DNA of 64,000 bases from Epithemia pelagica. Its lineage: Eukaryota > Protista > Bacillariophyta. Shown piece after piece: positions 1 through 64,000 of this stretch (position 1 is its first letter; the number at the start of each line of letters is the position of its first letter). The notes beneath the pieces are model-generated. The model had not been told where the DNA came from. It searched no databases and was given only the letters and a program-made list of their open reading frames with translations. The stretch covers positions 2,728,001 to 2,792,000 of the forward strand of contig OX337229.1 in assembly GCA_946965045.2 (NCBI GenBank). Reading direction: 5' to 3'. Both the position numbers and the translations under genes were made by a program.

Positions 1-47
1 ATGGATTATCATACATCCACTCCCTTGGTATCCCCAGTGATGATGAC

Positions 48-2093
48 ATGGACACATTACCCCAAATCATCTTCACGTCACCTGACATCTGGGATCCTGG
101 TGTTTTAGATCATTTGCATCCTGCCTCATCACCTGACAGTGCTTCTAACTGGCAACAAGTCAACACTGATGGTAGTATGACGCATCACCCATATGACAAT
201 GACAATTATGGGGAGTACACTGATCGTGATGTCTGTAACCTCACTCACCTTTTGGATTTACCTTACGATCATGGACCTGATACACCTTCCTTCTCCTTAC
301 CCCTTATTGGAGACTCTTGTTCCAAACTGTACCATCAAGATCACAACATGAGGACTGAGAAGCGTTATCCTACCGTTAAGAAGATGCCTTACGTCATCAT
401 AAACGTTTCTGGTCATCTTCCTCTTCAGATCCTCAATGGTCGCCCTCCCAATTTTTCCCAACCCCTTTTCTTCCTTCTCTGCGACAAGGTCTTCTTCTGT
501 ACCGAATCTTATGCACCCTATCTTTGTCCGGATGCCTCTTCAGGGGAGGAGTCACTTCCAAATAAACCCAATGACAAGCAAGCTGACACCGTTTTCATTT
601 GTAGCAAAGGTGAAGATCCATCCGCACAAATGCCTACGATCAAGAACTGCGACAAAATTTTTGGACAAGCGTTTCCTTACAAACCAGCAGAGGGAAATGG
701 GGAGCAACAAGAAGCATGTATAATCCAACACGTCAATTTAGAACAAGACGCTTTCAAGCAAGAAGCATGTATCAAGAAGTACATTTTCTGCAAACACAAT
801 TCCAATATTGACAAGAAGGTGATCTCATGCAGTCAACTTGTGGAATACAATGGACAGGACAACCAGGAACAGGCAACTGAAAAGGTTGTTTTCCAATTCA
901 GAGATGTTGTCATACATCAAGGACCTTCGAGCAGTAACAACAACCCTGACTACAAAGGAAGTCGCTGGAATGAACTTGTTGATTGGGAGACTGGGGAGAT
1001 GATCTTTGAGCCTCCAACACCCACCATAACCATTGTCTATGGCAAGAAACATGACCTACTGAATGAACTTGGATGGAAGCATTTCAAGCATTTTGTCAAG
1101 ATCAGTGAATGCCTCATTCAAGCTGCTAAACAGCAGTCAAGAATCAAGCAACTCAGTCTTTTTGTCAAGTACAAGTTTGGTTACCCACACGTTCCACAGA
1201 CACACAAAGAAGCAATTGTTTTAGACAGGCAACATGGCAAAAACAAGTGGCAATACACTACCAATTTTGGACCCTCACAGATTCAATCACTAAAGACATT
1301 GAAGGATCATGATCAAGTTCAAGTCCATCTTGGGAAAATGTTAGATGCACAAGAAGAGTATCAGAACAAGATTCAAGTCTATCGTGTGAAACATGATGAT
1401 AGATGCAAGGCACTTCTCGTCACGTGTGAACATTTTACCAAAGAACCAGTTGAGGCAATCTGTCCATGTGCTATTTCCTTTTGCAACTTCCATACTACCA
1501 TCTACCTTGGGCCTCTCAATGATATGGATATATGGAGAGCATACATTGGAAATGCATGCAACCTGAAAGCTTTAGCTGGGGAAAAGACCTTGATAGTCGC
1601 AAGACAAGAACTCAAGGAATTATGTCACACCTTGGTTACCTACTACAAGACCTCAAATGGATTCGATTCTTCAGGAGAACGTCAACATGACTGTTTATTT
1701 GATGTCTTTCTTGATATGGATTTGTCACCAAGTAAAGCAATTCCCAATGTTTGGATGAAGAAAGCACCCGGGGAGAAGAGCTCTGAAGGTATCTGCAACA
1801 ACTTTACACTCAAGAATGATGGATTTATTATCAACTGCCTCAGACATTTTTATACACCAATCCAGAAGATGTTCTCGGCAAACATTGGAAATTCTCCACA
1901 TGCTAGACGATGTTCAAGACCTTCTTCTTCTTCTGGAATGGAAACAATCACAAGAATGAAAAAGGAAAATAACAATCCTCACTCGACGAATTGTGGGGAG
2001 TGGCAGAATTCTCACCAACAACTAGGTTGTGGTGGAATCTACAACTCATCGACTGATGCTAGTATTTTATGGCATCCGATGACATTTTCGTAA
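48..2093 (+). pseudogene. Degenerate Ty1/copia (CoDi-like) pol remnant (RT/RNaseH region, heavily decayed)
   Basis: Fragments resemble diatom copia pol: KYKFGYPHVPQTHKEAIVLDRQHGKNKWQ (cf. KYKFG..VP..V.EA..LD..NGN..W), YLGPLNDMDIWRAYIGNA (cf. LN.L..W..DIGNAY), DMDLSPSKAIPNVWMK. The catalytic YVDD is lost. A purine tract TGGGGAG at ~1994-2000 followed by TG may be the PPT and 3' LTR start. Confidence 0.7.
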
Positions 2094-2706
2094 AAGTGAG
2101 AAAAGAATGACGGCATGCTCGCAGACCTTTTAATTTCGGCCAAGGCATGCTCGCAATGCACGCGTTATGAGCGACCGATCGGATATTAATTACGGCCCAA
2201 CACGTGCGCGCCCATTATTCTCAAGCGCGCGCAATCAATATCCGAGTACGCACCTCCACGACTTAGCCCAACGGCCTAAGTAACCGAAGCACGAATCACG
2301 ATCACGCGAGACCATATCTCTATTCCCACAAATCAAAGAATGCAAACAGCAACGCGCCAAGGAAACTACCTATATCATGACAAAGCAAGAGCTGTTGGCA
2401 TTGGTATATGATATACAAGTGCATATACTTCCAATACACAATATCCATGTCTACTCCAACCATACCAGTCCTGTCAGCGCCATGAATATATCAGTCATGC
2501 ACCCTGACCAGACCTGCACACCCACACACACACCGTAGTCCTAAAGCTCACAATCATTAACATTACCATATCATCACGTCTTCAGTGTCCTGACTATCCC
2601 TACGATAGAACCCTTGGGTTTCCTTTGTTCTCTGACCCGTGGAGAACTTTGGTATCAGTTGGTAATCGATTGTGGCTCTTCTAGAGCGTGTACTGATGAA
2701 TCTCTA

Positions 2707-2907
2707 CTAGCCCTTGGACGGCATACCCTTACCCTTGGACGGCATACCCTTGCCCTTGGACTCCATGCCCTTACCGTAGTAATCATCGTCGTAGTCCTTC
2801 TTGCCACCTTCCTTCTTTCCGTAGTCGTAGTCATCGTCTTTCTTGCCACCGGCCTGGGCCGCAGAGAAGGTGGCAAAGACGGAAAGAACAGCGAGAGAAA
2901 ACTTCAT
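2707..2907 (-). CDS. 66-aa secreted peptide: signal peptide + Asp/Tyr-rich and Lys/Gly-rich (SKGKGMP) repeats
   Basis: ATG start, signal-like MKFSLAVLSVFATFSAAQA, codons mostly ending in C/G, double TAG TAG stop. Mature part GGKKDDDYDYGKKEGGKKDYDDDYYGKGMESKGKGMPSKGKGMPSKG. Confidence 0.75.
   Translation of the reverse strand: MKFSLAVLSVFATFSAAQAGGKKDDDYDYGKKEGGKKDYDDDYYGKGMESKGKGMPSKGKGMPSKG
2711..2772. repeat. Three copies of a 21-bp coding tandem repeat (CCCTTGGACGGCATACCCTTR)
   Basis: Copies start at 2711, 2732 and 2753 (third copy diverged). On the minus strand they encode KGM(P/E)SKG. Confidence 0.9.
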
Positions 2908-4663
2908 GGTGTTGCTTTGGAGGTTGTGTTTCGACGAGGAGTTGCTTCTGGAGCCAACTGCGAATTATGACCACATGTAGAAGGGGAATGAACCACAGAA
3001 CTGGATGGCAGGGTATCCAGGTCTTTCCGCAAAATTTGGTGAGCTTTGCACTGGATCTTGTCCATTGGGAACTTTGAATAGAAGATCCTCATCCGTTGCG
3101 TATCGCTTTGTACAATCCCTGCCAGCAGTCCTTGAGAACTTTGACTGACAGATGCGTCGTAAAAGATTCGACACGAGACCTGCCGTATCTTGTGGTCGAG
3201 TGGACAGCAGCGGCAGTCGACAAATTGTTTGTCTCAAGTGCACGAATCTATGTCAACCCGTGTGAGCCAGCTGGACCAGTCCACGTTGTACGTACAAGAT
3301 CTGCTTCCCAACATGCTGCACCAGACCAAAAAATTGGACAGAAATGACCTTGTCTAACTACTTTGTCCGTTGCACGGCGAGTTGAAAGTTTGTATTTCGT
3401 TTGTCAGACTCAAACTTGTTGGACAAAGATTCATCGTACTGCCCCGAGAGGCACAGTAGGGGAGATCCATAGTAGCATCGTTGTGGTGAAATATGCGGCA
3501 GTGCCAGTTGCGAATGATCCGTTACCATGAGGATGTACTATTTTTGGTGAATTGGCTTCTTGCCGACGCGTGCTACAACACTCCCACATGGCGGAGTTGC
3601 AAGATGCAACTGAGGTGACACAACCGCGGTCGTCGTGGTATGATGGTTTTGTAGGCATGTCGGCCTTGTTGGACAAAGATTCAAAAGACACTACACCGAA
3701 AAATTGGAGGGTACACTGTACACTGTCTGGTCCGGATGAATCTTCTCTTTCATTGGTGTTCACCAAAAAACGGGTTGAACTTTGGTTTCATTTCGTCGAC
3801 TCGAAGGGAGAATTTCTGGTTGGGGTGTGCTTACAAGTAGCTCTTTGATGAATCTCAGAAGATTCACGGAACAACAAAGCAATTACAAAGCGACCAAAGA
3901 GAGACCGCACACGACAGTTCACAGTTCACGCCGAATGGATAGAAAAAAGATGGTCGCTGCTTGGCTTTGTTGATTCCCCTCCACAAACACAAGTCCAAAC
4001 AGCAACGCTTCGTAATCCCAAACCTCGACCTTCGTTCAGAGGCTGTCGAAGTCAGACCTTATTAAGAATAAATCTTGATATGTTCTGGCGCACTCGCCAG
4101 GAGACTCCAAATAAGGATATTCTAGTTGGAGTGGATTTCCTTTACCCTTGAGAATCTTGCCCTTTATGCAAGTCCTCCGGTGTGGCTTCAACAACTGCAC
4201 GGCAAGATAAAAATAGAAAACCTCTCGGCTTGACTTGACCTGCATTGCTCCCGCTTATCAAGACATAGCCGTGGAGATGAAAATTTTCAAAACCCACTTT
4301 TGTCATGGAAGCTCATTTGTTGTACCACACACGGCTGATACATTGTTCACAGCAAGCCACAGTCGGATGCCCTTTTGTCAAATCACTTTGCGGTCACAGT
4401 CACCTCCAACAAGCTGAATGCTTTGCATCCCGGCAAGCAACCATTGAAAGAAAACAAGCGCTGATGGGTTCTGATTCATGATACTCGAATTGAAGCGCAC
4501 AGTCCAAGTTTTATAATTTCTGGTGATATCGTTTCGGAGATTACCTCTTTTCAGCAATGTGATCCTGTTGAGACATGCATGTCATGGTCAAGGGTCACAG
4601 ATCGGACCTTGCCCTCGCCGGCGTGTGCCATGCACGGTTTGAAGCGCGAAAGGCATGTTGTGT

Positions 4664-4822
4664 TGTCTTGTTCCAGTCGATACCTTATTCAACGTGCAAA
4701 TTAAAAGATATTATAAGGCTAAACCACTAATGTAAGGATCCCCAAAATAGTAACCATGTAAACGGTAAAACCCCCAAAGATTTCCCATATCCGGGTTTTG
4801 TTCCCACGACCCGAATAAGACA
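4664..4822 (-). repeat. 3' LTR of copia element 1
   Basis: Direct repeat of 10963-11121; TG...CA termini. Confidence 0.97.
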
Positions 4823-4853
4823 GTCCCCGCAAAGTGTAGCTCACCCCGAGAAT

Positions 4854-7800
4854 TCACTTTGTTGTCCCCCGCGGTTGTGAGGGAGGTCCCCGGTCCCCAA
4901 ATGCCGATGAATATGTGAACTGTGAGATCAAGTTATTTCTTCGACTCTGGGGAAGCATCTTGGTAAACAAGTCAGCAATGTTGGTCTCCGTGTCTTCCTT
5001 GCCGACTCTGACGATTCCTGCGGCTGCCGCTTCACGGACCGAATGATAGTTGATGGCGTTGTGTCGCTTGCTCAGGATGGATGAAGGTATGCTGGTATTT
5101 TTGACAACGCCTCGATTGTCACAGAGAATATTGGCCGGACCGACAACCGGAACACCGAACATTCGCAACTTATACCGCATCCCAACAATCAACTCTTTGG
5201 CGATTCTCATCGCCACGAATTCGCTCCCGAAACTGGATGTTTCCACGGTATTTTGGCGTTTTGAGAACCAAAGGATCGGAGCGTTCTGCAAGAACACCAA
5301 TATGCCTGTGTGGGATCGACGCGTGACGACATTCCCAGCATGATCTGCGTCCACGAAGCACGTGATTTCCACCGGATTCCCAAGTGGTGTCGGCATGTCT
5401 GCTGGTACTTCTTCCGCTACGTCCCCGTAAAACTCTTTCCACTCTTCGATCGGTGTCTGCGCGAAACAACTCTCGTCTAGCTTCACTGTGACAGGGTCGA
5501 ATACCATCTTGAGCTTCGGGTGAGATTTGAGGAATGAATACACGCAATACACAGCTTCAAGATGTCCCTTCCGCGGATTTGCTAGATACTGTGACATGAT
5601 CGAAACTTCCAAGTAGATATCCACGCGGCCAATCTCGACCGCCCATCTCAACACACCAATCAGCTGTTGGTACCGAGCTCTCATCTTATCATCCAGCTCC
5701 TCAGAAGTATCAAGCTCGGGCTTGTACGAAGTTTCGATTGGTACCCGCGCAGTTGTTTTGAGATGTTTTCCGTCCCCGTCTTCCAGCAACAATTGCTCCA
5801 CCACTTTGATCGCGTTATTTACGTACTTCTCGCTGGACATACCCCATGCCGTTCCCCCTGTGGGCAGGTTGTGTTGGTACACCTGCGCCCCCAGGTACGT
5901 GGTCGGTGGTCCGATACTCCCTTTCTTTATCTTGTAATGGCGGTCTATCTCCTCAAACACTGGTTCAGGCTTGTGACTGACAAGCAAGATGTCATCAACG
6001 TAAACTAAAATCAGCTCATAGTACGGTTCCCCATTGTCACGCTTTCGTTCCCGTCGTAGGACACATGGATCCGCCTTGGTATCAACATATCCCATGTCAT
6101 AGAGGGTGCTCACCAGCGTCGCTCGCCAACTGGCTCCCGAGGATTTTAGCCCGTAAAGCGCTCTTGTCATCACGCACACCTTCCCTTGAAACTCTGAACC
6201 CACTTCCGCTCCACCTAGGAACCAAATCTTCTCGCGACATGGCGCATTAAGGTAGGCATTTCCAATGTCACAAGCCAGTACGTCTAGGTCATTCAAGGCT
6301 GCAATTAGAAACGCTATCCGAATTGAATCGCGACTCACAACGCTCGAATAAGTAAGACTTGATGGGGCATCTGTCATGTGCCCACCAGCCACCAATCTGG
6401 CTTTTCTCGTCAGGTCCATCTTCACATCGAAAACCATGTGGCACTTGATTTCCGTGTACCCTATTAGCTGTCGCCCTGCTCGCACCTCCGCAAGCACGAG
6501 ATCGTCGCGAGCCTCCCAGGCCACCTTCACGACTCCTAGTTCCTTCGCGATCGCGTCCCGCCAGAACGTCGTCCCCGTCTCTTTGTCAAACTGTAACGCC
6601 TCTTCCACGGAATGTGGCAGTCGCACCCCATACTTGTGTGTCAGTTTCCAATACTTTTTCTGCTTCTTCTTTTTCCCAACAACCTTGTTTATGATCCTTC
6701 GCTTGTGATTCATGACACGTGGCACCCACCAGTGGAATGCCGGTTCCTGCTCTAACCCTTGTGCGACTATATATTCTGCTAACTCTATGGGATATCCGTC
6801 CTTTGCTTCCCGAAGCGGTATCCATGACTGACTCCCATCCTTCCATTCAATCGCAATTTCCCACCCTTTCGTCGTTCTTCTTGGTACCTTGTTCCCATTC
6901 TTGGACACTATGAAACCGTCGTCCTTCCCAACGGCGTCCCCGTTTTTCCTGTGCCCAATGATCTCGCTCATGATTGCGAACTGTCGACCTTGATCATCCA
7001 GCTGCGAATACAGCGACTCCGCAATGACATTGGCGGTGTATTCCTGGATGACACCTCCAGGGAAACTCACATCGTAAGCTCTACTGTCAAAGAGTGGATT
7101 CTTGTGCCTCGTTCCGATTGGTTTGCCATCTAACCCTTTCTTCCTCTTCACTACCGTCCCGAGCAACGTTTCACCGCCAACGTCTAACTGGATTTGCGCC
7201 CCCAAGTAGTTGTCATACTCCTCGCCAAGGTCGTCTGCTTCTGGCTTCGGTTCCTGGATCATCTTCCCGTATTCTTCATCCGTCGGAATTACACCTTTTA
7301 CTTGAGTGTCGTCCTCGACCGGTTCCTCTACGTCCTCCAAAAATCCTGGTCCCTTGCTCTCCCAATCCACAAAATTCGTATCGTCGAGGCGCTGCTCAAC
7401 AATCAACCGGAACTCTTGAATCTTTGCCGTGATGGCTGGTTCCGCCTGTTCCTGCTCCGTCACATGTTGCACAGTTGTCCTTGCCAACACTTTTCCTGCT
7501 TTAGTGAGAATCCAATAACAAAGGTCGCTGCCAATTCGATGCGCTATCCCCAGCCAGAACCCAAGATGACGATGTTCATCCGACGTATCGGCTTTGGTGT
7601 TGTCATGATACCAGACAATATCGAAAAACTGGAAATCGATCCACTCCGAGATGTCGGGTGTCTCGCCTGTAAGTCGTTCTATGCCGCTACGGCTGTCATG
7701 TCCCCGGGCGACGCGACTAAGTACACCCGACTCATGAACCAACCCATAATCCCACAGACGACGAGGAACCCGACAATCAACCATGCGGCGATGCCATCGT

Positions 7801-9008
7801 TGTTTGAGGAGCCCGATCTCTCGCTCGGCACGATGGCTCTGCTTACTCGTGCCCTTCTCGGCCCATTTGAGGTCAATTCGATGGAAACGGCTTAATTTCG
7901 TGAACTGCGTGGCGGCCCCGGTTTGCTCGCCGGCCAAATCCGCCGTCAGACCATCCGGAACCCCAACTTCATCAATAAAACGGGCCAATGCCTGGCCAAC
8001 ATGTGCCTTGGAAGCGAGTGGGTAAACGGCCGTGTACTGTCCGTCCGTGAATACTTGCGCACATTTGTGTCCCGAAAGTGATGTCGTCCGAGCGAAAAGC
8101 GTATCCGTATAGAACCGACTATTCAATCTATTCCGATGCAATGCCAAGTTGTCAACACGATATCGTCGCGTTATAGGCGTGACAGCTGTCCGGATACCCT
8201 GTTGGGTGGTGACGCGGAGGGTTTTCCGCGCGGTTTCCAACCCAATCTTCCATTTCTTGCTGAGATTCTCCGGTGAAACGGTCGAGTGACGGTCCGAGCC
8301 GAGACCGCCGACCGATCTGAGACTGTCGAGTCGCTGCCCCACGGCCACAGGATCGCATGCGCTAGAGACCGCGCCAATTTCGAGTGAGATCTCTTCACGT
8401 GCATCATCTAGCGGGCTACGATTGTGTAAGCTCAAATCCACACTTTTTGGGTCCCATAACTCTTGACGCGTCAAAGTCACCGCAGGTAAAGTCTCAATTT
8501 CATGCTTGGTAGGCGCGCGGGACTCAAAGTAAATAGTCGTCCCCTGTATCTCGAAGGGGATATATAACCCGTCGGCCGTGATGCCAAATCCTTCGTCCTC
8601 CTTCCTTGTGGGGTCATCGCGAACCACATGCCCACAATACCGAATTTGATTTTGATTCAAGAGAGTCTTCTTTAGTGCGCTACCAAACCACAACATTTGG
8701 TGGCCGATTAAGATGTATTCTACTCCTGTACTTTTCTCTCGGATGCATGTGGCACATGTCGCTATCGGTACGTATTGACCTCCTACCTGTTGTCCCATAA
8801 AGTCACTAACCTTGCATTCCATTCCTGTTGTTTCCATGAGTGTCCAATTGACACCAGCGCAGGAGGTGTCTGCCATCGTATCCATTTCGTTGCATGCAAC
8901 ATCATTCCCATTCCCAGTGCTGATTCCCATGTTTCCTATGCTACAATCCACCGTCTTGTCAGTGGTCACCTCACGCCTGGCCCCACAAGTAACCACTGAT
9001 GCCTGGCG
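4854..9008 (-). CDS. Copia pol (protease-integrase-RT-RNaseH), in frame with gag after a single TGA
   Basis: Protease MDTMADTSCAG; integrase FYTDTLF / HRAEREIG; RT CHMVFDVKMDLTRKARLVAGGH, ACDIGNAYL, LYGLKSSGA, YVDD; RNaseH FVDADHAG, VETSSFGSEF, NIADLFTK. Confidence 0.95.
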   Translation of the reverse strand, partial: RQASVVTCGARREVTTDKTVDCSIGNMGISTGNGNDVACNEMDTMADTSCAGVNWTLMETTGMECKVSDFMGQQVGGQYVPIATCATCIREKSTGVEYILIGHQMLWFGSALKKTLLNQNQIRYCGHVVRDDPTRKEDEGFGITADGLYIPFEIQGTTIYFESRAPTKHEIETLPAVTLTRQELWDPKSVDLSLHNRSPLDDAREEISLEIGAVSSACDPVAVGQRLDSLRSVGGLGSDRHSTVSPENLSKKWKIGLETARKTLRVTTQQGIRTAVTPITRRYRVDNLALHRNRLNSRFYTDTLFARTTSLSGHKCAQVFTDGQYTAVYPLASKAHVGQALARFIDEVGVPDGLTADLAGEQTGAATQFTKLSRFHRIDLKWAEKGTSKQSHRAEREIGLLKQRWHRRMVDCRVPRRLWDYGLVHESGVLSRVARGHDSRSGIERLTGETPDISEWIDFQFFDIVWYHDNTKADTSDEHRHLGFWLGIAHRIGSDLCYWILTKAGKVLARTTVQHVTEQEQAEPAITAKIQEFRLIVEQRLDDTNFVDWESKGPGFLEDVEEPVEDDTQVKGVIPTDEEYGKMIQEPKPEADDLGEEYDNYLGAQIQLDVGGETLLGTVVKRKKGLDGKPIGTRHKNPLFDSRAYDVSFPGGVIQEYTANVIAESLYSQLDDQGRQFAIMSEIIGHRKNGDAVGKDDGFIVSKNGNKVPRRTTKGWEIAIEWKDGSQSWIPLREAKDGYPIELAEYIVAQGLEQEPAFHWWVPRVMNHKRRIINKVVGKKKKQKKYWKLTHKYGVRLPHSVEEALQFDKETGTTFWRDAIAKELGVVKVAWEARDDLVLAEVRAGRQLIGYTEIKCHMVFDVKMDLTRKARLVAGGHMTDAPSSLTYSSVVSRDSIRIAFLIAALNDLDVLACDIGNAYLNAPCREKIWFLGGAEVGSEFQGKVCVMTRALYGLKSSGASWRATLVSTLYDMGYVDTKADPCVLRRERKRDNGEPYYELILVYVDDILLVSHKPEPVFEEIDRHYKIKKGSIGPPTTYLGAQVYQHNLPTGGTAWGMSSEKYVNNAIKVVEQLLLEDGDGKHLKTTARVPIETSYKPELDTSEELDDKMRARYQQLIGVLRWAVEIGRVDIYLEVSIMSQYLANPRKGHLEAVYCVYSFLKSHPKLKMVFDPVTVKLDESCFAQTPIEEWKEFYGDVAEEVPADMPTPLGNPVEITCFVDADHAGNVVTRRSHTGILVFLQNAPILWFSKRQNTVETSSFGSEFVAMRIAKELIVGMRYKLRMFGVPVVGPANILCDNRGVVKNTSIPSSILSKRHNAINYHSVREAAAAGIVRVGKEDTETNIADLFTKMLPQSRRNNLISQFTYSSAFGDRGPPSQPRGTTK

Positions 9009-10921
9009 TCACTCATATGCGCCGGCTCCGAATCTGCGTCCGTTGGTGCTGCCACGGTCGTTGCTACCGGGATTCTCGGTTCCCGCCGCACTACCAGCGG
9101 CATGTCCATTGGTACCTCCGCCGACAGACGGGTCTGTGATGACCGATGGTGGCTCGTTATTCTCATTCACGTCGACATTGCCGATGCCGCGTCCACTGGC
9201 AGCAGAACCGCGCCCCCAATCACCACGTCCCCGCCCGTAGCCACGGCCGCGGCCACCACCACGGCCGCCACGATCACCTGAGCTGCGGAGCCGAGCTCGT
9301 TCCTGATGGATGTACGCTTGTCCGGCGGGCCCAAGAGTGGCCATCTCCTGGGAAGTGAATCGGCGGCTGACGTCCGTGACGTCAACGCCGTAGAAGGTGA
9401 AAATACCGTTGTGCTGTTGGAGACCCGCAAAATTCCGTGGACGGGAAGCGGGTGACTGTTCGCCCGTGTGTGTTTCCGAAATAAACCGGTGCCGAGTGCC
9501 AGGACGTGTGCCACTGCCTCCGATGACATTCGGGTACAGTTCCGAGACTTCACGCGAGATATAGGCGATGGCGTCATCTAAATTAGATCTGTAGTTGCTT
9601 CGCACGGTGCTTTTTATGACGGCAAACTCGGCCGTTGCAATTCGGATGTTGTCCAGCAAGATCTTGACCTGATTTGCATTCGAGCGTCGATTAGGTGTCT
9701 CTTCGAGCGTGCGGAATGCACGTAGAAGCTTGGTAGAATAAGCGTCGAAGCTAAACGCTCTCTCGTTATGATAAAATACGGAACTAAGGATAGCTTCAGC
9801 CTTGTTGATACGTTTCTCTTTCTGGCCGCCGCCATCGTAGTGTGCTACCAAGGCTAACCATGCCGCTCGACCGTTCTGGGATGCCTGGTAGGGTTGAATC
9901 CACGTTGCGGGTTGGTCGCGTACACGGTCACTAAGCAACCGGTACACTGCCTTGTTGTCTTCGTGAAAGAATGGTCCAGTCAGAGGGTAAGTGTACAATT
10001 CTTGCTCTCGGAGAGTTTGAAAGACGTGTCCAGGTTGAATTTCAGGCCTAATTACATAGTCGAGTGGGGCTTGTTGCTTCCCAATTATGTGGGACAAATA
10101 GGTAGGGAATTCGCGAGACCAATCTTCCCAGATCTCTTCCTTGAGGATTTCGGGCTTAATTTCCGGTGCCTTGTCAGTTTCTGCTTTAATTTCCATCTCG
10201 TCGAGGGCATCCGAGAGTACCACTTGGTCGAAGTCGGCAGCAGTGATGTCACGCCTTTGTCTACGGGCCTTGGAAGCCCAAAAACACAGCCCTTGAAGAT
10301 TCTTTACGACGCTTGTTGGAAGGCTTATATTGTTCGGTCCAGGGCGTTTCTCCAACCTTGAAGCTAAGGACGTGACATCATCCTTACTCATTCGTCCGAA
10401 GGCGTGTAACGAATTAAGACGTTCTATGTTTTCTAGTACTTGAATTTCGTTTGCGTTTGCCCCGCACACGGTCAATACCAGCCCGACTTGCGAAAGCGCG
10501 GGTGGTGGTCCTGCAGGCGGGTGCGGTATCGGGGGGGGGGGGGGGGTGGTGCACCACCATCGCCATCATCGCCGTGTCCACCACCACCACCGCCTCCTCC
10601 AGCGCCGCCGTCTCCTCCGTCTCCGCCGCCAGCGGGTGCACCTCCAGCGGTTTCGCCCCGTGTCGACACGCTTCTTGTTCCTCTTGTTCCACTACTTGAA
10701 CTCCCGGCTCTATTACTAGAGCCGCCAGTACTTCCACCAGTGCCACCACCACTGGGGTTCCGTTCCGTTCCTGTTTTCCTCGCGGGCATCTTTCTACTAC
10801 CCGTATCCGTACTGGCTCCCCCCGCTGGGACAGCGGTTCCCGTTCCTTGCCCTTCGGGGCTTGTTTCCGGTGGATTCTTCGTCGTAGCTCTAGTATTCGT
10901 TACCATATTCCTGTAGTTCAC
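9009..10921 (-). CDS. Copia gag (Gly-rich N-terminus), apparently frameshifted at the 16-nt G homopolymer 10531-10546
   Basis: ORFs 10472..10921 and 9009..10475 join (…PIPHPPAGPPPALSQVGLVLTVCG…) if the homopolymer length is corrected. Gag-like GRAAWLALVAHYDG, FSFDAY and an RGG-rich tail. Confidence 0.85.
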
Positions 10922-10962
10922 TTCGTTTTCTTCCTCTCAATACCGCAGTGGGTCTGATAAAC

Positions 10963-11121
10963 TGTCTTGTTCCAGTCGATACCTTATTCAACGTGCAAAT
11001 TAAAAGATATTATAAGGCTAAACCACTAATGTAAGGATCCCCAAAATAGTAACCATGTAAACGGTAAAACCCCCAAAGATTTCCCATATCCGGGTTTTGT
11101 TCCCACGACCCGAATAAGACA
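10963..11121 (-). repeat. 5' LTR of copia element 1
   Basis: Direct repeat of 4664-4822. Confidence 0.97.
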
Positions 11122-11395
11122 GTGTCGTGGGTCGTCGTGGCCTTTGTTTCTTCTCGGGAGCGTTATGGTGAGTTTACCTCTCATAAAATTGTTTATTGAT
11201 TTCAGTCGCACACGTTGAAGTGTGTTAGACGCAACGTCATCTAACATCTCGAGGCGCGATTGGTCGCAGACCAAGATCCTTTAATCACGATCTTGGGAGA
11301 AGACGACGACGAGACCACCATTGAACCGAGGATCGAGAAGATACCATAAAAATCAAACATCTACAAACTTTCTAATCACGAGATCAAGCTTGAGA

Positions 11396-12544
11396 ATGAA
11401 ACAATCGAATACTGCGATCCTCACAGCTCTTATCGCTGCTTTACCATGGGTTGGAAGTGGGTTCGTTGTCGGTCCATACGCGTCTTTGCCCTCTGCCACA
11501 GTGGCGTCGCATCAGCCGTTGACACCACGCCGCCGCCAAGAAGCAACGTCCCTCAGCCTCATTGGCTATCGGAACAAGGGTGTTCTTCAAAAGGACGAAG
11601 ATAACGATGATGAAGACCTTCCCACCGAAGTTGGTGAAGTCAAGGGCATTGATCGCACCTGGACGGATGGTGATTTCGTACCGGGTGGCGAAATTGACAT
11701 GGACGTGTTCTACCCCGAAGATTCTTCTGGTCCAAAGGGCGCTGTCTTCTTCATGCATGGATTTTCTCAGTATCCCAAGGCATATGCCAAGACGTTGCGA
11801 AAACTGGCAAGTCAGGCCGACGTGGTTGTATTTGCGGTCGAAACGGGCGTGACAACCAACGTGTCGCAAGGGCCCTTGTTTTCAAACCAGCAATTCTGGT
11901 TGCAACGTGCAGTGAGTTCCGACACCATTCAACTCATTGAAATGATGAAGGACGGCGAGTTTTCGGATATCGTTGACAAGGACGTGCCGGTGGGTCTCTG
12001 TGGTCACAGTATGGGAGGCGGTTTGTGCTTTTACGTGGCCGACCAATTCCCCAATGACATTGATTACGTCTTTGCCATGGCACCCGCCTACGGTGTGGCG
12101 CCCTTTGATCCAGTGAATGCAACCAAAAAGACGGTAGCCGCCAACTCCCTCCTTTTGGCCGGATCGTGGGATTTGATTGCGCCCGCTGACAAGGTGGAAA
12201 CATTGGTTGTGAACTCCAACAAGAAGGATCCCGAGTCCTCCATTTATGGGTTAATCAAGCGTGGCATCCATACGGGGTTCGAAGACAGATTGGTCATTAT
12301 CAATATCCCCTTGACGTTTATTTTGGCATTTATTCTCAAGGTGGACTCGATTTTGGAATATCTATTGCTCAGGCTCTTTACCTTTATTCGAACTAGCACG
12401 GGTCAATTGGAGATTACGAACGAACTCATGACCTTCTTTTTCCAGCAAATGGTTGCAGGTAACAAGGTCACCTTGGAGGACGCCATGAATGCTGTATCGG
12501 AAGACCTGAAGGACAAGATCACAATGAGCTCACCCTCCGTATAA
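11396..12544 (+). CDS. Alpha/beta hydrolase, chlorophyllase-like, probable bipartite plastid presequence
   Basis: MHGFSQ oxyanion motif, GHSMGGG nucleophile elbow, GSWD acid, GIHTGF His. N-terminus MKQSNTAILTALIAALPWVGSG-F resembles a signal peptide + F cleavage motif. Confidence 0.7.
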   Translation: MKQSNTAILTALIAALPWVGSGFVVGPYASLPSATVASHQPLTPRRRQEATSLSLIGYRNKGVLQKDEDNDDEDLPTEVGEVKGIDRTWTDGDFVPGGEIDMDVFYPEDSSGPKGAVFFMHGFSQYPKAYAKTLRKLASQADVVVFAVETGVTTNVSQGPLFSNQQFWLQRAVSSDTIQLIEMMKDGEFSDIVDKDVPVGLCGHSMGGGLCFYVADQFPNDIDYVFAMAPAYGVAPFDPVNATKKTVAANSLLLAGSWDLIAPADKVETLVVNSNKKDPESSIYGLIKRGIHTGFEDRLVIINIPLTFILAFILKVDSILEYLLLRLFTFIRTSTGQLEITNELMTFFFQQMVAGNKVTLEDAMNAVSEDLKDKITMSSPSV

Positions 12545-12977
12545 TTCAGGTACTGTACTGTGGGGAAGTTGGCTTTGGGACATAGATTCAATCAAACCTG
12601 GTTATCGTTCAAGGCAAACTACGGAATTGAGACATGAATACTAGAACTACACAACTAAATACGGCAATTGGTCCAGTTTTACTAGAGGTACTCGCAAGCC
12701 GCGTTGTAGATTATGTCGGTATGCTGCCCCCTTTACAATTTCGTGCACATATTCGCGCCTTTGAATGGAATCAGAGGGGATTTGCATTTTTCCGTTCCTG
12801 TCATCCTTGCCATGTCATTCCTACAAAGAAGTACCTTTCAGAGAAATGTGATCTTATAGATTTAAGAGTAGTCTTTTCACTATTGCGTATACGAAACATG
12901 CCTCAATCTTCCAGTGGATCTATCATTGCTGCCAAACCTTTGCTCCAATCACAAGTCCTGTCGTTTGTGTGGTTTCA

Positions 12978-13655
12978 CTAGTTTTTTTCGTCGCGACTTG
13001 CATAATCACCAAACGAAAGACCATTGTTGACCACGACACCCGCAATGTTGCCTCCGAAAACTGCCGTCGATACCTGACGCAACATGGTTGTACAATCGCC
13101 CCGCTGGTCTTTTGAAAACCATCCACCTTGAGATAGCCCTTGTCATCCATGTCACATCCCAATTCCTCCATGAGAGATTTGCCATTGACTTCAAAGGGGG
13201 TCGGAGCGTAAAGCGCCTTGAGAGGAACCGTCGTTCCGTCTTCTAGGACCACTTGCTTTACCTTGCCGTTCTCATGTTGAATCTCCTTGACGGGAGAGGT
13301 CAAGAGTTCCATTCCGTTGCGGGCAAAGGTGGTCTTTTCTTCCTCGGAAAATTCCTTGCCGTGCGCAAACACTTTGCAATCCGGTGTCAGGTTGCGAACC
13401 ATGGGAATAATGTGCAAAATCGGCACCGGGAAGACACAAAATTCCCGTGGATTGAGAATGATACTCGTATCCATGACAATAGGGACAGTGAATCACGGAT
13501 ACGCCCCAACAGTCGACAAAGCCAGGAATGTCCGGCATTTGATCCTTGATGCCTGTCGCAAAAATGACATTTTTGGACTCGTACTTGCTGCCGGCTTCGG
13601 TGGTAATTTCAAACACACCTTCGGTCGTTTTGGAAATGGAGGAAGCACGACCTTG
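12978..13655 (-). pseudogene. 3' part of a bacterial-type thioredoxin-reductase-like NAD(P)/FAD oxidoreductase; two frameshifts
   Basis: VIFATGIKD, HCPYCHGYE and, in a third frame, GDCTTMLRQVSTAVFGGNIAGVVVN…EKN*. Frame changes near 13410 and near 13100. Confidence 0.88.
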
Positions 13656-14054
13656 AGTTATGGAAATCTATGTGCACAACGGTCAACGGCTATAACGCAC
13701 CACCGTATGTGTGACACATTATGTGCAACACACAATGTGCATCGCACCTCAGTCGATCACACATTATGTGTTAGCAATCACACATTGTGTGTTAGCAATT
13801 TTCCTTGGTCAGTTAGTCTATGTGCATCTCATGTGCTACATGGACTATACATGTGGATGCGTTCTAGTTTGAAAAATCACAAGAGTCGTCGTTCGAAATA
13901 ACTTTAGTCTAATGCTCACAATCTTAGAAATTGTCCAAATTGCATTACCATCGTATCATCATCGTTCTACTGGCTTGACCTCACGAGCTTGATCACCTCA
14001 AGAGCTCAAGCTAGTCTACAGTAAGTGTTACTGCTATCTAAGTTTTCCTTCGCT
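13656..14054 (+). repeat. 5' LTR of copia element 2 (AG...CT termini)
   Basis: Direct repeat of 21413-21811. Confidence 0.95.
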
Positions 14055-14069
14055 GGTTCTGAGCCCAAG
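14055..14069 (+). promoter_or_regulatory. Putative primer-binding site GGTTCTGAGCCCAAG (half-tRNA iMet type)
   Basis: Immediately follows the 5' LTR. Resembles the GGTTATGGGCCCAG PBS of Drosophila copia/Ty5, which pairs with the anticodon arm of a cleaved tRNAiMet. Confidence 0.6.
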
Positions 14070-14454
14070 ATAGTGCCTAGCCAAGCCGACGCAACTCTGC
14101 ATCCTCGAGTGAAACGTTTCCACCATCGAAGACATCTCACCCACAAGCACTGGAAGCTCGTTTAGCTTTCTCGATCTGTGGGGAGAACAACAAGATCCTA
14201 CCGACCCCAACCAAGGTCCAACCGATCGTCCAGCTCCAAACCAAGGTCCGACCGACACTAGCGCTAACCAAGATCCCATCGACTCCTCCAATCCAAGTCC
14301 AACCGATCTAAACCGTCCAACCGACCGAAACCCCCGTCCAACTCGTCCAACTGTCGATACCACTCTGCCTCCAACTGGTGCTCCACCCTCTGGCTATCAA
14401 GACTTCAACCGAGACCCCACTGACCCAACTGAGCATCCAACCGAGCCTCCAACC

Positions 14455-17400
14455 ATGACGGAATCCCGAGACTACACTCCGTTCAAACCTACCCCTCCGA
14501 AGATGGGTGGTCTGATCCAAGTCAAGCATGATCTCTTCTCCGCTTGGACCGGTGGCAAACCCAAGGACAAATGGGAAGATGGCCTTGTCACCCCTGATGG
14601 ATACCAGCAACCATCCCAGCAGCGACCCTCTTATGATGACAAGGGTTTTACTACTCGGTGCACGGGATTTGACACCAAGTTTGACAAGACCGACAACCTC
14701 CAGCTCTTTTCAAGGAATTTGTTGGATCATTTTCAGACTCATGGGATGGATTCCATCACGTACCTACCCGACCCTTCCGACGGTAGCATGGTTTGCGCCC
14801 TGACCCACCACACCAGGTTCACTGTGGACGCCGTCAAGACTTCGATCGAACCTCAACTCAAGGAATACGATCAGTACGACAAGTCCAACGATCGCGGCGC
14901 TCGTCTCACATTGTTGGATAGCTTGACTCCGAAGCTTTGTCTCGAAATGGAAGAACGCATGCCCGATGAACCGAACTTTCCCCTCCTCTGGATGATGCTC
15001 ATTCAGATCATCCAGAGTGACTCCATGGGAAAATTCGCTCGTATAGAAGCCGAGATCAAGTCCCAACACCCGAAGCAATATGCCGGTCAGAACATTGCTG
15101 AAATGGCTCTCGCCATTTCCAGCCGCGCCACTACGTTGCACACCGCCGGCCTCTTCAACCACCAGTTGAATGCCACGATTCTCAAGCAATTCCTCATGGC
15201 CGATGGGAATAATGAGTATCGCTTTGAGTTGATGAAGGTTCAATCCAAACTGAACAAGGCCTTGAAACAAGAACGCTTCATGACCGACAAGACAGCTGCG
15301 AACGATTACCTGAACAACCTTGGCCTTGGCTTTCGCCAGATCTGCCAACTCGCTGAAGACAAGTATCGTGAGGCTTTGGGCGATGGCGATTGGCCACCTG
15401 CTCGTAACAACAGGGACTCCAAACTTCCCCCCGCCGGCTACTACTCTGCGACTGAGTTGAACGCCCTCGTTCAACATTTCTCCTCGTCGTCCACCAAGTC
15501 CAAGCAGTCTGGCGGTTGTTACATCTGCGGTGCCCCCGACCATTGGGCAGCCGACTGCCCCCACAAGCAAGACTCTGCTTCTGGCCGTCACTCCGGTTCT
15601 CGTCCTCCTCGTGGTGGTGGTCGTGGTGGTCGTAGTGGTCGTGGTGGTCGTGGTGGTCGCGGACGTCGCGATTCTCGTGGACACCACCAAGGACGCTCTG
15701 GTCGTGGTGGTGGAGGGAGAGGACTCCCAAATCGCTCCTCCCGCACACGCGAATTGGCCCCGTGGCGTACCGTCCCTCCTCCGCCAGGCACTCCTGAAAC
15801 CAAGGAGTACAATGGTCGCACCTTCCACTGGTGTGCCAAATGCACTCCACCATGCTGGAACACGACGCATTCCACGTCCCAACACCGTGGTTCCACCAAC
15901 GAAACCCACCAAGCCAACACTGGATCCGTCTCCCAGGCACGACCGCTCCCCTTGGACCCGTCTGCCTGGATGGTTGATTGTGATGTCCGAAGCTTGAATT
16001 TTGAGGATTGGACTCCAGTCGTCAATGGCTCCACCAAGCAACCGCCGACTGCCTGCTCCCCTGTCCCTGTCAGCAACTCGTTCGCCCTTTTGACCCTTTC
16101 TGTTGACAACAAGGAAACCAAACCGTCTGCTCTGGAAGACGACGCGATGGATTCCAAGCCTCCTGCCCTCAAGGATCCACCGGTTCGCGTCGTTACAGTC
16201 CTCAACGACTCCGACGACACTCCTCCAGAAGACTTGCTCTACCCGTCTGAGGAATTTCCTCACTCTCTTCCCGAAGCCCACAACCTTGCCGTTGCAGTCA
16301 CTCCCAGCCCTCAAGCCGTAACCACCTCCACTCACAAGAAACGTCCTCGTCGTGTCATGCCTCCTAGTCCATTCGTTCATCGCTCCACCAAGAAAACCAA
16401 GAAAAACAAGTCTCCAAAGCACAAATCTCCACGTTCCACCAAGTCGCCACCCTCCAAGAACCCGTTTGTTAGTTCCAAAAGAAAGAACCATCCGCCTCCG
16501 TCTCACCACAGGACTCCAGCGTCGCGCCATTCGACACCTCGTTTTGACACTCTTTGGTGTGACACTTGTTCTCCTGTTGACAGTCCCAAGATCTTTCGTC
16601 CTCCGTCACCAGCACGTTGCACACCAAAGATTTCGAACCGTCTGCCTTCTTCGGCTTCTCCGAATCTTTCCAGTCGCACAACCCGTGGCCACTCTTCACT
16701 CCACAGCAACTCGACCACTTCTCGTCCGTCGTCTGTCACGATTTTGGATACTCTTGTTGTGTTTCTCATTCTTTGGTTTGTCCTTTGGATCTTCACCCTT
16801 CCAAGCGCTACCTTGTGGACCTTCATTACCATCTTTCCTGGTCTTTGTCTCTGGATCGGATGCACTGGCATTGTCCTTGCTTTGTGCCACAAGTTGGAGT
16901 TTGTTCATATTCAAGCCCTCACGTCTCCTCTTGGTCGTCAGATTCGTGCCTTCGCCGATGCCGCTCCGCCACCGTCGCCATCTCGACGTGGTTCCCAATT
17001 CACCTCCGTTGCCCCCGGTGGCGCCACACATCCTCGCCGATCCCGTGCCTACCCCCTCCGTCTTCGCCGTCACCAAGCCCACCTGGACAACACTCCCCCG
17101 CCGATGTTGTCGCACCTGGTCAATCCGATACGCCAGTTGATTACCGATTGTCTTTTCGTCGTGGTCTCTCGTCGCCGTGTGGTTCAACTCCTTCGCCGAT
17201 GTTGCTCTTGGTTGAGTCGTGTCGCCAACGCTTTGTTAGAGGGAGAAGCAACCATCCACAACACCAACACTTGCGTTCCTGACACAACAAAACGTCGACG
17301 CCAACTCCGTGGTGATCGCATCCGTCGCCAACGACACCGTCGCCAATTCATTCACCAACAACGACGCCGTGGTTTTCGTCCTACAAGTCAACGACAATCT

Positions 17401-19392
17401 CCACCTCGTCCTGTTGGTTGGCCACACAACGTTCCACCAAACCGTCGCTTTGATTTCAACGTCCCCAAAAACGTCGCCAAACCTCCGTTTGGTTCACCTC
17501 TCCGTCCATCCAAGCACCCAAAATATCCACCATCTGCTGCTGCCTTCATGTTTTCTCAGGCTGATGCTGACGCCCTACTCAAAGCCAGCCTTCAGTCTCC
17601 TACACAACTACGAGCGGCCATGCCCGACGGAGCGTGCTACCCTATCGTTTGGGATTCGGGTGCCAGTGTCTCGATGAGTTTCTGTGAGGACGACTTCCAT
17701 GGTACCTTGGATACCTCTCCAGAAACAGTGGAACAACTCAAAGTCAACGGTATTGCAAGTGATGTTGAAGTGAAAGGACGAGGAACCGTCCTGTGGCATG
17801 TTTTGGATACATCAGGAATGCTCAGAGCGCTGAAAGTGCCTGCCCTATACATCCCAGAGGCCAAGATCCGCCTCCTCAGCACTTCCAGTCTCCTTCAAAC
17901 CTACCAAGGAGAAACCATCTCCATCAATCCACGTGGTTTGACTCTTAGCGGTGTCAAGAAAGACAAGTTTCGCCGCTCGATTGATGTCCTCCTCAACCCC
18001 GTCAACAACCTACCAACTTCCTACGGTTACGACACTCAAGGACTCAAAGCAGCCACTGCGACTTTGGCCAACACTATCACTACGGTACACAACAACAACA
18101 TCAACCTAAACCCAGTCCAACGAGAATTGATGAAATGGCACATACGATTCGGCCATATCAACTTCAAGGCAGTGCAATTCCTCATGCACACGGGCGTCCT
18201 TGCCACCTCGGAGGCACAACGAAAACTCCATGCCCAGGCAAGTCGATTGACCCATCCTCCAATGTGTGCTGCCTGCCAGTTTGGCAAACAACACCAACGA
18301 TCAGCACCAGGACGAACTACAAAGGTCGAATCAGCTAGAGATGGCGCCTTGAAACGAGACCACCTCCTACCAGGACAATGCATTGCCGTCGATCACTTTG
18401 TTTGTTCGACCAAAGGACGGCTGTTTGAGTCAAAAGGCAAAACAAAAGACGACCGCATGTACTGTGGAGGAGCCATCTTCGTCGATATGGCAAGCGGACA
18501 TGTGGATTGCATCTTCCAAACCCATTTGAGCACACATGAAACGCTCAAAGCCAAGGAATCGTTCGAATTGAAGTGTCGTGACGTCGGTGTGGTACCACAA
18601 CAATACCTATCCGACAATGGCTCTGCCTTCACATCGAAGGAATACACGAGCCACCTTCAACAATTTCGGCAAATACAACAATTTGCTGGTGTGGGAGCAC
18701 ACCACCACAATGGTGTCGCTGAGCGAGCCATCCAGTCCATAATGAGCATCGCTCGAACAATGATGCTTCATTCTGCAATCCACTGGCCGGACCTTGCCGA
18801 TTCTTCGTTGTGGCCGATGGCCGTCCGACATGCCGCCTATCTTTTCAACCATGTCCCAAACCCAACAACAGGTCTCAGCCCTAACGACATTTTCACTCGA
18901 ACACGATTCGAGCACAACCGGTTTCATGACTTGCATGTATGGGGCTGCCCAGTCTACGTCCTGGACAAGAAGATTTCCAACGGCCGAAAACTTCCTAGAT
19001 GGAAACCTCGTTCCCATCGCTGTATGTTTATGGGCCTAAGCCCAAACCACGCCAGCTCCGTCCCACTCGTTCTGAATCCAAGTACTGGTGCCATCACGCC
19101 ACAATTTCACGTCGTTTTCGACGACTGGTTCGAAACCATTGCGACGGATCCCACCAATTTGCCTGACTTTCAATCGCCCGAATGGTCTCGTCTATTTGGT
19201 GACAGTACATTCCAGTTCCTTCCAGACGATGACGACGACACTGGTGGCAACCACGAAGCACCAACCACTGTTGACACTGCTGCCGCCACAACAAATCTAC
19301 AACATCAACAGCAGATTTTCCGTTCCATGGAGTCAACCGCTCCAACCCAACCTCTTCCTAGCCCTCTTCCCACCCCGGCCCCCACCCTTTGA
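14455..19392 (+). CDS. Copia gag-protease-integrase polyprotein
   Basis: CCHC knuckle CYICGAPDHWAADC; protease IVWDSGAS; pre-integrase HIRFGH…CAACQFGK; integrase VDHF, SDNGSAF, NGVAERAI. Confidence 0.95.
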   Translation: MTESRDYTPFKPTPPKMGGLIQVKHDLFSAWTGGKPKDKWEDGLVTPDGYQQPSQQRPSYDDKGFTTRCTGFDTKFDKTDNLQLFSRNLLDHFQTHGMDSITYLPDPSDGSMVCALTHHTRFTVDAVKTSIEPQLKEYDQYDKSNDRGARLTLLDSLTPKLCLEMEERMPDEPNFPLLWMMLIQIIQSDSMGKFARIEAEIKSQHPKQYAGQNIAEMALAISSRATTLHTAGLFNHQLNATILKQFLMADGNNEYRFELMKVQSKLNKALKQERFMTDKTAANDYLNNLGLGFRQICQLAEDKYREALGDGDWPPARNNRDSKLPPAGYYSATELNALVQHFSSSSTKSKQSGGCYICGAPDHWAADCPHKQDSASGRHSGSRPPRGGGRGGRSGRGGRGGRGRRDSRGHHQGRSGRGGGGRGLPNRSSRTRELAPWRTVPPPPGTPETKEYNGRTFHWCAKCTPPCWNTTHSTSQHRGSTNETHQANTGSVSQARPLPLDPSAWMVDCDVRSLNFEDWTPVVNGSTKQPPTACSPVPVSNSFALLTLSVDNKETKPSALEDDAMDSKPPALKDPPVRVVTVLNDSDDTPPEDLLYPSEEFPHSLPEAHNLAVAVTPSPQAVTTSTHKKRPRRVMPPSPFVHRSTKKTKKNKSPKHKSPRSTKSPPSKNPFVSSKRKNHPPPSHHRTPASRHSTPRFDTLWCDTCSPVDSPKIFRPPSPARCTPKISNRLPSSASPNLSSRTTRGHSSLHSNSTTSRPSSVTILDTLVVFLILWFVLWIFTLPSATLWTFITIFPGLCLWIGCTGIVLALCHKLEFVHIQALTSPLGRQIRAFADAAPPPSPSRRGSQFTSVAPGGATHPRRSRAYPLRLRRHQAHLDNTPPPMLSHLVNPIRQLITDCLFVVVSRRRVVQLLRRCCSWLSRVANALLEGEATIHNTNTCVPDTTKRRRQLRGDRIRRQRHRRQFIHQQRRRGFRPTSQRQSPPRPVGWPHNVPPNRRFDFNVPKNVAKPPFGSPLRPSKHPKYPPSAAAFMFSQADADALLKASLQSPTQLRAAMPDGACYPIVWDSGASVSMSFCEDDFHGTLDTSPETVEQLKVNGIASDVEVKGRGTVLWHVLDTSGMLRALKVPALYIPEAKIRLLSTSSLLQTYQGETISINPRGLTLSGVKKDKFRRSIDVLLNPVNNLPTSYGYDTQGLKAATATLANTITTVHNNNINLNPVQRELMKWHIRFGHINFKAVQFLMHTGVLATSEAQRKLHAQASRLTHPPMCAACQFGKQHQRSAPGRTTKVESARDGALKRDHLLPGQCIAVDHFVCSTKGRLFESKGKTKDDRMYCGGAIFVDMASGHVDCIFQTHLSTHETLKAKESFELKCRDVGVVPQQYLSDNGSAFTSKEYTSHLQQFRQIQQFAGVGAHHHNGVAERAIQSIMSIARTMMLHSAIHWPDLADSSLWPMAVRHAAYLFNHVPNPTTGLSPNDIFTRTRFEHNRFHDLHVWGCPVYVLDKKISNGRKLPRWKPRSHRCMFMGLSPNHASSVPLVLNPSTGAITPQFHVVFDDWFETIATDPTNLPDFQSPEWSRLFGDSTFQFLPDDDDDTGGNHEAPTTVDTAAATTNLQHQQQIFRSMESTAPTQPLPSPLPTPAPTL

Positions 19393-21394
19393 GGGAGCTC
19401 CGCCATCCCAGCCCTCTCCTCCGTTGGTTGTTGCTTCTGATGTTGAGCCTTCTGTCGTGGTTCCTTCTTCTCCTCCTCCCACCACTCCATCCCCTCAACA
19501 GAGGGAGAATCCACCACCACAACAACCACAATCGCCCCCTACTCCCTCCGTTCCCAAGTCTGAACCCATCTCGGCTCCCACTACAACACCAACAACCGTC
19601 TCCACAAGCCCCGTTCGACGTTCCAACCGCAACCGACGTGCACCTACTCGTCTCATCCACGACATGGACAGTAGCAAGCAATCCTACGCCAATACTCTTG
19701 CTGCCCATGCCGATGCCCATGCCGATGAACCAACACCAACCATCGCATACTACCTCCACCATGTTCTGCTCCAACAGTCCAACCTCTTCAACCTCGAGGT
19801 TTGTAAGGCCGCGGTTTCTGATCCCGACATCTTCTCCTTTGACGACATTTTGACTCTTTCAGACTTGCCTCAGTGGAAGGCCGCCGCCCAAAAGGAGATT
19901 GGAGCACTTGAACTCAAGGGCACGTGGATTGAAGTCCCGCTTACGGACGCTACATCCAAAGTACTCCCCGGTACATGGGTGTTCAAGTACAAACGGAGTC
20001 CGACAGGTGAAATCAAGAAGCACAAGGCGCGGTATTGTGTAAGAGGCGATCTGCAAGAGGGAGAGTTCGAGACGTTTGCTCCTGTTGTCTCTTGGAGCAC
20101 CATTCGTCTTGTCCTTATCTTTGCACTCACACAGAATTGGATTCTCATTTGTGTTGACTTTTCGAACGCTTTCGTTCAAGCCACGCTAAAGGAACCTGTA
20201 TGGATCCACCTACCTCGTGGATACCGCTCGTCCAAGCCGTTCCCAACTTGTCTCAAATTGAAGAAAAGTCTCTACGGTCTGTCGGTGGCTCCCAGACTAT
20301 GGTATGAGCATCTACGAGACGCCCTTTTGGAAGACGGTTTCAAACAGAGTGATCATGACATTTGCCTATTCCTTAAAGCAAACATGATCGTGTTCCTCTA
20401 CGTTGATGACTGCGGCGTCGCTGCTCCAAAGCAAAAGGACATCGATGATTTTGTCGCTCGGTTGAACAAGAAAGGGTTTGAGCTAACCCAAGATGGTGAC
20501 TTTGCGGAGTACCTTGGTATCAAATTTGTGGTCGACAAGAAGGCAAACACCATCACCATGACACAACCCGGCTTAATCAGCAAGATTGTCCAAGCAACAC
20601 AAATGGACAACTGCAACCCAAACAAAACACCAGCCTCGACGACTGCACTCGGGTCCGATCCCACTGGCCCTCCAATGAAAGAAGCTTGGTCCTATCCTTC
20701 GGTCATTGGAATGCTCTTGTACTTGTCAACGAATACTCGGCCTGACATCGCTTTCGCCGTCAGCCAAGTTGCGCGCTTTGGATCCCAACCCAAACAATCC
20801 CATGCCTCTGCTGTGAAGATGATCGTTCGATACTTATCCGGCACCGTCAACCGTGGAACAATCTTCACACCCAACAACAACTACAAGATTGATTGTTATG
20901 TCGACGCGGACTTTGCCGGCTTGCACGGCAGAGAGGACCAAGACAACCCAACAAGTGCAAAGTCGAGGACAGGCTATATCCTCTTCTTCTGTGGTAGCCC
21001 GCTCTTGTGGAAGTCTAAACTCCAGACCGAAACGGCCCTCTCAACATTCCATGCTGAGTACGTCGCCTTGTCTGCCGCCATGCGACAATTGATAGTGGTT
21101 CAACGAGTTCTCCAGGACATGGTCGCTTGCCTTCCTTTCACCACCGACACACCCCAGATTCTTGCAGAGGTTTTCGAAGACAACAACTCGGCCTTCCTTC
21201 TCGCGAACAATCAACGCCTCACTGATCGATCCAAGTGGCTCAACTGCAAGTTACACTTCTTCTGGGAATACGTCAATGATGGTTTCGCCAAGGTTTCGAA
21301 AATCTCCACCCATGACCAACGTGCCGACTATCTCACGAAAGGTTTGGTCGCTGAAAAGTTTATCGCGAATCGGAAGCAGAACCAAGGTTGGTGA
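19388..21394 (+). CDS. Copia RT-RNaseH, in the +1 frame relative to gag-PR-IN
   Basis: KARYCVRGDLQ, VDFSNAFVQA, LYGLSVAPRLW, LYVDD, YVDADFAG, ALSTFHAEY, ADYLTK. Confidence 0.95.
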   Translation, partial: FEGAPPSQPSPPLVVASDVEPSVVVPSSPPPTTPSPQQRENPPPQQPQSPPTPSVPKSEPISAPTTTPTTVSTSPVRRSNRNRRAPTRLIHDMDSSKQSYANTLAAHADAHADEPTPTIAYYLHHVLLQQSNLFNLEVCKAAVSDPDIFSFDDILTLSDLPQWKAAAQKEIGALELKGTWIEVPLTDATSKVLPGTWVFKYKRSPTGEIKKHKARYCVRGDLQEGEFETFAPVVSWSTIRLVLIFALTQNWILICVDFSNAFVQATLKEPVWIHLPRGYRSSKPFPTCLKLKKSLYGLSVAPRLWYEHLRDALLEDGFKQSDHDICLFLKANMIVFLYVDDCGVAAPKQKDIDDFVARLNKKGFELTQDGDFAEYLGIKFVVDKKANTITMTQPGLISKIVQATQMDNCNPNKTPASTTALGSDPTGPPMKEAWSYPSVIGMLLYLSTNTRPDIAFAVSQVARFGSQPKQSHASAVKMIVRYLSGTVNRGTIFTPNNNYKIDCYVDADFAGLHGREDQDNPTSAKSRTGYILFFCGSPLLWKSKLQTETALSTFHAEYVALSAAMRQLIVVQRVLQDMVACLPFTTDTPQILAEVFEDNNSAFLLANNQRLTDRSKWLNCKLHFFWEYVNDGFAKVSKISTHDQRADYLTKGLVAEKFIANRKQNQGW

Positions 21395-21403
21395 CACCAT
21401 TGT

Positions 21404-21412
21404 GAGAGGGAG
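21404..21412 (+). promoter_or_regulatory. Polypurine tract GAGAGGGAG
   Basis: Purine run directly abutting the 3' LTR. Confidence 0.75.
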
Positions 21413-21811
21413 AGTTATGGAAATCTATGTGCACAACGGTCAACGGCTATAACGCACCACCGTATGTGTGACACATTATGTGCAACACACAATGTGCATC
21501 GCACCTCAGTCGATCACACATTATGTGTTAGCAATCACACATTGTGTGTTAGCAATTTTCTTTGGTCAGTTAGTCTATGTGCATCTCATGTGCTACATGG
21601 ACTATACATGTGGATGCGTTCTAGTTTGAAAAATCACAAGAGTCGTCGTTCGAAATAACTTTAGTCTAATGCTCACAATCTTAGAAATTGTCCAAATTGC
21701 ATTACCATCGTATCATCATCGTTCTACTGGCTTGACCTCACGAGCTTGATCACCTCAAGAGCTCAAGCTAGTCTACAGTAAGTGTTACTGCTATCTAAGT
21801 TTTCCTTCGCT
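21413..21811 (+). repeat. 3' LTR of copia element 2
   Basis: Direct repeat of 13656-14054. Confidence 0.95.
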
Positions 21812-22053
21812 CCTTGGACAAACTCGACCGTCTTGTACTTGTCTTGAATTTGCTTTTTTCCCAGTGCGGCAATCTCTCCCGGAACGGAACCATCGTGAGT
21901 CAAAAAGTTTTGCGAATGCGGTGCAAAACGAGTGCACGCCAAACCCTCATCCAGGACGACGGCATTGCGCATAGATCGACCCAATGTCAAGGCCGCCGAA
22001 AGGCCTCCATAACTTCCACCAATCACGACGCAATCGAGAGATCCTGTTGTCAT
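21812..22053 (-). pseudogene. 5' part of the interrupted thioredoxin-reductase-like oxidoreductase
   Basis: FAD-binding DCVVIGGSYGGLSAALTLGRSMR. Removing the element and one TSD copy restores the in-frame junction EFVQG-RASSISKTTEGVFEITTE. Confidence 0.92.
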
Positions 22054-22989
22054 TGTGTGTGCGTTCCTTACCAAAAAAGGGTTTGGTATCTTTTTTCAAG
22101 TGGATTTGTTAAATGCGAGAAGTAGAAAGAGAGGGCACAGGCACAACGATACTTTCTCGCGCAAGAACATGATCTTGGGAAAAGATACACAAGATACCGA
22201 CTGACAATCGACTGTCCAGGATCCAGGATCTGTTACAACAGATCCAGGATGTCGATTTTGTCCATGGGCATCTGCCTTTGGCCTGTGTTCTGGTCTCTGC
22301 TTCAACATTCAACAATCCTGAGTGGAAAGGCTAAACGTCGAGGCCATCACCCCCATGGCAATAACTTCCTGGATAATTGGGCTTGACTGAATCACTTCTA
22401 GAATAAGACTCTTTACTACTAGATCAACTATGCTTTCAATTTGATTCAGGCACCCTTGAAAAATGAATGAGTTAGGAAGGTCGTTGGACTACAGCACCAC
22501 AGAAAAATGAGCATACCTTTTGATCCAACGGGACAAATCTTCTGTAACTGCAGAACACAGTAATATGAACACACTCAAACAACCTACCATGGTCAGATGT
22601 TTATGCGATGCATGGGTGAATGCATGCGGCATCACCGGATCTCGCCTTCATCGTGGAGTGTTTTTGCATTTTTTTTGGACTTCCGACCATTTCTGGGGTG
22701 ACGTGTACTATGGGATTTTATGTACTCTACGTAGCTTTTGTACTGAGCCTACTTAGATGTACATGGATCGGTATCCCCAATCCCCAGCCAAGGACTTACA
22801 ACTAAGACCTCATCAATGACAAATGCCTAATGCCCTACCAGTAAGCACAAAACAAGTCTTCAACGCTCACAAATTCACAAAGCTGGAGATCGGTACGAGT
22901 AACCTTACTCGTATTCATACGCACATTATTACGAGTATTTGTTTGGTGGTGGTAAAATGATAACGTGTCTGTTCAAGAAAGTGCCATCA

Positions 22990-23682
22990 AGACGACATGC
23001 GCCGATGATACACAACCAATCCTCCCCTTTCAGACGCCATCGTTCCTCTGACCGCTCCCACATCGCTGCCATCTACGATGCCATCGACTCTTTCACATGT
23101 GGTAGCACCCACGACCAATACCATCACCAGCACAGCCGCACCAACCAATAGTCCATCGTCGTCGTCGCCCATGTCGTCCCCCACCATCAACACCAACACG
23201 CCCATGAAATCATCGCCAACGACCCAGTGCGGATCAAAATGACAACAATACTCCTCTAGTGTCATCATCACCTCCCACCACCCAGTTCACCAACGTTCCC
23301 TCTGATCAACACGCCTGTGAAAGTACCGATCACTACCAGTCCGCTGACTACGGCGACGTCCACATCCTCAGCACTCTTTCAATTGGACACTGTCACGGCA
23401 CTGCAAAGTTCCTTCCCCATATGGAATAATATGGTGCCTCGGTGGCCTTGTCGGACAATGGACAAGTTCTGGCAGTAAGCAGCACGAATGGGACCGCCCA
23501 AGTTTATGCCTACGAACCTGGCAACCACGTCGAAGTGGAACCGTCTTTATCGGAGGAAAAGTACCTTATCAGCACTGTCCTTGTCCCGCAATGCCCAAGT
23601 TGTGGCGGCAGGATTAGCCCGGAGCAATGCCAGTCAACAAGAATGGTCCGCAAGTGTCCAAGTCTATCACCGTCGTGACTAG
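22990..23682 (+). pseudogene. Decayed Pro/Thr/Ser-rich + FG-GAP-like beta-propeller surface-protein fragment
   Basis: APTNSPS/PT-rich stretch, then YGASVALSDNGQVLAVSS and ALSLSRNAQVVAAG repeats in different frames, separated by stops. Confidence 0.45.
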
Positions 23683-24125
23683 TAGACAACCACGACAACA
23701 ACAACGAGGTAATGGATGGCTCCTTGTGGCAACCGATTGTGGTGAGGAAGAACTGTAGATGCCGATATCTACCGGTATAGGCTCTTCCATGGCAGGCGTG
23801 CGGATGAATGGTTTCTCTAGAAATGGAAATGGTGTGCCTGTGACACACATCTTTTTGGACCAACATCTCGTATTCATTTCGTGCTGGATGGATGTGGATA
23901 TTCTCGACGCGGGTCAAGCATGCCATAGAAAATGACGTGATTCACCAAAGCGCTGCACACTCAAATGGAGGCATAGACAAGGCCTTTTCAACAAAATAAT
24001 TTTAGTGTGTTACCTCGATTCCATTCGTTCTTCTTCTTCTTCTTTCTACAGTTTTAGTTGCGGTTCCACTATTGTTTGTCTTAAGAGCGACCGGCCTTGC
24101 CAATATGTGTATCTGTGTCACTCTC

Positions 24126-25301
24126 TTATTCCAGAGCTCCCTGTTCCAACACGTTGATCATGGAGTACACGCGCGGTGCCAAATCTTGCTGTCGTAATTG
24201 AGTGGCCAAGAATTGGACAGCATCAGCGGTTCCTTCGGCATAAATGGTCCGTCCGGCCACATTATGTTGCAATTGAAATTGCACCGAACCATCGGACGAC
24301 GTCAAGGTATAGGTATGAAACGCATGACCCAATATGGCGTCTTCGGGAACACCAAAGGCCATGGCTTGTTCTTCGTCACGAATCATGTCAATGTCGTCAT
24401 TGGTAAAGGTGGAGGAGGGACCCAATAAAGTTTGAAGGGATTGAATGACCGCCTTGGCCGTCCCCGACGTGTCGGCCTTGGTTTTTTGATGCGATTCGGT
24501 AACCGATAAGGTATATCCCGCAAATGAGGCGGGATATTTGTTGGCTAAGTCTTCCAATGCCGCTTGCATGGCAACAATTTGTTTGCCCATATTGGGTGCA
24601 ATCACACAAGAAATGGCAGCTGGTTCTTCCGAATTCCCTTGAACAGTGTCCATCAAGGCTGCACGATCCCCACCGGTCGTTCCCATGACAAAAGGAATTT
24701 GATGTTTCACATAAAATTCGGCATTGCCATTGACGGCCGAAGGATGGGTGTAATCAATGGCCACCAAAATACCATTGTCTCCCACTAGCGCTTGTCGCAA
24801 CCCCGTCAATTGCGCGACAATTTCGTCCGTTTGGGTCGAAGGTATCAAAAAGACATTGGAAGAGGAACCTGTTGTGGGATCCACTACAGTAATGGTCGAT
24901 GGTTCCAATTCTGGACCTGTCATGGCAAAGGGTGTCAATTTCAAGCCTTTGCGTAAACACGCTTCGGCGGCGGCCGTTGCCATGGGACCCGGCATGCCAT
25001 TTACCATGACATGAACATCACTCGTACTGGAAGGTTTTGTCGATTCGTCATCTGTTGAACTCATGCGACGTGGCAAAACGGAAAATGGTTGTTTTTTCCA
25101 TGGCCTGTGACCACCACTCTGTCTCGTTGTCGTCTTTTCGGTGTTGGACACAACAAATGCCATGCTGGGAGATTGTTCTTGCAAAGATTTGTGGTGGAAA
25201 TGTTGAAAGGCCATACCTTGCGAGCACAAAAGCAACAGCCACAAGAGACGCAAGGTACTCGAGGAAAAGAACGACTGTGTACTACGACTGGCCATGCTCA
25301 T
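24126..25301 (-). CDS. dapB: 4-hydroxy-tetrahydrodipicolinate reductase (plant-type DapB), plastid-targeted
   Basis: VMVNGMPGPMA, IDYTHPSAV, PFVMGTTGG, APNMGKQIVA, ESHQKTKADTSGTAK, HNVAGRTIYAEG. Signal peptide ending GMA-F. Confidence 0.9.
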   Translation of the reverse strand: MSMASRSTQSFFSSSTLRLLWLLLLCSQGMAFQHFHHKSLQEQSPSMAFVVSNTEKTTTRQSGGHRPWKKQPFSVLPRRMSSTDDESTKPSSTSDVHVMVNGMPGPMATAAAEACLRKGLKLTPFAMTGPELEPSTITVVDPTTGSSSNVFLIPSTQTDEIVAQLTGLRQALVGDNGILVAIDYTHPSAVNGNAEFYVKHQIPFVMGTTGGDRAALMDTVQGNSEEPAAISCVIAPNMGKQIVAMQAALEDLANKYPASFAGYTLSVTESHQKTKADTSGTAKAVIQSLQTLLGPSSTFTNDDIDMIRDEEQAMAFGVPEDAILGHAFHTYTLTSSDGSVQFQLQHNVAGRTIYAEGTADAVQFLATQLRQQDLAPRVYSMINVLEQGALE

Positions 25302-26219
25302 GGTCCTTGGAGTTGGGATGATTTCAGGGAATCTTTTTTTTGGTTGGAAAAATGTGAGGCCCTCGCTCAGTCGATCGCTGGGACTCCTCAGAGATCCATC
25401 AACCATAATGCGGATTGAAAAGGGAACGATTCAAGAGGTGTATATTTTCTGTCCTTCGTGCGTTGCCCAACTTTGGCCTCTTGTTTTTTTCCAAAGCGCC
25501 TGCCATGTCAAATCGTCAGCCTGCCTTCGATCGTTGAAATCTGAACGCCGGCCTCGCCTTGTATTTTTTGCCATGAATCGTCTCACTTCTCACTTTTTGA
25601 CAAACCACAAGAAATGACAATGGGGCTGCAACAAAATCAAACAATCCAGCAAAATGAATGACCATAGCATGAATACTACTGTCAAGATCTACCCCCTGGA
25701 TCATCAGCAAACGCGGCAATCAACCGAATGAGAAGAAGGATGAAAAATGACAAGATGACAATCAACCAGTGTGTGGACGACATCAGAGTCTAAGGAAGGA
25801 CACAATACAATGGATAGGGCCAGGAAGCCTAAACAAAAAGGAGGAGTACCTAGATACATATAGAGTTGACTATGCTTGTATTTTAGTTGCAGTCAATGTA
25901 CTAAGAGCTTTCCTTGTTGTGGGCCATTGCCACTTGTCTTTTGTTTGTGCATGTTTTTTTCTGTTTCACGTGTGTGTTCACTGTTCATCCTTGTGTGGGA
26001 TTTCTTCGCGTCGTGCTCCGTATCAAGCCAAAGCCAGGGCGAAGCGCGCGAAGCCAGTTATGACAGTTGCTATGGACGTTATAATTACTGCTTTTAGAGA
26101 AAAAACTGAGTTATAATTTCAAGTAAAAACTAAAATGAAAAAAGAAAAATGTCGGATGGATGACAGAAGTTATACACCCGCCGGATCGGACAGATTCATG
26201 CCGTACCTACCGCCTCGTA

Positions 26220-26253
26220 CAAGCTGAGTTCAGACAGAATGTTCCTGACGTAG
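26220..26253 (+). repeat. Left TIR CAAGCTGAGTTCAGACAGAATGTTCCTGACGTAG
   Basis: Inverted match to 35890-35923. Confidence 0.9.
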
Positions 26254-26847
26254 CGCTCCAGTAGGAAATCTACGTAATCCGCGCGAGCCATCCCCTTAAT
26301 ATAGCCCTTCTATTTATGCCTCTACCGTTCTACCAAAAATTGACCATGGTGAACGGTCCTTTTGACCGATCTCTTGCCAAATAGGAGACGGCTCCATGAT
26401 CCCATGCTCTGAACCTCTTCTCCATTCATGGGTTGAGCATGGAGAACGATGTCGGCGCTGCATTCGTTTTGTAGGTGTCGTTTTATCTAGTTGAAGGTGG
26501 TCGCCGCGCGATTTACTACGGCGACTCACGGCAAAACTTGGTGCAACCAATGCACCTCTATTGTAGAATCGAATGATAGAAGATAGAACAAAGACTATGA
26601 ACACTTGTAGCGTTGTTCACGTCAAAAATTGATATTCTTCTCGTTAGATATATGGAACTTAGACTAGAAGTTGCGTCGTTCACAACAAAGATTGATGTTC
26701 TTTTCTTTGTTGTGACTCACACAGCCGTACCTGAACGCAATGTATTGTACGGTAAACGTAACACAACTATAGAATTAGATCGTATTCATAGAGAATGAAG
26801 ATCCTACTCAAATGATAATCATAAAACGCTGCTACATTGTTCACTAT

Positions 26848-27420
26848 CTAGGCTTGTTGATGATTAAAGAAGAGATTTTGAAGCGGGTGCTTGAGCATCA
26901 TCGCACCAAGCGAAATGTTGAAGCGATCCATATCCTTGCTGCCCATGTAGATTGTAACGACCTGGGGTTCCATGCAGGCTTTAGGGTTGATGGAGCAGCG
27001 TGTGTAGAGGCGGATGCGTCCCATGGGAGGTCCGTTCTTGCTCGTCTTTCCAGAGACCTGGTCCAGGTGCGACAGAGCAATGAACCCAACTGGAACAACC
27101 AACGCTGGTTCCTCATGCTCGCTTGTTGCATCCCGGTCAAAGACTGCAATCCGTAGGTAGTCGGTCGCAAGCTCCCGCTGCACAAGCAGATGGCCACGGT
27201 CGACGATGTTGTGGCCAGTGTCCTTGTTTCTCGACATGGGCCCGATGAGCGCGCAAACATCGCTGGCATAAAAGCACGACTTGAACGGGAGACCAGCACC
27301 ACCCTCACGGCCATCCTCTTCGTTGAACTCGAACTTCGTCCTCATGTTGGTCATCTTGTTTCTTCTTCCTTGCCTCTTCCTGTCGTCTCTGTTTGATTGT
27401 TCCATTGCACGGCGGGTCAT
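26848..27420 (-). CDS. Hypothetical cargo protein (190 aa; may have a further 3' exon near 26314-26560)
   Basis: ATG-started ORF with a basic N-terminus and a globular-looking core (FKSCFYASDVCALIG…LRIAVFDRD…VVPVGFIALSH). No family recognised. Confidence 0.5.
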   Translation of the reverse strand: MTRRAMEQSNRDDRKRQGRRNKMTNMRTKFEFNEEDGREGGAGLPFKSCFYASDVCALIGPMSRNKDTGHNIVDRGHLLVQRELATDYLRIAVFDRDATSEHEEPALVVPVGFIALSHLDQVSGKTSKNGPPMGRIRLYTRCSINPKACMEPQVVTIYMGSKDMDRFNISLGAMMLKHPLQNLFFNHQQA

Positions 27421-27591
27421 TCGGAAGTTGCTTCATGCTGCAAGTTGATTTTGTGGCGCGCGCCGATATTGTTCACGAATGAGCGCGGGGGGATTCCCTA
27501 GATGACACAAGAACGGAGAGCGGGCAACAATCAAACAAACAAACACAACAATCAAACGAACGAATCCCTATTGTGTTCTCACTTTCCAACG

Positions 27592-28487
27592 ATGCGCCAG
27601 ACGCGTAGTGCTACCAAACGAGCTGAGTCTGCGAAGAAGGAGCAGGAGGACTCCGCCGCAGCTCCCTCCACAACCGCATTTCCCTCCGACAAGGGAAACA
27701 AGGGAAACAAGGCAAACAAGAAAATGAAGACAAAGACGGCCGTGGACAACAAAACGTCGAAGAAGAAGAAGACGACGACGACGAAGTCTCCCGCTTCGAC
27801 AAAGAAGCATGTGACCTTCAACCTTGAGGGTCCTTCGTCGTGGCAGGAGCGGGCAACTCACCATTGGGGATGAAGATGGTATCCCAGTGTTCTTCGTCAG
27901 CAACAAGGACGTCGAATGCGCTAACCTGTCGGATATCGCGGCAGAGCTCCTTGCGATCGAGGCTGTCGGCAAAGAAGGTAAGTTTGATTGTTCATTGTTG
28001 GTTTTGAGTCTCCCTTTCTCACGACGCGCCCTCTGCTGCCACAGACACCAACCCCAACAGCAAGCCCGACAACAAGCCCGACAGCAAGCCCGAGAAGGAG
28101 ATCAAGAAGGAGGACGACGTCGAGAACAAGACTCCAGAGTCTTATGTGACCCCGAAGAAAGTAACTTCTTCCCCGAAGGTGGCGTCTCGAGCTTTCGCAC
28201 TGACCCCCTCCCAGAAGCATGCTTTCCAGCGTCGGATTGCTGAGGAACAGGTGAAGGAAAGTGGAGCGACAGACCCTCGCCAGACTTTGAATGAGTCGCT
28301 GGCATTGGGAGAAAACATCCCGTCGTCTCCTCCTTTGTTCTTTAGCAATCCTTCCCGTGCATACCGGACATCCATTGATTCGTATGCCGATGATGGATTT
28401 CTCGAGACCCAAGAAGACTTCATCGGTACGCAGCAAAACGGGCTTTTTGGCCCCGATTACTTGGATCATGAGGACGAGGCGTACTAG
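27592..28487 (+). CDS. Hypothetical Lys-rich, largely disordered cargo protein; one intron (27978-28044) and an unexplained frame change near 27815-27870
   Basis: MRQTRSATKR…KKKK start. The GTAAG…CACAG intron joins …VGKE to DTNPNSKPDNKPDSKPE…DEAY* in frame. Confidence 0.55.
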
Positions 28488-29013
28488 ATATCTACTGATG
28501 GACGTTTTAGGTATCCTTAATCACTAAATATGAATCGATTTGTCATCATGGTACTTGTAGTGCTTCTACAGTCGTTCTTGTTGTGATTATTATTATTGTC
28601 GTCGTCCAAGTCCTCGTCATTGTCGTGGCTATCATTGTCGTCGTTGTATTGTAGTCGTCCTTGTTGTAGCTATCATCGCTCATCCCGTTTGTCCTCTTCA
28701 TCATCGTTATGGTCGTGATTGTCATGGTCATCATCATCGTCATCGTCGTCATCCAGCTTCCCAGTGTCGGTAGTTGGGTCCCGGTTTGCGGGCGCGTCTC
28801 GTATGGATGTACGAGGGAGTTCGTGATTGGTCCCAGACGAGCTATGATTCTTATCTCATATTTTGCGTTTTCGACACTTCATGGAAACAAACACGACAAT
28901 GTACTAAAGTATAATATGAAGGAATAAACTAATAAATCTTAATGTCATACTGCAACTCAACGTACCATGGTATTCTTTTTCAACAATAACACACTTTCAC
29001 CACGAGGAAAGAT

Positions 29014-31863
29014 CTAAGTTTGATCGGCTTCTTTGCTCGCGATCTTCTTACCAGGTTTATAATTCGCGGCCACAAGCACCTTACGAGGATTGTCACTTAG
29101 GACGCAAACACGCTTGTCCCCGACCCAAAGCTTAACCCCAACGAGCCCACTTCGGCGAACACCAGGGATGTCTTTGTCATGGAAGTAGTAGTCGGAAAGC
29201 CTGCTTTCTCCAGAAGGAAGGTTGTAGGTGTTCTTTGGCATGGGATCGTGAACGGTCCCATCTTTTCCTTGGTACACGTAGAAATGTGCACGTGGATTCC
29301 CCATCTCCCCAGTCTTAAAGCCACCAGCATGGACAGTATCTCCTCGAACGAGGAGAAACGTGCCATATGGGATATGTACCACTTTACCCAGCTCGTTCAT
29401 ATAATCCTTGTGCTTCTCACCGCGGAAACTCCACAATTCAACGGACATACCCTCCTCCGCCAGGGGCATGAAAACAATAAAAGGCATGCGTTCCCGGAGT
29501 GGCAGATCTGCATTCGCTCTCCGAGTCTTTTTGATTGGTTGCTTCCCGGAGGGCGTTTTGGGACCTTCGGACATGTTCCCTGTTACGCTCTGGAACAAGA
29601 AGTCGATGTGAGGTTCTTGAACTTTTGCCTCTGTGGTCTTCATGAACGAAAGGTGAATGTTGATTTGGTCCGCAAATGAATCATCTTTTGCGTAGTTCAT
29701 CCCATAGAGAGCTGAGGCAAGCAGCTGCTTGAAATTGGCCGTGACCTTTGCAGCATGTTCGGGGTTAACGTGGCCGAAGTACCGAATGTTGGACACCATT
29801 CCCTCATGTTCCATCATTGCCATCAACAAATTTGGTGTGTAGTCTTGAACAGATTTGAAAAATTTGCCCTTTCCTTTCTGGTCCAAGCCTGTGCTGTACC
29901 ACGCATTCTCCAACATTTCGAGGAGATCTGGCGGAGTTGTCAAAAAATATCCTCGATACATTTTGTTTTCAATATCGTACAGCCATTTGAAATACTTCGA
30001 GCGCAATTCTCTATGTAACAACTTCATTTTCTCGAAACGCTCATTCTCCTTCGCTTTCGCATCGATCGCTTCCATCTCCTCAAAAATACTATCCGTGTCA
30101 TCTTCTGCCATTACCACTGGTACGGACATTCCAGTACTAGGGCTGGGATTGGCTTGAGTGGCGGGTTGAGCTTGTGCTGCAGGTAGGACGGGACTGCTGG
30201 GAAGGAGCACGGGTTGAGCTTGTGCTGCAGGTGGGATGGGATTGCTCGGAAGGAGGTGGGGTGAGCCTTCGACCGGCTGGGTCGTGCGTTGTTGTTGCTG
30301 CTGATGATGGAGCGATGAAGGTAGAGTCCCCCCGTAACCTCCATAGTTGGGTTGATTGTAGGACGGAGGATGTCCATGGTACTGCGGCGGAGGATGACTC
30401 GTCGGAGGATGAGGATAATGCGGCGGAGGATAAGGATAATGCGGCGGAGGATGATGATTGTACTGCGGCGGAGGGTAATTGTACTGCGGCGGAGGATAAT
30501 TGTACTGCGGCGGAGGATGGTGATAATATTGCGGAGGATAATGCGGCGGCAGCTGAGGGGGCGAATTGTAGTGCTCAGAAACGTATTGCGGAGGAGGCGG
30601 AGAAGGAGGACGAGCAACAGTAGCAACTGGACGGAAAACAGTAGAAGGAGAAGTTAAGACAGGCTTCTTTGTTTTTTTCCCGTCGTCTTCATTTTCATCA
30701 CTGGGTCGACCGCGTTTCTTTCCCTCGTCTTCGTCGTCGTCACCTTTCGTCGACGGTCGGATAACCTGTTCGGAGGACGTCGGCGATTCGTCCGAAAGGT
30801 TATAAAACAAAGACAGCTCGTCGCCCTTTTCGATCGGCTTGATTGCCTTGACTAGAAGATTCGGCATGATTCTCACGTTGTAATGATCATCCGATTCATC
30901 CGGTGGATTGTCTGTACCGTACCGATGGTGTAGGTGGTCGTTGATTAAGTGCAGCCCCATGCCGAAGTGATCGTCGTTGTCTGCTTGAAGCCTTCGATTG
31001 TCACGTCCGAACTGAATCGCGTACTCGTTGGGTACAACTGTCCGAGACGTGACGTCGTTTCCCGTGTACGCACCAATCACTTCACCATCTTTGATTGTCC
31101 GAACTGCAAAAACGCCAAACCCGGCGCCTGGGAGTTTTGACTCCTTCACCTCAAACAGAAGCACTTTTCCAAGGTAGATCTTGACTACCGGATTGTTCGC
31201 AAATGTGTAACCGACATGCTTGCCGATCGGGAAGGTATGTTTTCTGTTCTCCTTGACAGGGAGACCCATTCCACTCGAAAGTGGCACAATCTTCCCCTTT
31301 GACAAGCCAGAACCGGGCTTCCGAATTGGAGCTTCATGGACCGAAAAAGTGGCCGAAATCTTCCGTGAGACATACTCTCCCATAGCACAGGCAAGTACAG
31401 CACTGTCTTTGATCTTGGAGAGCGTCTTGAGGCCTTCGGAGAAAGTCCTGATTGGATCCCGTCCAGAACGAGAAGGGAGTTTCTCCACTTCCTCGATGCC
31501 TTTCTTGTAGTCCTCTGTGCGCGTATCGATGAGGAGCTGCCGCATTTGAGTTTCCGAATACTGTTTGCTGTGGTCCTTCTCTGGATGGCCACGCCGAACA
31601 TCTGCAAGCTTTTTATCCTTCACTTCGGCAAAGTCTTGATCCGAAAGAAACCGATGGTGCTTTGTTGTTGTCGCTTCGTCTGTTGCTGCTGCTTCGGGTG
31701 CTGCGGCTGCTGCTGCTTCGGGCGCCGCTGCTGCTTTGGCTGACTGCTCTTCCGCTGCATCTATTGCAAGTATAAGAGCGTCAAGATTTCCTTTGTCACT
31801 CATGCTGTCTCGTTTTTGAGCGCCTGCTTTTGAATACTGTTTCTTAGGGCTTGGTTTCCCCAT
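29014..31863 (-). CDS. Cargo protein: SET domain + Pro/Tyr repeat linker + C-terminal 2OG-Fe(II) dioxygenase-like domain
   Basis: SET motifs: SKLPGAGFGVFA, GEVIGAYTG, LINDH, AIKPIEKGDELSLFY. Dioxygenase-like motifs: EPHIDF (HxD), VFMPL, IPYGTFLLVRGDTVHAGG (distal His), NPRAHFY (Arg). Confidence 0.8.
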   Translation of the reverse strand: MGKPSPKKQYSKAGAQKRDSMSDKGNLDALILAIDAAEEQSAKAAAAPEAAAAAAPEAAATDEATTTKHHRFLSDQDFAEVKDKKLADVRRGHPEKDHSKQYSETQMRQLLIDTRTEDYKKGIEEVEKLPSRSGRDPIRTFSEGLKTLSKIKDSAVLACAMGEYVSRKISATFSVHEAPIRKPGSGLSKGKIVPLSSGMGLPVKENRKHTFPIGKHVGYTFANNPVVKIYLGKVLLFEVKESKLPGAGFGVFAVRTIKDGEVIGAYTGNDVTSRTVVPNEYAIQFGRDNRRLQADNDDHFGMGLHLINDHLHHRYGTDNPPDESDDHYNVRIMPNLLVKAIKPIEKGDELSLFYNLSDESPTSSEQVIRPSTKGDDDEDEGKKRGRPSDENEDDGKKTKKPVLTSPSTVFRPVATVARPPSPPPPQYVSEHYNSPPQLPPHYPPQYYHHPPPQYNYPPPQYNYPPPQYNHHPPPHYPYPPPHYPHPPTSHPPPQYHGHPPSYNQPNYGGYGGTLPSSLHHQQQQQRTTQPVEGSPHLLPSNPIPPAAQAQPVLLPSSPVLPAAQAQPATQANPSPSTGMSVPVVMAEDDTDSIFEEMEAIDAKAKENERFEKMKLLHRELRSKYFKWLYDIENKMYRGYFLTTPPDLLEMLENAWYSTGLDQKGKGKFFKSVQDYTPNLLMAMMEHEGMVSNIRYFGHVNPEHAAKVTANFKQLLASALYGMNYAKDDSFADQINIHLSFMKTTEAKVQEPHIDFLFQSVTGNMSEGPKTPSGKQPIKKTRRANADLPLRERMPFIVFMPLAEEGMSVELWSFRGEKHKDYMNELGKVVHIPYGTFLLVRGDTVHAGGFKTGEMGNPRAHFYVYQGKDGTVHDPMPKNTYNLPSGESRLSDYYFHDKDIPGVRRSGLVGVKLWVGDKRVCVLSDNPRKVLVAANYKPGKKIASKEADQT
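30395..30560. repeat. Coding ~21-24-nt tandem repeats (GCGGCGGAGGAT core) encoding PPPQYNY/PPPHYPY
   Basis: Repeated GTACTGCGGCGGAGG / ATGCGGCGGAGG units are visible on the + strand. Confidence 0.85.
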
Positions 31864-32274
31864 GGTCGAAACGCAAAAACTCGAAACACGAAACACAAGA
31901 AACACGAAACGCAGCATTCTCCTCAGCCCTCAGCTCACATTCCAAAAAAAAATCTTGAGCTCACATACTAAAAAACGGTGAAGTTTTGGTATGTGGGCTG
32001 AGTTATTTAAGGATTTGCGTGCCAGTTTTGCAATGCGTGCGCGTTTTCGGAGAGGGAGGCGTGTTTCGCGCGAGGTCTGCTCCAAAAATCGTCCATTTTC
32101 TCGCTCTCTCACATTTTCGAGGTACTTACAAACTGATAATCCAACACGCAACACGAGCACGCAACACGGAAGTGATCATTGATACCAATAACTGACAAGA
32201 AATACATTCAATAAAATGGATTGCTGTTATAAATAGTTAAGTTACATGCATTTTGATGATAAATGGAGATTAGA

Positions 32275-35200
32275 TCAGGTTTCTACTGCACCAGATCCTT
32301 GCGTTTCTCTCCAGAGACGTGAGATGAAGCCATGATCTTGGTCGAAGGCGGATCGGTGACACTTGATTGCTTTTGACATCTTTTCAATTTCGGCATACGA
32401 GAGGCCCGCAGCTGCATAGTCTCTGTTGTTGGAATTTTGATCGTATAACAAGTACGCGAGCATATAGCGACGTGCCTTTGCTGACATTTTCCGCATGATT
32501 TCGGGTGTTGTTTTCTTCAGGCTCGCTGTCAAACATCGTAAAAAGGCAGCTTTGTCTTTCTTCTCATTCAGTGAGAAAGCACGAAAGACTTTTTTTGAGT
32601 AACCCCAGCCATACTCGATCCCCTCACCGGCCATTTCACAGTGATACTTGGTCGATACGAGAATCTCGATCCTGCAACGATGTCGTTCAGACAAGTCTTC
32701 CGCCAGCTTCTCCATTGCAGATTTTTCGTTCTTGAAATCGGAGCATTCGCTCATCAGATGAACCATAGAGTACTTTTTGTAGTCCGCCTGATAGGCTTCT
32801 TTCATAGTCTTCTTATCCGCTTCCAACCATGCATCTCTGGTTGTCTTGACGTACTTGATCATGTTGTTAGGGTCTATCCACCCCCGCTCCCATAACACTT
32901 GAAAGAGCCCTTTTGCAGCATTCATCCAGCCTTCCTCGATCACATCATCTTCAATCACCGTTGCAATGTTGGAGCGTTTACAAAGGTCCTGTTGTTCACC
33001 AGCATTTTTCGATTGAAATGAACGTTGCATTCCAGGTCCCATGACCCGGACAAGTTTTGCCATGAGCTCCTTCTTTGTGAGGTTGCGCTTTTTCTTTCTA
33101 CCAGTTCGGTGTGTATTCTTCGATGCGACACGCTGCGCGTCATTGAGACGATGGCCTTTTTTAGCAACTGGACCACGATCGTTCTCCTGATAGACGAGGT
33201 GTTGTACGTCACCAACTCGTAGTTTGTCGTCATGGTTGTACGGGCCAAGGCAAGCTTGATCAATAATTTGTGTGTCCCGCATGCTGGGAACAGCTCCTCC
33301 CCAGTCGTTATTCATGTTCAGAGCATTTAACCCATCGGATTGTTGTTTTCCATGACCACTGCTTTGGTCGAACAAAAAGACAAAGTCATGGGCGGGGAAC
33401 ATGACCACGAGGCAATCGACAATATCCTCCAACTGCAAGGCCATGTATTCATAATTCCAATATCCCTCTTTATCTGCTCCGTATTCAAAAAAGCGAGTGA
33501 ACGGTTGGGCATTGGTAATTGGAGTCTTGGCAGTGTGACCATTGAGGTTCACTGCAGCCTCGGTAGAGACGTATTTGTTGTGTGTCGCATGTAGACGGAG
33601 TTCATTAATCCGAAATAGACTCGCAGCAAGCAACGGGTTTCCGTTCATAAGGAAGCCCCATGATCGGCTTACAAAAGCGCTGATCATCATCCCATGTCCA
33701 TCATCCTTTGGCAGCATTTTAGTTGCGCCATCTTTAGTGTACCATGCCTTAGACGAGAAGGAAAACTGCTTGTAGATCGATTCGTCCTGGCCGATGAGGA
33801 TGACAGGTTTGCGGTCGGAGGGAAACCTGTGTGACAAGTTTCCATTGTGAATTGTGTTTTCTGGTTTGATGTACCGTTCAAATTCGCTTGGGAAGGCATC
33901 AACATGGTACTCCCGCATCTGCTTGCCTGTTGTTACATCAGTGTACTCAAATACAAAGCTGTTTGGCAAGAGCTTCTCCTTGCCCGCATTCCCTTCGTTT
34001 TCAAGTTTGATTGCATCCTCGGTAGGGAGCTGCACCCACCGATACGACAGCTCTTCCCACTTAAAGTACTTCTTGACAAAAGCAGCTCTGTGGGCAACAT
34101 TCTCAGCATTTTCGTGTCGATCAGTGAAGTATGTTTTCGTGTGTTCCTTGAACACGAACCCTGCAGCAGCAATACATCGCCACGCTGTGCTTTGCGAAAT
34201 GGTGGAAAGCTTCATCGATGCCAAGAAGGCCTCGTACGATACTGGCGTTGCATTCGTATCCATGCACTCTTGTACAATCATGGCATGCATATCCGGAAGC
34301 AATGTTGTCCTCAGGTACATTAGAGCAGACTCTGTTGTAAGAGTGCTCAGGTTTTCCTTTGCCCAGCATTCAAACTTTACCTTTGCTTCAGGTATGTGAA
34401 CGAATAAGACGGGCGATGGCTCTTTCCCAATATGAACGTGGTAGTTGGGATGAGGGAAACTGTCGTCTTCCCGAAAGTACCTGTGAAAACGAGCAATGGT
34501 CTTGGGATGTTTTTTTACTTTTTCACCATAAATCTGTTCCATTTTGCTAATGGCTTCGCTTATGCAGTTCAGCCATGTACGACCGTGTGGCATATCAAGC
34601 AACGCTATCTTATAAGAAAGTTGTAAATACGTTGCCTTGAGCAGTACCCTCTGTTGCTGTTCCTGGTTGAGGGGAAAGATGTCTCCCTTGTTAACCACAT
34701 TCGGAAGTGCCTCCACGTTGGAAATGGCCCTTTTAAGGGTTTCTATCCATCGCTCAAGATTTTGTTTTGACGATCCTGGAGAATTGCATTTGCCGGCAAA
34801 GAGCCTACGGTTCCTTGGCTCATCAAAAAAGGCGCTTTCCATTTGTTGCGATAGACCTTGGATCATCTCACTCTCGAAAACTGAAAAACCAATCGGCAAA
34901 CTCTGTGGATGGTCATGGTCGATTTCGTCTGTGGCCAATTCAGGATGTTGGATTGCTCCAACAAGCACCTGATTTGTGTTGTCGTGAGGTGGTGACGTTT
35001 GCATTTCGGTAGGGCTGTCTCCAATTTGTGGCGGTTGACCATGTTGCTGCGTTGCAGTGCTCTTGATTGCTGGTGGAGTTGAAGTGTTTCTTGCTTGCTT
35101 GGATGTATTTAGCGTGCCTTCACGCAACCCTGGTGACTCTTCGTTCCTTCGCTTCGTTGGCTTCGCTCGTCCCGACCGCCGAATCACATTCTCGGCTGCA

Positions 35201-35616
35201 GCCTCCAGCCATTCTTGATGATCGTCCAACATCACTGGCAGGGTTGTTGTGTCTTTAGAGATGTAATAGAATGTGAAGCGTTCCCTTTTGATCGTATCTC
35301 TGTAGCGGTAGAAGCCATACTTGTTTGGCTTTTCAACATCATCGAAACACATCGCAATGCTTTTTTCTCTTCGGAAAGCACGGTTCATTTCCAGCACAGA
35401 CAATCCTGGCAACCAAGTGTTCATATATCCTACAAGCTCGACATCTCGGAACCACTTGTTGCAGAATCCAAACACGGTGGGTGAGCACTGCTTCCGAAAC
35501 AGTTCAACAATCTCGTTCCCAGAAAAACTTCGTTCCATCCGAGACTGTGCTGCGTGAGGTGAGTCCGATGATCGTGTCATTGTGGATGATGTCGATGCGT
35601 TGAACTGTTGCCCCAT
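32275..35616 (-). CDS. Transposase, IS630/Tc1/mariner-like DDE with a long insertion between the second D and the E (1113 aa)
   Basis: LIGQDESIY (D1, 33786), FLFDQSSGH (D2, 33369), STKYHCEMAGEGIEYGWG (E, 32616; cf. SPDLNPIE). HTH-like ISQSTAWRCIAAAGF. Confidence 0.85.
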   Translation of the reverse strand: MGQQFNASTSSTMTRSSDSPHAAQSRMERSFSGNEIVELFRKQCSPTVFGFCNKWFRDVELVGYMNTWLPGLSVLEMNRAFRREKSIAMCFDDVEKPNKYGFYRYRDTIKRERFTFYYISKDTTTLPVMLDDHQEWLEAAAENVIRRSGRAKPTKRRNEESPGLREGTLNTSKQARNTSTPPAIKSTATQQHGQPPQIGDSPTEMQTSPPHDNTNQVLVGAIQHPELATDEIDHDHPQSLPIGFSVFESEMIQGLSQQMESAFFDEPRNRRLFAGKCNSPGSSKQNLERWIETLKRAISNVEALPNVVNKGDIFPLNQEQQQRVLLKATYLQLSYKIALLDMPHGRTWLNCISEAISKMEQIYGEKVKKHPKTIARFHRYFREDDSFPHPNYHVHIGKEPSPVLFVHIPEAKVKFECWAKENLSTLTTESALMYLRTTLLPDMHAMIVQECMDTNATPVSYEAFLASMKLSTISQSTAWRCIAAAGFVFKEHTKTYFTDRHENAENVAHRAAFVKKYFKWEELSYRWVQLPTEDAIKLENEGNAGKEKLLPNSFVFEYTDVTTGKQMREYHVDAFPSEFERYIKPENTIHNGNLSHRFPSDRKPVILIGQDESIYKQFSFSSKAWYTKDGATKMLPKDDGHGMMISAFVSRSWGFLMNGNPLLAASLFRINELRLHATHNKYVSTEAAVNLNGHTAKTPITNAQPFTRFFEYGADKEGYWNYEYMALQLEDIVDCLVVMFPAHDFVFLFDQSSGHGKQQSDGLNALNMNNDWGGAVPSMRDTQIIDQACLGPYNHDDKLRVGDVQHLVYQENDRGPVAKKGHRLNDAQRVASKNTHRTGRKKKRNLTKKELMAKLVRVMGPGMQRSFQSKNAGEQQDLCKRSNIATVIEDDVIEEGWMNAAKGLFQVLWERGWIDPNNMIKYVKTTRDAWLEADKKTMKEAYQADYKKYSMVHLMSECSDFKNEKSAMEKLAEDLSERHRCRIEILVSTKYHCEMAGEGIEYGWGYSKKVFRAFSLNEKKDKAAFLRCLTASLKKTTPEIMRKMSAKARRYMLAYLLYDQNSNNRDYAAAGLSYAEIEKMSKAIKCHRSAFDQDHGFISRLWRETQGSGAVET

Positions 35617-35889
35617 TGGGGGTGGTTCAAGTAAACCCTAAAGCATCCGGATGCAGCTCGGCAACAGTTCAACGGGTCTGGGAGGCCCTCCACCATGGTC
35701 GTTAGACAACAACCGTTTTTTCATCATTTTGGACGGAATTCCAGCGTTCGGAAGCTGTCACGCAACACACTAAAACACATAAAAATATTTCCTAAGACTC
35801 TGGGAAGTCGCGAGTCGGACACTTTCATTCACTAGTAAGGCCGAACGCTATTAAGGATTATACTCTATGGTACTAAATCTACGAGGGGT

Positions 35890-35923
35890 CTACGTCAGGA
35901 ACATACTCCCTGAACTCAGCTTG
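35890..35923 (-). repeat. Right TIR
   Basis: Reverse complement CAAGCTGAGTTCAGGGAGTATGTTCCTGACGTAG. Confidence 0.9.
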
Positions 35924-36070
35924 TAGTGTTCGTCCCAACCCCCAATCTGCAACCTTCACCCCCCGATTAGTGGCCCCCAAGTTTTGGTTTGAGGTTATCG
36001 GTTATCGGTCGTTTCTCCCCCAAATCTAACAATTCAGAGAGATGCTGCCAAACACCAGAACAAAACCGGA

Positions 36071-37402
36071 ATGATCCAGGATGAAGAAGCAAAGAATAAT
36101 TCTTTCCAAATGACTCCTCTGGAAGTGGAGGAAGAAGAGGTCGGAGGAGACGTTGAATCAGCTACTCGACGAAGCAGCAAAAACCAGAACAGAGCAGAAC
36201 CTGGCAACCATCGGCACGAGCCTGTTGTTTCTCCCATCGCAACGGTAGCCCGTTATATCCTTCTGACTCTTGCTGCGGTGATTCTGACAGTCTCATGTGC
36301 GGATACAAGAATCCATGTACGCTCTAGTAGCTACAGGCTCACTCCAGAAGCCTCTGTCGAGATCGCTTTAGTGTATGGAATGGTTATGATGACCTTTTTT
36401 GTTGTCTTCAGGAGCGACCCAGGATTCATCACGATTGATATGATGCAAGAATTCAATGATGGAGCTGAAATTGATGGACGCAAAATAGAAGGTGGTGATG
36501 CCGAAAGGTGTGACCAAAACATCACACACGACACTTCCACGGGAGTTCCTCGACTTCGCCTCAAACGTCAATCATTTGACAGATCGTCTGAGGACGATAC
36601 TGTGGACCAAGAGGACGATTCTAACAGTGAGTTAGATCCATTGACATCACCAGAGTCGCACGCAAGTGTATCGGAAGCGTCAGAAAATGAAGGTTTATGT
36701 GATATTCAACAGAATGGCATGGTGCGGACACGTCGCCCGTTTTGTGACAAATGTGGCTTTGCACCTCCATTACGAAGTCACCATTGCAAAGTTTGCGATA
36801 AGCATGTGGCTATGTTTGATCACCACTGCCATTTTATCGGAACATGCATCGGTGAACGAAATCATTGCCGATTTTGGTGGTTTCTAACCGCGCAGTCGGT
36901 TGGTTTCTGGTACCTGATGCACACGATTGGATCCAGTCCATATGGCTTTGTGAACCTTTTCTTCACAGGGGCTCACCATGACAACAACCTACAGTCAAAT
37001 GACGAAAGCCACGATATTCTGATCAAAGCTCTCTTCGTAGTGTCGGCAAAGCTTTTTGTTTATCCCCTTGCTTGGATGAGTTGGTTCATGTGGTGTGTAC
37101 ACACGTTTTTGGCTAGCACGAATTCAACGACATTTGAATGGAGCAAGGGAGCTCAGCACTTGGAGTACTTGAAAGGAAGTCGCATGAGTGATCTGCCGTA
37201 CAGTTTCCGCAGCATGGATCAGAACTTGGTCTACTTTTGCTGCCAGCGTGATTCCTTTTGTGACGACACATTGTGTGGTCCGTCCTTGCACAGGAAAACT
37301 GGTTGGAAGCCGGCGGTTTGGAGACCACCGGGCAAGGTGGTACGCGATTCGGAGGACTGGTGGGAGCACCCCTGGCAAAACAAATACTGGAGCTGCTGTT
37401 GA
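36071..37402 (+). CDS. DHHC palmitoyltransferase
   Basis: FCDKCGFAPPLRSHHCKVCDKHVAMFDHHCHFIGTCIGERNH, SDPG, TTFE and transmembrane segments. Confidence 0.95.
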   Translation: MIQDEEAKNNSFQMTPLEVEEEEVGGDVESATRRSSKNQNRAEPGNHRHEPVVSPIATVARYILLTLAAVILTVSCADTRIHVRSSSYRLTPEASVEIALVYGMVMMTFFVVFRSDPGFITIDMMQEFNDGAEIDGRKIEGGDAERCDQNITHDTSTGVPRLRLKRQSFDRSSEDDTVDQEDDSNSELDPLTSPESHASVSEASENEGLCDIQQNGMVRTRRPFCDKCGFAPPLRSHHCKVCDKHVAMFDHHCHFIGTCIGERNHCRFWWFLTAQSVGFWYLMHTIGSSPYGFVNLFFTGAHHDNNLQSNDESHDILIKALFVVSAKLFVYPLAWMSWFMWCVHTFLASTNSTTFEWSKGAQHLEYLKGSRMSDLPYSFRSMDQNLVYFCCQRDSFCDDTLCGPSLHRKTGWKPAVWRPPGKVVRDSEDWWEHPWQNKYWSCC

Positions 37403-37756
37403 AACAAGACGATAAACGGGAAGAGTGTGTAGGCAAATTAAAAGGTGAGTGTGTGTTCAGTTGGATGTTCGAGCAAACCGTATCTCCCCGGCACACCAAA
37501 CTGTTACGACGTGCGCTGGGGTCATTAAGGGTTGCAAGAAAAAGAGATGGTCAATATAGTTGGACAAGCGGCTTCTTGTATCTGGTGTCGTTCTTTTGTC
37601 CTGGATGGCCTCTGACATTAGAATCTATATCATTCCTACAGATAAGACGAGAGAATGAATTTTCGATTTTAATCTCAGAGAAAAGAGAAGCAGCGTTTGC
37701 GCAATCATACATACCCTCATAAAGGTTCGAATAAATACGTGCATTTTAACTTGGCT

Positions 37757-39265
37757 TCAGAGGATTGACATGTTGTCATGAATGTCAAAGAGTGACCCAA
37801 GAAGGAATTCTGAGGAATGACTAGAAGTCATACTCATCATCTGGGAGTCAGAAAGCAGTTGATCAGGAATGACCTGCTGGATTTTTTGCCCCTCCTTGGT
37901 ATCCAGGATAACGTCTTGCAGTACATCCCCTTGCGTATGGAAATCAAATTTGAGGTCTGCCAATTTATCGTTTTGATGGTGTTGGCTCACTGGATCTTCT
38001 GTCTCTTCCGGCTCATCCTTATCGACATGGGAATCAAGCTTGAAGCCTGTCAACTTGCCATTTTGATTATGCGGACTCACAATAACAGGGTATCTGGTCA
38101 GCTGATTCTCACCTCTATGATTTAGTTTTGGATGGCTTAATGTTTCCTTCTGGGATATTTTGGCCTGCTTTGTTTTCTTGTCAGCGGGCTTCCTCCAGTC
38201 CTTGAGCGACGTCATGACCCGCTTAAATGCCTTGTGTGCTTCCATGGGCTTATTGTCCTTTCCAAGAAAACATCCTCCCCTGTCGACCACCTTAATACAA
38301 ATACAATATGCAAGTCTACGCTTTTCCTCAAGATCTGTGTCAGGGTCTCCGGTATTCATTGCTCTGAAGAATGGTGCGTTTGAGCGGATCAACTCGAGAT
38401 ACCCCGCATTCTGTATTTTGGCTTTCTCGCCTTTTCCGGACACCACGTCATGTTTCTGCCTTTTTCGTCTTTTGGCCCTTGTGTGTTGACCATAAAACTC
38501 CTTTTTCAGTTCCGAAAGGCTTCTCTTACAACCCACCAACACAGGCGCGACTCGATTTATAGTGGACTGAGCCTTTTGCTTCCGACGATCTGAAGGCCTG
38601 TTGGATATCGTGGTGTCTACTCGAACAGTGGACCCGGACTGACATACTGACTTGTCTGTCGGGAAGGAATCTAGCGGATGGAAAAGATCATGGTTGTCCC
38701 CTTGGTCGGTACTCCTTGATTTCGGTTTGAACACGTGATTGAATGTTGACTCCGAGGTACCTGAGCGAGTTGTGATGGTAGCTTTGCGCAAACCGTCGTC
38801 TTGTTGCCATTGATCCTGAACGTCGCCTCTCATGCGTTCATCCTTTTCAAAGAAGTACGCTTTCAGTTCTTGGAGCGTTTTCTGGACGAGGCGAGTTGAA
38901 GACGAAGGAACCGATCGTTCAAGGTTTTTTTCGATCCAAACCAATATTGCAAAAATGATGCATACTCTCGGTGGTTCCTGTGTGTATCTTGACGAAATAT
39001 CGATGAAGGAAAAACCAAGCTCTGTGTGGACTTTATCCACTTCTCGTTCGAGTTCTTTGCTTTTGGCTGTCAACGTAAGATTCGACGTGACAATACCCAA
39101 GACTTTTGTCGATAGAAAAACCTGGAAAAGCCCATCGCAGCTTCTCAGTTGCGGTTGCAACTGTAACTCTCCTTCCTGAACCGCTATCCTTCTGTGTTGG
39201 TCCTTTGTCTCTGTTTGAAGCAGGACGCAATGGGTCAGCCAACGGGTCACTCGTAATGGCCTCAA
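37757..39265 (-). CDS. Hypothetical protein with a DUF6824-like domain (5' end uncertain; possible short first exon from ATG 39315)
   Basis: DVVSGKG…NAGYLELI…EKRRLAY…VVDRGGCFL…KAFKRVMTSLKD matches the recalled diatom DVLxGRG…GGRFL pattern. Confidence 0.65.
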   Translation of the reverse strand: MRPLRVTRWLTHCVLLQTETKDQHRRIAVQEGELQLQPQLRSCDGLFQVFLSTKVLGIVTSNLTLTAKSKELEREVDKVHTELGFSFIDISSRYTQEPPRVCIIFAILVWIEKNLERSVPSSSTRLVQKTLQELKAYFFEKDERMRGDVQDQWQQDDGLRKATITTRSGTSESTFNHVFKPKSRSTDQGDNHDLFHPLDSFPTDKSVCQSGSTVRVDTTISNRPSDRRKQKAQSTINRVAPVLVGCKRSLSELKKEFYGQHTRAKRRKRQKHDVVSGKGEKAKIQNAGYLELIRSNAPFFRAMNTGDPDTDLEEKRRLAYCICIKVVDRGGCFLGKDNKPMEAHKAFKRVMTSLKDWRKPADKKTKQAKISQKETLSHPKLNHRGENQLTRYPVIVSPHNQNGKLTGFKLDSHVDKDEPEETEDPVSQHHQNDKLADLKFDFHTQGDVLQDVILDTKEGQKIQQVIPDQLLSDSQMMSMTSSHSSEFLLGSLFDIHDNMSIL

Positions 39266-39655
39266 GATTGTGAACGTACCACCAACACATAAGGAAGGTC
39301 GATGATCTTGCTCATAGTTTAGTTCTTTCTTCTTTACTTTGGTGTCGATTGAAACGTGGAGATCAATGTTTCAAAATGAATTTTTCTAGAGAGTGTATGT
39401 GTTATTTCATAGTTCTGAAGTTCGAAAGGTAACAAGGGTTGTTCCACGACTCGGAAGTCAAGTACTGTGTATGCTATAGTAAATCTATTTCCTACTGTTT
39501 GTCACCATACAGGAGACTGGTTGCGAGTTGGGGTGTTCACGTCTCGAGAGCTAAACTACTCCTCTAGCTAGCCTTCGGTTCACCGAGACAGCAAGGTAGC
39601 ATCTCGCCCTGGCGACGGCCACCAAGCCCCCTTCCAGAGCACGACGACATTGACC

Positions 39656-40852
39656 ATGGACTTGCTGAATGACTATGGCTCCTCCGATTCCGAGGCTGAG
39701 GAGGACACTACCTCCTCCAGCGGTCCGAAAGAAGCTGGTGAATCGGCAGATAAGAAACTAAAAACGAATGACAACAAGCCAGATCACAGCACTGTTTCTA
39801 CGACGAACCAGACAACAACCAGCGAAACAAATGCTGTGCCTCGAACCAAACCTCCTAGTTCGTCCAAAGCGGCCGCGCTAAGTCGGAAAATGCTCTCTCT
39901 CCAAGCGGTCTTACCACCTCATATTTTTGCACAATTGACCAAATCTCAAAGGGAGGGTGAAACTGCAACTAATGATGATGATGATGATGATGATGATGAC
40001 CACGACAGTCCTCCAAGCAAGTCGAAACAAACGACAAGGACGACAGTGGCGGCCCAGTCTCAAGATCCTGGTGTCTCTCGTCTGTTGCAAGCCTTGCATG
40101 GAACAGGCACCCAGGACGACACCAACGACAATGGAAAAACGCCAGACAAGAAACCAAACCAACCATCCTTGCCCATGGGAGCCGCCTTTTTGTCCACGAC
40201 AACGACAATCATTAAGCCTTCTGAGGAATCGGCGGTTCGTGATATTCATGTCTCCGAAACAACAACCCAAACCACCAAACCAGTTGATTCCGAGATGGAG
40301 GAGGAAACCAAAACCACCCTAGAATCCACGTCTCGGTCCCTCCTTGCTCCTAAATTCTCTACAACGGCTCCTCATTATGTTCAACCATCCTTGGCACCGG
40401 ACGTTCCCGTGACGGGTGAACCCATGACGTCAGCTACAACAGCAGCGGATGCGTTGTACCCAGTCGAACCAGAACCACAAAACCAACGACAATCACACGT
40501 TCCCAAACGCAATCGCAAGGAAATGGAAAAATTGTTGCGTCATGGTCACTTGGATCAAATGGATAATGATACCATGGTGCAACTCGAACAAGCTTCTCCT
40601 CATGCCTTTGTACCGCAACCGGAAGTGACCCAAGTCCCTACCCATGGTGTGCGCAATGTTCCCACACAAATGTACGATCCCTCTGCCGGAGGGACGGTCA
40701 CGGGGGTGCGTGGACGAGGCAAGAATCAAATTAGTCACTTGTTGGGACAAGCGGCCAATCTAGAACTGGCACGAGCACGAGGCATGAATGGTTCCGGTGG
40801 TGCGGGTGGCACTAGCCATCGAGCTAGTGCCAAACGAAAATATGGCTGGTAA
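39656..40852 (+). CDS. PRCC-like protein
   Basis: N-terminal MDLLNDYGSSDSE; C-terminal RGKNQISHLLGQAANLE…AKRKYGW (cf. PRCC KHQITYL…KYGF). Confidence 0.75.
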   Translation: MDLLNDYGSSDSEAEEDTTSSSGPKEAGESADKKLKTNDNKPDHSTVSTTNQTTTSETNAVPRTKPPSSSKAAALSRKMLSLQAVLPPHIFAQLTKSQREGETATNDDDDDDDDDHDSPPSKSKQTTRTTVAAQSQDPGVSRLLQALHGTGTQDDTNDNGKTPDKKPNQPSLPMGAAFLSTTTTIIKPSEESAVRDIHVSETTTQTTKPVDSEMEEETKTTLESTSRSLLAPKFSTTAPHYVQPSLAPDVPVTGEPMTSATTAADALYPVEPEPQNQRQSHVPKRNRKEMEKLLRHGHLDQMDNDTMVQLEQASPHAFVPQPEVTQVPTHGVRNVPTQMYDPSAGGTVTGVRGRGKNQISHLLGQAANLELARARGMNGSGGAGGTSHRASAKRKYGW

Positions 40853-41224
40853 TAAAAAGTCATTCGCTAATAAGAGGGAAAACACACGCTCGTTGTATGG
40901 GCTTTAGTTCCCTACTCAAAGGAATTGGGGAGCAATAAGCGGTTGATCTGAGAGGTAATGAAGAAGAGTCAGAGCGCCCTAGAAAGACTTGAAGACAACG
41001 ACAACAATGGCGAAAACCAGAAATGGTCGAGTGGATGATTATGTGTAAGTTTGGAAATGTCTCTCATTGATTCTTTAACTATATGTTGATTCTATAAATC
41101 AATGACAGGAACCCTCACACTGGCTGATCTATCCACAGCAACTTCTACTAGACCGTATTTGCCATTTGTGCGGGTAAACCCAGGAGATCAGAAAACATCC
41201 TGTCTTGATCCATTTATTACCGTT

Positions 41225-44200
41225 CTATTCGTCGTCGTCTTCCGATTTGAGTTTGGATTGTTCATCATCCCAACGCGCCATGAGATGTTGCAGGAGCATG
41301 GTTCGCTGTGCAGTCGGCAATTGATGTCGAATCGCCATGCGTCGAACAAAGGCGCAGGATCGTTGCAGTCCGCAACCAAATTCAATCATGGAATGCGCCA
41401 AGGCTCCCAGTTGGGCAAAGACAACCGCATGCACCTGGGAGGCTGCACCCACCCGTTCTTCCAAACTCAAGTCATGCCACTTGATCTTGCGCGATTTACG
41501 ATACGCACCATCCCCTCCACGTTGGGCCCGCGCCGAACGTTCAAAGTTGGACATGATCACTCCCGATTGTGTCAACGATTCCGATATTTGTTGCTTGAGT
41601 GCAACGTCCCAAAACTCATCTTTGGACCAAATCTTGTGGTCCGTTAAACGACTCTTGATATACAATCGACGACTGCGACCTTTCCTCGATTCAAACTCAG
41701 AGGAGATTGACCCGACCGATGACGACGAGTGAGAGATGGCGAGACTAGAGGCATCGTCATTGGTGTCACTCGGAAGATAGAATGTCTGGGCCAGCATCAT
41801 GAGCATCTTGGCATTGGACATACCTCCCGCAACATCATCTTCATTCGCACAGCTTGTAAGCATGGCATCAAATACCTTGACCAGTCCATCAAATTGCGAC
41901 TGCGATTTGACTTCAGCATTGCCACTCCGTTTGCTATTCAGCGAGTAGCAAATGGTGGATCGACTCCTTCGTGCTGGTGCCGATGTTTCCTTGGCCACGG
42001 TACAAAGGAGATCTACCGCTTTATCCAGTGCGGCAGTGTCTGACGACGACGACGATTCAGCTGGATCCTCAAAGAGTTGATCCACAGCCTTTTGTATATG
42101 CGCTCTAGGAACCGTTTTCTCAATCATACTGTCAATTACATCGTCATCATCGGTATTGTCCGCATAGGTTTCCCCATGGTCGGCACTTTCGGCATGACTC
42201 GACAAAATGGCCAAGGCCGAGGCAATACCACCATCGTCATCATCCCCCAAATGTGACTGTCCTCCCCGATCCTTCTTATCGGCCGCAATGTAGGCATTCA
42301 AATCTGCCCGCACATCAATGTCGGAAATATGTGATTCCAAGTCATTCAAATGCCGCAGTCGCTCTTGCAAGGCCAGGCGCTCCAATTTGATCATTCCCTT
42401 CAAGGTTGTGGCTTGTACATTGGCAGCGGCCAGTAAGGCAGTCTCTGCCGCTATGCGGGCCGAACGACGCGTCGTGTCCAAATTGCCCAAAACTGTCAAC
42501 AATTGAAAGGCACATTCTTCAATGGCATCGTCGGCTGCCATTGCTGTGGCGCGCAATTCCGGCAAACGAACCTCCTCTTCCATGGCCTCTCGAGAGATGG
42601 TGGGAGTTTCGACGGCCGCAACAGGAGAGGGCGTTTTGGCGTTGCTAATGGTATTCTTGTTGTTGAGTTCCTCCATGGAAGACGCAGACATCAACGCGGT
42701 AGGTCCCGAACTACCATCATCCGAAGATCCCGATCGGGAGGTTGTCGCGGCGATATCAGGCAATGCCATGGGTTCAAAACTGGTACTGTCCATATTGTCC
42801 GACAAGGAGGCCACCATGTCCCATACTTGCTCATTGGATTTGGATCGTGCGTGTGTGGTTTCTCGCAACTGCACCAACCGGGCCTTTTCTCGTTGCCGAT
42901 TTCGCTCTTTCCACAAGGCCTCCATACGACGGGTAACCTTTTCTTCTGCCTTGTAGACATGATCCCATTTCTTGTCTCGTTCCTTTTTGAGCTTGTTCAT
43001 GCGATCTTCCAACAAGCGAGCTCGTTTGGACGATTCCTCCAAGGCTTGTTCGCGTGCCGTCATGCGTGTCTGGAATTCATCCATGGCCTTTCTTAGTTGA
43101 GGCAATATCGCCGATTCCTGCACAGTGGCTTGTCGCCATGTCGACGATTCGGCTTCGGCCGACTGCGAATAGTACTCTTCCAGCATTACCAAAGCCTTGT
43201 TCAAACTGGATTGGGGTGTACCAATCAAGGGACCACCACGGCGCATGGTGGGCACAAAATCCGATTTTGGATCAAAGACCAATTCCCAATCGGCATCCGA
43301 ATTATTGTTTGACGACGAGGCACTGGCACCAGGTGGATTGTAGCCGCCCAAAACAGGGACTCGGGAACGAAGAGTATCACAGGCTTGATGAGTCCGTACG
43401 GCGGTGTCCTTGCGTGACAAAATGACCGACTGACAAAAGTCTGTCCAGTGTTCCAATGAGGCTTGTGTTTGTCGCAGGGCAAAACTAGTGGCTGGCAAAG
43501 ACCAGCCCTTGGCCGAGAATCCATTCAAGGCAAAGTCGCCCTGGGGATCCAAATCGTGGCCCAAAAAGACTGCCGCCGCGTATTCTCCCTTGCTGTTCCA
43601 CAACAATTCGGAAAAGATTGAATCGCGTGAATCGGTCGAATCAAAGCTTTGAGTTGGTCGGTGATGATGCGACGGAGGTGACGCCATTTCGGGCAAATTC
43701 TCAACCACTGCCTCCTGATTGTTCGTGGAATCACCAGCGTCCTTCGGTGCATCTGTAGGCTCTGTTGCATCTTCCTCAGTCTCTGGATTGTCTGAGGCGG
43801 ATGCAACATTATTTTCTTTAGCGTCACCGTCCTTTTTCTCAGATTCGTTCTCAACAGTATCATCGTTTGTCGCCTCGTGTGCTGGTTGATTCTCGTCTTC
43901 TACAGCCAGCGTCACCGTTTTTTTCTTGTCATCGTTTTGCGCTGACTCGGATGGGGTTCGTGGTACGGGAGGCGATCGTGAGGCAAAGTAATTGGAAAAG
44001 GGCAACTTTTCTCGTGTGATATTGGGTGGCACCAACAACAAGGTACCATCGGGTGAAATCAACACCGAGGTGTGAACCAATCCAGTGTCCTTATCCAAAC
44101 GGGTCAAGGAGGAATTGGAATTCGCAACGGGTTCTTCCGTTTGGCTATCGCTTGTTGGAAGCGTGTCGTTCTTGTTCAAGACTTGAGAGCTGGGCACAGA

Positions 44201-44584
44201 GGCGGTGGTGGTCGCCAAGGCATCGGCAGCCGCCACACAAGAATCAAAATGGGCCAATTGAGGGACTTTTTGAATCCATGAAAACACTAAATCGTCTTCT
44301 TTGCTCGTGTCATTTCGACTGCTGCTACTCCCCAAACTATGCAAACGAATGGTCGTCAAACCCAAGGTTGTCGACGTTTTGGTTTCATTGTTGGACAAGG
44401 CCTTGTTGTTGTTGTTGTTGGAATCTCCACCCACCAGAGCCGAGGACGAAGTCAAACTGGTACCCGTACTAGTCTGTTCTGCGTTCGAAGAGGGATGGTT
44501 GTTGTTTGTCGTGGTCGTACTTCCGGTGGAGCTCGATCGTTGCGAGCCCAATCCAGACAATCTCCGTTTGATACTGCTCAACAT
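41225..44584 (-). CDS. Large coiled-coil protein with a C-terminal SBF2-like domain
   Basis: Long ORF with a helical central region. C-terminal KIWSKDEFWD…VFAQLGALAHSMIEFG resembles SBF1/SBF2-type domains. Confidence 0.6.
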   Translation of the reverse strand: MLSSIKRRLSGLGSQRSSSTGSTTTTNNNHPSSNAEQTSTGTSLTSSSALVGGDSNNNNNKALSNNETKTSTTLGLTTIRLHSLGSSSSRNDTSKEDDLVFSWIQKVPQLAHFDSCVAAADALATTTASVPSSQVLNKNDTLPTSDSQTEEPVANSNSSLTRLDKDTGLVHTSVLISPDGTLLLVPPNITREKLPFSNYFASRSPPVPRTPSESAQNDDKKKTVTLAVEDENQPAHEATNDDTVENESEKKDGDAKENNVASASDNPETEEDATEPTDAPKDAGDSTNNQEAVVENLPEMASPPSHHHRPTQSFDSTDSRDSIFSELLWNSKGEYAAAVFLGHDLDPQGDFALNGFSAKGWSLPATSFALRQTQASLEHWTDFCQSVILSRKDTAVRTHQACDTLRSRVPVLGGYNPPGASASSSNNNSDADWELVFDPKSDFVPTMRRGGPLIGTPQSSLNKALVMLEEYYSQSAEAESSTWRQATVQESAILPQLRKAMDEFQTRMTAREQALEESSKRARLLEDRMNKLKKERDKKWDHVYKAEEKVTRRMEALWKERNRQREKARLVQLRETTHARSKSNEQVWDMVASLSDNMDSTSFEPMALPDIAATTSRSGSSDDGSSGPTALMSASSMEELNNKNTISNAKTPSPVAAVETPTISREAMEEEVRLPELRATAMAADDAIEECAFQLLTVLGNLDTTRRSARIAAETALLAAANVQATTLKGMIKLERLALQERLRHLNDLESHISDIDVRADLNAYIAADKKDRGGQSHLGDDDDGGIASALAILSSHAESADHGETYADNTDDDDVIDSMIEKTVPRAHIQKAVDQLFEDPAESSSSSDTAALDKAVDLLCTVAKETSAPARRSRSTICYSLNSKRSGNAEVKSQSQFDGLVKVFDAMLTSCANEDDVAGGMSNAKMLMMLAQTFYLPSDTNDDASSLAISHSSSSVGSISSEFESRKGRSRRLYIKSRLTDHKIWSKDEFWDVALKQQISESLTQSGVIMSNFERSARAQRGGDGAYRKSRKIKWHDLSLEERVGAASQVHAVVFAQLGALAHSMIEFGCGLQRSCAFVRRMAIRHQLPTAQRTMLLQHLMARWDDEQSKLKSEDDDE

Positions 44585-46073
44585 GGTCGAATGCGTGTGA
44601 CTCGAGACGACTGCAGAGAATGAGCAAGGAGAACGGACGCAGAAACTAGAAGGAGTGCCCGCAAGAACCACTCCAACGGAGACGCAAGCCGCACCTCCTC
44701 AGAACAAAACCAACCCAGAAAATCAAGAAAAAAGGAACGCAAGAACTTGCTCCCCACCAAACGATTTCCAAGCCGATTCTTCAATTCACCGATTACCAAC
44801 AGTAAAAGATCGATTACCAGCAGTTTTTAAAGATCAAAAAGGCGATGTATGATATCCTCTTTCTCTCTTTCAGTAAAAGAGGTGTTGTATTCTGTTCCCT
44901 CCTTTTTGCAACAAAGAATTCGTTGATGATGAAGATGATCGCGATGGGACATGGGACACAAACAAAAGCCTGGAGAAAGTCCTCGGTAGATCGTGATTCT
45001 GCACGCCCTCCATCTCATATCTTTTTCGTCTTGGTCGACGGGCGCAGATGTTTAGAGTCACTCTGCCATGCCGTCGCGCAGACTGTGCTATTGTATAATA
45101 AGCTACTCCTTTTTATGGGGTCGGACAATTTTTCCCAGTAGTTCGCGCCGACCGGGATGACCCGCGCCGAACCAGAGAGTAGAGAGTGTTGTGTGTTCAC
45201 GGGTCACGGCACCATGTCCTTTTCACGGACGAAGTCTAACTACGATACCTTCATAAATCGAGTACGGATAGAGAATAGAGCATCAAAGTCTCCTCTCTCT
45301 CTAGGAGCCTCGAGCGTAGAGCTTTGTAATCATCTACCTAGAGCCAATCCTTCTGTTCCATCGAATCAGGTTTGGAACCAGAATAAATGTAGCAAAACCA
45401 CACTTCATAGCCATGAGACTCTGATTGAATTCCACAGATGGCCACGAAAGCCTCGATTCTCACATCAGGAAAGCTCGAGAGTGTTGTGGGTTGTGGGGGC
45501 CCGAACGAGGACCAAGAAACGGGCCTTGTCTTGACATGCCATACTACCCAAACACGAGAGACCGTCATGTCTATCCAGCCATCGACCCTCCCCAAAGACA
45601 AAGTCACTTCATTGGTGCGCAACAGGTCCAAGGCTTGAAGAACTGAGGTTCGCTGTTGCCTTTTGTAACTGGGAATCTCATCCATCACAAAAATGATCCA
45701 ACGGCAAATACATGGCAATGGCAACTTCAGAGGACATGGGACATGGGAATCTCGAATCTCGACCTCTTTGTTTGCGAAAGTCCCTCCCACACTACGAATT
45801 TGTGGGCGTGCACAGTGCACGGCGAACGCGGCAGGCCACAGCGCACGCGAACTCAATCGCGCCAGCCATATTTTTGAACTTCAAATAATTGGATGCTCGA
45901 CGTTGTTCGATTGGAAAGATCCAGAAACAACAACCCACGTCAGAAGATGGTTCACGAAAACCATCTTCAGATTCCTTCGGAAGCAGCATCCCTCGTCCCA
46001 ATGATGTCATAAATCGGTTCAAAGCTCCTATCATAGGACAAACAACCAGAGAAACAAACTTCTTCTGTTTTTA

Positions 46074-47039
46074 ATGTTATTGCAAGACTCTTTTCGCAAG
46101 TCACTTTATCGACTCTATCCATTTTTGTCTCAAGTGTCTCTCACCGCCGCCGCAATGTCAACTTCGTCCTCAGCAGCTTCCGCCCAGCCCGCAAGTGTTC
46201 AAGTGGTTCCCAACCAGAAACTCTATACATCTGAACCCGATCCAAGCTGGTTTGGAAATGGTCCTAATCCCGGAAATGACCCCAGTTGGACCAACCAGAA
46301 CTGGCTCAAATCCAGGTTCCATTTTTCCTTTGCCGAATACCACAACCCCAAGAACTCTAATTTTGGTGTCATGCGCGTCATGAACGATGATCTGGTTCAG
46401 CCACATAGAGGATTTGGAACGCATCCTCATGCCAACATGGAAATTATCACCTACATTGTTGAAGGAGCATTGACTCATGAAGACTCCATGGGCACCTCCG
46501 AATCGTTGGGACGGGGAAGCATTCAATTCATGACTGCTGGAACCGGCGTTCGTCACTCTGAATTTAATCATGGTGACAAACCCCTGCGATTCATTCAAAC
46601 ATGGATTGTTCCTACGCACAGTGGATTGCAACCTAATTATGGTTCTTTTGCAGCCCAGAACGAAAAGGAAAAGCAATGCATCAACGAGCTAAAACATTTG
46701 GTGGGAAATGTCAAGAATGCCAGTGAATCCAACAAGGCTCCTGTCAAAATCAATCAGGACGTGGACACGTATGGTGCAGAGATGCAAATGGGTCAAATGT
46801 TGAAACATGAGTTGCCAGCAGGTCGTCAAGGTTATTTGTTGTGCTTGGAAGGAAGTGTCAAAGTCAATGGGAAGGAACTTAATAGACACGACGCTTGTGA
46901 GATTCAAGGAAACGGAACCACGGCGACATCCATCGAAATTGAAGCGACACAAACAGAGCCAACCGAAAATGGAGAGCTTGCGCATGTCCTCATGTTCACC
47001 ATGAAACAAGTCCCTGGTTCAGGTCGTAGGGACTTGTGA
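46074..47039 (+). CDS. Pirin-family cupin (YhhW-like); alternative start at 46155
   Basis: SRFHFSFAEY, RVMNDD, GFGTHPHANMEIITY, HEDSMG, MTAGTGVRHSEFN, FIQTWI. Confidence 0.93.
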   Translation: MLLQDSFRKSLYRLYPFLSQVSLTAAAMSTSSSAASAQPASVQVVPNQKLYTSEPDPSWFGNGPNPGNDPSWTNQNWLKSRFHFSFAEYHNPKNSNFGVMRVMNDDLVQPHRGFGTHPHANMEIITYIVEGALTHEDSMGTSESLGRGSIQFMTAGTGVRHSEFNHGDKPLRFIQTWIVPTHSGLQPNYGSFAAQNEKEKQCINELKHLVGNVKNASESNKAPVKINQDVDTYGAEMQMGQMLKHELPAGRQGYLLCLEGSVKVNGKELNRHDACEIQGNGTTATSIEIEATQTEPTENGELAHVLMFTMKQVPGSGRRDL

Positions 47040-47212
47040 GAGATAACCTCGGTATGGAAAATACATGTTGCCGATCAAGTTTACCAAAGAAATACAGCAG
47101 AGAGTCATGCGGTTCAAAGATTTGCGAGTTTAAACTAGTTCGATTTTTCTTTTAAAAATGTGGTTGAAGAGCTATGCGGGAGACTAGGTCTTGTCTTTCT
47201 ATTAAGCTATTT

Positions 47213-48385
47213 TTACGGCATGTGTGTGGGAAACTGATCATTGGTAAAATCCGGCATGTCGGTCGATTGGCGCTGTATCATAGGTGTGTAAGCTGTTTGT
47301 GAAAAGAGACTAGGTCCATACCCAGTATGGAAAGGGGGCGGAGGCTCATAAATGTCTTCGTGAATGGTGTGTCCCATAGGTGCAAAGAACGGCGCAGGAG
47401 AAAAATGTACGTGGCTTGCTGCCGCCGTGTGGTAGGCGAAGGCTGGTTCATGTTCACCCGAATGTGCGGGACTAGTGCGGTATCTTACATCCATTCTCGG
47501 TTGTCGTGGGGGAGGAGGATGAGGATTGTATCCGAGAGGTTCATGACCAAATTCACTGTAGTGCCACTCTTCGTCTTCGTCTTCATCGTCATAGTCAAAG
47601 CCATATCCAAAATTGGGATGAGGAAATCCGCTACCAATATCTTCAAACATGTCATTGTGCCGTCGTGACCTGGAGCGTAGCATATCTTGAAACTGGCAAG
47701 ACTGACTATCCAAGCGAGAAATGGATGGGTCACGAACGAAATAATCCTGTTGACCAATGTATAAGAAATCAACACTGTTCTCGGGACTGGCAAGAGGAAG
47801 ACCATCTCTTCCTGGCTGAGGAAACACGTCGTTTGAAAAGATCGGGAACTCTTCTTCATATCCAACTTCTGGGCACTGTTCATCAAACATGAACCTCTTT
47901 CTTCGACGCGGCACATATCCAGCTACCCTTGAATCATGTGGGTCATCAGGGTACCGAAAGGGAATATCCTCAATGTTCAGTCCCCTTTCGCCGTACTTAT
48001 CATATCTCGACCTGGAAACCGGGTCACTCAACACCTGATAGGCATGAGAAATTTCACGAAATTTGTCCGAGTCCGTCGCACTATCGGGGTTGGCATCAGG
48101 ATGATACTGCTTCACAAGTTGTCGGTAAGCCGATTTGATTTCCTGTGGATCGGAAAAGTGCTCCACTCCAAGAATTTCATAAAAGTCGGTTCCTGATTCT
48201 GGAGGCACACACAACGAGAACAGTTTCCATGACGAACAAAGTGTCGGATCGCAGTCGGCGGACATTGATCGACTGGGACGGATTCTCTGCAGGCTTGGAG
48301 CGAATCCATTCGCCATGATCGCCAGTATCACCAGAAGCACCGCAATCGAACGATACGCGACATGACGGAGGAGAAGCGATAGCAT
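47213..48385 (-). CDS. DnaJ-domain protein with a bipartite plastid presequence
   Basis: DFYEILGV…IKSAYRQLVKQYHPD…AYQVLSDP…YDKYGE; signal peptide ending ANG-FAP. Confidence 0.88.
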   Translation of the reverse strand: MLSLLLRHVAYRSIAVLLVILAIMANGFAPSLQRIRPSRSMSADCDPTLCSSWKLFSLCVPPESGTDFYEILGVEHFSDPQEIKSAYRQLVKQYHPDANPDSATDSDKFREISHAYQVLSDPVSRSRYDKYGERGLNIEDIPFRYPDDPHDSRVAGYVPRRRKRFMFDEQCPEVGYEEEFPIFSNDVFPQPGRDGLPLASPENSVDFLYIGQQDYFVRDPSISRLDSQSCQFQDMLRSRSRRHNDMFEDIGSGFPHPNFGYGFDYDDEDEDEEWHYSEFGHEPLGYNPHPPPPRQPRMDVRYRTSPAHSGEHEPAFAYHTAAASHVHFSPAPFFAPMGHTIHEDIYEPPPPFHTGYGPSLFSQTAYTPMIQRQSTDMPDFTNDQFPTHMP

Positions 48386-48892
48386 GATGAAGGGTTTGTT
48401 CGGAGAACAGTTCGGAGAACAAGGTCAATGAAGCTATGTTCTTGTTTGGAAGGCAAGTTCTGGATGTTGTCTTCTTGAATGCGCATTTTGACCTTGTCTG
48501 TCATGTTCCGTTCCATCACACATCACTCTGTATCACGAAGCTTTGAATGACGACATTAGATTGATTTATAAAGAGATTCATGTCCATCCAGAAACAAAGA
48601 CACAACTTAAATGCAAAGGTTTAGCTAAGGAACTAAGGAATTCAACCGACATGCGTCATCTGCTTTCTGTGTCTTTGATGTGGACGTCTGTGTGTCGTCA
48701 GTATGGCATATCGAAGATCGAAGATCGAGACTCGAGACTCGAGACACATTTTGAATTTGTGCCCATCTACAATCCACGTCTTGTTTGAATCGTAACTCGT
48801 AAGCTACATGATCGAGATCCTCATTGACCACTCGATTAAGGTACAATTTCTTCTCCCTAGTTGTCAGATCGCAAAGATGCCATTTCGACAGA

Positions 48893-50411
48893 CTAGTAAT
48901 TAGCAGCGTGGCGATGATGTTGGATTGGAATGCGTTGTCGAATGGAGTTGAGGTAGTCTAGGTCGATCTCTGCTGTCACAATGCTTGGTGTCGAAGATGA
49001 TGAAGTTGGTTCATCCACACCACCGGCATCCGCAACAGTGGTGCCCCATGGATCAACGACCAAAGAATGTCCGTAACTTGTTCGTTTCGGATTGTGGGCG
49101 CCGCATTGCGCCGCGGCTATAACATAACATTGACTTTCCACAGCGCGGGCTGGAATCCCAACAGGAAAGCAAACAGTAGTGCGTGAGAACAAAAGATGGC
49201 CTTGGGCGATATTCTCGCAATTCAACAAGTTGCGCTATTGCATTCTTACCTCTCAAGAGCACATGCCAGTGGGCCTTGCCCGTTGGAACAGTGAAGGCAG
49301 AGGGAACAAGTATGAGTTGGGCACCCTTTTCAACAAGCTTGACATAGAGTTCAGGAAACCGTACATCATAGCATACAGACAGCCCTATCCGACCTGATGA
49401 TAAAAGAGCAATCCAACATGAGAATTATGCAGGAACTGTGATTACGCTTTCTTGTTCTTACTTACCGATGGGAGTGTCGCAAAGAACAAGGTCTTTGCCT
49501 AGCGCGGTGGATTTACTTTCTTGAAGCTGCACTTGGTTTGGTATCGATACATCAAACAAGTGGATTTTTCGATACGTGGCGCGGATCTCGCCCATGGAAT
49601 CAAAGATCAAGTGTGTATTGTAGACGCGACTCTCTGTTTCTTTGTTACTAGTCGGCGAAGCTTCGCAATGAATATGCACACCACCTGCCGAAATCCACAT
49701 TCCACTGGTTCTCGCTATTGTCCGCAGTCCATCCAACAGTGAAATGGGCGAGCTGCTCTGACTGTCGTCTCTCGAATCGGAAGTGGAGTCGACCAATCCG
49801 TTGGCAATAGCAGCATTGCGATTGACGGTTTCTTCCAATAATTCACTCAACCATGATGGGTTTTTCATACGCTCATCGTGATCCTTTCCATCCTCCAATA
49901 AAGGTGGCTCTGCATGAGCCACGGTTTCCGCCGCGCTGATGCCGATAAAACCACAGGCTTCAGGGAGAAAAAGCATTTGTGAACCTCGCTGTTTGGAGCG
50001 ACCGGCACACGCGGCAATGTCCAGTAGATTCTGGACTTTGTTCGAAGTGGAACAAAGTTGAGCCACAGAGACGATGTGCCTCTGCTCTTTCGTCGAGTCC
50101 GTAGATGCTGAGGTTGCCATTGCCCGACAAAACCCACTGCGGTTCGTGGTGATCAACGTTCCCGTTCCCCAACACACAACCAGGGAGATGCGGATTCGTG
50201 CTGTGGAAAGTGGTAAATTGTGTTGTAGAGCATGCAGCATTCGCGTCTGGTCGTTGAGGCCTATTTTCTCCAAGATTTGATACACTCCCGTTCCACCATG
50301 TTGATGGAGGGAGGAGCTCGAAGGTAACCATGTCATGGTCCATTTCCCCGTCGATATCAGCGACTGATAAAGGCGTCGGAGTCGCTGATATATCTCAGAG
50401 CCATACCACAA
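48893..50411 (-). CDS. Nit1-like carbon-nitrogen hydrolase (deaminated glutathione amidase-like); 3 exons, introns 49394-49465 and 49150-49249; start uncertain
   Basis: [15 protein letters not shown], exon 2 [16 protein letters not shown]…[13 protein letters not shown], exon 3 [15 protein letters not shown]…[16 protein letters not shown] junctions keep the frame. Confidence 0.92.
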
Positions 50412-51081
50412 CAGCTTGTATTGTACGCGTAGTCATATTTCGTATTGTAGTGTTGAATAGTTAAATCTTGGTCATGCAAGTTTAAATGTCTTATGACAAA
50501 ATCTTCTTGACCGCGCAAGACACAACCATCCGTTGGCCGAAGCAGGCATGATCGACAGGCGGCTTTTGTACTTTCTGCCTTACAGAGGAATGGATTTGAT
50601 AATTTCGAGCCGTATTCAGTCGCCAAAAACGGATGAGGGGCAGTTCTACTGAAAGGACACACCTGCGACAAATGGCAAGATCAATCAACGTTGGGGAAAT
50701 TGACGAACAGACTGGTTCAGTGCCGTCTCGAACAGAATTTTTTCATTGGGGGCTCCAGAGGAGTGATGGCTGTTAAGGTTGTGCTGAATTGGTGACTTCT
50801 TGGAAGACAAGAGAGACCCAGACACCGTCGTCAATTCAGAGAGTAGGAAACGAAAGGTAAGCCATTGATTTGTGAAACTCATGTGCACAGGAGGAAGGAA
50901 TACAGAAAGGCAGAGTGGAGATGAATGAAGGTCGGTGCGCCAAATCCATCGCCTGGTCGTGCGGTTGATGGAAGATCGGGATTTTATGCGAAGGCCGCTC
51001 ATCATACGACAGAGTCCATGACCCTCTCACATTAGCTTGCTATTTTCTCAAATAATATCATAACAGAACAAGACATAAGCC

Positions 51082-52392
51082 ATGGCATCGTCGTTGAAAC
51101 CCTCGGCACGGGTTGTTCCTTCGGTCTTCCACGAGTCCATCGTAGATCCTGTGGAAGATGACGAATGTGCAGAAGACGAGATGGATGATTTTATGTTAGC
51201 GTGTGAAGAATTGTTTGATAAAGAAGATGATAGTGACGGCTATTGGGGTTTTGTGTTGTCATTGATGTTTGCTTGTGTTGCGATTCACTTTTGGAGTCAA
51301 GTCTGCTTGTCCTACATGGCACGGTATCCTTCCTGGGCTGTAGTTTCTCTGGTATCACTCGTGTTTTTGTCCGGATGGTTGTATAGATTTTTGGAAGGCC
51401 AGGATGATGACGAAGACGATGAAGCAGAGGCATTGGAAGAACTTCGAACAGCCGGAGCTTCATGTTCGAGAAGATTATTGATTCGAGCAGCTACAATACA
51501 ATGTGCAAAATTCCGCCACCACGATGAGGACTTGCTTCCAAAACCCAGTTCCTCTACGTCGAGTATAAGCACAATTCTTGAGAGTGACGAGGAAGATAGC
51601 TCATGCCCATCCATGACGCATTCGGAAGAAAGTAATAATGGTTTTGGTGCAGCAGTGGCATCATCATCACGAGAAGTGTCTCTAACTCATTACCGCACGC
51701 TGTCTCGTTCCAGGTTAGCATGTCCACCCTTGTCTATGGTGACAACGGCACCCAATCTTTTAATAAAAGGTGACATTCGAAAGCAGGTCAGATTTGATAT
51801 ATCTATTGAATCAAAGGGATGTCAAGAACCAAAGCTGCAGCATGTGTACGACAAGGAAAATATTTGGTATTCAAGACAGGAACTTCGGGAAATGAGAAGG
51901 AGAGCTCTTTTAGTAGATACCCCTAATGCAGCAGCCTCTGTTTCACCTGCGTCGGATTGGTGGAGATCACTAAGATACTTTCACGCCTTATCAACCTCAA
52001 ATGACTCTGTCCCTATTCCTTTGCTAACTGGACCCGGTCGCCCTGAAACGCAAGACCTCGATGAGCAAAGAGCTTGCTATGAAGAGCAAAAGAAACTCTT
52101 GATCCAAATGCGAGCCCGACTTACCGTGACTTATTTGCAAGTGGAAGAAATTGTGGGACTAGAACGAATTCTGTTCCAACAGAACGACGATCTTTCGGAC
52201 GATGCTTCCATATCTACAACATCACCTATTTGCTTCGACGCATCCATGAAACGGCACTCCTTACTGGAGCTGATCCGTCGAGAAAAGGACGCTGAGAAAA
52301 TTGCTTTTGTGCAACAACATCTCAGCCGCCCCAGTTGTCTCTTCGCACGAGAGATGGCTCTGGCGCAAGCCTGTGCGCTGCAACTTCTGTAG
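51082..52392 (+). CDS. Hypothetical protein, two predicted TM segments
   Basis: 436-aa ATG ORF. KQVRFD…IWYSRQELREMR resembles a motif common in diatom proteins. Confidence 0.65.
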   Translation: MASSLKPSARVVPSVFHESIVDPVEDDECAEDEMDDFMLACEELFDKEDDSDGYWGFVLSLMFACVAIHFWSQVCLSYMARYPSWAVVSLVSLVFLSGWLYRFLEGQDDDEDDEAEALEELRTAGASCSRRLLIRAATIQCAKFRHHDEDLLPKPSSSTSSISTILESDEEDSSCPSMTHSEESNNGFGAAVASSSREVSLTHYRTLSRSRLACPPLSMVTTAPNLLIKGDIRKQVRFDISIESKGCQEPKLQHVYDKENIWYSRQELREMRRRALLVDTPNAAASVSPASDWWRSLRYFHALSTSNDSVPIPLLTGPGRPETQDLDEQRACYEEQKKLLIQMRARLTVTYLQVEEIVGLERILFQQNDDLSDDASISTTSPICFDASMKRHSLLELIRREKDAEKIAFVQQHLSRPSCLFAREMALAQACALQLL

Positions 52393-53021
52393 ATCTTGCA
52401 GATTGCAGATGATATTCACTTGGATCCTTTCTGGAAGTCATCGAACTTCATGGTTTCATTCCCAACGACGGTCGATTTACTTGGTGCCAGACATCTTGCA
52501 ACCCGATATCTTGAAATGTTGCACTCGTCGGAAAGAATCCATAAGTGGAAAGGAACCACCGCTCCTGGTGCCCAACGCTTCCGTTGGGTATTTGTACACA
52601 TGACAGGGAATGTACAGCATCTATATCTCGTAACGGTTGATTGTGTTTTCTTCGCATAGAGAGATATGAGGGGGTTTTATTGTTTAATTTTGTCACTTAC
52701 CACTCCAGCCATTCCTTTTGGAGTTCGTAGCTGGTTCGACACGGGGCCGATCGCGTTCATTAACCTCTATCTTTCTATTACTAGAGTGATCTCAAGTCAA
52801 TTGACTCAGGTTTATTTCGGAGAGATGAGAGGGGGGATACTCTGATCCGCTCTTCTCAAGCAGAGCCAGTTACTAATAGACTAGCTAGGGTAGCTATGCG
52901 TAACTTCTTTTCAACGCGGAAGTGCGTCAGATTCGCGTTCGGAAGCGCGATCTTTTGACTTTTAACACATTCTCTTTCTCTCGTTGCGACCAACACACAA
53001 GATACCAACTCGCCTTCAACG

Positions 53022-53624
53022 ATGAAGTCTCTATTTGTCACTTTTCAAACAATATTGGTGTTCTACGCCCCTGCCGCGGCTTTTTCCGTGGAAAACCGTC
53101 GATCTTTCTTGGGTGGGACAGCGGCTGCGTTTGGCGCAGCAGTTACCACTTGGCCGGCCGCGCCGCATGTCGCCACGGCGGAATACCGACTGGGCGACCC
53201 CAACAGTGTGGTTGGTAAAGAAATCCGATCCTTTAATGCACTCATCAAGGAATTTCAAAATACTGCGCTGGATGGCGGTCTCGATGCGTCCAAAATTGAG
53301 GGACCCAGTATGCCCTTTGTCGAGTTTGGTGAATTCATGAAAACTGGTCAAGTTGCCGAGGTCGAATTCATGGCCCCCAGTGGTGTCGAGGCCTACGTGA
53401 CGCTCAAAACAAAGAGTGGCAAGCCTCTCAAACCGGGAAGCAAACCCAAAGAGTTTGTGGGAAACTATCCAGCCGGTGTTCCTATTCGCATTGGTCAAGG
53501 CTACCCAACTGGGGGCAAAAACTCGTGGAGTAGCCCCGACTACGTCATTCGAAGTGTTTCAAACTTTGGTGTTCCCTACAAGTTCACTGTACCTGCACTC
53601 AAAGCATTATCGAAAAAGAAGTAG
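53022..53624 (+). CDS. Hypothetical plastid (possibly thylakoid-lumen) protein
   Basis: Signal peptide + AAA-F, twin-Arg NRRSFL, hydrophobic stretch ending AxA. MPFVEFGEFMKTGQVAEVEF resembles an FtsH lumenal domain. Confidence 0.7.
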   Translation: MKSLFVTFQTILVFYAPAAAFSVENRRSFLGGTAAAFGAAVTTWPAAPHVATAEYRLGDPNSVVGKEIRSFNALIKEFQNTALDGGLDASKIEGPSMPFVEFGEFMKTGQVAEVEFMAPSGVEAYVTLKTKSGKPLKPGSKPKEFVGNYPAGVPIRIGQGYPTGGKNSWSSPDYVIRSVSNFGVPYKFTVPALKALSKKK

Positions 53625-53629
53625 AGTGG

Positions 53630-53667
53630 GAAATGAAATGCTAGGAGCCCAACCTTGCTACCGCACC
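53630..53667 (-). repeat. Split direct repeat B2
   Basis: Identical to 53925-53962. Confidence 0.9.
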
Positions 53668-53691
53668 ATGGCCTGGGCGGGTAGAGGCGGG

Positions 53692-53847
53692 TTAGACTAT
53701 TCTACTCGGACTCAGCAGTCTCTTGTGACGGCCAAAGGAAAGAATGAGCATGTTGCCAAGGGAAGAAACATGGCAGTGTGACAACGCCAGGCGCGCACGC
53801 CGGGCACGATGTGTCTTGATCGTCTGTCGTGCGTACCGCAACAACAA
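53692..53847 (-). repeat. Split direct repeat A2
   Basis: 154/156 match to 59763-59918. Confidence 0.92.
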
Positions 53848-53924
53848 TGGCAAATTGCCACTTCAGTTGCGTCCCTCCTCCTCCCTCTACAAGACAGGAC
53901 AGAACTAGGTGTGATGTGCTGGGC

Positions 53925-53962
53925 GAAATGAAATGCTAGGAGCCCAACCTTGCTACCGCACC
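53925..53962 (-). repeat. Split direct repeat B1
   Basis: Identical to 53630-53667. Confidence 0.9.
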
Positions 53963-54140
53963 CTGTTGCAGGGCCAACATAGACGTGGAGGGATGGGAAG
54001 GATCGGAGGTCCGGGCAATAGGTTGTTTGATTTTTTTTTGTCGTTTGGTGGTGCAGGGGTGAGGCGGTTTGTAGTAGTGTGTGGATGTAGTTCCGTGTGT
54101 GTGGACGCAGTGTAGGTCCGGTGTCGTCGGAGGAAAGCGA

Positions 54141-55340
54141 CTAGGACGTGGTCGAGGAGGATGGGGACCAGTGGGCTGCCAGTTGAAGTACATGCTGCTC
54201 GCGCGGTGGGACGTCGGTGCCAGGTTCCAGCTGAAAGGCGCCATGGACATGCATTTTTGAGGCGAGGTTTTTGATGACGGGGGTAGCCTGCGCGTGTAGA
54301 TACCAAAACATCGCGTCAGAGCGCCATCGGCCGACCAACTTGATCATGTCAGAGTCTACCTGGGCACAGAGCAGGGCCATGGCGCCACCAGCACGCAGAC
54401 TTCGAGTCTGGACCTTTTCGGGGATGACACCGGAATCGGGCTCGAGGACAGTGGCGGAGCGCAAAAGGTTGGTGAGCAAGCTGGAGGTGACGACGACCCA
54501 GCCATTTGCATGACGGGCGATGGAACAGAGTGGGGTGTTGGGGCTCCCACCGATACTGCGGACGTGGATAATGCGTCGTGCCAGAGCCTTGGTCGGGCAA
54601 GCGACTACATGACCACTAATTCCGTGGGCGATGATTTTGCCTTTTTGTCGGTTCTTCTGAGTTTCGAAGGTGATGGAGGACGACGTTGCTTTGCGTAGTT
54701 CGTCGTAGGTGCATTTGAATGGTTCTAGTTTCCGTGTGCCAATGGAGAAGGAAATCTGGCGGGCACGCAAGGGTTTGTTTTCGTTGGTGTAACAGTGTTC
54801 TCCGGATCTCAGCATGTAATAGAAGGCGATCCATGTCATATCCATTACAACGGTAGCTTCTGGCTGTCGTTTAGAGGCGTCTGAAATGGCTTGCGCCTGG
54901 TTCATTATGCTGAGCGGAATGGGCTGGAGACGGACGGGTGCTGGGTCTGCATGGCGCATGCCTTTGAGTTGGGAGGCTGGGCGCTGGTCTATTGCACCAT
55001 ATTGATTGTACCGGGGGTCTGCGGCCCCCATTGAGACAAACGTTTTGGCGACGGCGAGTAACTCGTCAGCCACGGTATCACCGCGGACCGGGTCACCACT
55101 CCGGCTGCAGCGTCCGTCTCGCACTCGCTGAGCGAAGACCTGTAAGACGGGGATTTTGTCGTCAAAGGCTTGAAGGAAGGGGTCGAGCGCCAAGGATTGG
55201 CAAAAGGGGAGCCAGGACTTCGTCCAGATACGGTCTTGGGTGGCGGCACACTTTTCAGAGACGGCGGTTCTTGCCGTGTCTTGAGCAAGGCGGAGATCAA
55301 AATAGAAATTGTCTCTTGCCGAGGCCGGTGAAGCTGCCAT
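54141..55340 (-). CDS. Tyrosine recombinase of the YR retrotransposon
   Basis: YYMLRSGEH (R), TQKNRQKG (K), RSLRAGGA (HxxR position), LVGRWRSDAMFWY (W, Y). Overlaps the end of pol. Confidence 0.92.
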   Translation of the reverse strand: MAASPASARDNFYFDLRLAQDTARTAVSEKCAATQDRIWTKSWLPFCQSLALDPFLQAFDDKIPVLQVFAQRVRDGRCSRSGDPVRGDTVADELLAVAKTFVSMGAADPRYNQYGAIDQRPASQLKGMRHADPAPVRLQPIPLSIMNQAQAISDASKRQPEATVVMDMTWIAFYYMLRSGEHCYTNENKPLRARQISFSIGTRKLEPFKCTYDELRKATSSSITFETQKNRQKGKIIAHGISGHVVACPTKALARRIIHVRSIGGSPNTPLCSIARHANGWVVVTSSLLTNLLRSATVLEPDSGVIPEKVQTRSLRAGGAMALLCAQVDSDMIKLVGRWRSDAMFWYLHAQATPVIKNLASKMHVHGAFQLEPGTDVPPREQHVLQLAAHWSPSSSTTS

Positions 55341-57904
55341 GGTGTATGCTGTTGGTGAACGGAGTTAAAATGTGTGAGAAGCATAGAGTCAGAAAGGGAG
55401 AAGAGTCGTGACGCATCGTCCGCGAGGCGGTTGTGTTGGCCGGGGTAGTAGGAGACTTGATGTAAGTAGCGATGCTGTCGTTGGTGGAGACTGGCTGCGC
55501 GTAGGATGTAGGAGGCAGAACTGGCAGATGTGACGCTTCCGGCCCGATTCCAACCGACGGCCGCCGTGTTGTCGCATCCTGTAGCAATAGTTCTCTCGCG
55601 GACGTCTGCTACAGAGGCGAGTGTGTCGGCATGCAGTAAAGTGGCGGCGAGTTCGAGGTCGTTGTTTGTAATAGGGCCCGTGGGATTGGATGGGCTTTGA
55701 ATGTATTCACGGAGGCATGAGGGGAGCTCAAGGCGCCACACGATTGGTGGATGGTATGGGGTGCGCGAGGATGGTCTGGTAGGGGACAGCCAGACACCAC
55801 CGAATCCAGATGGGGCAGCATCACAGGCACCGACGAAGCTAGGATGAGTGGGGATAACTTCAGCAATCCGAGTGGGACGGGAGGTGATGTCTTGGGCAAG
55901 AGTCCACGGGTCTGTTAGTTGGTCTTGGACACATTGGTCTAATGTAACAGTAGTTTTGTCGTGGTGGTGGGACAGGGCGAGTTGGAGGTGTGAGAACATT
56001 CCTCGTCCGCCGGGTATTCCGATAAGCATACTGCGGAGTTCTCCCAAAAGTTTGTGCCAGTGAACGATTGGGACGGATGGTTTCCCACGGGTGTCGTGCA
56101 AAAGGCATAGGAGTTTTTGGCGGCGGTGTGGTGGGAGTTCGATTGTTTGCCGGAGGGTGTCAACGTTCCAGCCGAGCACCGTTTTGAATGTTGACCAACA
56201 GCCGTCCCCGCGAGCAAGTTTTTTGATGGAAACAGGTTCACGGCGGCCGTCAAGTTCGTCGGAGGGATCGTTGGGCCGAAAAACCGCGTCTGTACAATGG
56301 AGCAGGGTGCGACGGATACGGTTTAGACGGGGGGCGGAGCCTTGTGCAACTTGAATGGTGTCGTCGAGGTAAACGTCCGTGTGGGCGGTAGGGCCGCGAC
56401 GGAAGGGGACGAATTTTGAGGGTGGTGGTGTGGTTGTGTTTGGCAATGACCCAAGCAGTTGTTGGGGCGAAAGGCGAACCGCTGTTCCGTTGGTGGAGGG
56501 GGGAGGAACGGTGATGATGGGCCGGCCGTCAGAGGGTAAGGCTGGAGTGGTGCTCGCAATTGTTTCGAGGGGATGTTTTGGTGGGTCCCAAGAGCAAGCA
56601 ACAGTAAATTGGTTTGCCAGGTCGGCGATGGTCTCCGTCAACGCAGTAAATTGAGGAGGACTCTCGGTCCAGCCCATTGGTAGCGTTGTTGGAAACGCGA
56701 TTAGATCATCCGTAGCATGTGGTTCCCGAGGGAGAACAACACCAAGGCGTGGAACGTCAGCTGGCGCCAAGGGGACGCGGTAAAGTCCGTCTGACAGGTC
56801 TATTTTTAGGAGGTAGACCGGTCCGTGTTGGGGCGGAGCGGAAAGGATGGAGCGGAGTACGCGCTTCAAGGTGCCGCCGAATTGCATGGCTTCGGGGAAG
56901 GCTTGACGGTTGGTGGTGTTGTTGACGTTGCTGTAGGTATAATCCACAATGATACGGGGACGCTGTTCTCGCTGGGGGACGCATCCAATGGGTGAAATAC
57001 GTAGGTTTGGGAGGTGTCGAACGGCTTCGAATGGGAGCACTAGCCAGTAACCTCGACGGACCATGTCGGCCATGTCGTCGTAGATGAAATCTTGGTAGTC
57101 GAGCGCGCTTTTGTGGCAACCTCTTGCGGTGGCCATGGCGCGTTGGCCGTCGGTCCATTCTTGATCGACGGAAAGCACTGGAACTCCGGCTCGACGGAAT
57201 TCGGCTAGGATGGCTGCGGCTTTGTGCGGCAGTTGGGCGATGAAAGGGGCGATGCACGACCGCCCGCGGACACGATGCACGAATTCGGTCCAAGAGGAGG
57301 AAAGCAATGAAGAATGGGCAACTACTGACTTACCAAGGTCTGTGTTATTCGGGTTCATGTATGCGGGGGGGGGGGGGGGGGGGGGCTCGAGCGTGCGGGT
57401 AATTTTTTGTCCAAATGTTTCCGGGAGTATTGTGACTTGGCAGGGATTTTTAGGTGCGATGTCGAGGCAGTGGATGGAAAGGACGAAATGGACTCGGGTG
57501 TGGAAGGGGACGAGGGGTGGTTGGTGACAGACTTGGATGGTGTAGTAGGTGGCCTGGAGACGACTGGATAATAGAAACGAGGACGTTTCGGAGCAGGTGC
57601 TTGGAAGTCGTCTTGGCCTCCATCCTATTCCAGGTTGTCGGTGACAAACTTGGCCATGAGAGGTTGCTCGGTGGCGGAGAGTTCGCGATGGGTAGCTGCT
57701 CGGTTGCAGTTGGAGTAGCAACTGCCTCGCAGGTGGTAGCTCAGGCAGAGGGGGAGTGCATTGCCTGCTGCGTCGGTATCGGTGGACCGAGGGGCGTTGG
57801 TTGCGATGTCGCGGATTTTTTTGGACGAACGTTCGAGGGCGGCTTTCCAATCGGACGAGACGTGGGGGTTGGTGACCATGGCGCCACCGCGGCCGGGTGT
57901 ACAC
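54989..57904 (-). CDS. RT-RNaseH of the YR retrotransposon (true 5' end uncertain)
   Basis: ISPIGCVPQ…RPRIIVD, KIDLSDGLYRV, LPMGWTESP, YLDD; RNaseH CDAAPSGFGG, NNDLELAA, CDNTAAV, LADDASR. Confidence 0.93.
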   Translation of the reverse strand: MYTRPRWRHGHQPPRLVRLESRPRTFVQKNPRHRNQRPSVHRYRRSRQCTPPLPELPPARQLLLQLQPSSYPSRTLRHRATSHGQVCHRQPGIGWRPRRLPSTCSETSSFLLSSRLQATYYTIQVCHQPPLVPFHTRVHFVLSIHCLDIAPKNPCQVTILPETFGQKITRTLEPPPPPPPAYMNPNNTDLGKSVVAHSSLLSSSWTEFVHRVRGRSCIAPFIAQLPHKAAAILAEFRRAGVPVLSVDQEWTDGQRAMATARGCHKSALDYQDFIYDDMADMVRRGYWLVLPFEAVRHLPNLRISPIGCVPQREQRPRIIVDYTYSNVNNTTNRQAFPEAMQFGGTLKRVLRSILSAPPQHGPVYLLKIDLSDGLYRVPLAPADVPRLGVVLPREPHATDDLIAFPTTLPMGWTESPPQFTALTETIADLANQFTVACSWDPPKHPLETIASTTPALPSDGRPIITVPPPSTNGTAVRLSPQQLLGSLPNTTTPPPSKFVPFRRGPTAHTDVYLDDTIQVAQGSAPRLNRIRRTLLHCTDAVFRPNDPSDELDGRREPVSIKKLARGDGCWSTFKTVLGWNVDTLRQTIELPPHRRQKLLCLLHDTRGKPSVPIVHWHKLLGELRSMLIGIPGGRGMFSHLQLALSHHHDKTTVTLDQCVQDQLTDPWTLAQDITSRPTRIAEVIPTHPSFVGACDAAPSGFGGVWLSPTRPSSRTPYHPPIVWRLELPSCLREYIQSPSNPTGPITNNDLELAATLLHADTLASVADVRERTIATGCDNTAAVGWNRAGSVTSASSASYILRAASLHQRQHRYLHQVSYYPGQHNRLADDASRLFSLSDSMLLTHFNSVHQQHTPWQLHRPRQETISILISALLKTRQEPPSLKSVPPPKTVSGRSPGSPFANPWRSTPSFKPLTTKSPSYRSSLSECETDAAAGVVTRSAVIPWLTSYSPSPKRLSQWGPQTPGTINMVQ

Positions 57905-59757
57905 GTGTTGTCAGGGTTCTTGGTTTTCTGCTGCTGGGTCGGGGTGGACTTGTCCGTTTTTTGGCCGGGCTGTTTGGCGTCGTGTTGTTGCTCATGGAAA
58001 AGGCGCTCGGCTGGGGTATAAGGAGCGGCGGGAGTGGGGAAGGCCGGTGGGAGAGTCGCAAGGTAATTGGCCGGAATGTTGGGGAGCAGGTTGTATTGTT
58101 GGTGGGCGATCATCGCTGTGATGTCCGAAAAAGGTGGGAGTGGGGTGCTGCTGCCGACAAGAATCAATTCGCGACAATACGATACCATATGGGTTTGAAT
58201 CCAGCGCATGATGCGTGGGATGACCGACTGTTCCAGGTCCGGTTGGTAGCGGCCGGCGAGATGGATGGTGGTGGCTATTTTGGGCCAGTGCAGGAGGCAA
58301 AACTGACGAAAGGCGGTGGCAAAAGGATGGTTGATGCCTTGTAGGACGTCCAGTTGGACGCTTGTGGATGCCAGCATGAGACTGGCGGTGAAGTGGTCCT
58401 GGGGGATGCGCACTTCCTTGGTGGTGAAGGTTGCCTGTTCGCCAAGGGTGGGAGCGGCGAGGCCGTTGAGCATGGTGTCGTATTGTGTGGCTCGTAGCTC
58501 GATGGTTTTGCTGTGGGCGTCGCCGGCGAAGAGGCCCATGGTGAAGGGTTGACAACCTAGTGAGAGGTCGTGGAGTTCGTGGTCTTCCACGCCGAAACGT
58601 GCCGAGAGGACCATTTCTTTGGTTTCCTTCGAGACGATGGGGACTTGGTTGGTGGCGGCTCCGGCACTACGGGCACGCAACGTGACGGCGTTGCGTAAAA
58701 TGGTCAGGTGTTCGCTCTTATCGCTGTTGACCAATTGTTGGTAGACCGGTGGGAGTTGAGTTTCGGTGGCAACGGATGCAAAGGCCATCCAGTCCCTGGC
58801 GACAGTCTTGTACTTTGTAGCGGATGGGAGTTTGTCTTCCTTCTCCGCGGTACGCCGTGCTTCATCGGCGGCGCGCTCGGTGGCTCTGTCAGTGCGCATG
58901 GCGCCCAAGATGGTGGCGACTTGTTCAGTGCTGGTGCTTGTTGCTGGGGTGGGCGAAAGCAACGCCGGAATGTCGCGAGTGAGGATGGCCCAGCGGTGGC
59001 GGTCCAGTTGGGCATCGTCGACGATAGGAGGAAAGGCAGTAGGAAGATCGCCGATGTGTGTGGCTGGGTCGGCAACGTTGCGAGACTTCGAAGTGGAGGC
59101 GACGCGGAGCCAGGCAAGTAAGGGAGCGCAGTTGGCTTGGTTGTTGTCGGCGGCGATGGCTGTGGAGAGTGTGGTCCAGGCCTCACGTCGTGACAGTGAC
59201 TTGCCGAGCACCAGAGGCACGTATTTCCACGGTACTGGGAAGAGGCGGCGCGTAACGACTTGCTCAGAGTTGGCGGCTGTGGCGGCCAAGGCGGGGAGGA
59301 TGTCGACGGCCTGGTCAGCTGCCCAGGCTGCGTCGATACTGGCCTGGTTGAGGACGCGTTGTGCGTCGGTGAGGGAGAAAATGGAGTCGGGCGTTTCAAC
59401 CGTTTGGATGAAATGACTTCCCGGACGAAGGTCTCCGAGGAAGAGGAAGATCTTGTCGTCCCATTGAGGCGCTGGGTCCGCGAGGTCCGGCTCGTAGTAA
59501 GAAGGTCGATGCAGCGCAACGATTTTGCGGTCGCCATTGATGGAGACTTGGGCCAAGAAGACTTTGGGCACCGTGTTGGCCGATTTTACAACCGTTTCGA
59601 AAAGGTCTTCGGGTGTCACACAGCTGGTCGGTGAGAAAGGACCGAAGAGGGTTGTGTAGTCCCCGTTGAAGACGTCGGGCATCGTTTGGTATCGAGAGAG
59701 GTAGTTGGTGGACGGTGTGGCTGCCGTCGTGGCAGCGGCGGCAGGAACAGCGGCCAT
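57625..59757 (-). CDS. Gag-like ORF1 of the YR retrotransposon
   Basis: 710-aa ORF starting 5 bp after repeat A1; C-terminal CLSYHLRGSCYSNCNRAATH zinc finger. Confidence 0.85.
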   Translation of the reverse strand: MAAVPAAAATTAATPSTNYLSRYQTMPDVFNGDYTTLFGPFSPTSCVTPEDLFETVVKSANTVPKVFLAQVSINGDRKIVALHRPSYYEPDLADPAPQWDDKIFLFLGDLRPGSHFIQTVETPDSIFSLTDAQRVLNQASIDAAWAADQAVDILPALAATAANSEQVVTRRLFPVPWKYVPLVLGKSLSRREAWTTLSTAIAADNNQANCAPLLAWLRVASTSKSRNVADPATHIGDLPTAFPPIVDDAQLDRHRWAILTRDIPALLSPTPATSTSTEQVATILGAMRTDRATERAADEARRTAEKEDKLPSATKYKTVARDWMAFASVATETQLPPVYQQLVNSDKSEHLTILRNAVTLRARSAGAATNQVPIVSKETKEMVLSARFGVEDHELHDLSLGCQPFTMGLFAGDAHSKTIELRATQYDTMLNGLAAPTLGEQATFTTKEVRIPQDHFTASLMLASTSVQLDVLQGINHPFATAFRQFCLLHWPKIATTIHLAGRYQPDLEQSVIPRIMRWIQTHMVSYCRELILVGSSTPLPPFSDITAMIAHQQYNLLPNIPANYLATLPPAFPTPAAPYTPAERLFHEQQHDAKQPGQKTDKSTPTQQQKTKNPDNTCTPGRGGAMVTNPHVSSDWKAALERSSKKIRDIATNAPRSTDTDAAGNALPLCLSYHLRGSCYSNCNRAATHRELSATEQPLMAKFVTDNLE

Positions 59758-59762
59758 GGTGC

Positions 59763-59918
59763 TTAGACTATTCTACTCGGACTCAGCAGTCTCTCGTGAC
59801 GGCCAAAGGAAAGAATGAGCATGTTGCCGAGGGAAGAAACATGGCAGTGTGACAACGCCAGGCGCGCACGCCGGGCACGATGTGTCTTGATCGTCTGTCG
59901 TGCGTACCGCAACAACAA
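59763..59918 (-). repeat. Split direct repeat A1 (5' end of the element)
   Basis: 154/156 match to 53692-53847. Confidence 0.92.
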
Positions 59919-60281
59919 AGATCCCACTCTCTTATCGTTCGCAAGACATCACGAAAATAAGAAATTGCAGTAAGGTAAAGCACATGTCTTTGTCACAGTC
60001 ATACGTGAACATAACTAATAGGAGAAAGGTCACGTTTATGCCACTGCTTTCTTTGTTGAACGGGACGAATAATGCTTGAAAGATCCGGGAATCCCTCACA
60101 CCCTTTGTCACGCCTGACATGGTGGTCACGAACTTAATGATGGTGATGCCAACGCTTGTAAGCAACTGGTTTCCATTTTAATCAGCTATCTAATCAGTGC
60201 CAACGAACAGCAAATACACTTCACTCCCGCCGTCGCACAAACTCCGTCGCTCCAGTGTCTGATTGTCTCGGGACGACCTGT

Positions 60282-62359
60282 CTACTCGTTATTCTCGTAA
60301 ATGATTGGAATGGGATCCGGATTGTTGTCTGGATCATTCCCCACATATCCTTGCACCCCCAGGGTCATTTTTCCAGTCGATTCTTGCAACAAGGCACCAC
60401 ACAAATGAGGTGCGGCCATGCTGGTCCCAGTGAGCTGCACGTACCCCTCGTTCAAATGAGTGGAATTGATGCGCCGACCCGGACACGCGTAATCCACAGT
60501 CGTTTCGCCAAAGTTGCTCCACGAGGTCAAGTTCTTATCGGGCCTCAACGCGGAAATGGTGTACACATTGGTGCCAGTGGCACTGGCCGGACTAAAATAG
60601 CCTGTAGTGTTGTGTTAGATAAGAACCGTCCGTCCAAAACCAAGAAGCATGAGAAACACATCAGTTTGGTTCCAGCGAAAGCATACAAACAAAACCACGT
60701 ACCAGCGTCCATTCGAAAGTTTCCGGCAGCGATACAGAATTGGATGCCCTTTTGAGCGGCACGTTCCACGGCTTCGTTCATTTGCGGTACAAAGGGGCCT
60801 CCCAAACTAAGACTCGCCACGTCGCCCGCTCGTCCGTACTTTGCCTGTCACATGTCATGATGTGGCAGAAATGTGTGGGTGAGAGAACAAGAAACGTAGA
60901 CAAGTACACACGACCGTGAGGGGAAAAGGTTGCGCAACCGGAAGACTCACCACATGGTCAATTCCAGCGATAATTCCCGCAAGAGATCCAATTCGTCCAT
61001 CCAGCACCTTGACTGGTACAACCTTGGCTCCCGGAGCACTGAAGAGTCACAGTATATTCATGAGAAACTTTGGACTTGACCAACATATACACACACAGGA
61101 GATAGTAGATGCCACGTTGTTAAGAACTTACACGCCCAAGATTCCTCCGTCCTTTTTCCCCTTGGCGGCAATGATTCCAGCCACACTGGACCATCAATCC
61201 ATAAATCAAATCAAAACGACCATAGCACACGACAAGAAGAGAAAAAGGTAGGTTGCCATGAGCACGAGTTTTCTTGTAGGGAAGGATGATTGGTCGTTGA
61301 GTTTTTTTTAGTGGATCGACTTACTGAGTTCCATGTCCCGTGTCATCGTTCAAGGCATCCTTCCAATGTCCCTTTTTCCCCTTCAAGGCGGTAAAGGCAC
61401 TGAATCCCTTGCCTTCGTCAATCTTGAGATCGGGATGATGAGCAATACCCGAATCAATCACCCTGTTTCCATAAAAGACAACGACGACAAGAGGGAAACC
61501 GACAACCAGAATTTGTGAGCCAGATGGACACCAATCCAACACAGTTAACGTCAAGGAGACGTGTGTGTGCGTACCATGCGATATTGCCACCCTTGTAGTC
61601 GGGTGGCGCTTGACCTCCACTGAGGAGGGACACTCCCCAATCCACCAAGGATTCTTCCGTCTTTTTGGAACTTAGTTTGCGGGTCGAGGTTGCATCGTCG
61701 TCGTCATCTCCTTCGGGATCCTCGTCCACGGTCGTCCAGACGGGATCTTCATGGACGACTTGATCGGGAACGACACGTCGCACACCGGCTGTAAGTTCCA
61801 ATTGATTCACTTGCTCCGTACTGAGACCCGTCACGACAAACCCCTTAAAGGCATCGGATTTGTACACATAGTCTGGTTCTCGACCCAACAAGGCCATGGC
61901 ATGACCCAGGGGGTCATTGTCTGCGACATCAAATTCTACCACATAGGTGGTTCCAGCAGCGGGGTCGTCGGTAGCGGCGGCGGCAGGTGTTTCTTGAACG
62001 GGTTCCGTGGCTGTGGCTGGAACTTGTTCCATGATCGCAACTTCTTCGGGAGTCGATTCGTCGTGTGACAGGGCTTGATCAGCCCCACCATTGTCTTGAG
62101 GTTCTGGCACAGCGTCGGATTCCAATCCTTCTGGTTCTTCTTCTTGTGCGTTGGGATCAAAGATATCGTGCAACTCGCTCGACGATAGACCTCGACGGTC
62201 CGACCGCTCCGTTCCACGAAGGCCTCCTCCTTCGTGCGGTGCTGGAGTACCGTCTCCTTGACCAGAACCTGTACCCACCGAAAGAAGCAGCAGCAACAGC
62301 AACAAGGACGGCCGTGTCATGCGGGTGACACTGGACGGAACAAACATGATAGTGGACAT
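60282..62359 (-). CDS. Secreted subtilisin-like (S8) protease with an I9-like prodomain; 6 exons (62359-61575, 61462-61325, 61185-61132, 61038-60951, 60844-60703, 60601-60282)
   Basis: Spliced reading gives WVIDSG (D), HGTHVAGIIAA (H), AAGN and GTSMAAPH (S). All five introns are GT-AG and keep the frame. Signal peptide LLLLLLLLSVG. Confidence 0.92.
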
Positions 62360-63324
62360 GACGCGATAGATTCAGTTTTCGTTTTGTGTTTTTCTGAAAA
62401 GTGAATGCAAGCAGTCGTTGGATGACAAGCATGACAATCTCTGGAGGATGATGACTCATCTTGGAGAAAGAGAAAACGGAATCAACACACATGTTGAATC
62501 ACACATCTGTTGGACAGAAGCGAAAGGAAGCGGGAGAGTGACAAGAAGAGGCTTTCCACAGGACAGAAACGAGCCTTCACGAAATGGAGAGGAGGGTGCA
62601 ATCCATTTGCTCGAGGCGTTTGTAGATGCAACAGTGCGATCATCGGCCTCGAGAAGGTACGACACGCTTCCGAGTGGCCTCTGGTTCGGAGCAAGATGGT
62701 GATGGTGGGTGTCTTGCGTATGAGGCGGCCTGTTGTTTGGAACCAAGATGGCGGATTCCTGTGTGTCTGTATCTTGTTTACTCGCTCTTGTAATGTAGGT
62801 CTTGACGCATGATTGAATCGTGTCGCAGTGTCAGAAGCGCCAACGGACGGCGACCATGGTGGTAAAGAGGCAACCGAACGCCTGCTGCAGTGTAATGTGA
62901 CCAACAAAGTAGGATTGCATGTACGAAGAATCGCGTACAAAAAGGTGGTGGCGGCCGGAAGAGCTGTCCGCCTACGATATCACACGACGGAACAACGGCG
63001 CATGGGAGTCGTTCGAATACTCGTAGCTGTTATGCTCCGCACATCTTTTTGACGTTGCTCGTTTCGACACATGCAACCAGATCTTGGTTTGGATCTCTGG
63101 AATCTGGACTCTCGAGGCGCTTTGTCTTTTGTGGGGATAGTTTCTCGGTTCCGTGGGGGGATTTGGGGGACCACCCCCATAGTTTTGGAACTTCCACGTC
63201 GTACACCGTGATTCACCTTCTGTACAAGTCCCAACCGGAACCTCGACCGTCTCACATACAACGAGACGATTTCCCAACACACTTCATAAAAAGATGAGAT
63301 CCTTTCGGCCTTTGGACCGATGAG

Positions 63325-64000
63325 AGTATTAATACTTCCCGGTGTCGAGTCCTTTCAAGGAGGGACCGCCCGGCGAGGAGGGTAGAATGACGAGGAGGGC
63401 AATGGTCGAGGAGGGCGCACGCCCGACAAGACAATTGCCCGTCGAGTCATTCTCCCGACAAGCCGGGCGCGCCCGACGCGAGAGGACGGCCAGACACAGG
63501 GAAGTAGTAAACTTACTCCCTATCAAGCTGTGTAGGTAGTGAGAAATTCCTTGAAGCCATGTCACAAAGTGTCACACAAGTGTCACACACGAGGGGGAAA
63601 CCGCGCGACTCGCACGAAACTACTTCCCGGTTGTACAAAAAATTCCTACTGTAGTATAGAAATGTGAGACGAACTACCTACACAGTCTGGTATGGAGTTA
63701 GTATTAATACTTCCCGGTGTCGAGTCCTTTCAAGGAGGGACCGCCCGGCGCGGAGGGTAGAATGACGAGGAGGGCAATGGTCGAGGAGGGCGCACGCCCG
63801 ACAAGACAATTGCCCGTCGAGTCATTCTCCCGACAAGCCGGGCGCGCCCGACGCGAGAGGACGGCCAGACACAGGGAAGTAGTAAACTTACTCCCTATCA
63901 AGCTGTGTAGGTAGTGAGAAATTCCTTGAAGCCATGTCACAAAGTGTCACACAAGTGTCTCACAAGTGTCACACACGAAAGGGAAACCGTGCGACTCGCA
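63325..64000. repeat. 375-bp tandem repeat (1.8 copies visible, continues past the window end)
   Basis: The unit starting AGTATTAATACTTCCCGG occurs at 63325 and 63700, near-identical. The copy number of the internal CACAAGTGT subrepeat differs between units. Confidence 0.92.

Follow-up and report, generated by a model that had tools for sequence, protein, structure and literature searches.

Transposons of the IS630/Tc1/mariner (ITm) group normally carry a transposase as their only gene, with 34–41 residues between the second aspartate and the last acidic residue of its catalytic core (DD34-41D/E), and Tc1/mariner ends typically start with 5'-CAG. In anthropoid primates, a host gene has captured the Hsmar1 transposase as an exon, giving the domesticated fusion protein SETMAR (Metnase). 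Transposons of other superfamilies that carry SET and Fe(II)/2-oxoglutarate (2OG) oxygenase genes have already been described (PMC12730594; bioRxiv 10.1101/2025.02.11.637652), and SET or 2OG accessory genes are known from Harbinger, MuDR, Plavaka and Helitron elements. Phytophthora HarbingerS and MuDR families encode a SET histone methyltransferase (cited in PMC12730594), whereas fungal KDZ, Plavaka and other DNA transposons encode TET/JBP dioxygenases (PMC12730594). Red-algal Plavaka (EnSpm/CACTA) and Mutator elements carry accessory genes, PAG1-3, whose proposed role is to modify the element's own chromatin or DNA (bioRxiv 10.1101/2025.02.11.637652). We found no report in the literature of SET or 2OG accessory genes in Tc1-like elements or in diatoms; a Tc1-like diatom transposon with such cargo is therefore new for its superfamily and host rather than in kind.

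We analyzed a window of 64,000 nucleotides from contig OX337229.1 of the diatom Epithemia pelagica. Positions 26218-35925 of this window (9,708 bp) are one copy of a recently active, autonomous-looking family of cut-and-paste DNA transposons that inserts at, and duplicates, the dinucleotide TA. The copy lies in a spacer of about 170 bp between divergent DapB and DHHC genes. It is delimited by a TA at 26218..26219 and another at 35924..35925 (neither assigned a strand), and directly inside these lie terminal inverted repeats (TIRs) at 26220..26264 (plus strand; 34-nt core at 26220-26253, with imperfect pairing up to 26264) and 35879..35923 (minus strand; core at 35890-35923). A sequence-only reading of this DNA had proposed 34-bp TIRs agreeing at 31 of 34 positions with TA on both sides, which proved correct: the core pairs at 31/34 positions, the arms that include the TA (26218-26264 and 35879-35925) match at 83% over 47 nt, and the window contains two occurrences of the 34-nt pattern where chance predicts 0.00. 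The left TIR does not vary among copies, the three positions at which left and right TIRs differ are the same in every copy, and the right TIR marks the exact start of homology with another copy (L001). Across the wider transposase group, the TIRs start with TA|CAGCTG or CAAGCTG, these termini are conserved in subfamilies and in metagenome relatives, and TA also stands at both ends of the 3.4–3.8-kb metagenome relatives.

The same assembly holds eight full-length copies including that in the window (9,708-9,728 bp), all with the same TIRs, the same gene set and TA at both ends (8/8) in unrelated flanks. The sequence-only reading had named further copies and an empty site as checks, and both were found. 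The seven copies elsewhere in the assembly are 9.72 kb each, five copies are 99.96–99.99% identical across their whole length, and the transposase cluster at ≥90% identity comprises 43 protein variants in this assembly. Where the window and locus L005 hold TA-element-TA, the allelic contigs L010 and L011 read ...ccgcttcgTAgtgttcg... and ...ggctcTAgcttt..., respectively, with a single TA between the same flanks; this makes the TA a genuine target-site duplication and shows that insertions are polymorphic. The window copy is present on one haplotype (or strain) only. Diverged subfamilies carry related cargo. In element L012, the transposase is 61% identical to that of the window, the SET domain 84%, the oxygenase 71% and a small protein, ORF4, 66%; in the 6.98-kb element L013, the corresponding values are 38–41% for the transposase, 29–33% for SET and 41–43% for ORF4, a 248-aa antisense ORF is present and the oxygenase was not found. 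The cargo thus exists in multiple copies and accompanies the element, even where subfamilies have transposases only 38–61% identical, rather than consisting of single-copy host genes.

The gene at the right-hand end (32275..35616, minus strand) encodes 1,113 amino acids and was read from sequence as a DDE transposase. Its size and place were confirmed, and residue conservation and structure bear out the DDE assignment, although Pfam finds no transposase domain in the protein. In the predicted model (pLDDT 79.8), an N-terminal folded domain (aa 30-145) is followed by a disordered stretch, a helical/HTH region and an RNase-H-like core. The putative catalytic residues are D611 (33784-33786), D750 (33367-33369) and E1001 (32614-32616), all on the minus strand; D611/E612, D750 and E994/E1001 are invariant in an alignment of 35 transposase sequences, and the motifs DE(S), D..(S)GH and P..H.E....IE..W resemble Tc1 motifs by eye. 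About 250 residues separate D750 from E1001, including an insertion of about 230 residues between D750 and the E motif, within which some group members have a SAP-like motif. Homologues number 91 protein clusters and 413 metagenome loci; the named ones belong to two diatoms, Fragilaria crotonensis and Thalassiosira exigua. Pfam sees none of these transposase domains. Elements of this group have probably been missed or wrongly annotated in diatom genomes.

The narrower label, Tc1/mariner-like, found support. TA duplication agrees with it, and so do domain matches just upstream of the core, in the layout of Tc1/IS630 proteins: HTH_33 matches 7/35 members, one of them above the Pfam cut-off (26.9 versus 25 bits), and positions 67-143 of the NCBIfam IS630 model match 5/35 (best E 3.9e-5, far under the 100-bit cut-off), the window protein itself matching neither. 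The only significant BFVD fold match is an 805-aa 'Tc1-like transposase DDE domain-containing protein' (E 2.1e-12, probability 1.00, 1,094 aligned columns). Mos1 mariner ranks first in a Foldseek search of 350,000 PDB chains, non-significantly (E 0.24). The catalytic core, in contrast, has no sequence counterpart in these collections: no match to Pfam DDE_3, Transposase_1 or DDE_1 in any of the 35 members, no PDB sequence match to Tc1/mariner proteins with the full or the core profile, and nothing from hhalign against the Tc1-like protein of locus L008. The core's link to Tc1 is therefore one predicted-structure match together with UniProt's naming of the matched protein. On the combined residue, domain and model evidence, there is good support for placing the protein among the DDE transposases of the IS630/Tc1/mariner kind, as a putative member that is very large and deeply diverged.

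Just downstream of the transposase lies the SET gene, which in the window (29014..31917, minus strand) encodes a 967-aa protein that had been described as a SET and dioxygenase-like fusion. Both halves were confirmed, the SET domain by Pfam and the dioxygenase by AlphaFold and Foldseek. The SET domain (30799-31122, minus strand; aa 266-373) matches PF00856 with E 4.5e-6 (27.5 bits versus a cut-off of 22.4), Pfam also matches L012, L013 (E 1.6e-5) and L007, and the motifs A.FG.FA, G.Y.G, MGLH..ND (with ND(H) as the NHS motif) and EL...YNL are kept across subfamilies, including L012 and L013. A Pro/Gln/Tyr-rich repeat linker connects it to the oxygenase part (~29017-30120, minus strand), which no Pfam model matches. 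In this part, H770 (29608-29610), D772 (29602-29604) and H863 (29329-29331), all on the minus strand, are invariant across 46 sequences, of which at least 90% also have R876 (29290-29292, minus strand); 240 homologues were found. The AlphaFold model of the oxygenase (pLDDT 84.4) matches 420 PDB chains at E≤1e-3 with probability 1.00, every one of the best being an Fe(II)/2OG dioxygenase, and its distal His aligns with that of FtmOx1 in a weak profile match. The 967-aa protein, a putative enzyme, joins a SET domain to an Fe(II)/2OG dioxygenase fold with an HxD...H iron triad. The nearest folds are small-molecule and PhyH-like 2OG enzymes (FtmOx1, AndA, TraH and DAO; TM-scores 0.3–0.43). JmjC, TET/JBP and AlkB proteins are absent from the top 50 structural matches, and none of the 46 oxygenase members has a JmjC or TET_JBP Pfam match. 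The predicted fold gives no pointer to a chromatin substrate. The fusion has no recognizable DNA- or histone-reading domain. A TFIIS/Med26 N-terminal domain, which is a nuclear module, is present in one of the oxygenase homologues, and stand-alone relatives of 300–460 aa occur in marine protist transcriptomes. The fusion ORF is open at 949-967 aa in 6/8 copies, has a stop in L007 and is represented by two ORFs in L012; dN/dS of 0.6–0.8 for SET and oxygenase denotes weak constraint.

The remaining cargo had been listed as two unknown ORFs, one of which stands. ORF4 (190 aa; 26848..27420, minus strand) is a conserved core accessory gene that keeps its position and strand in L012 and L013. Between the window and L012, its dN/dS (0.24) and dS (0.88) are like those of the transposase (0.27 and 0.92), and it has no match in Pfam, PDB or viral searches. 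The second, a 182-aa ORF (27921-28469, minus strand), is probably not coding, since its pN/pS exceeds 1 and a stop interrupts it in copy L007. A better-supported gene at that place is ORF3 (27502..28243), which lies on the plus strand, antisense to the other genes. In the window copy, it is frameshifted by a net 11-bp deletion near 27846-27851, whereas in the seven other copies (L002-L008) it is intact and encodes a basic protein of 250 aa. Substitutions on its strand are mostly synonymous, tblastn finds it in L012 (E 8e-29), and the antisense ORF of L013 shares its place, its orientation and the motif QW.L.GDE.G.

Across the group, five complete metagenome elements of 3.4–3.8 kb carry the transposase only, and the cargo carriers form one clade (support 96/94). 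With cargo compared outside subfamilies P0007 and P0110 and outside P0002, P0004 and P0008, the closest relatives in metagenomes, ordinary members are transposase-only and extra genes occur in one clade of this genome. Within that clade, the oxygenase is fused to or adjoins the SET gene in the window and L012 lineages. Divergence differs sharply along the element: between the window and L012, dS is only 0.12 for SET and 0.25 for the oxygenase, as against the far higher values of the transposase and ORF4. Counted from its right-hand (transposase) end, the window copy resembles L007 for the first 1.2 kb; in the linker and oxygenase it resembles L002. From these patterns, we infer that SET and oxygenase form an exchangeable module, passed among element subfamilies through recombination.

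As a whole, the observations are likely best explained by a recently active TA-inserting family with a large IS630/Tc1-like transposase, a clade of cargo carriers and the following candidate cargo roles. ORF4 would be a cofactor needed by the element, a proposal on which we are evenly divided. More tentatively, the SET-oxygenase protein might work in the nucleus, at the element or close to it, on histones or other proteins of chromatin, shifting chromatin state in the element's favor through anti-silencing or protected expression; this role is proposed only from domain types. We regard as rather unlikely in its full extent a broader picture, in which an undescribed, widespread and deep Tc1/IS630-like branch (transposases of ~1,000 aa, DD~250E) would span diatoms, other aquatic protists and a giant-virus relative, with one lineage having built a multi-gene element, convergent with the red-algal Plavaka set, in which ORF4 would co-evolve with the transposase as a cofactor and a recombining SET-2OG module would rewrite chromatin against silencing.

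The cargo invites two other readings. The extra genes could be passive passengers, host genes or fragments captured once (as in Pack-MULEs) that bring no benefit and persist only because the family is young. The weak constraint on SET and oxygenase, the stop in the fusion gene of L007 and its split form in L012, the frameshifted ORF3 of the window copy and the transposase-only state of most of the wider group would all fit. However, decay after insertion inflates dN/dS between transposon copies, most copies keep the long fusion ORF open, and the SET motifs and HxD...H triad are conserved; moreover, ORF4 is constrained as tightly as the transposase, and both SET and ORF4 hold their position and strand in subfamilies with transposases at 38–41% identity and saturated dS, which makes mere passage quite unlikely. 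Alternatively, the SET-oxygenase and the small proteins could act on non-chromatin targets, modifying the transposase or host proteins, controlling target choice or benefiting the host cell. An oxygenase fold nearest to small-molecule and PhyH-type enzymes rather than JmjC or TET, the stand-alone marine relatives and the lack of a recognizable reading domain point that way. We still consider it unlikely: the main activity of SET domains is protein-lysine (histone) methylation, a nuclear module occurs in one homologue of the oxygenase, and other transposon superfamilies have independently acquired SET and 2OG oxygenase genes (bioRxiv 10.1101/2025.02.11.637652), which suggests a common need tied to transposon chromatin.

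The identity of the element itself can be questioned in the same way. If the transposase belonged to a separate, undescribed DDE superfamily, its TA targeting would be coincidental; the missing Pfam and PDB sequence matches, the non-significant PDB fold search, and a size (~1,000–1,100 aa) and spacing far outside the DD34-41D/E range would then be expected. Against this stand the significant full-length match to a protein named a Tc1-like DDE transposase, the HTH_33 and IS630-model matches, the top rank of Mos1 entries, the TA duplication, the 5'-CAG ends and the Tc1-like motifs (seen by eye), and we judge a separate superfamily improbable. Nothing was found in favor of a chance pairing of the TIRs around ordinary host genes, and its probability is negligible, given eight copies with identical ends in unrelated flanks, two empty sites and a chance expectation of 0.00.

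Few superfamilies have so far been found with their own chromatin enzymes: Harbinger/MuDR in oomycetes, Plavaka/Mutator in red algae, KDZ in fungi and VANDAL in plants. A SET and 2OG oxygenase pair in a TA-inserting, Tc1-like diatom element would mark a recurrent, convergent solution and would add weight to the view that transposons have a general way of countering silencing by the host. The family is also tractable, being now or very recently mobile, with five copies that are 99.97% identical and hemizygous insertions beside ordinary genes. Natural variants are available for comparison, including elements with and without the oxygenase, copies with a broken SET-oxygenase or ORF3, and cargo-free relatives of ~3.5 kb.

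Compared with ITm elements, the diatom family shares TIR-bounded cut-and-paste transposition, TA duplication, and 5'-CAG TIRs, together with a putative paired-HTH-type region followed by a predicted DDE/D RNase-H-like core, and the nearest predicted folds of its transposase are Mos1 and a Tc1-like DDE protein. It differs in that this transposase is about three times larger, has ~250 rather than ~34–41 residues between its last two catalytic positions and a catalytic core missed by Pfam, and in that plain group members are 3.4–3.8 kb whereas the cargo lineage reaches 7–9.7 kb with three or four extra genes. SETMAR, too, combines SET with a mariner-type transposase within a single genetic unit, but the diatom mobile element carries a separate SET gene.

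Target duplications are 3 bp in Harbinger and 9 bp in MuDR. In the Phytophthora HarbingerS and MuDR families, as in the diatom family, a stramenopile DNA transposon with TIRs has a SET gene among its stable accessories, but their transposases are of the Harbinger and MuDR types, and an oxygenase is not reported for them. Fungal TET/JBP elements and the Arabidopsis VANDAL elements with VANC are similar in encoding proteins for which an effect on the element's epigenetic state has been proposed or shown; the fungal elements belong to other superfamilies and the diatom oxygenase is not TET/JBP-like by fold ranking, whereas VANC is not an enzyme of the SET/oxygenase kind and VANDAL is again another superfamily. 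Red-algal Plavaka and Mutator elements offer a SET protein, a putative 2OG oxygenase (best template PhyH-like) and a gene of unknown function, all kept across families, although in another transposase superfamily and host lineage. By domain make-up, the fusions among their PAGs pair SET with an N6-adenine DNA methylase and the oxygenase with a ParB-like domain that has tandem repeats nearby, whereas the diatom element fuses SET to the oxygenase and its window copy has no methylase, ParB domain or repeat array. With transposons that carry stable epigenetic accessories (HarbingerS, Plavaka-PAG, KDZ-TET and VANDAL), the diatom family has in common accessory genes that lie inside the TIRs in many copies and are kept across diverged families.

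The element at window positions 26218–35925 (9,708 bp) is bounded by inverted-repeat arms at 26218–26264 and 35879–35925 (47 nt at 83%). Each arm opens with TA and continues into a 34-nt core in which 31 of 34 positions pair. Shuffles predict 0.00 occurrences of this core pattern, and the window has exactly two, bearing out the terminal inverted repeats (TIRs) and TA ends proposed in the sequence-only reading. Inside the TIRs lie a 1113-aa open reading frame (ORF), the transposase (32275–35616, minus strand), and a 967-aa ORF encoding a fusion of SET and Fe(II)/2OG oxygenase domains (29014–31917, minus strand); the 190-aa ORF4 is at 26848–27420, also on the minus strand. No tandem-repeat array was seen outside the coding Pro-rich linker, the tRNA search detected none, and we found no domain common to the transposase, the SET-oxygenase protein, ORF4 and the antisense ORF3 described below.

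Further copies were drawn from ENA assembly ERZ21939226, where the window corresponds to ctg1317l and positions 26071–47402 are 100% identical to the matching locus. Besides the window copy, this assembly holds seven full-length copies (L002–L008) of 9,722–9,728 bp each, which have both TIRs of the window copy, the same three left/right differences included, and TA at either end within unrelated flanks. Copies L002–L006 differ pairwise by 1–4 substitutions per 9.7 kb (99.96–99.99% identity), and the transposase cluster at ≥90% identity holds 43 protein variants. For most flanking genes, another contig holds a single near-identical partner, which indicates that the assembly contains both haplotypes or two close strains. 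At two of the loci, this second contig lacks the element: the filled junction of the window (...ccgcctcg TA[element]TA gtgttcgtccc...) reads ...ccgcttcgTAgtgttcgtccc... in its allele L010, and that of L005 (...ggctc TA[element]TA gcttt...) reads ...ggctcTAgcttt... in its allele L011. Because filled and empty alleles occur at both loci, the repeated TA is a genuine target-site duplication, and these insertions are polymorphic. These results, which supply both the additional copies and the empty sites that the sequence-only reading had proposed to look for, support its structural claims: the element inserts by a TIR-bounded cut-and-paste reaction at TA with duplication, has been recently active and keeps a stable multi-gene structure. 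The window copy sits in a short spacer between the divergent genes DapB (24126–25406, minus strand) and DHHC (36071–37402, plus strand), and no additional copies or fragments were found in the remaining window or the other fetched loci.

The same spacer holds a second indel polymorphism, a stretch of ~770 bp (25425–26197) that lies 20 bp from the left end of the element and is replaced in L010 by 7 bp (ttctata); no other fetched locus contains it, and the ORF within it (25769–26116) has no Pfam match. Elsewhere in the window, ~190-bp repeats at 63325–63964 are 97–99% identical to sequences flanking copy L008 (5797–5986 and 16315–16497 of that locus) and form a dispersed or tandem repeat family with no relation to the element, and 22345–22771, ~85% identical to L008 4931–5356, is also a dispersed repeat.

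The sequence-only reading had called the 1113-aa protein a DDE transposase; the ORF is present, but neither it nor any of 35 homologues contains a Pfam transposase domain. Whether the PDB was searched by sequence with the protein itself, with the full profile or with a core-only profile, it returned nothing relevant to the transposase, and the catalytic core, again with the core-only profile included, matched no Pfam or PDB sequence. Homologues are numerous: the protein collection contains 91 clusters of them, and metagenome contigs yielded 413 confirmed loci. Fragilaria crotonensis and Thalassiosira exigua, at ~33% identity, are the only named sources. Across 35 aligned sequences, D611/E612 (GQDES), D750 (FDxSSGH) and E994/E1001 (PKYHCExAGEGIEYxWG) are invariant, with ~250 residues between the second Asp and the Glu; D611, D750 and E1001 would form the active site.

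Several lines of evidence bear on the placement of this protein. Directly upstream of the core lies a stretch with the consensus SxxTxxRWLxxLGFKYxxxKKxYYxDxHE, which Pfam HTH_33 matches in 7 of 35 members (one above the gathering score) and positions 67–143 of the NCBIfam IS630 model match in 5 of 35 (best E 3.9e-5). The AlphaFold model is confident (pLDDT 79.8), and when the whole model was compared with the PDB by Foldseek, four Mos1 mariner entries ranked first, at non-significant E values of 0.24–0.9. Among predicted viral structures (BFVD), the sole significant match was A0A3G5AK55, an 805-aa Sylvanvirus sp. protein named "Tc1-like transposase DDE domain-containing protein" (E 2.1e-12, probability 1.00, 1094 aligned columns). 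TIRs across the transposase group begin TA|CAGCTG or CAAGCTG. Taking together the HTH and IS630 sequence links, the fold match, the TA duplication and the TIR starts, we consider it likely that the transposase represents a deep IS630/Tc1/mariner-type branch whose proteins are large-bodied. The Sylvanvirus match, which rests on a predicted structure, hints that large Tc1-like transposases may occur in giant viruses too; no relatives of the transposase were found among IMG/VR viral contigs. The same genome also encodes, 1.3 kb from copy L008 (17052–18482 of that locus), a 476-aa protein with DUF7769 and several HTH matches (HTH_23, HTH_Tnp_Tc3_2) that is probably an ordinary Tc1/mariner-type transposase; hhalign found no match between it and the transposase family profile.

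The SET part of the fusion protein stood up as first read: a Pfam SET domain at aa 266–373 scores above the cut-off (E 4.5e-6), and SET motifs are retained in diverged subfamilies. For the oxygenase part (the C-terminal 368 residues), word-indexed homology searches returned the element's own relatives alone, and an exhaustive HMMER search gave a wider set of 240 homologues, mostly proteins of 300–460 aa and part of them from MMETSP transcriptomes. The residues H770, D772 and H863 do not vary in an alignment of 46 sequences, and R876 is almost invariant. The oxygenase model (pLDDT 84.4) matches 420 PDB chains at E ≤ 1e-3, and its top fold matches are all Fe(II)/2OG dioxygenases (TraH, DAO1, FtmOx1, AndA, AsqJ and T7H); in a weak profile match to FtmOx1, the distal His residues of the two proteins align. 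JmjC, TET/JBP and AlkB are absent from its top fold matches and its Pfam matches. The fusion gene carries a stop in L007. In the interrupted copy L001 (ctg1356l), the SET gene is cut after about codon 388, and foreign sequence from 14747 onward starts with TGTAGG and comprises two ORFs (636 and 501 aa) without assigned identity, then a Copia-type RVT_2 gene; no second TIR was found within 13.5 kb. L001 could be read as a variant with different cargo, a reading we rejected in favor of the simpler one, that of a copy broken by a nested retrotransposon, to judge from the sequence probably a Copia-type LTR element.

Of the two further ORFs singled out by the sequence-only reading, ORF4 is conserved (66% in the diverged subfamily L012 and 41–43% in another, L013) and has no relatives in Pfam, PDB or IMG/VR; the other, probably a 182-aa minus-strand ORF (27921–28469), we rejected as a gene because its pN/pS exceeds 1 and L007 carries a stop. 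Better supported, on conservation, as the gene between ORF4 and the fusion gene is the antisense ORF3, which encodes a 250-aa basic protein and is intact in seven copies. It has a counterpart in L013 that agrees in position, orientation, size and QW.L.GDE.G motif, and one in L012 (tblastn E 8e-29); against Pfam, it gave low-complexity noise alone. In the window copy, ORF3 is frameshifted by a net 11-bp deletion (27846–27851) just before this motif, relative to the seven other copies, and the window copy may thus be defective for ORF3.

Outside two variable modules, the window copy, L002 and L007 are 96–100% identical. The first 1.2 kb of the window copy from its right-hand, transposase end (35925–34734), a module that takes in the transposase N-terminus, is 99% L007-like and 75–96% L002-like, whereas its linker and oxygenase (30734–28879) are 100% L002-like and 80–87% L007-like. 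This combination of an L007-type right-end module with an L002-type linker and oxygenase module reveals recombination between copies. Between the window and L012, the transposase (dS 0.92, dN/dS 0.27) and ORF4 (dS 0.88, dN/dS 0.24) have diverged in step and are equally constrained, as would suit a cofactor that the element needs; ORF4 may assist transposition. For the SET (dS 0.12, dN/dS 0.78) and oxygenase (dS 0.25, dN/dS 0.72) parts, dN/dS is inflated by decay after insertion, above all in the apparently old L012 copy; this block seems to have been swapped between subfamilies long after the transposases split, and its constraint looks weak.

Cargo content varies among related elements. L012 (~9.8 kb; transposase 61% identical to that of the window) carries SET (84%) and oxygenase (71%) as two separate ORFs, and L013 (6.98 kb; transposase 38–41%; TIRs beginning TA-CAAGCTGGTTCACG) carries SET (29–33%) and lacks the oxygenase. 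Five complete metagenome elements of 3.4–3.8 kb (transposase ~32–35%) contain the transposase as their sole gene, without SET, oxygenase or ORF4. None of these three was found beside the transposase at the Fragilaria crotonensis locus or at 80 metagenome loci, most of whose contigs are too short to decide. In the transposase tree, the cargo carriers group in a single clade (96/94 support) with two other subfamilies from this genome, and the cargo-free elements fall outside it. The most parsimonious history would start from an ancestor without cargo that gained SET, ORF4 and ORF3 once; the oxygenase would have been added later (or lost in L013).

The Fragilaria locus (JAKSYS010000423.1) also contains two MITE-like elements of ~410–460 bp (9090–9550 and 20405–20815) that adjoin a transposase gene of the family and have TIRs starting TACAGCTGGTTTCAT or GCTGGTTGCAC; both probably derive from this transposon group and are non-autonomous. 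A 2.4-kb element (13355–15744), bounded by 35-nt TIRs (94%) and carrying a transposase fragment of DDE_1 (pogo) type, closely follows the large transposase gene on its downstream side.

We tentatively propose that the SET-oxygenase protein could modify chromatin proteins, histones or others, on the element or close to it and so favor its expression or mobility. The entire grounds for this step are the domain types and the parallel with other transposons, and we regard it as possible rather than probable.

SET genes are carried by Phytophthora HarbingerS and MuDR elements, and TET/JBP genes by several lineages of DNA transposons in fungi (PMC12730594). In red algae, Plavaka and Mutator elements encode PAG2 (DNA methylase and SET), PAG3 (ParB-like and 2OG oxygenase, with a PhyH-like best template) and PAG1, whose function is unassigned, and captured SET and 2OG genes are known from Helitrons (bioRxiv 10.1101/2025.02.11.637652). 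The giant KDZ, EnSpm and Sola-1 elements of brown algae have accessory genes, which are lacking from the Tc1-mariner elements of these algae, up to 4.4 kb in length (PMC12477816). The literature that we searched (Repbase and Dfam lie outside this search) describes no TA-inserting Tc1-like element with such cargo, no such cargo transposon in diatoms and no direct SET-oxygenase fusion. Cargo-bearing DNA transposons are thus already known elsewhere; what is new here is a Tc1-like group that carries such cargo, a lineage within a branch of Tc1-like transposons that escapes Pfam and is apparently undescribed.
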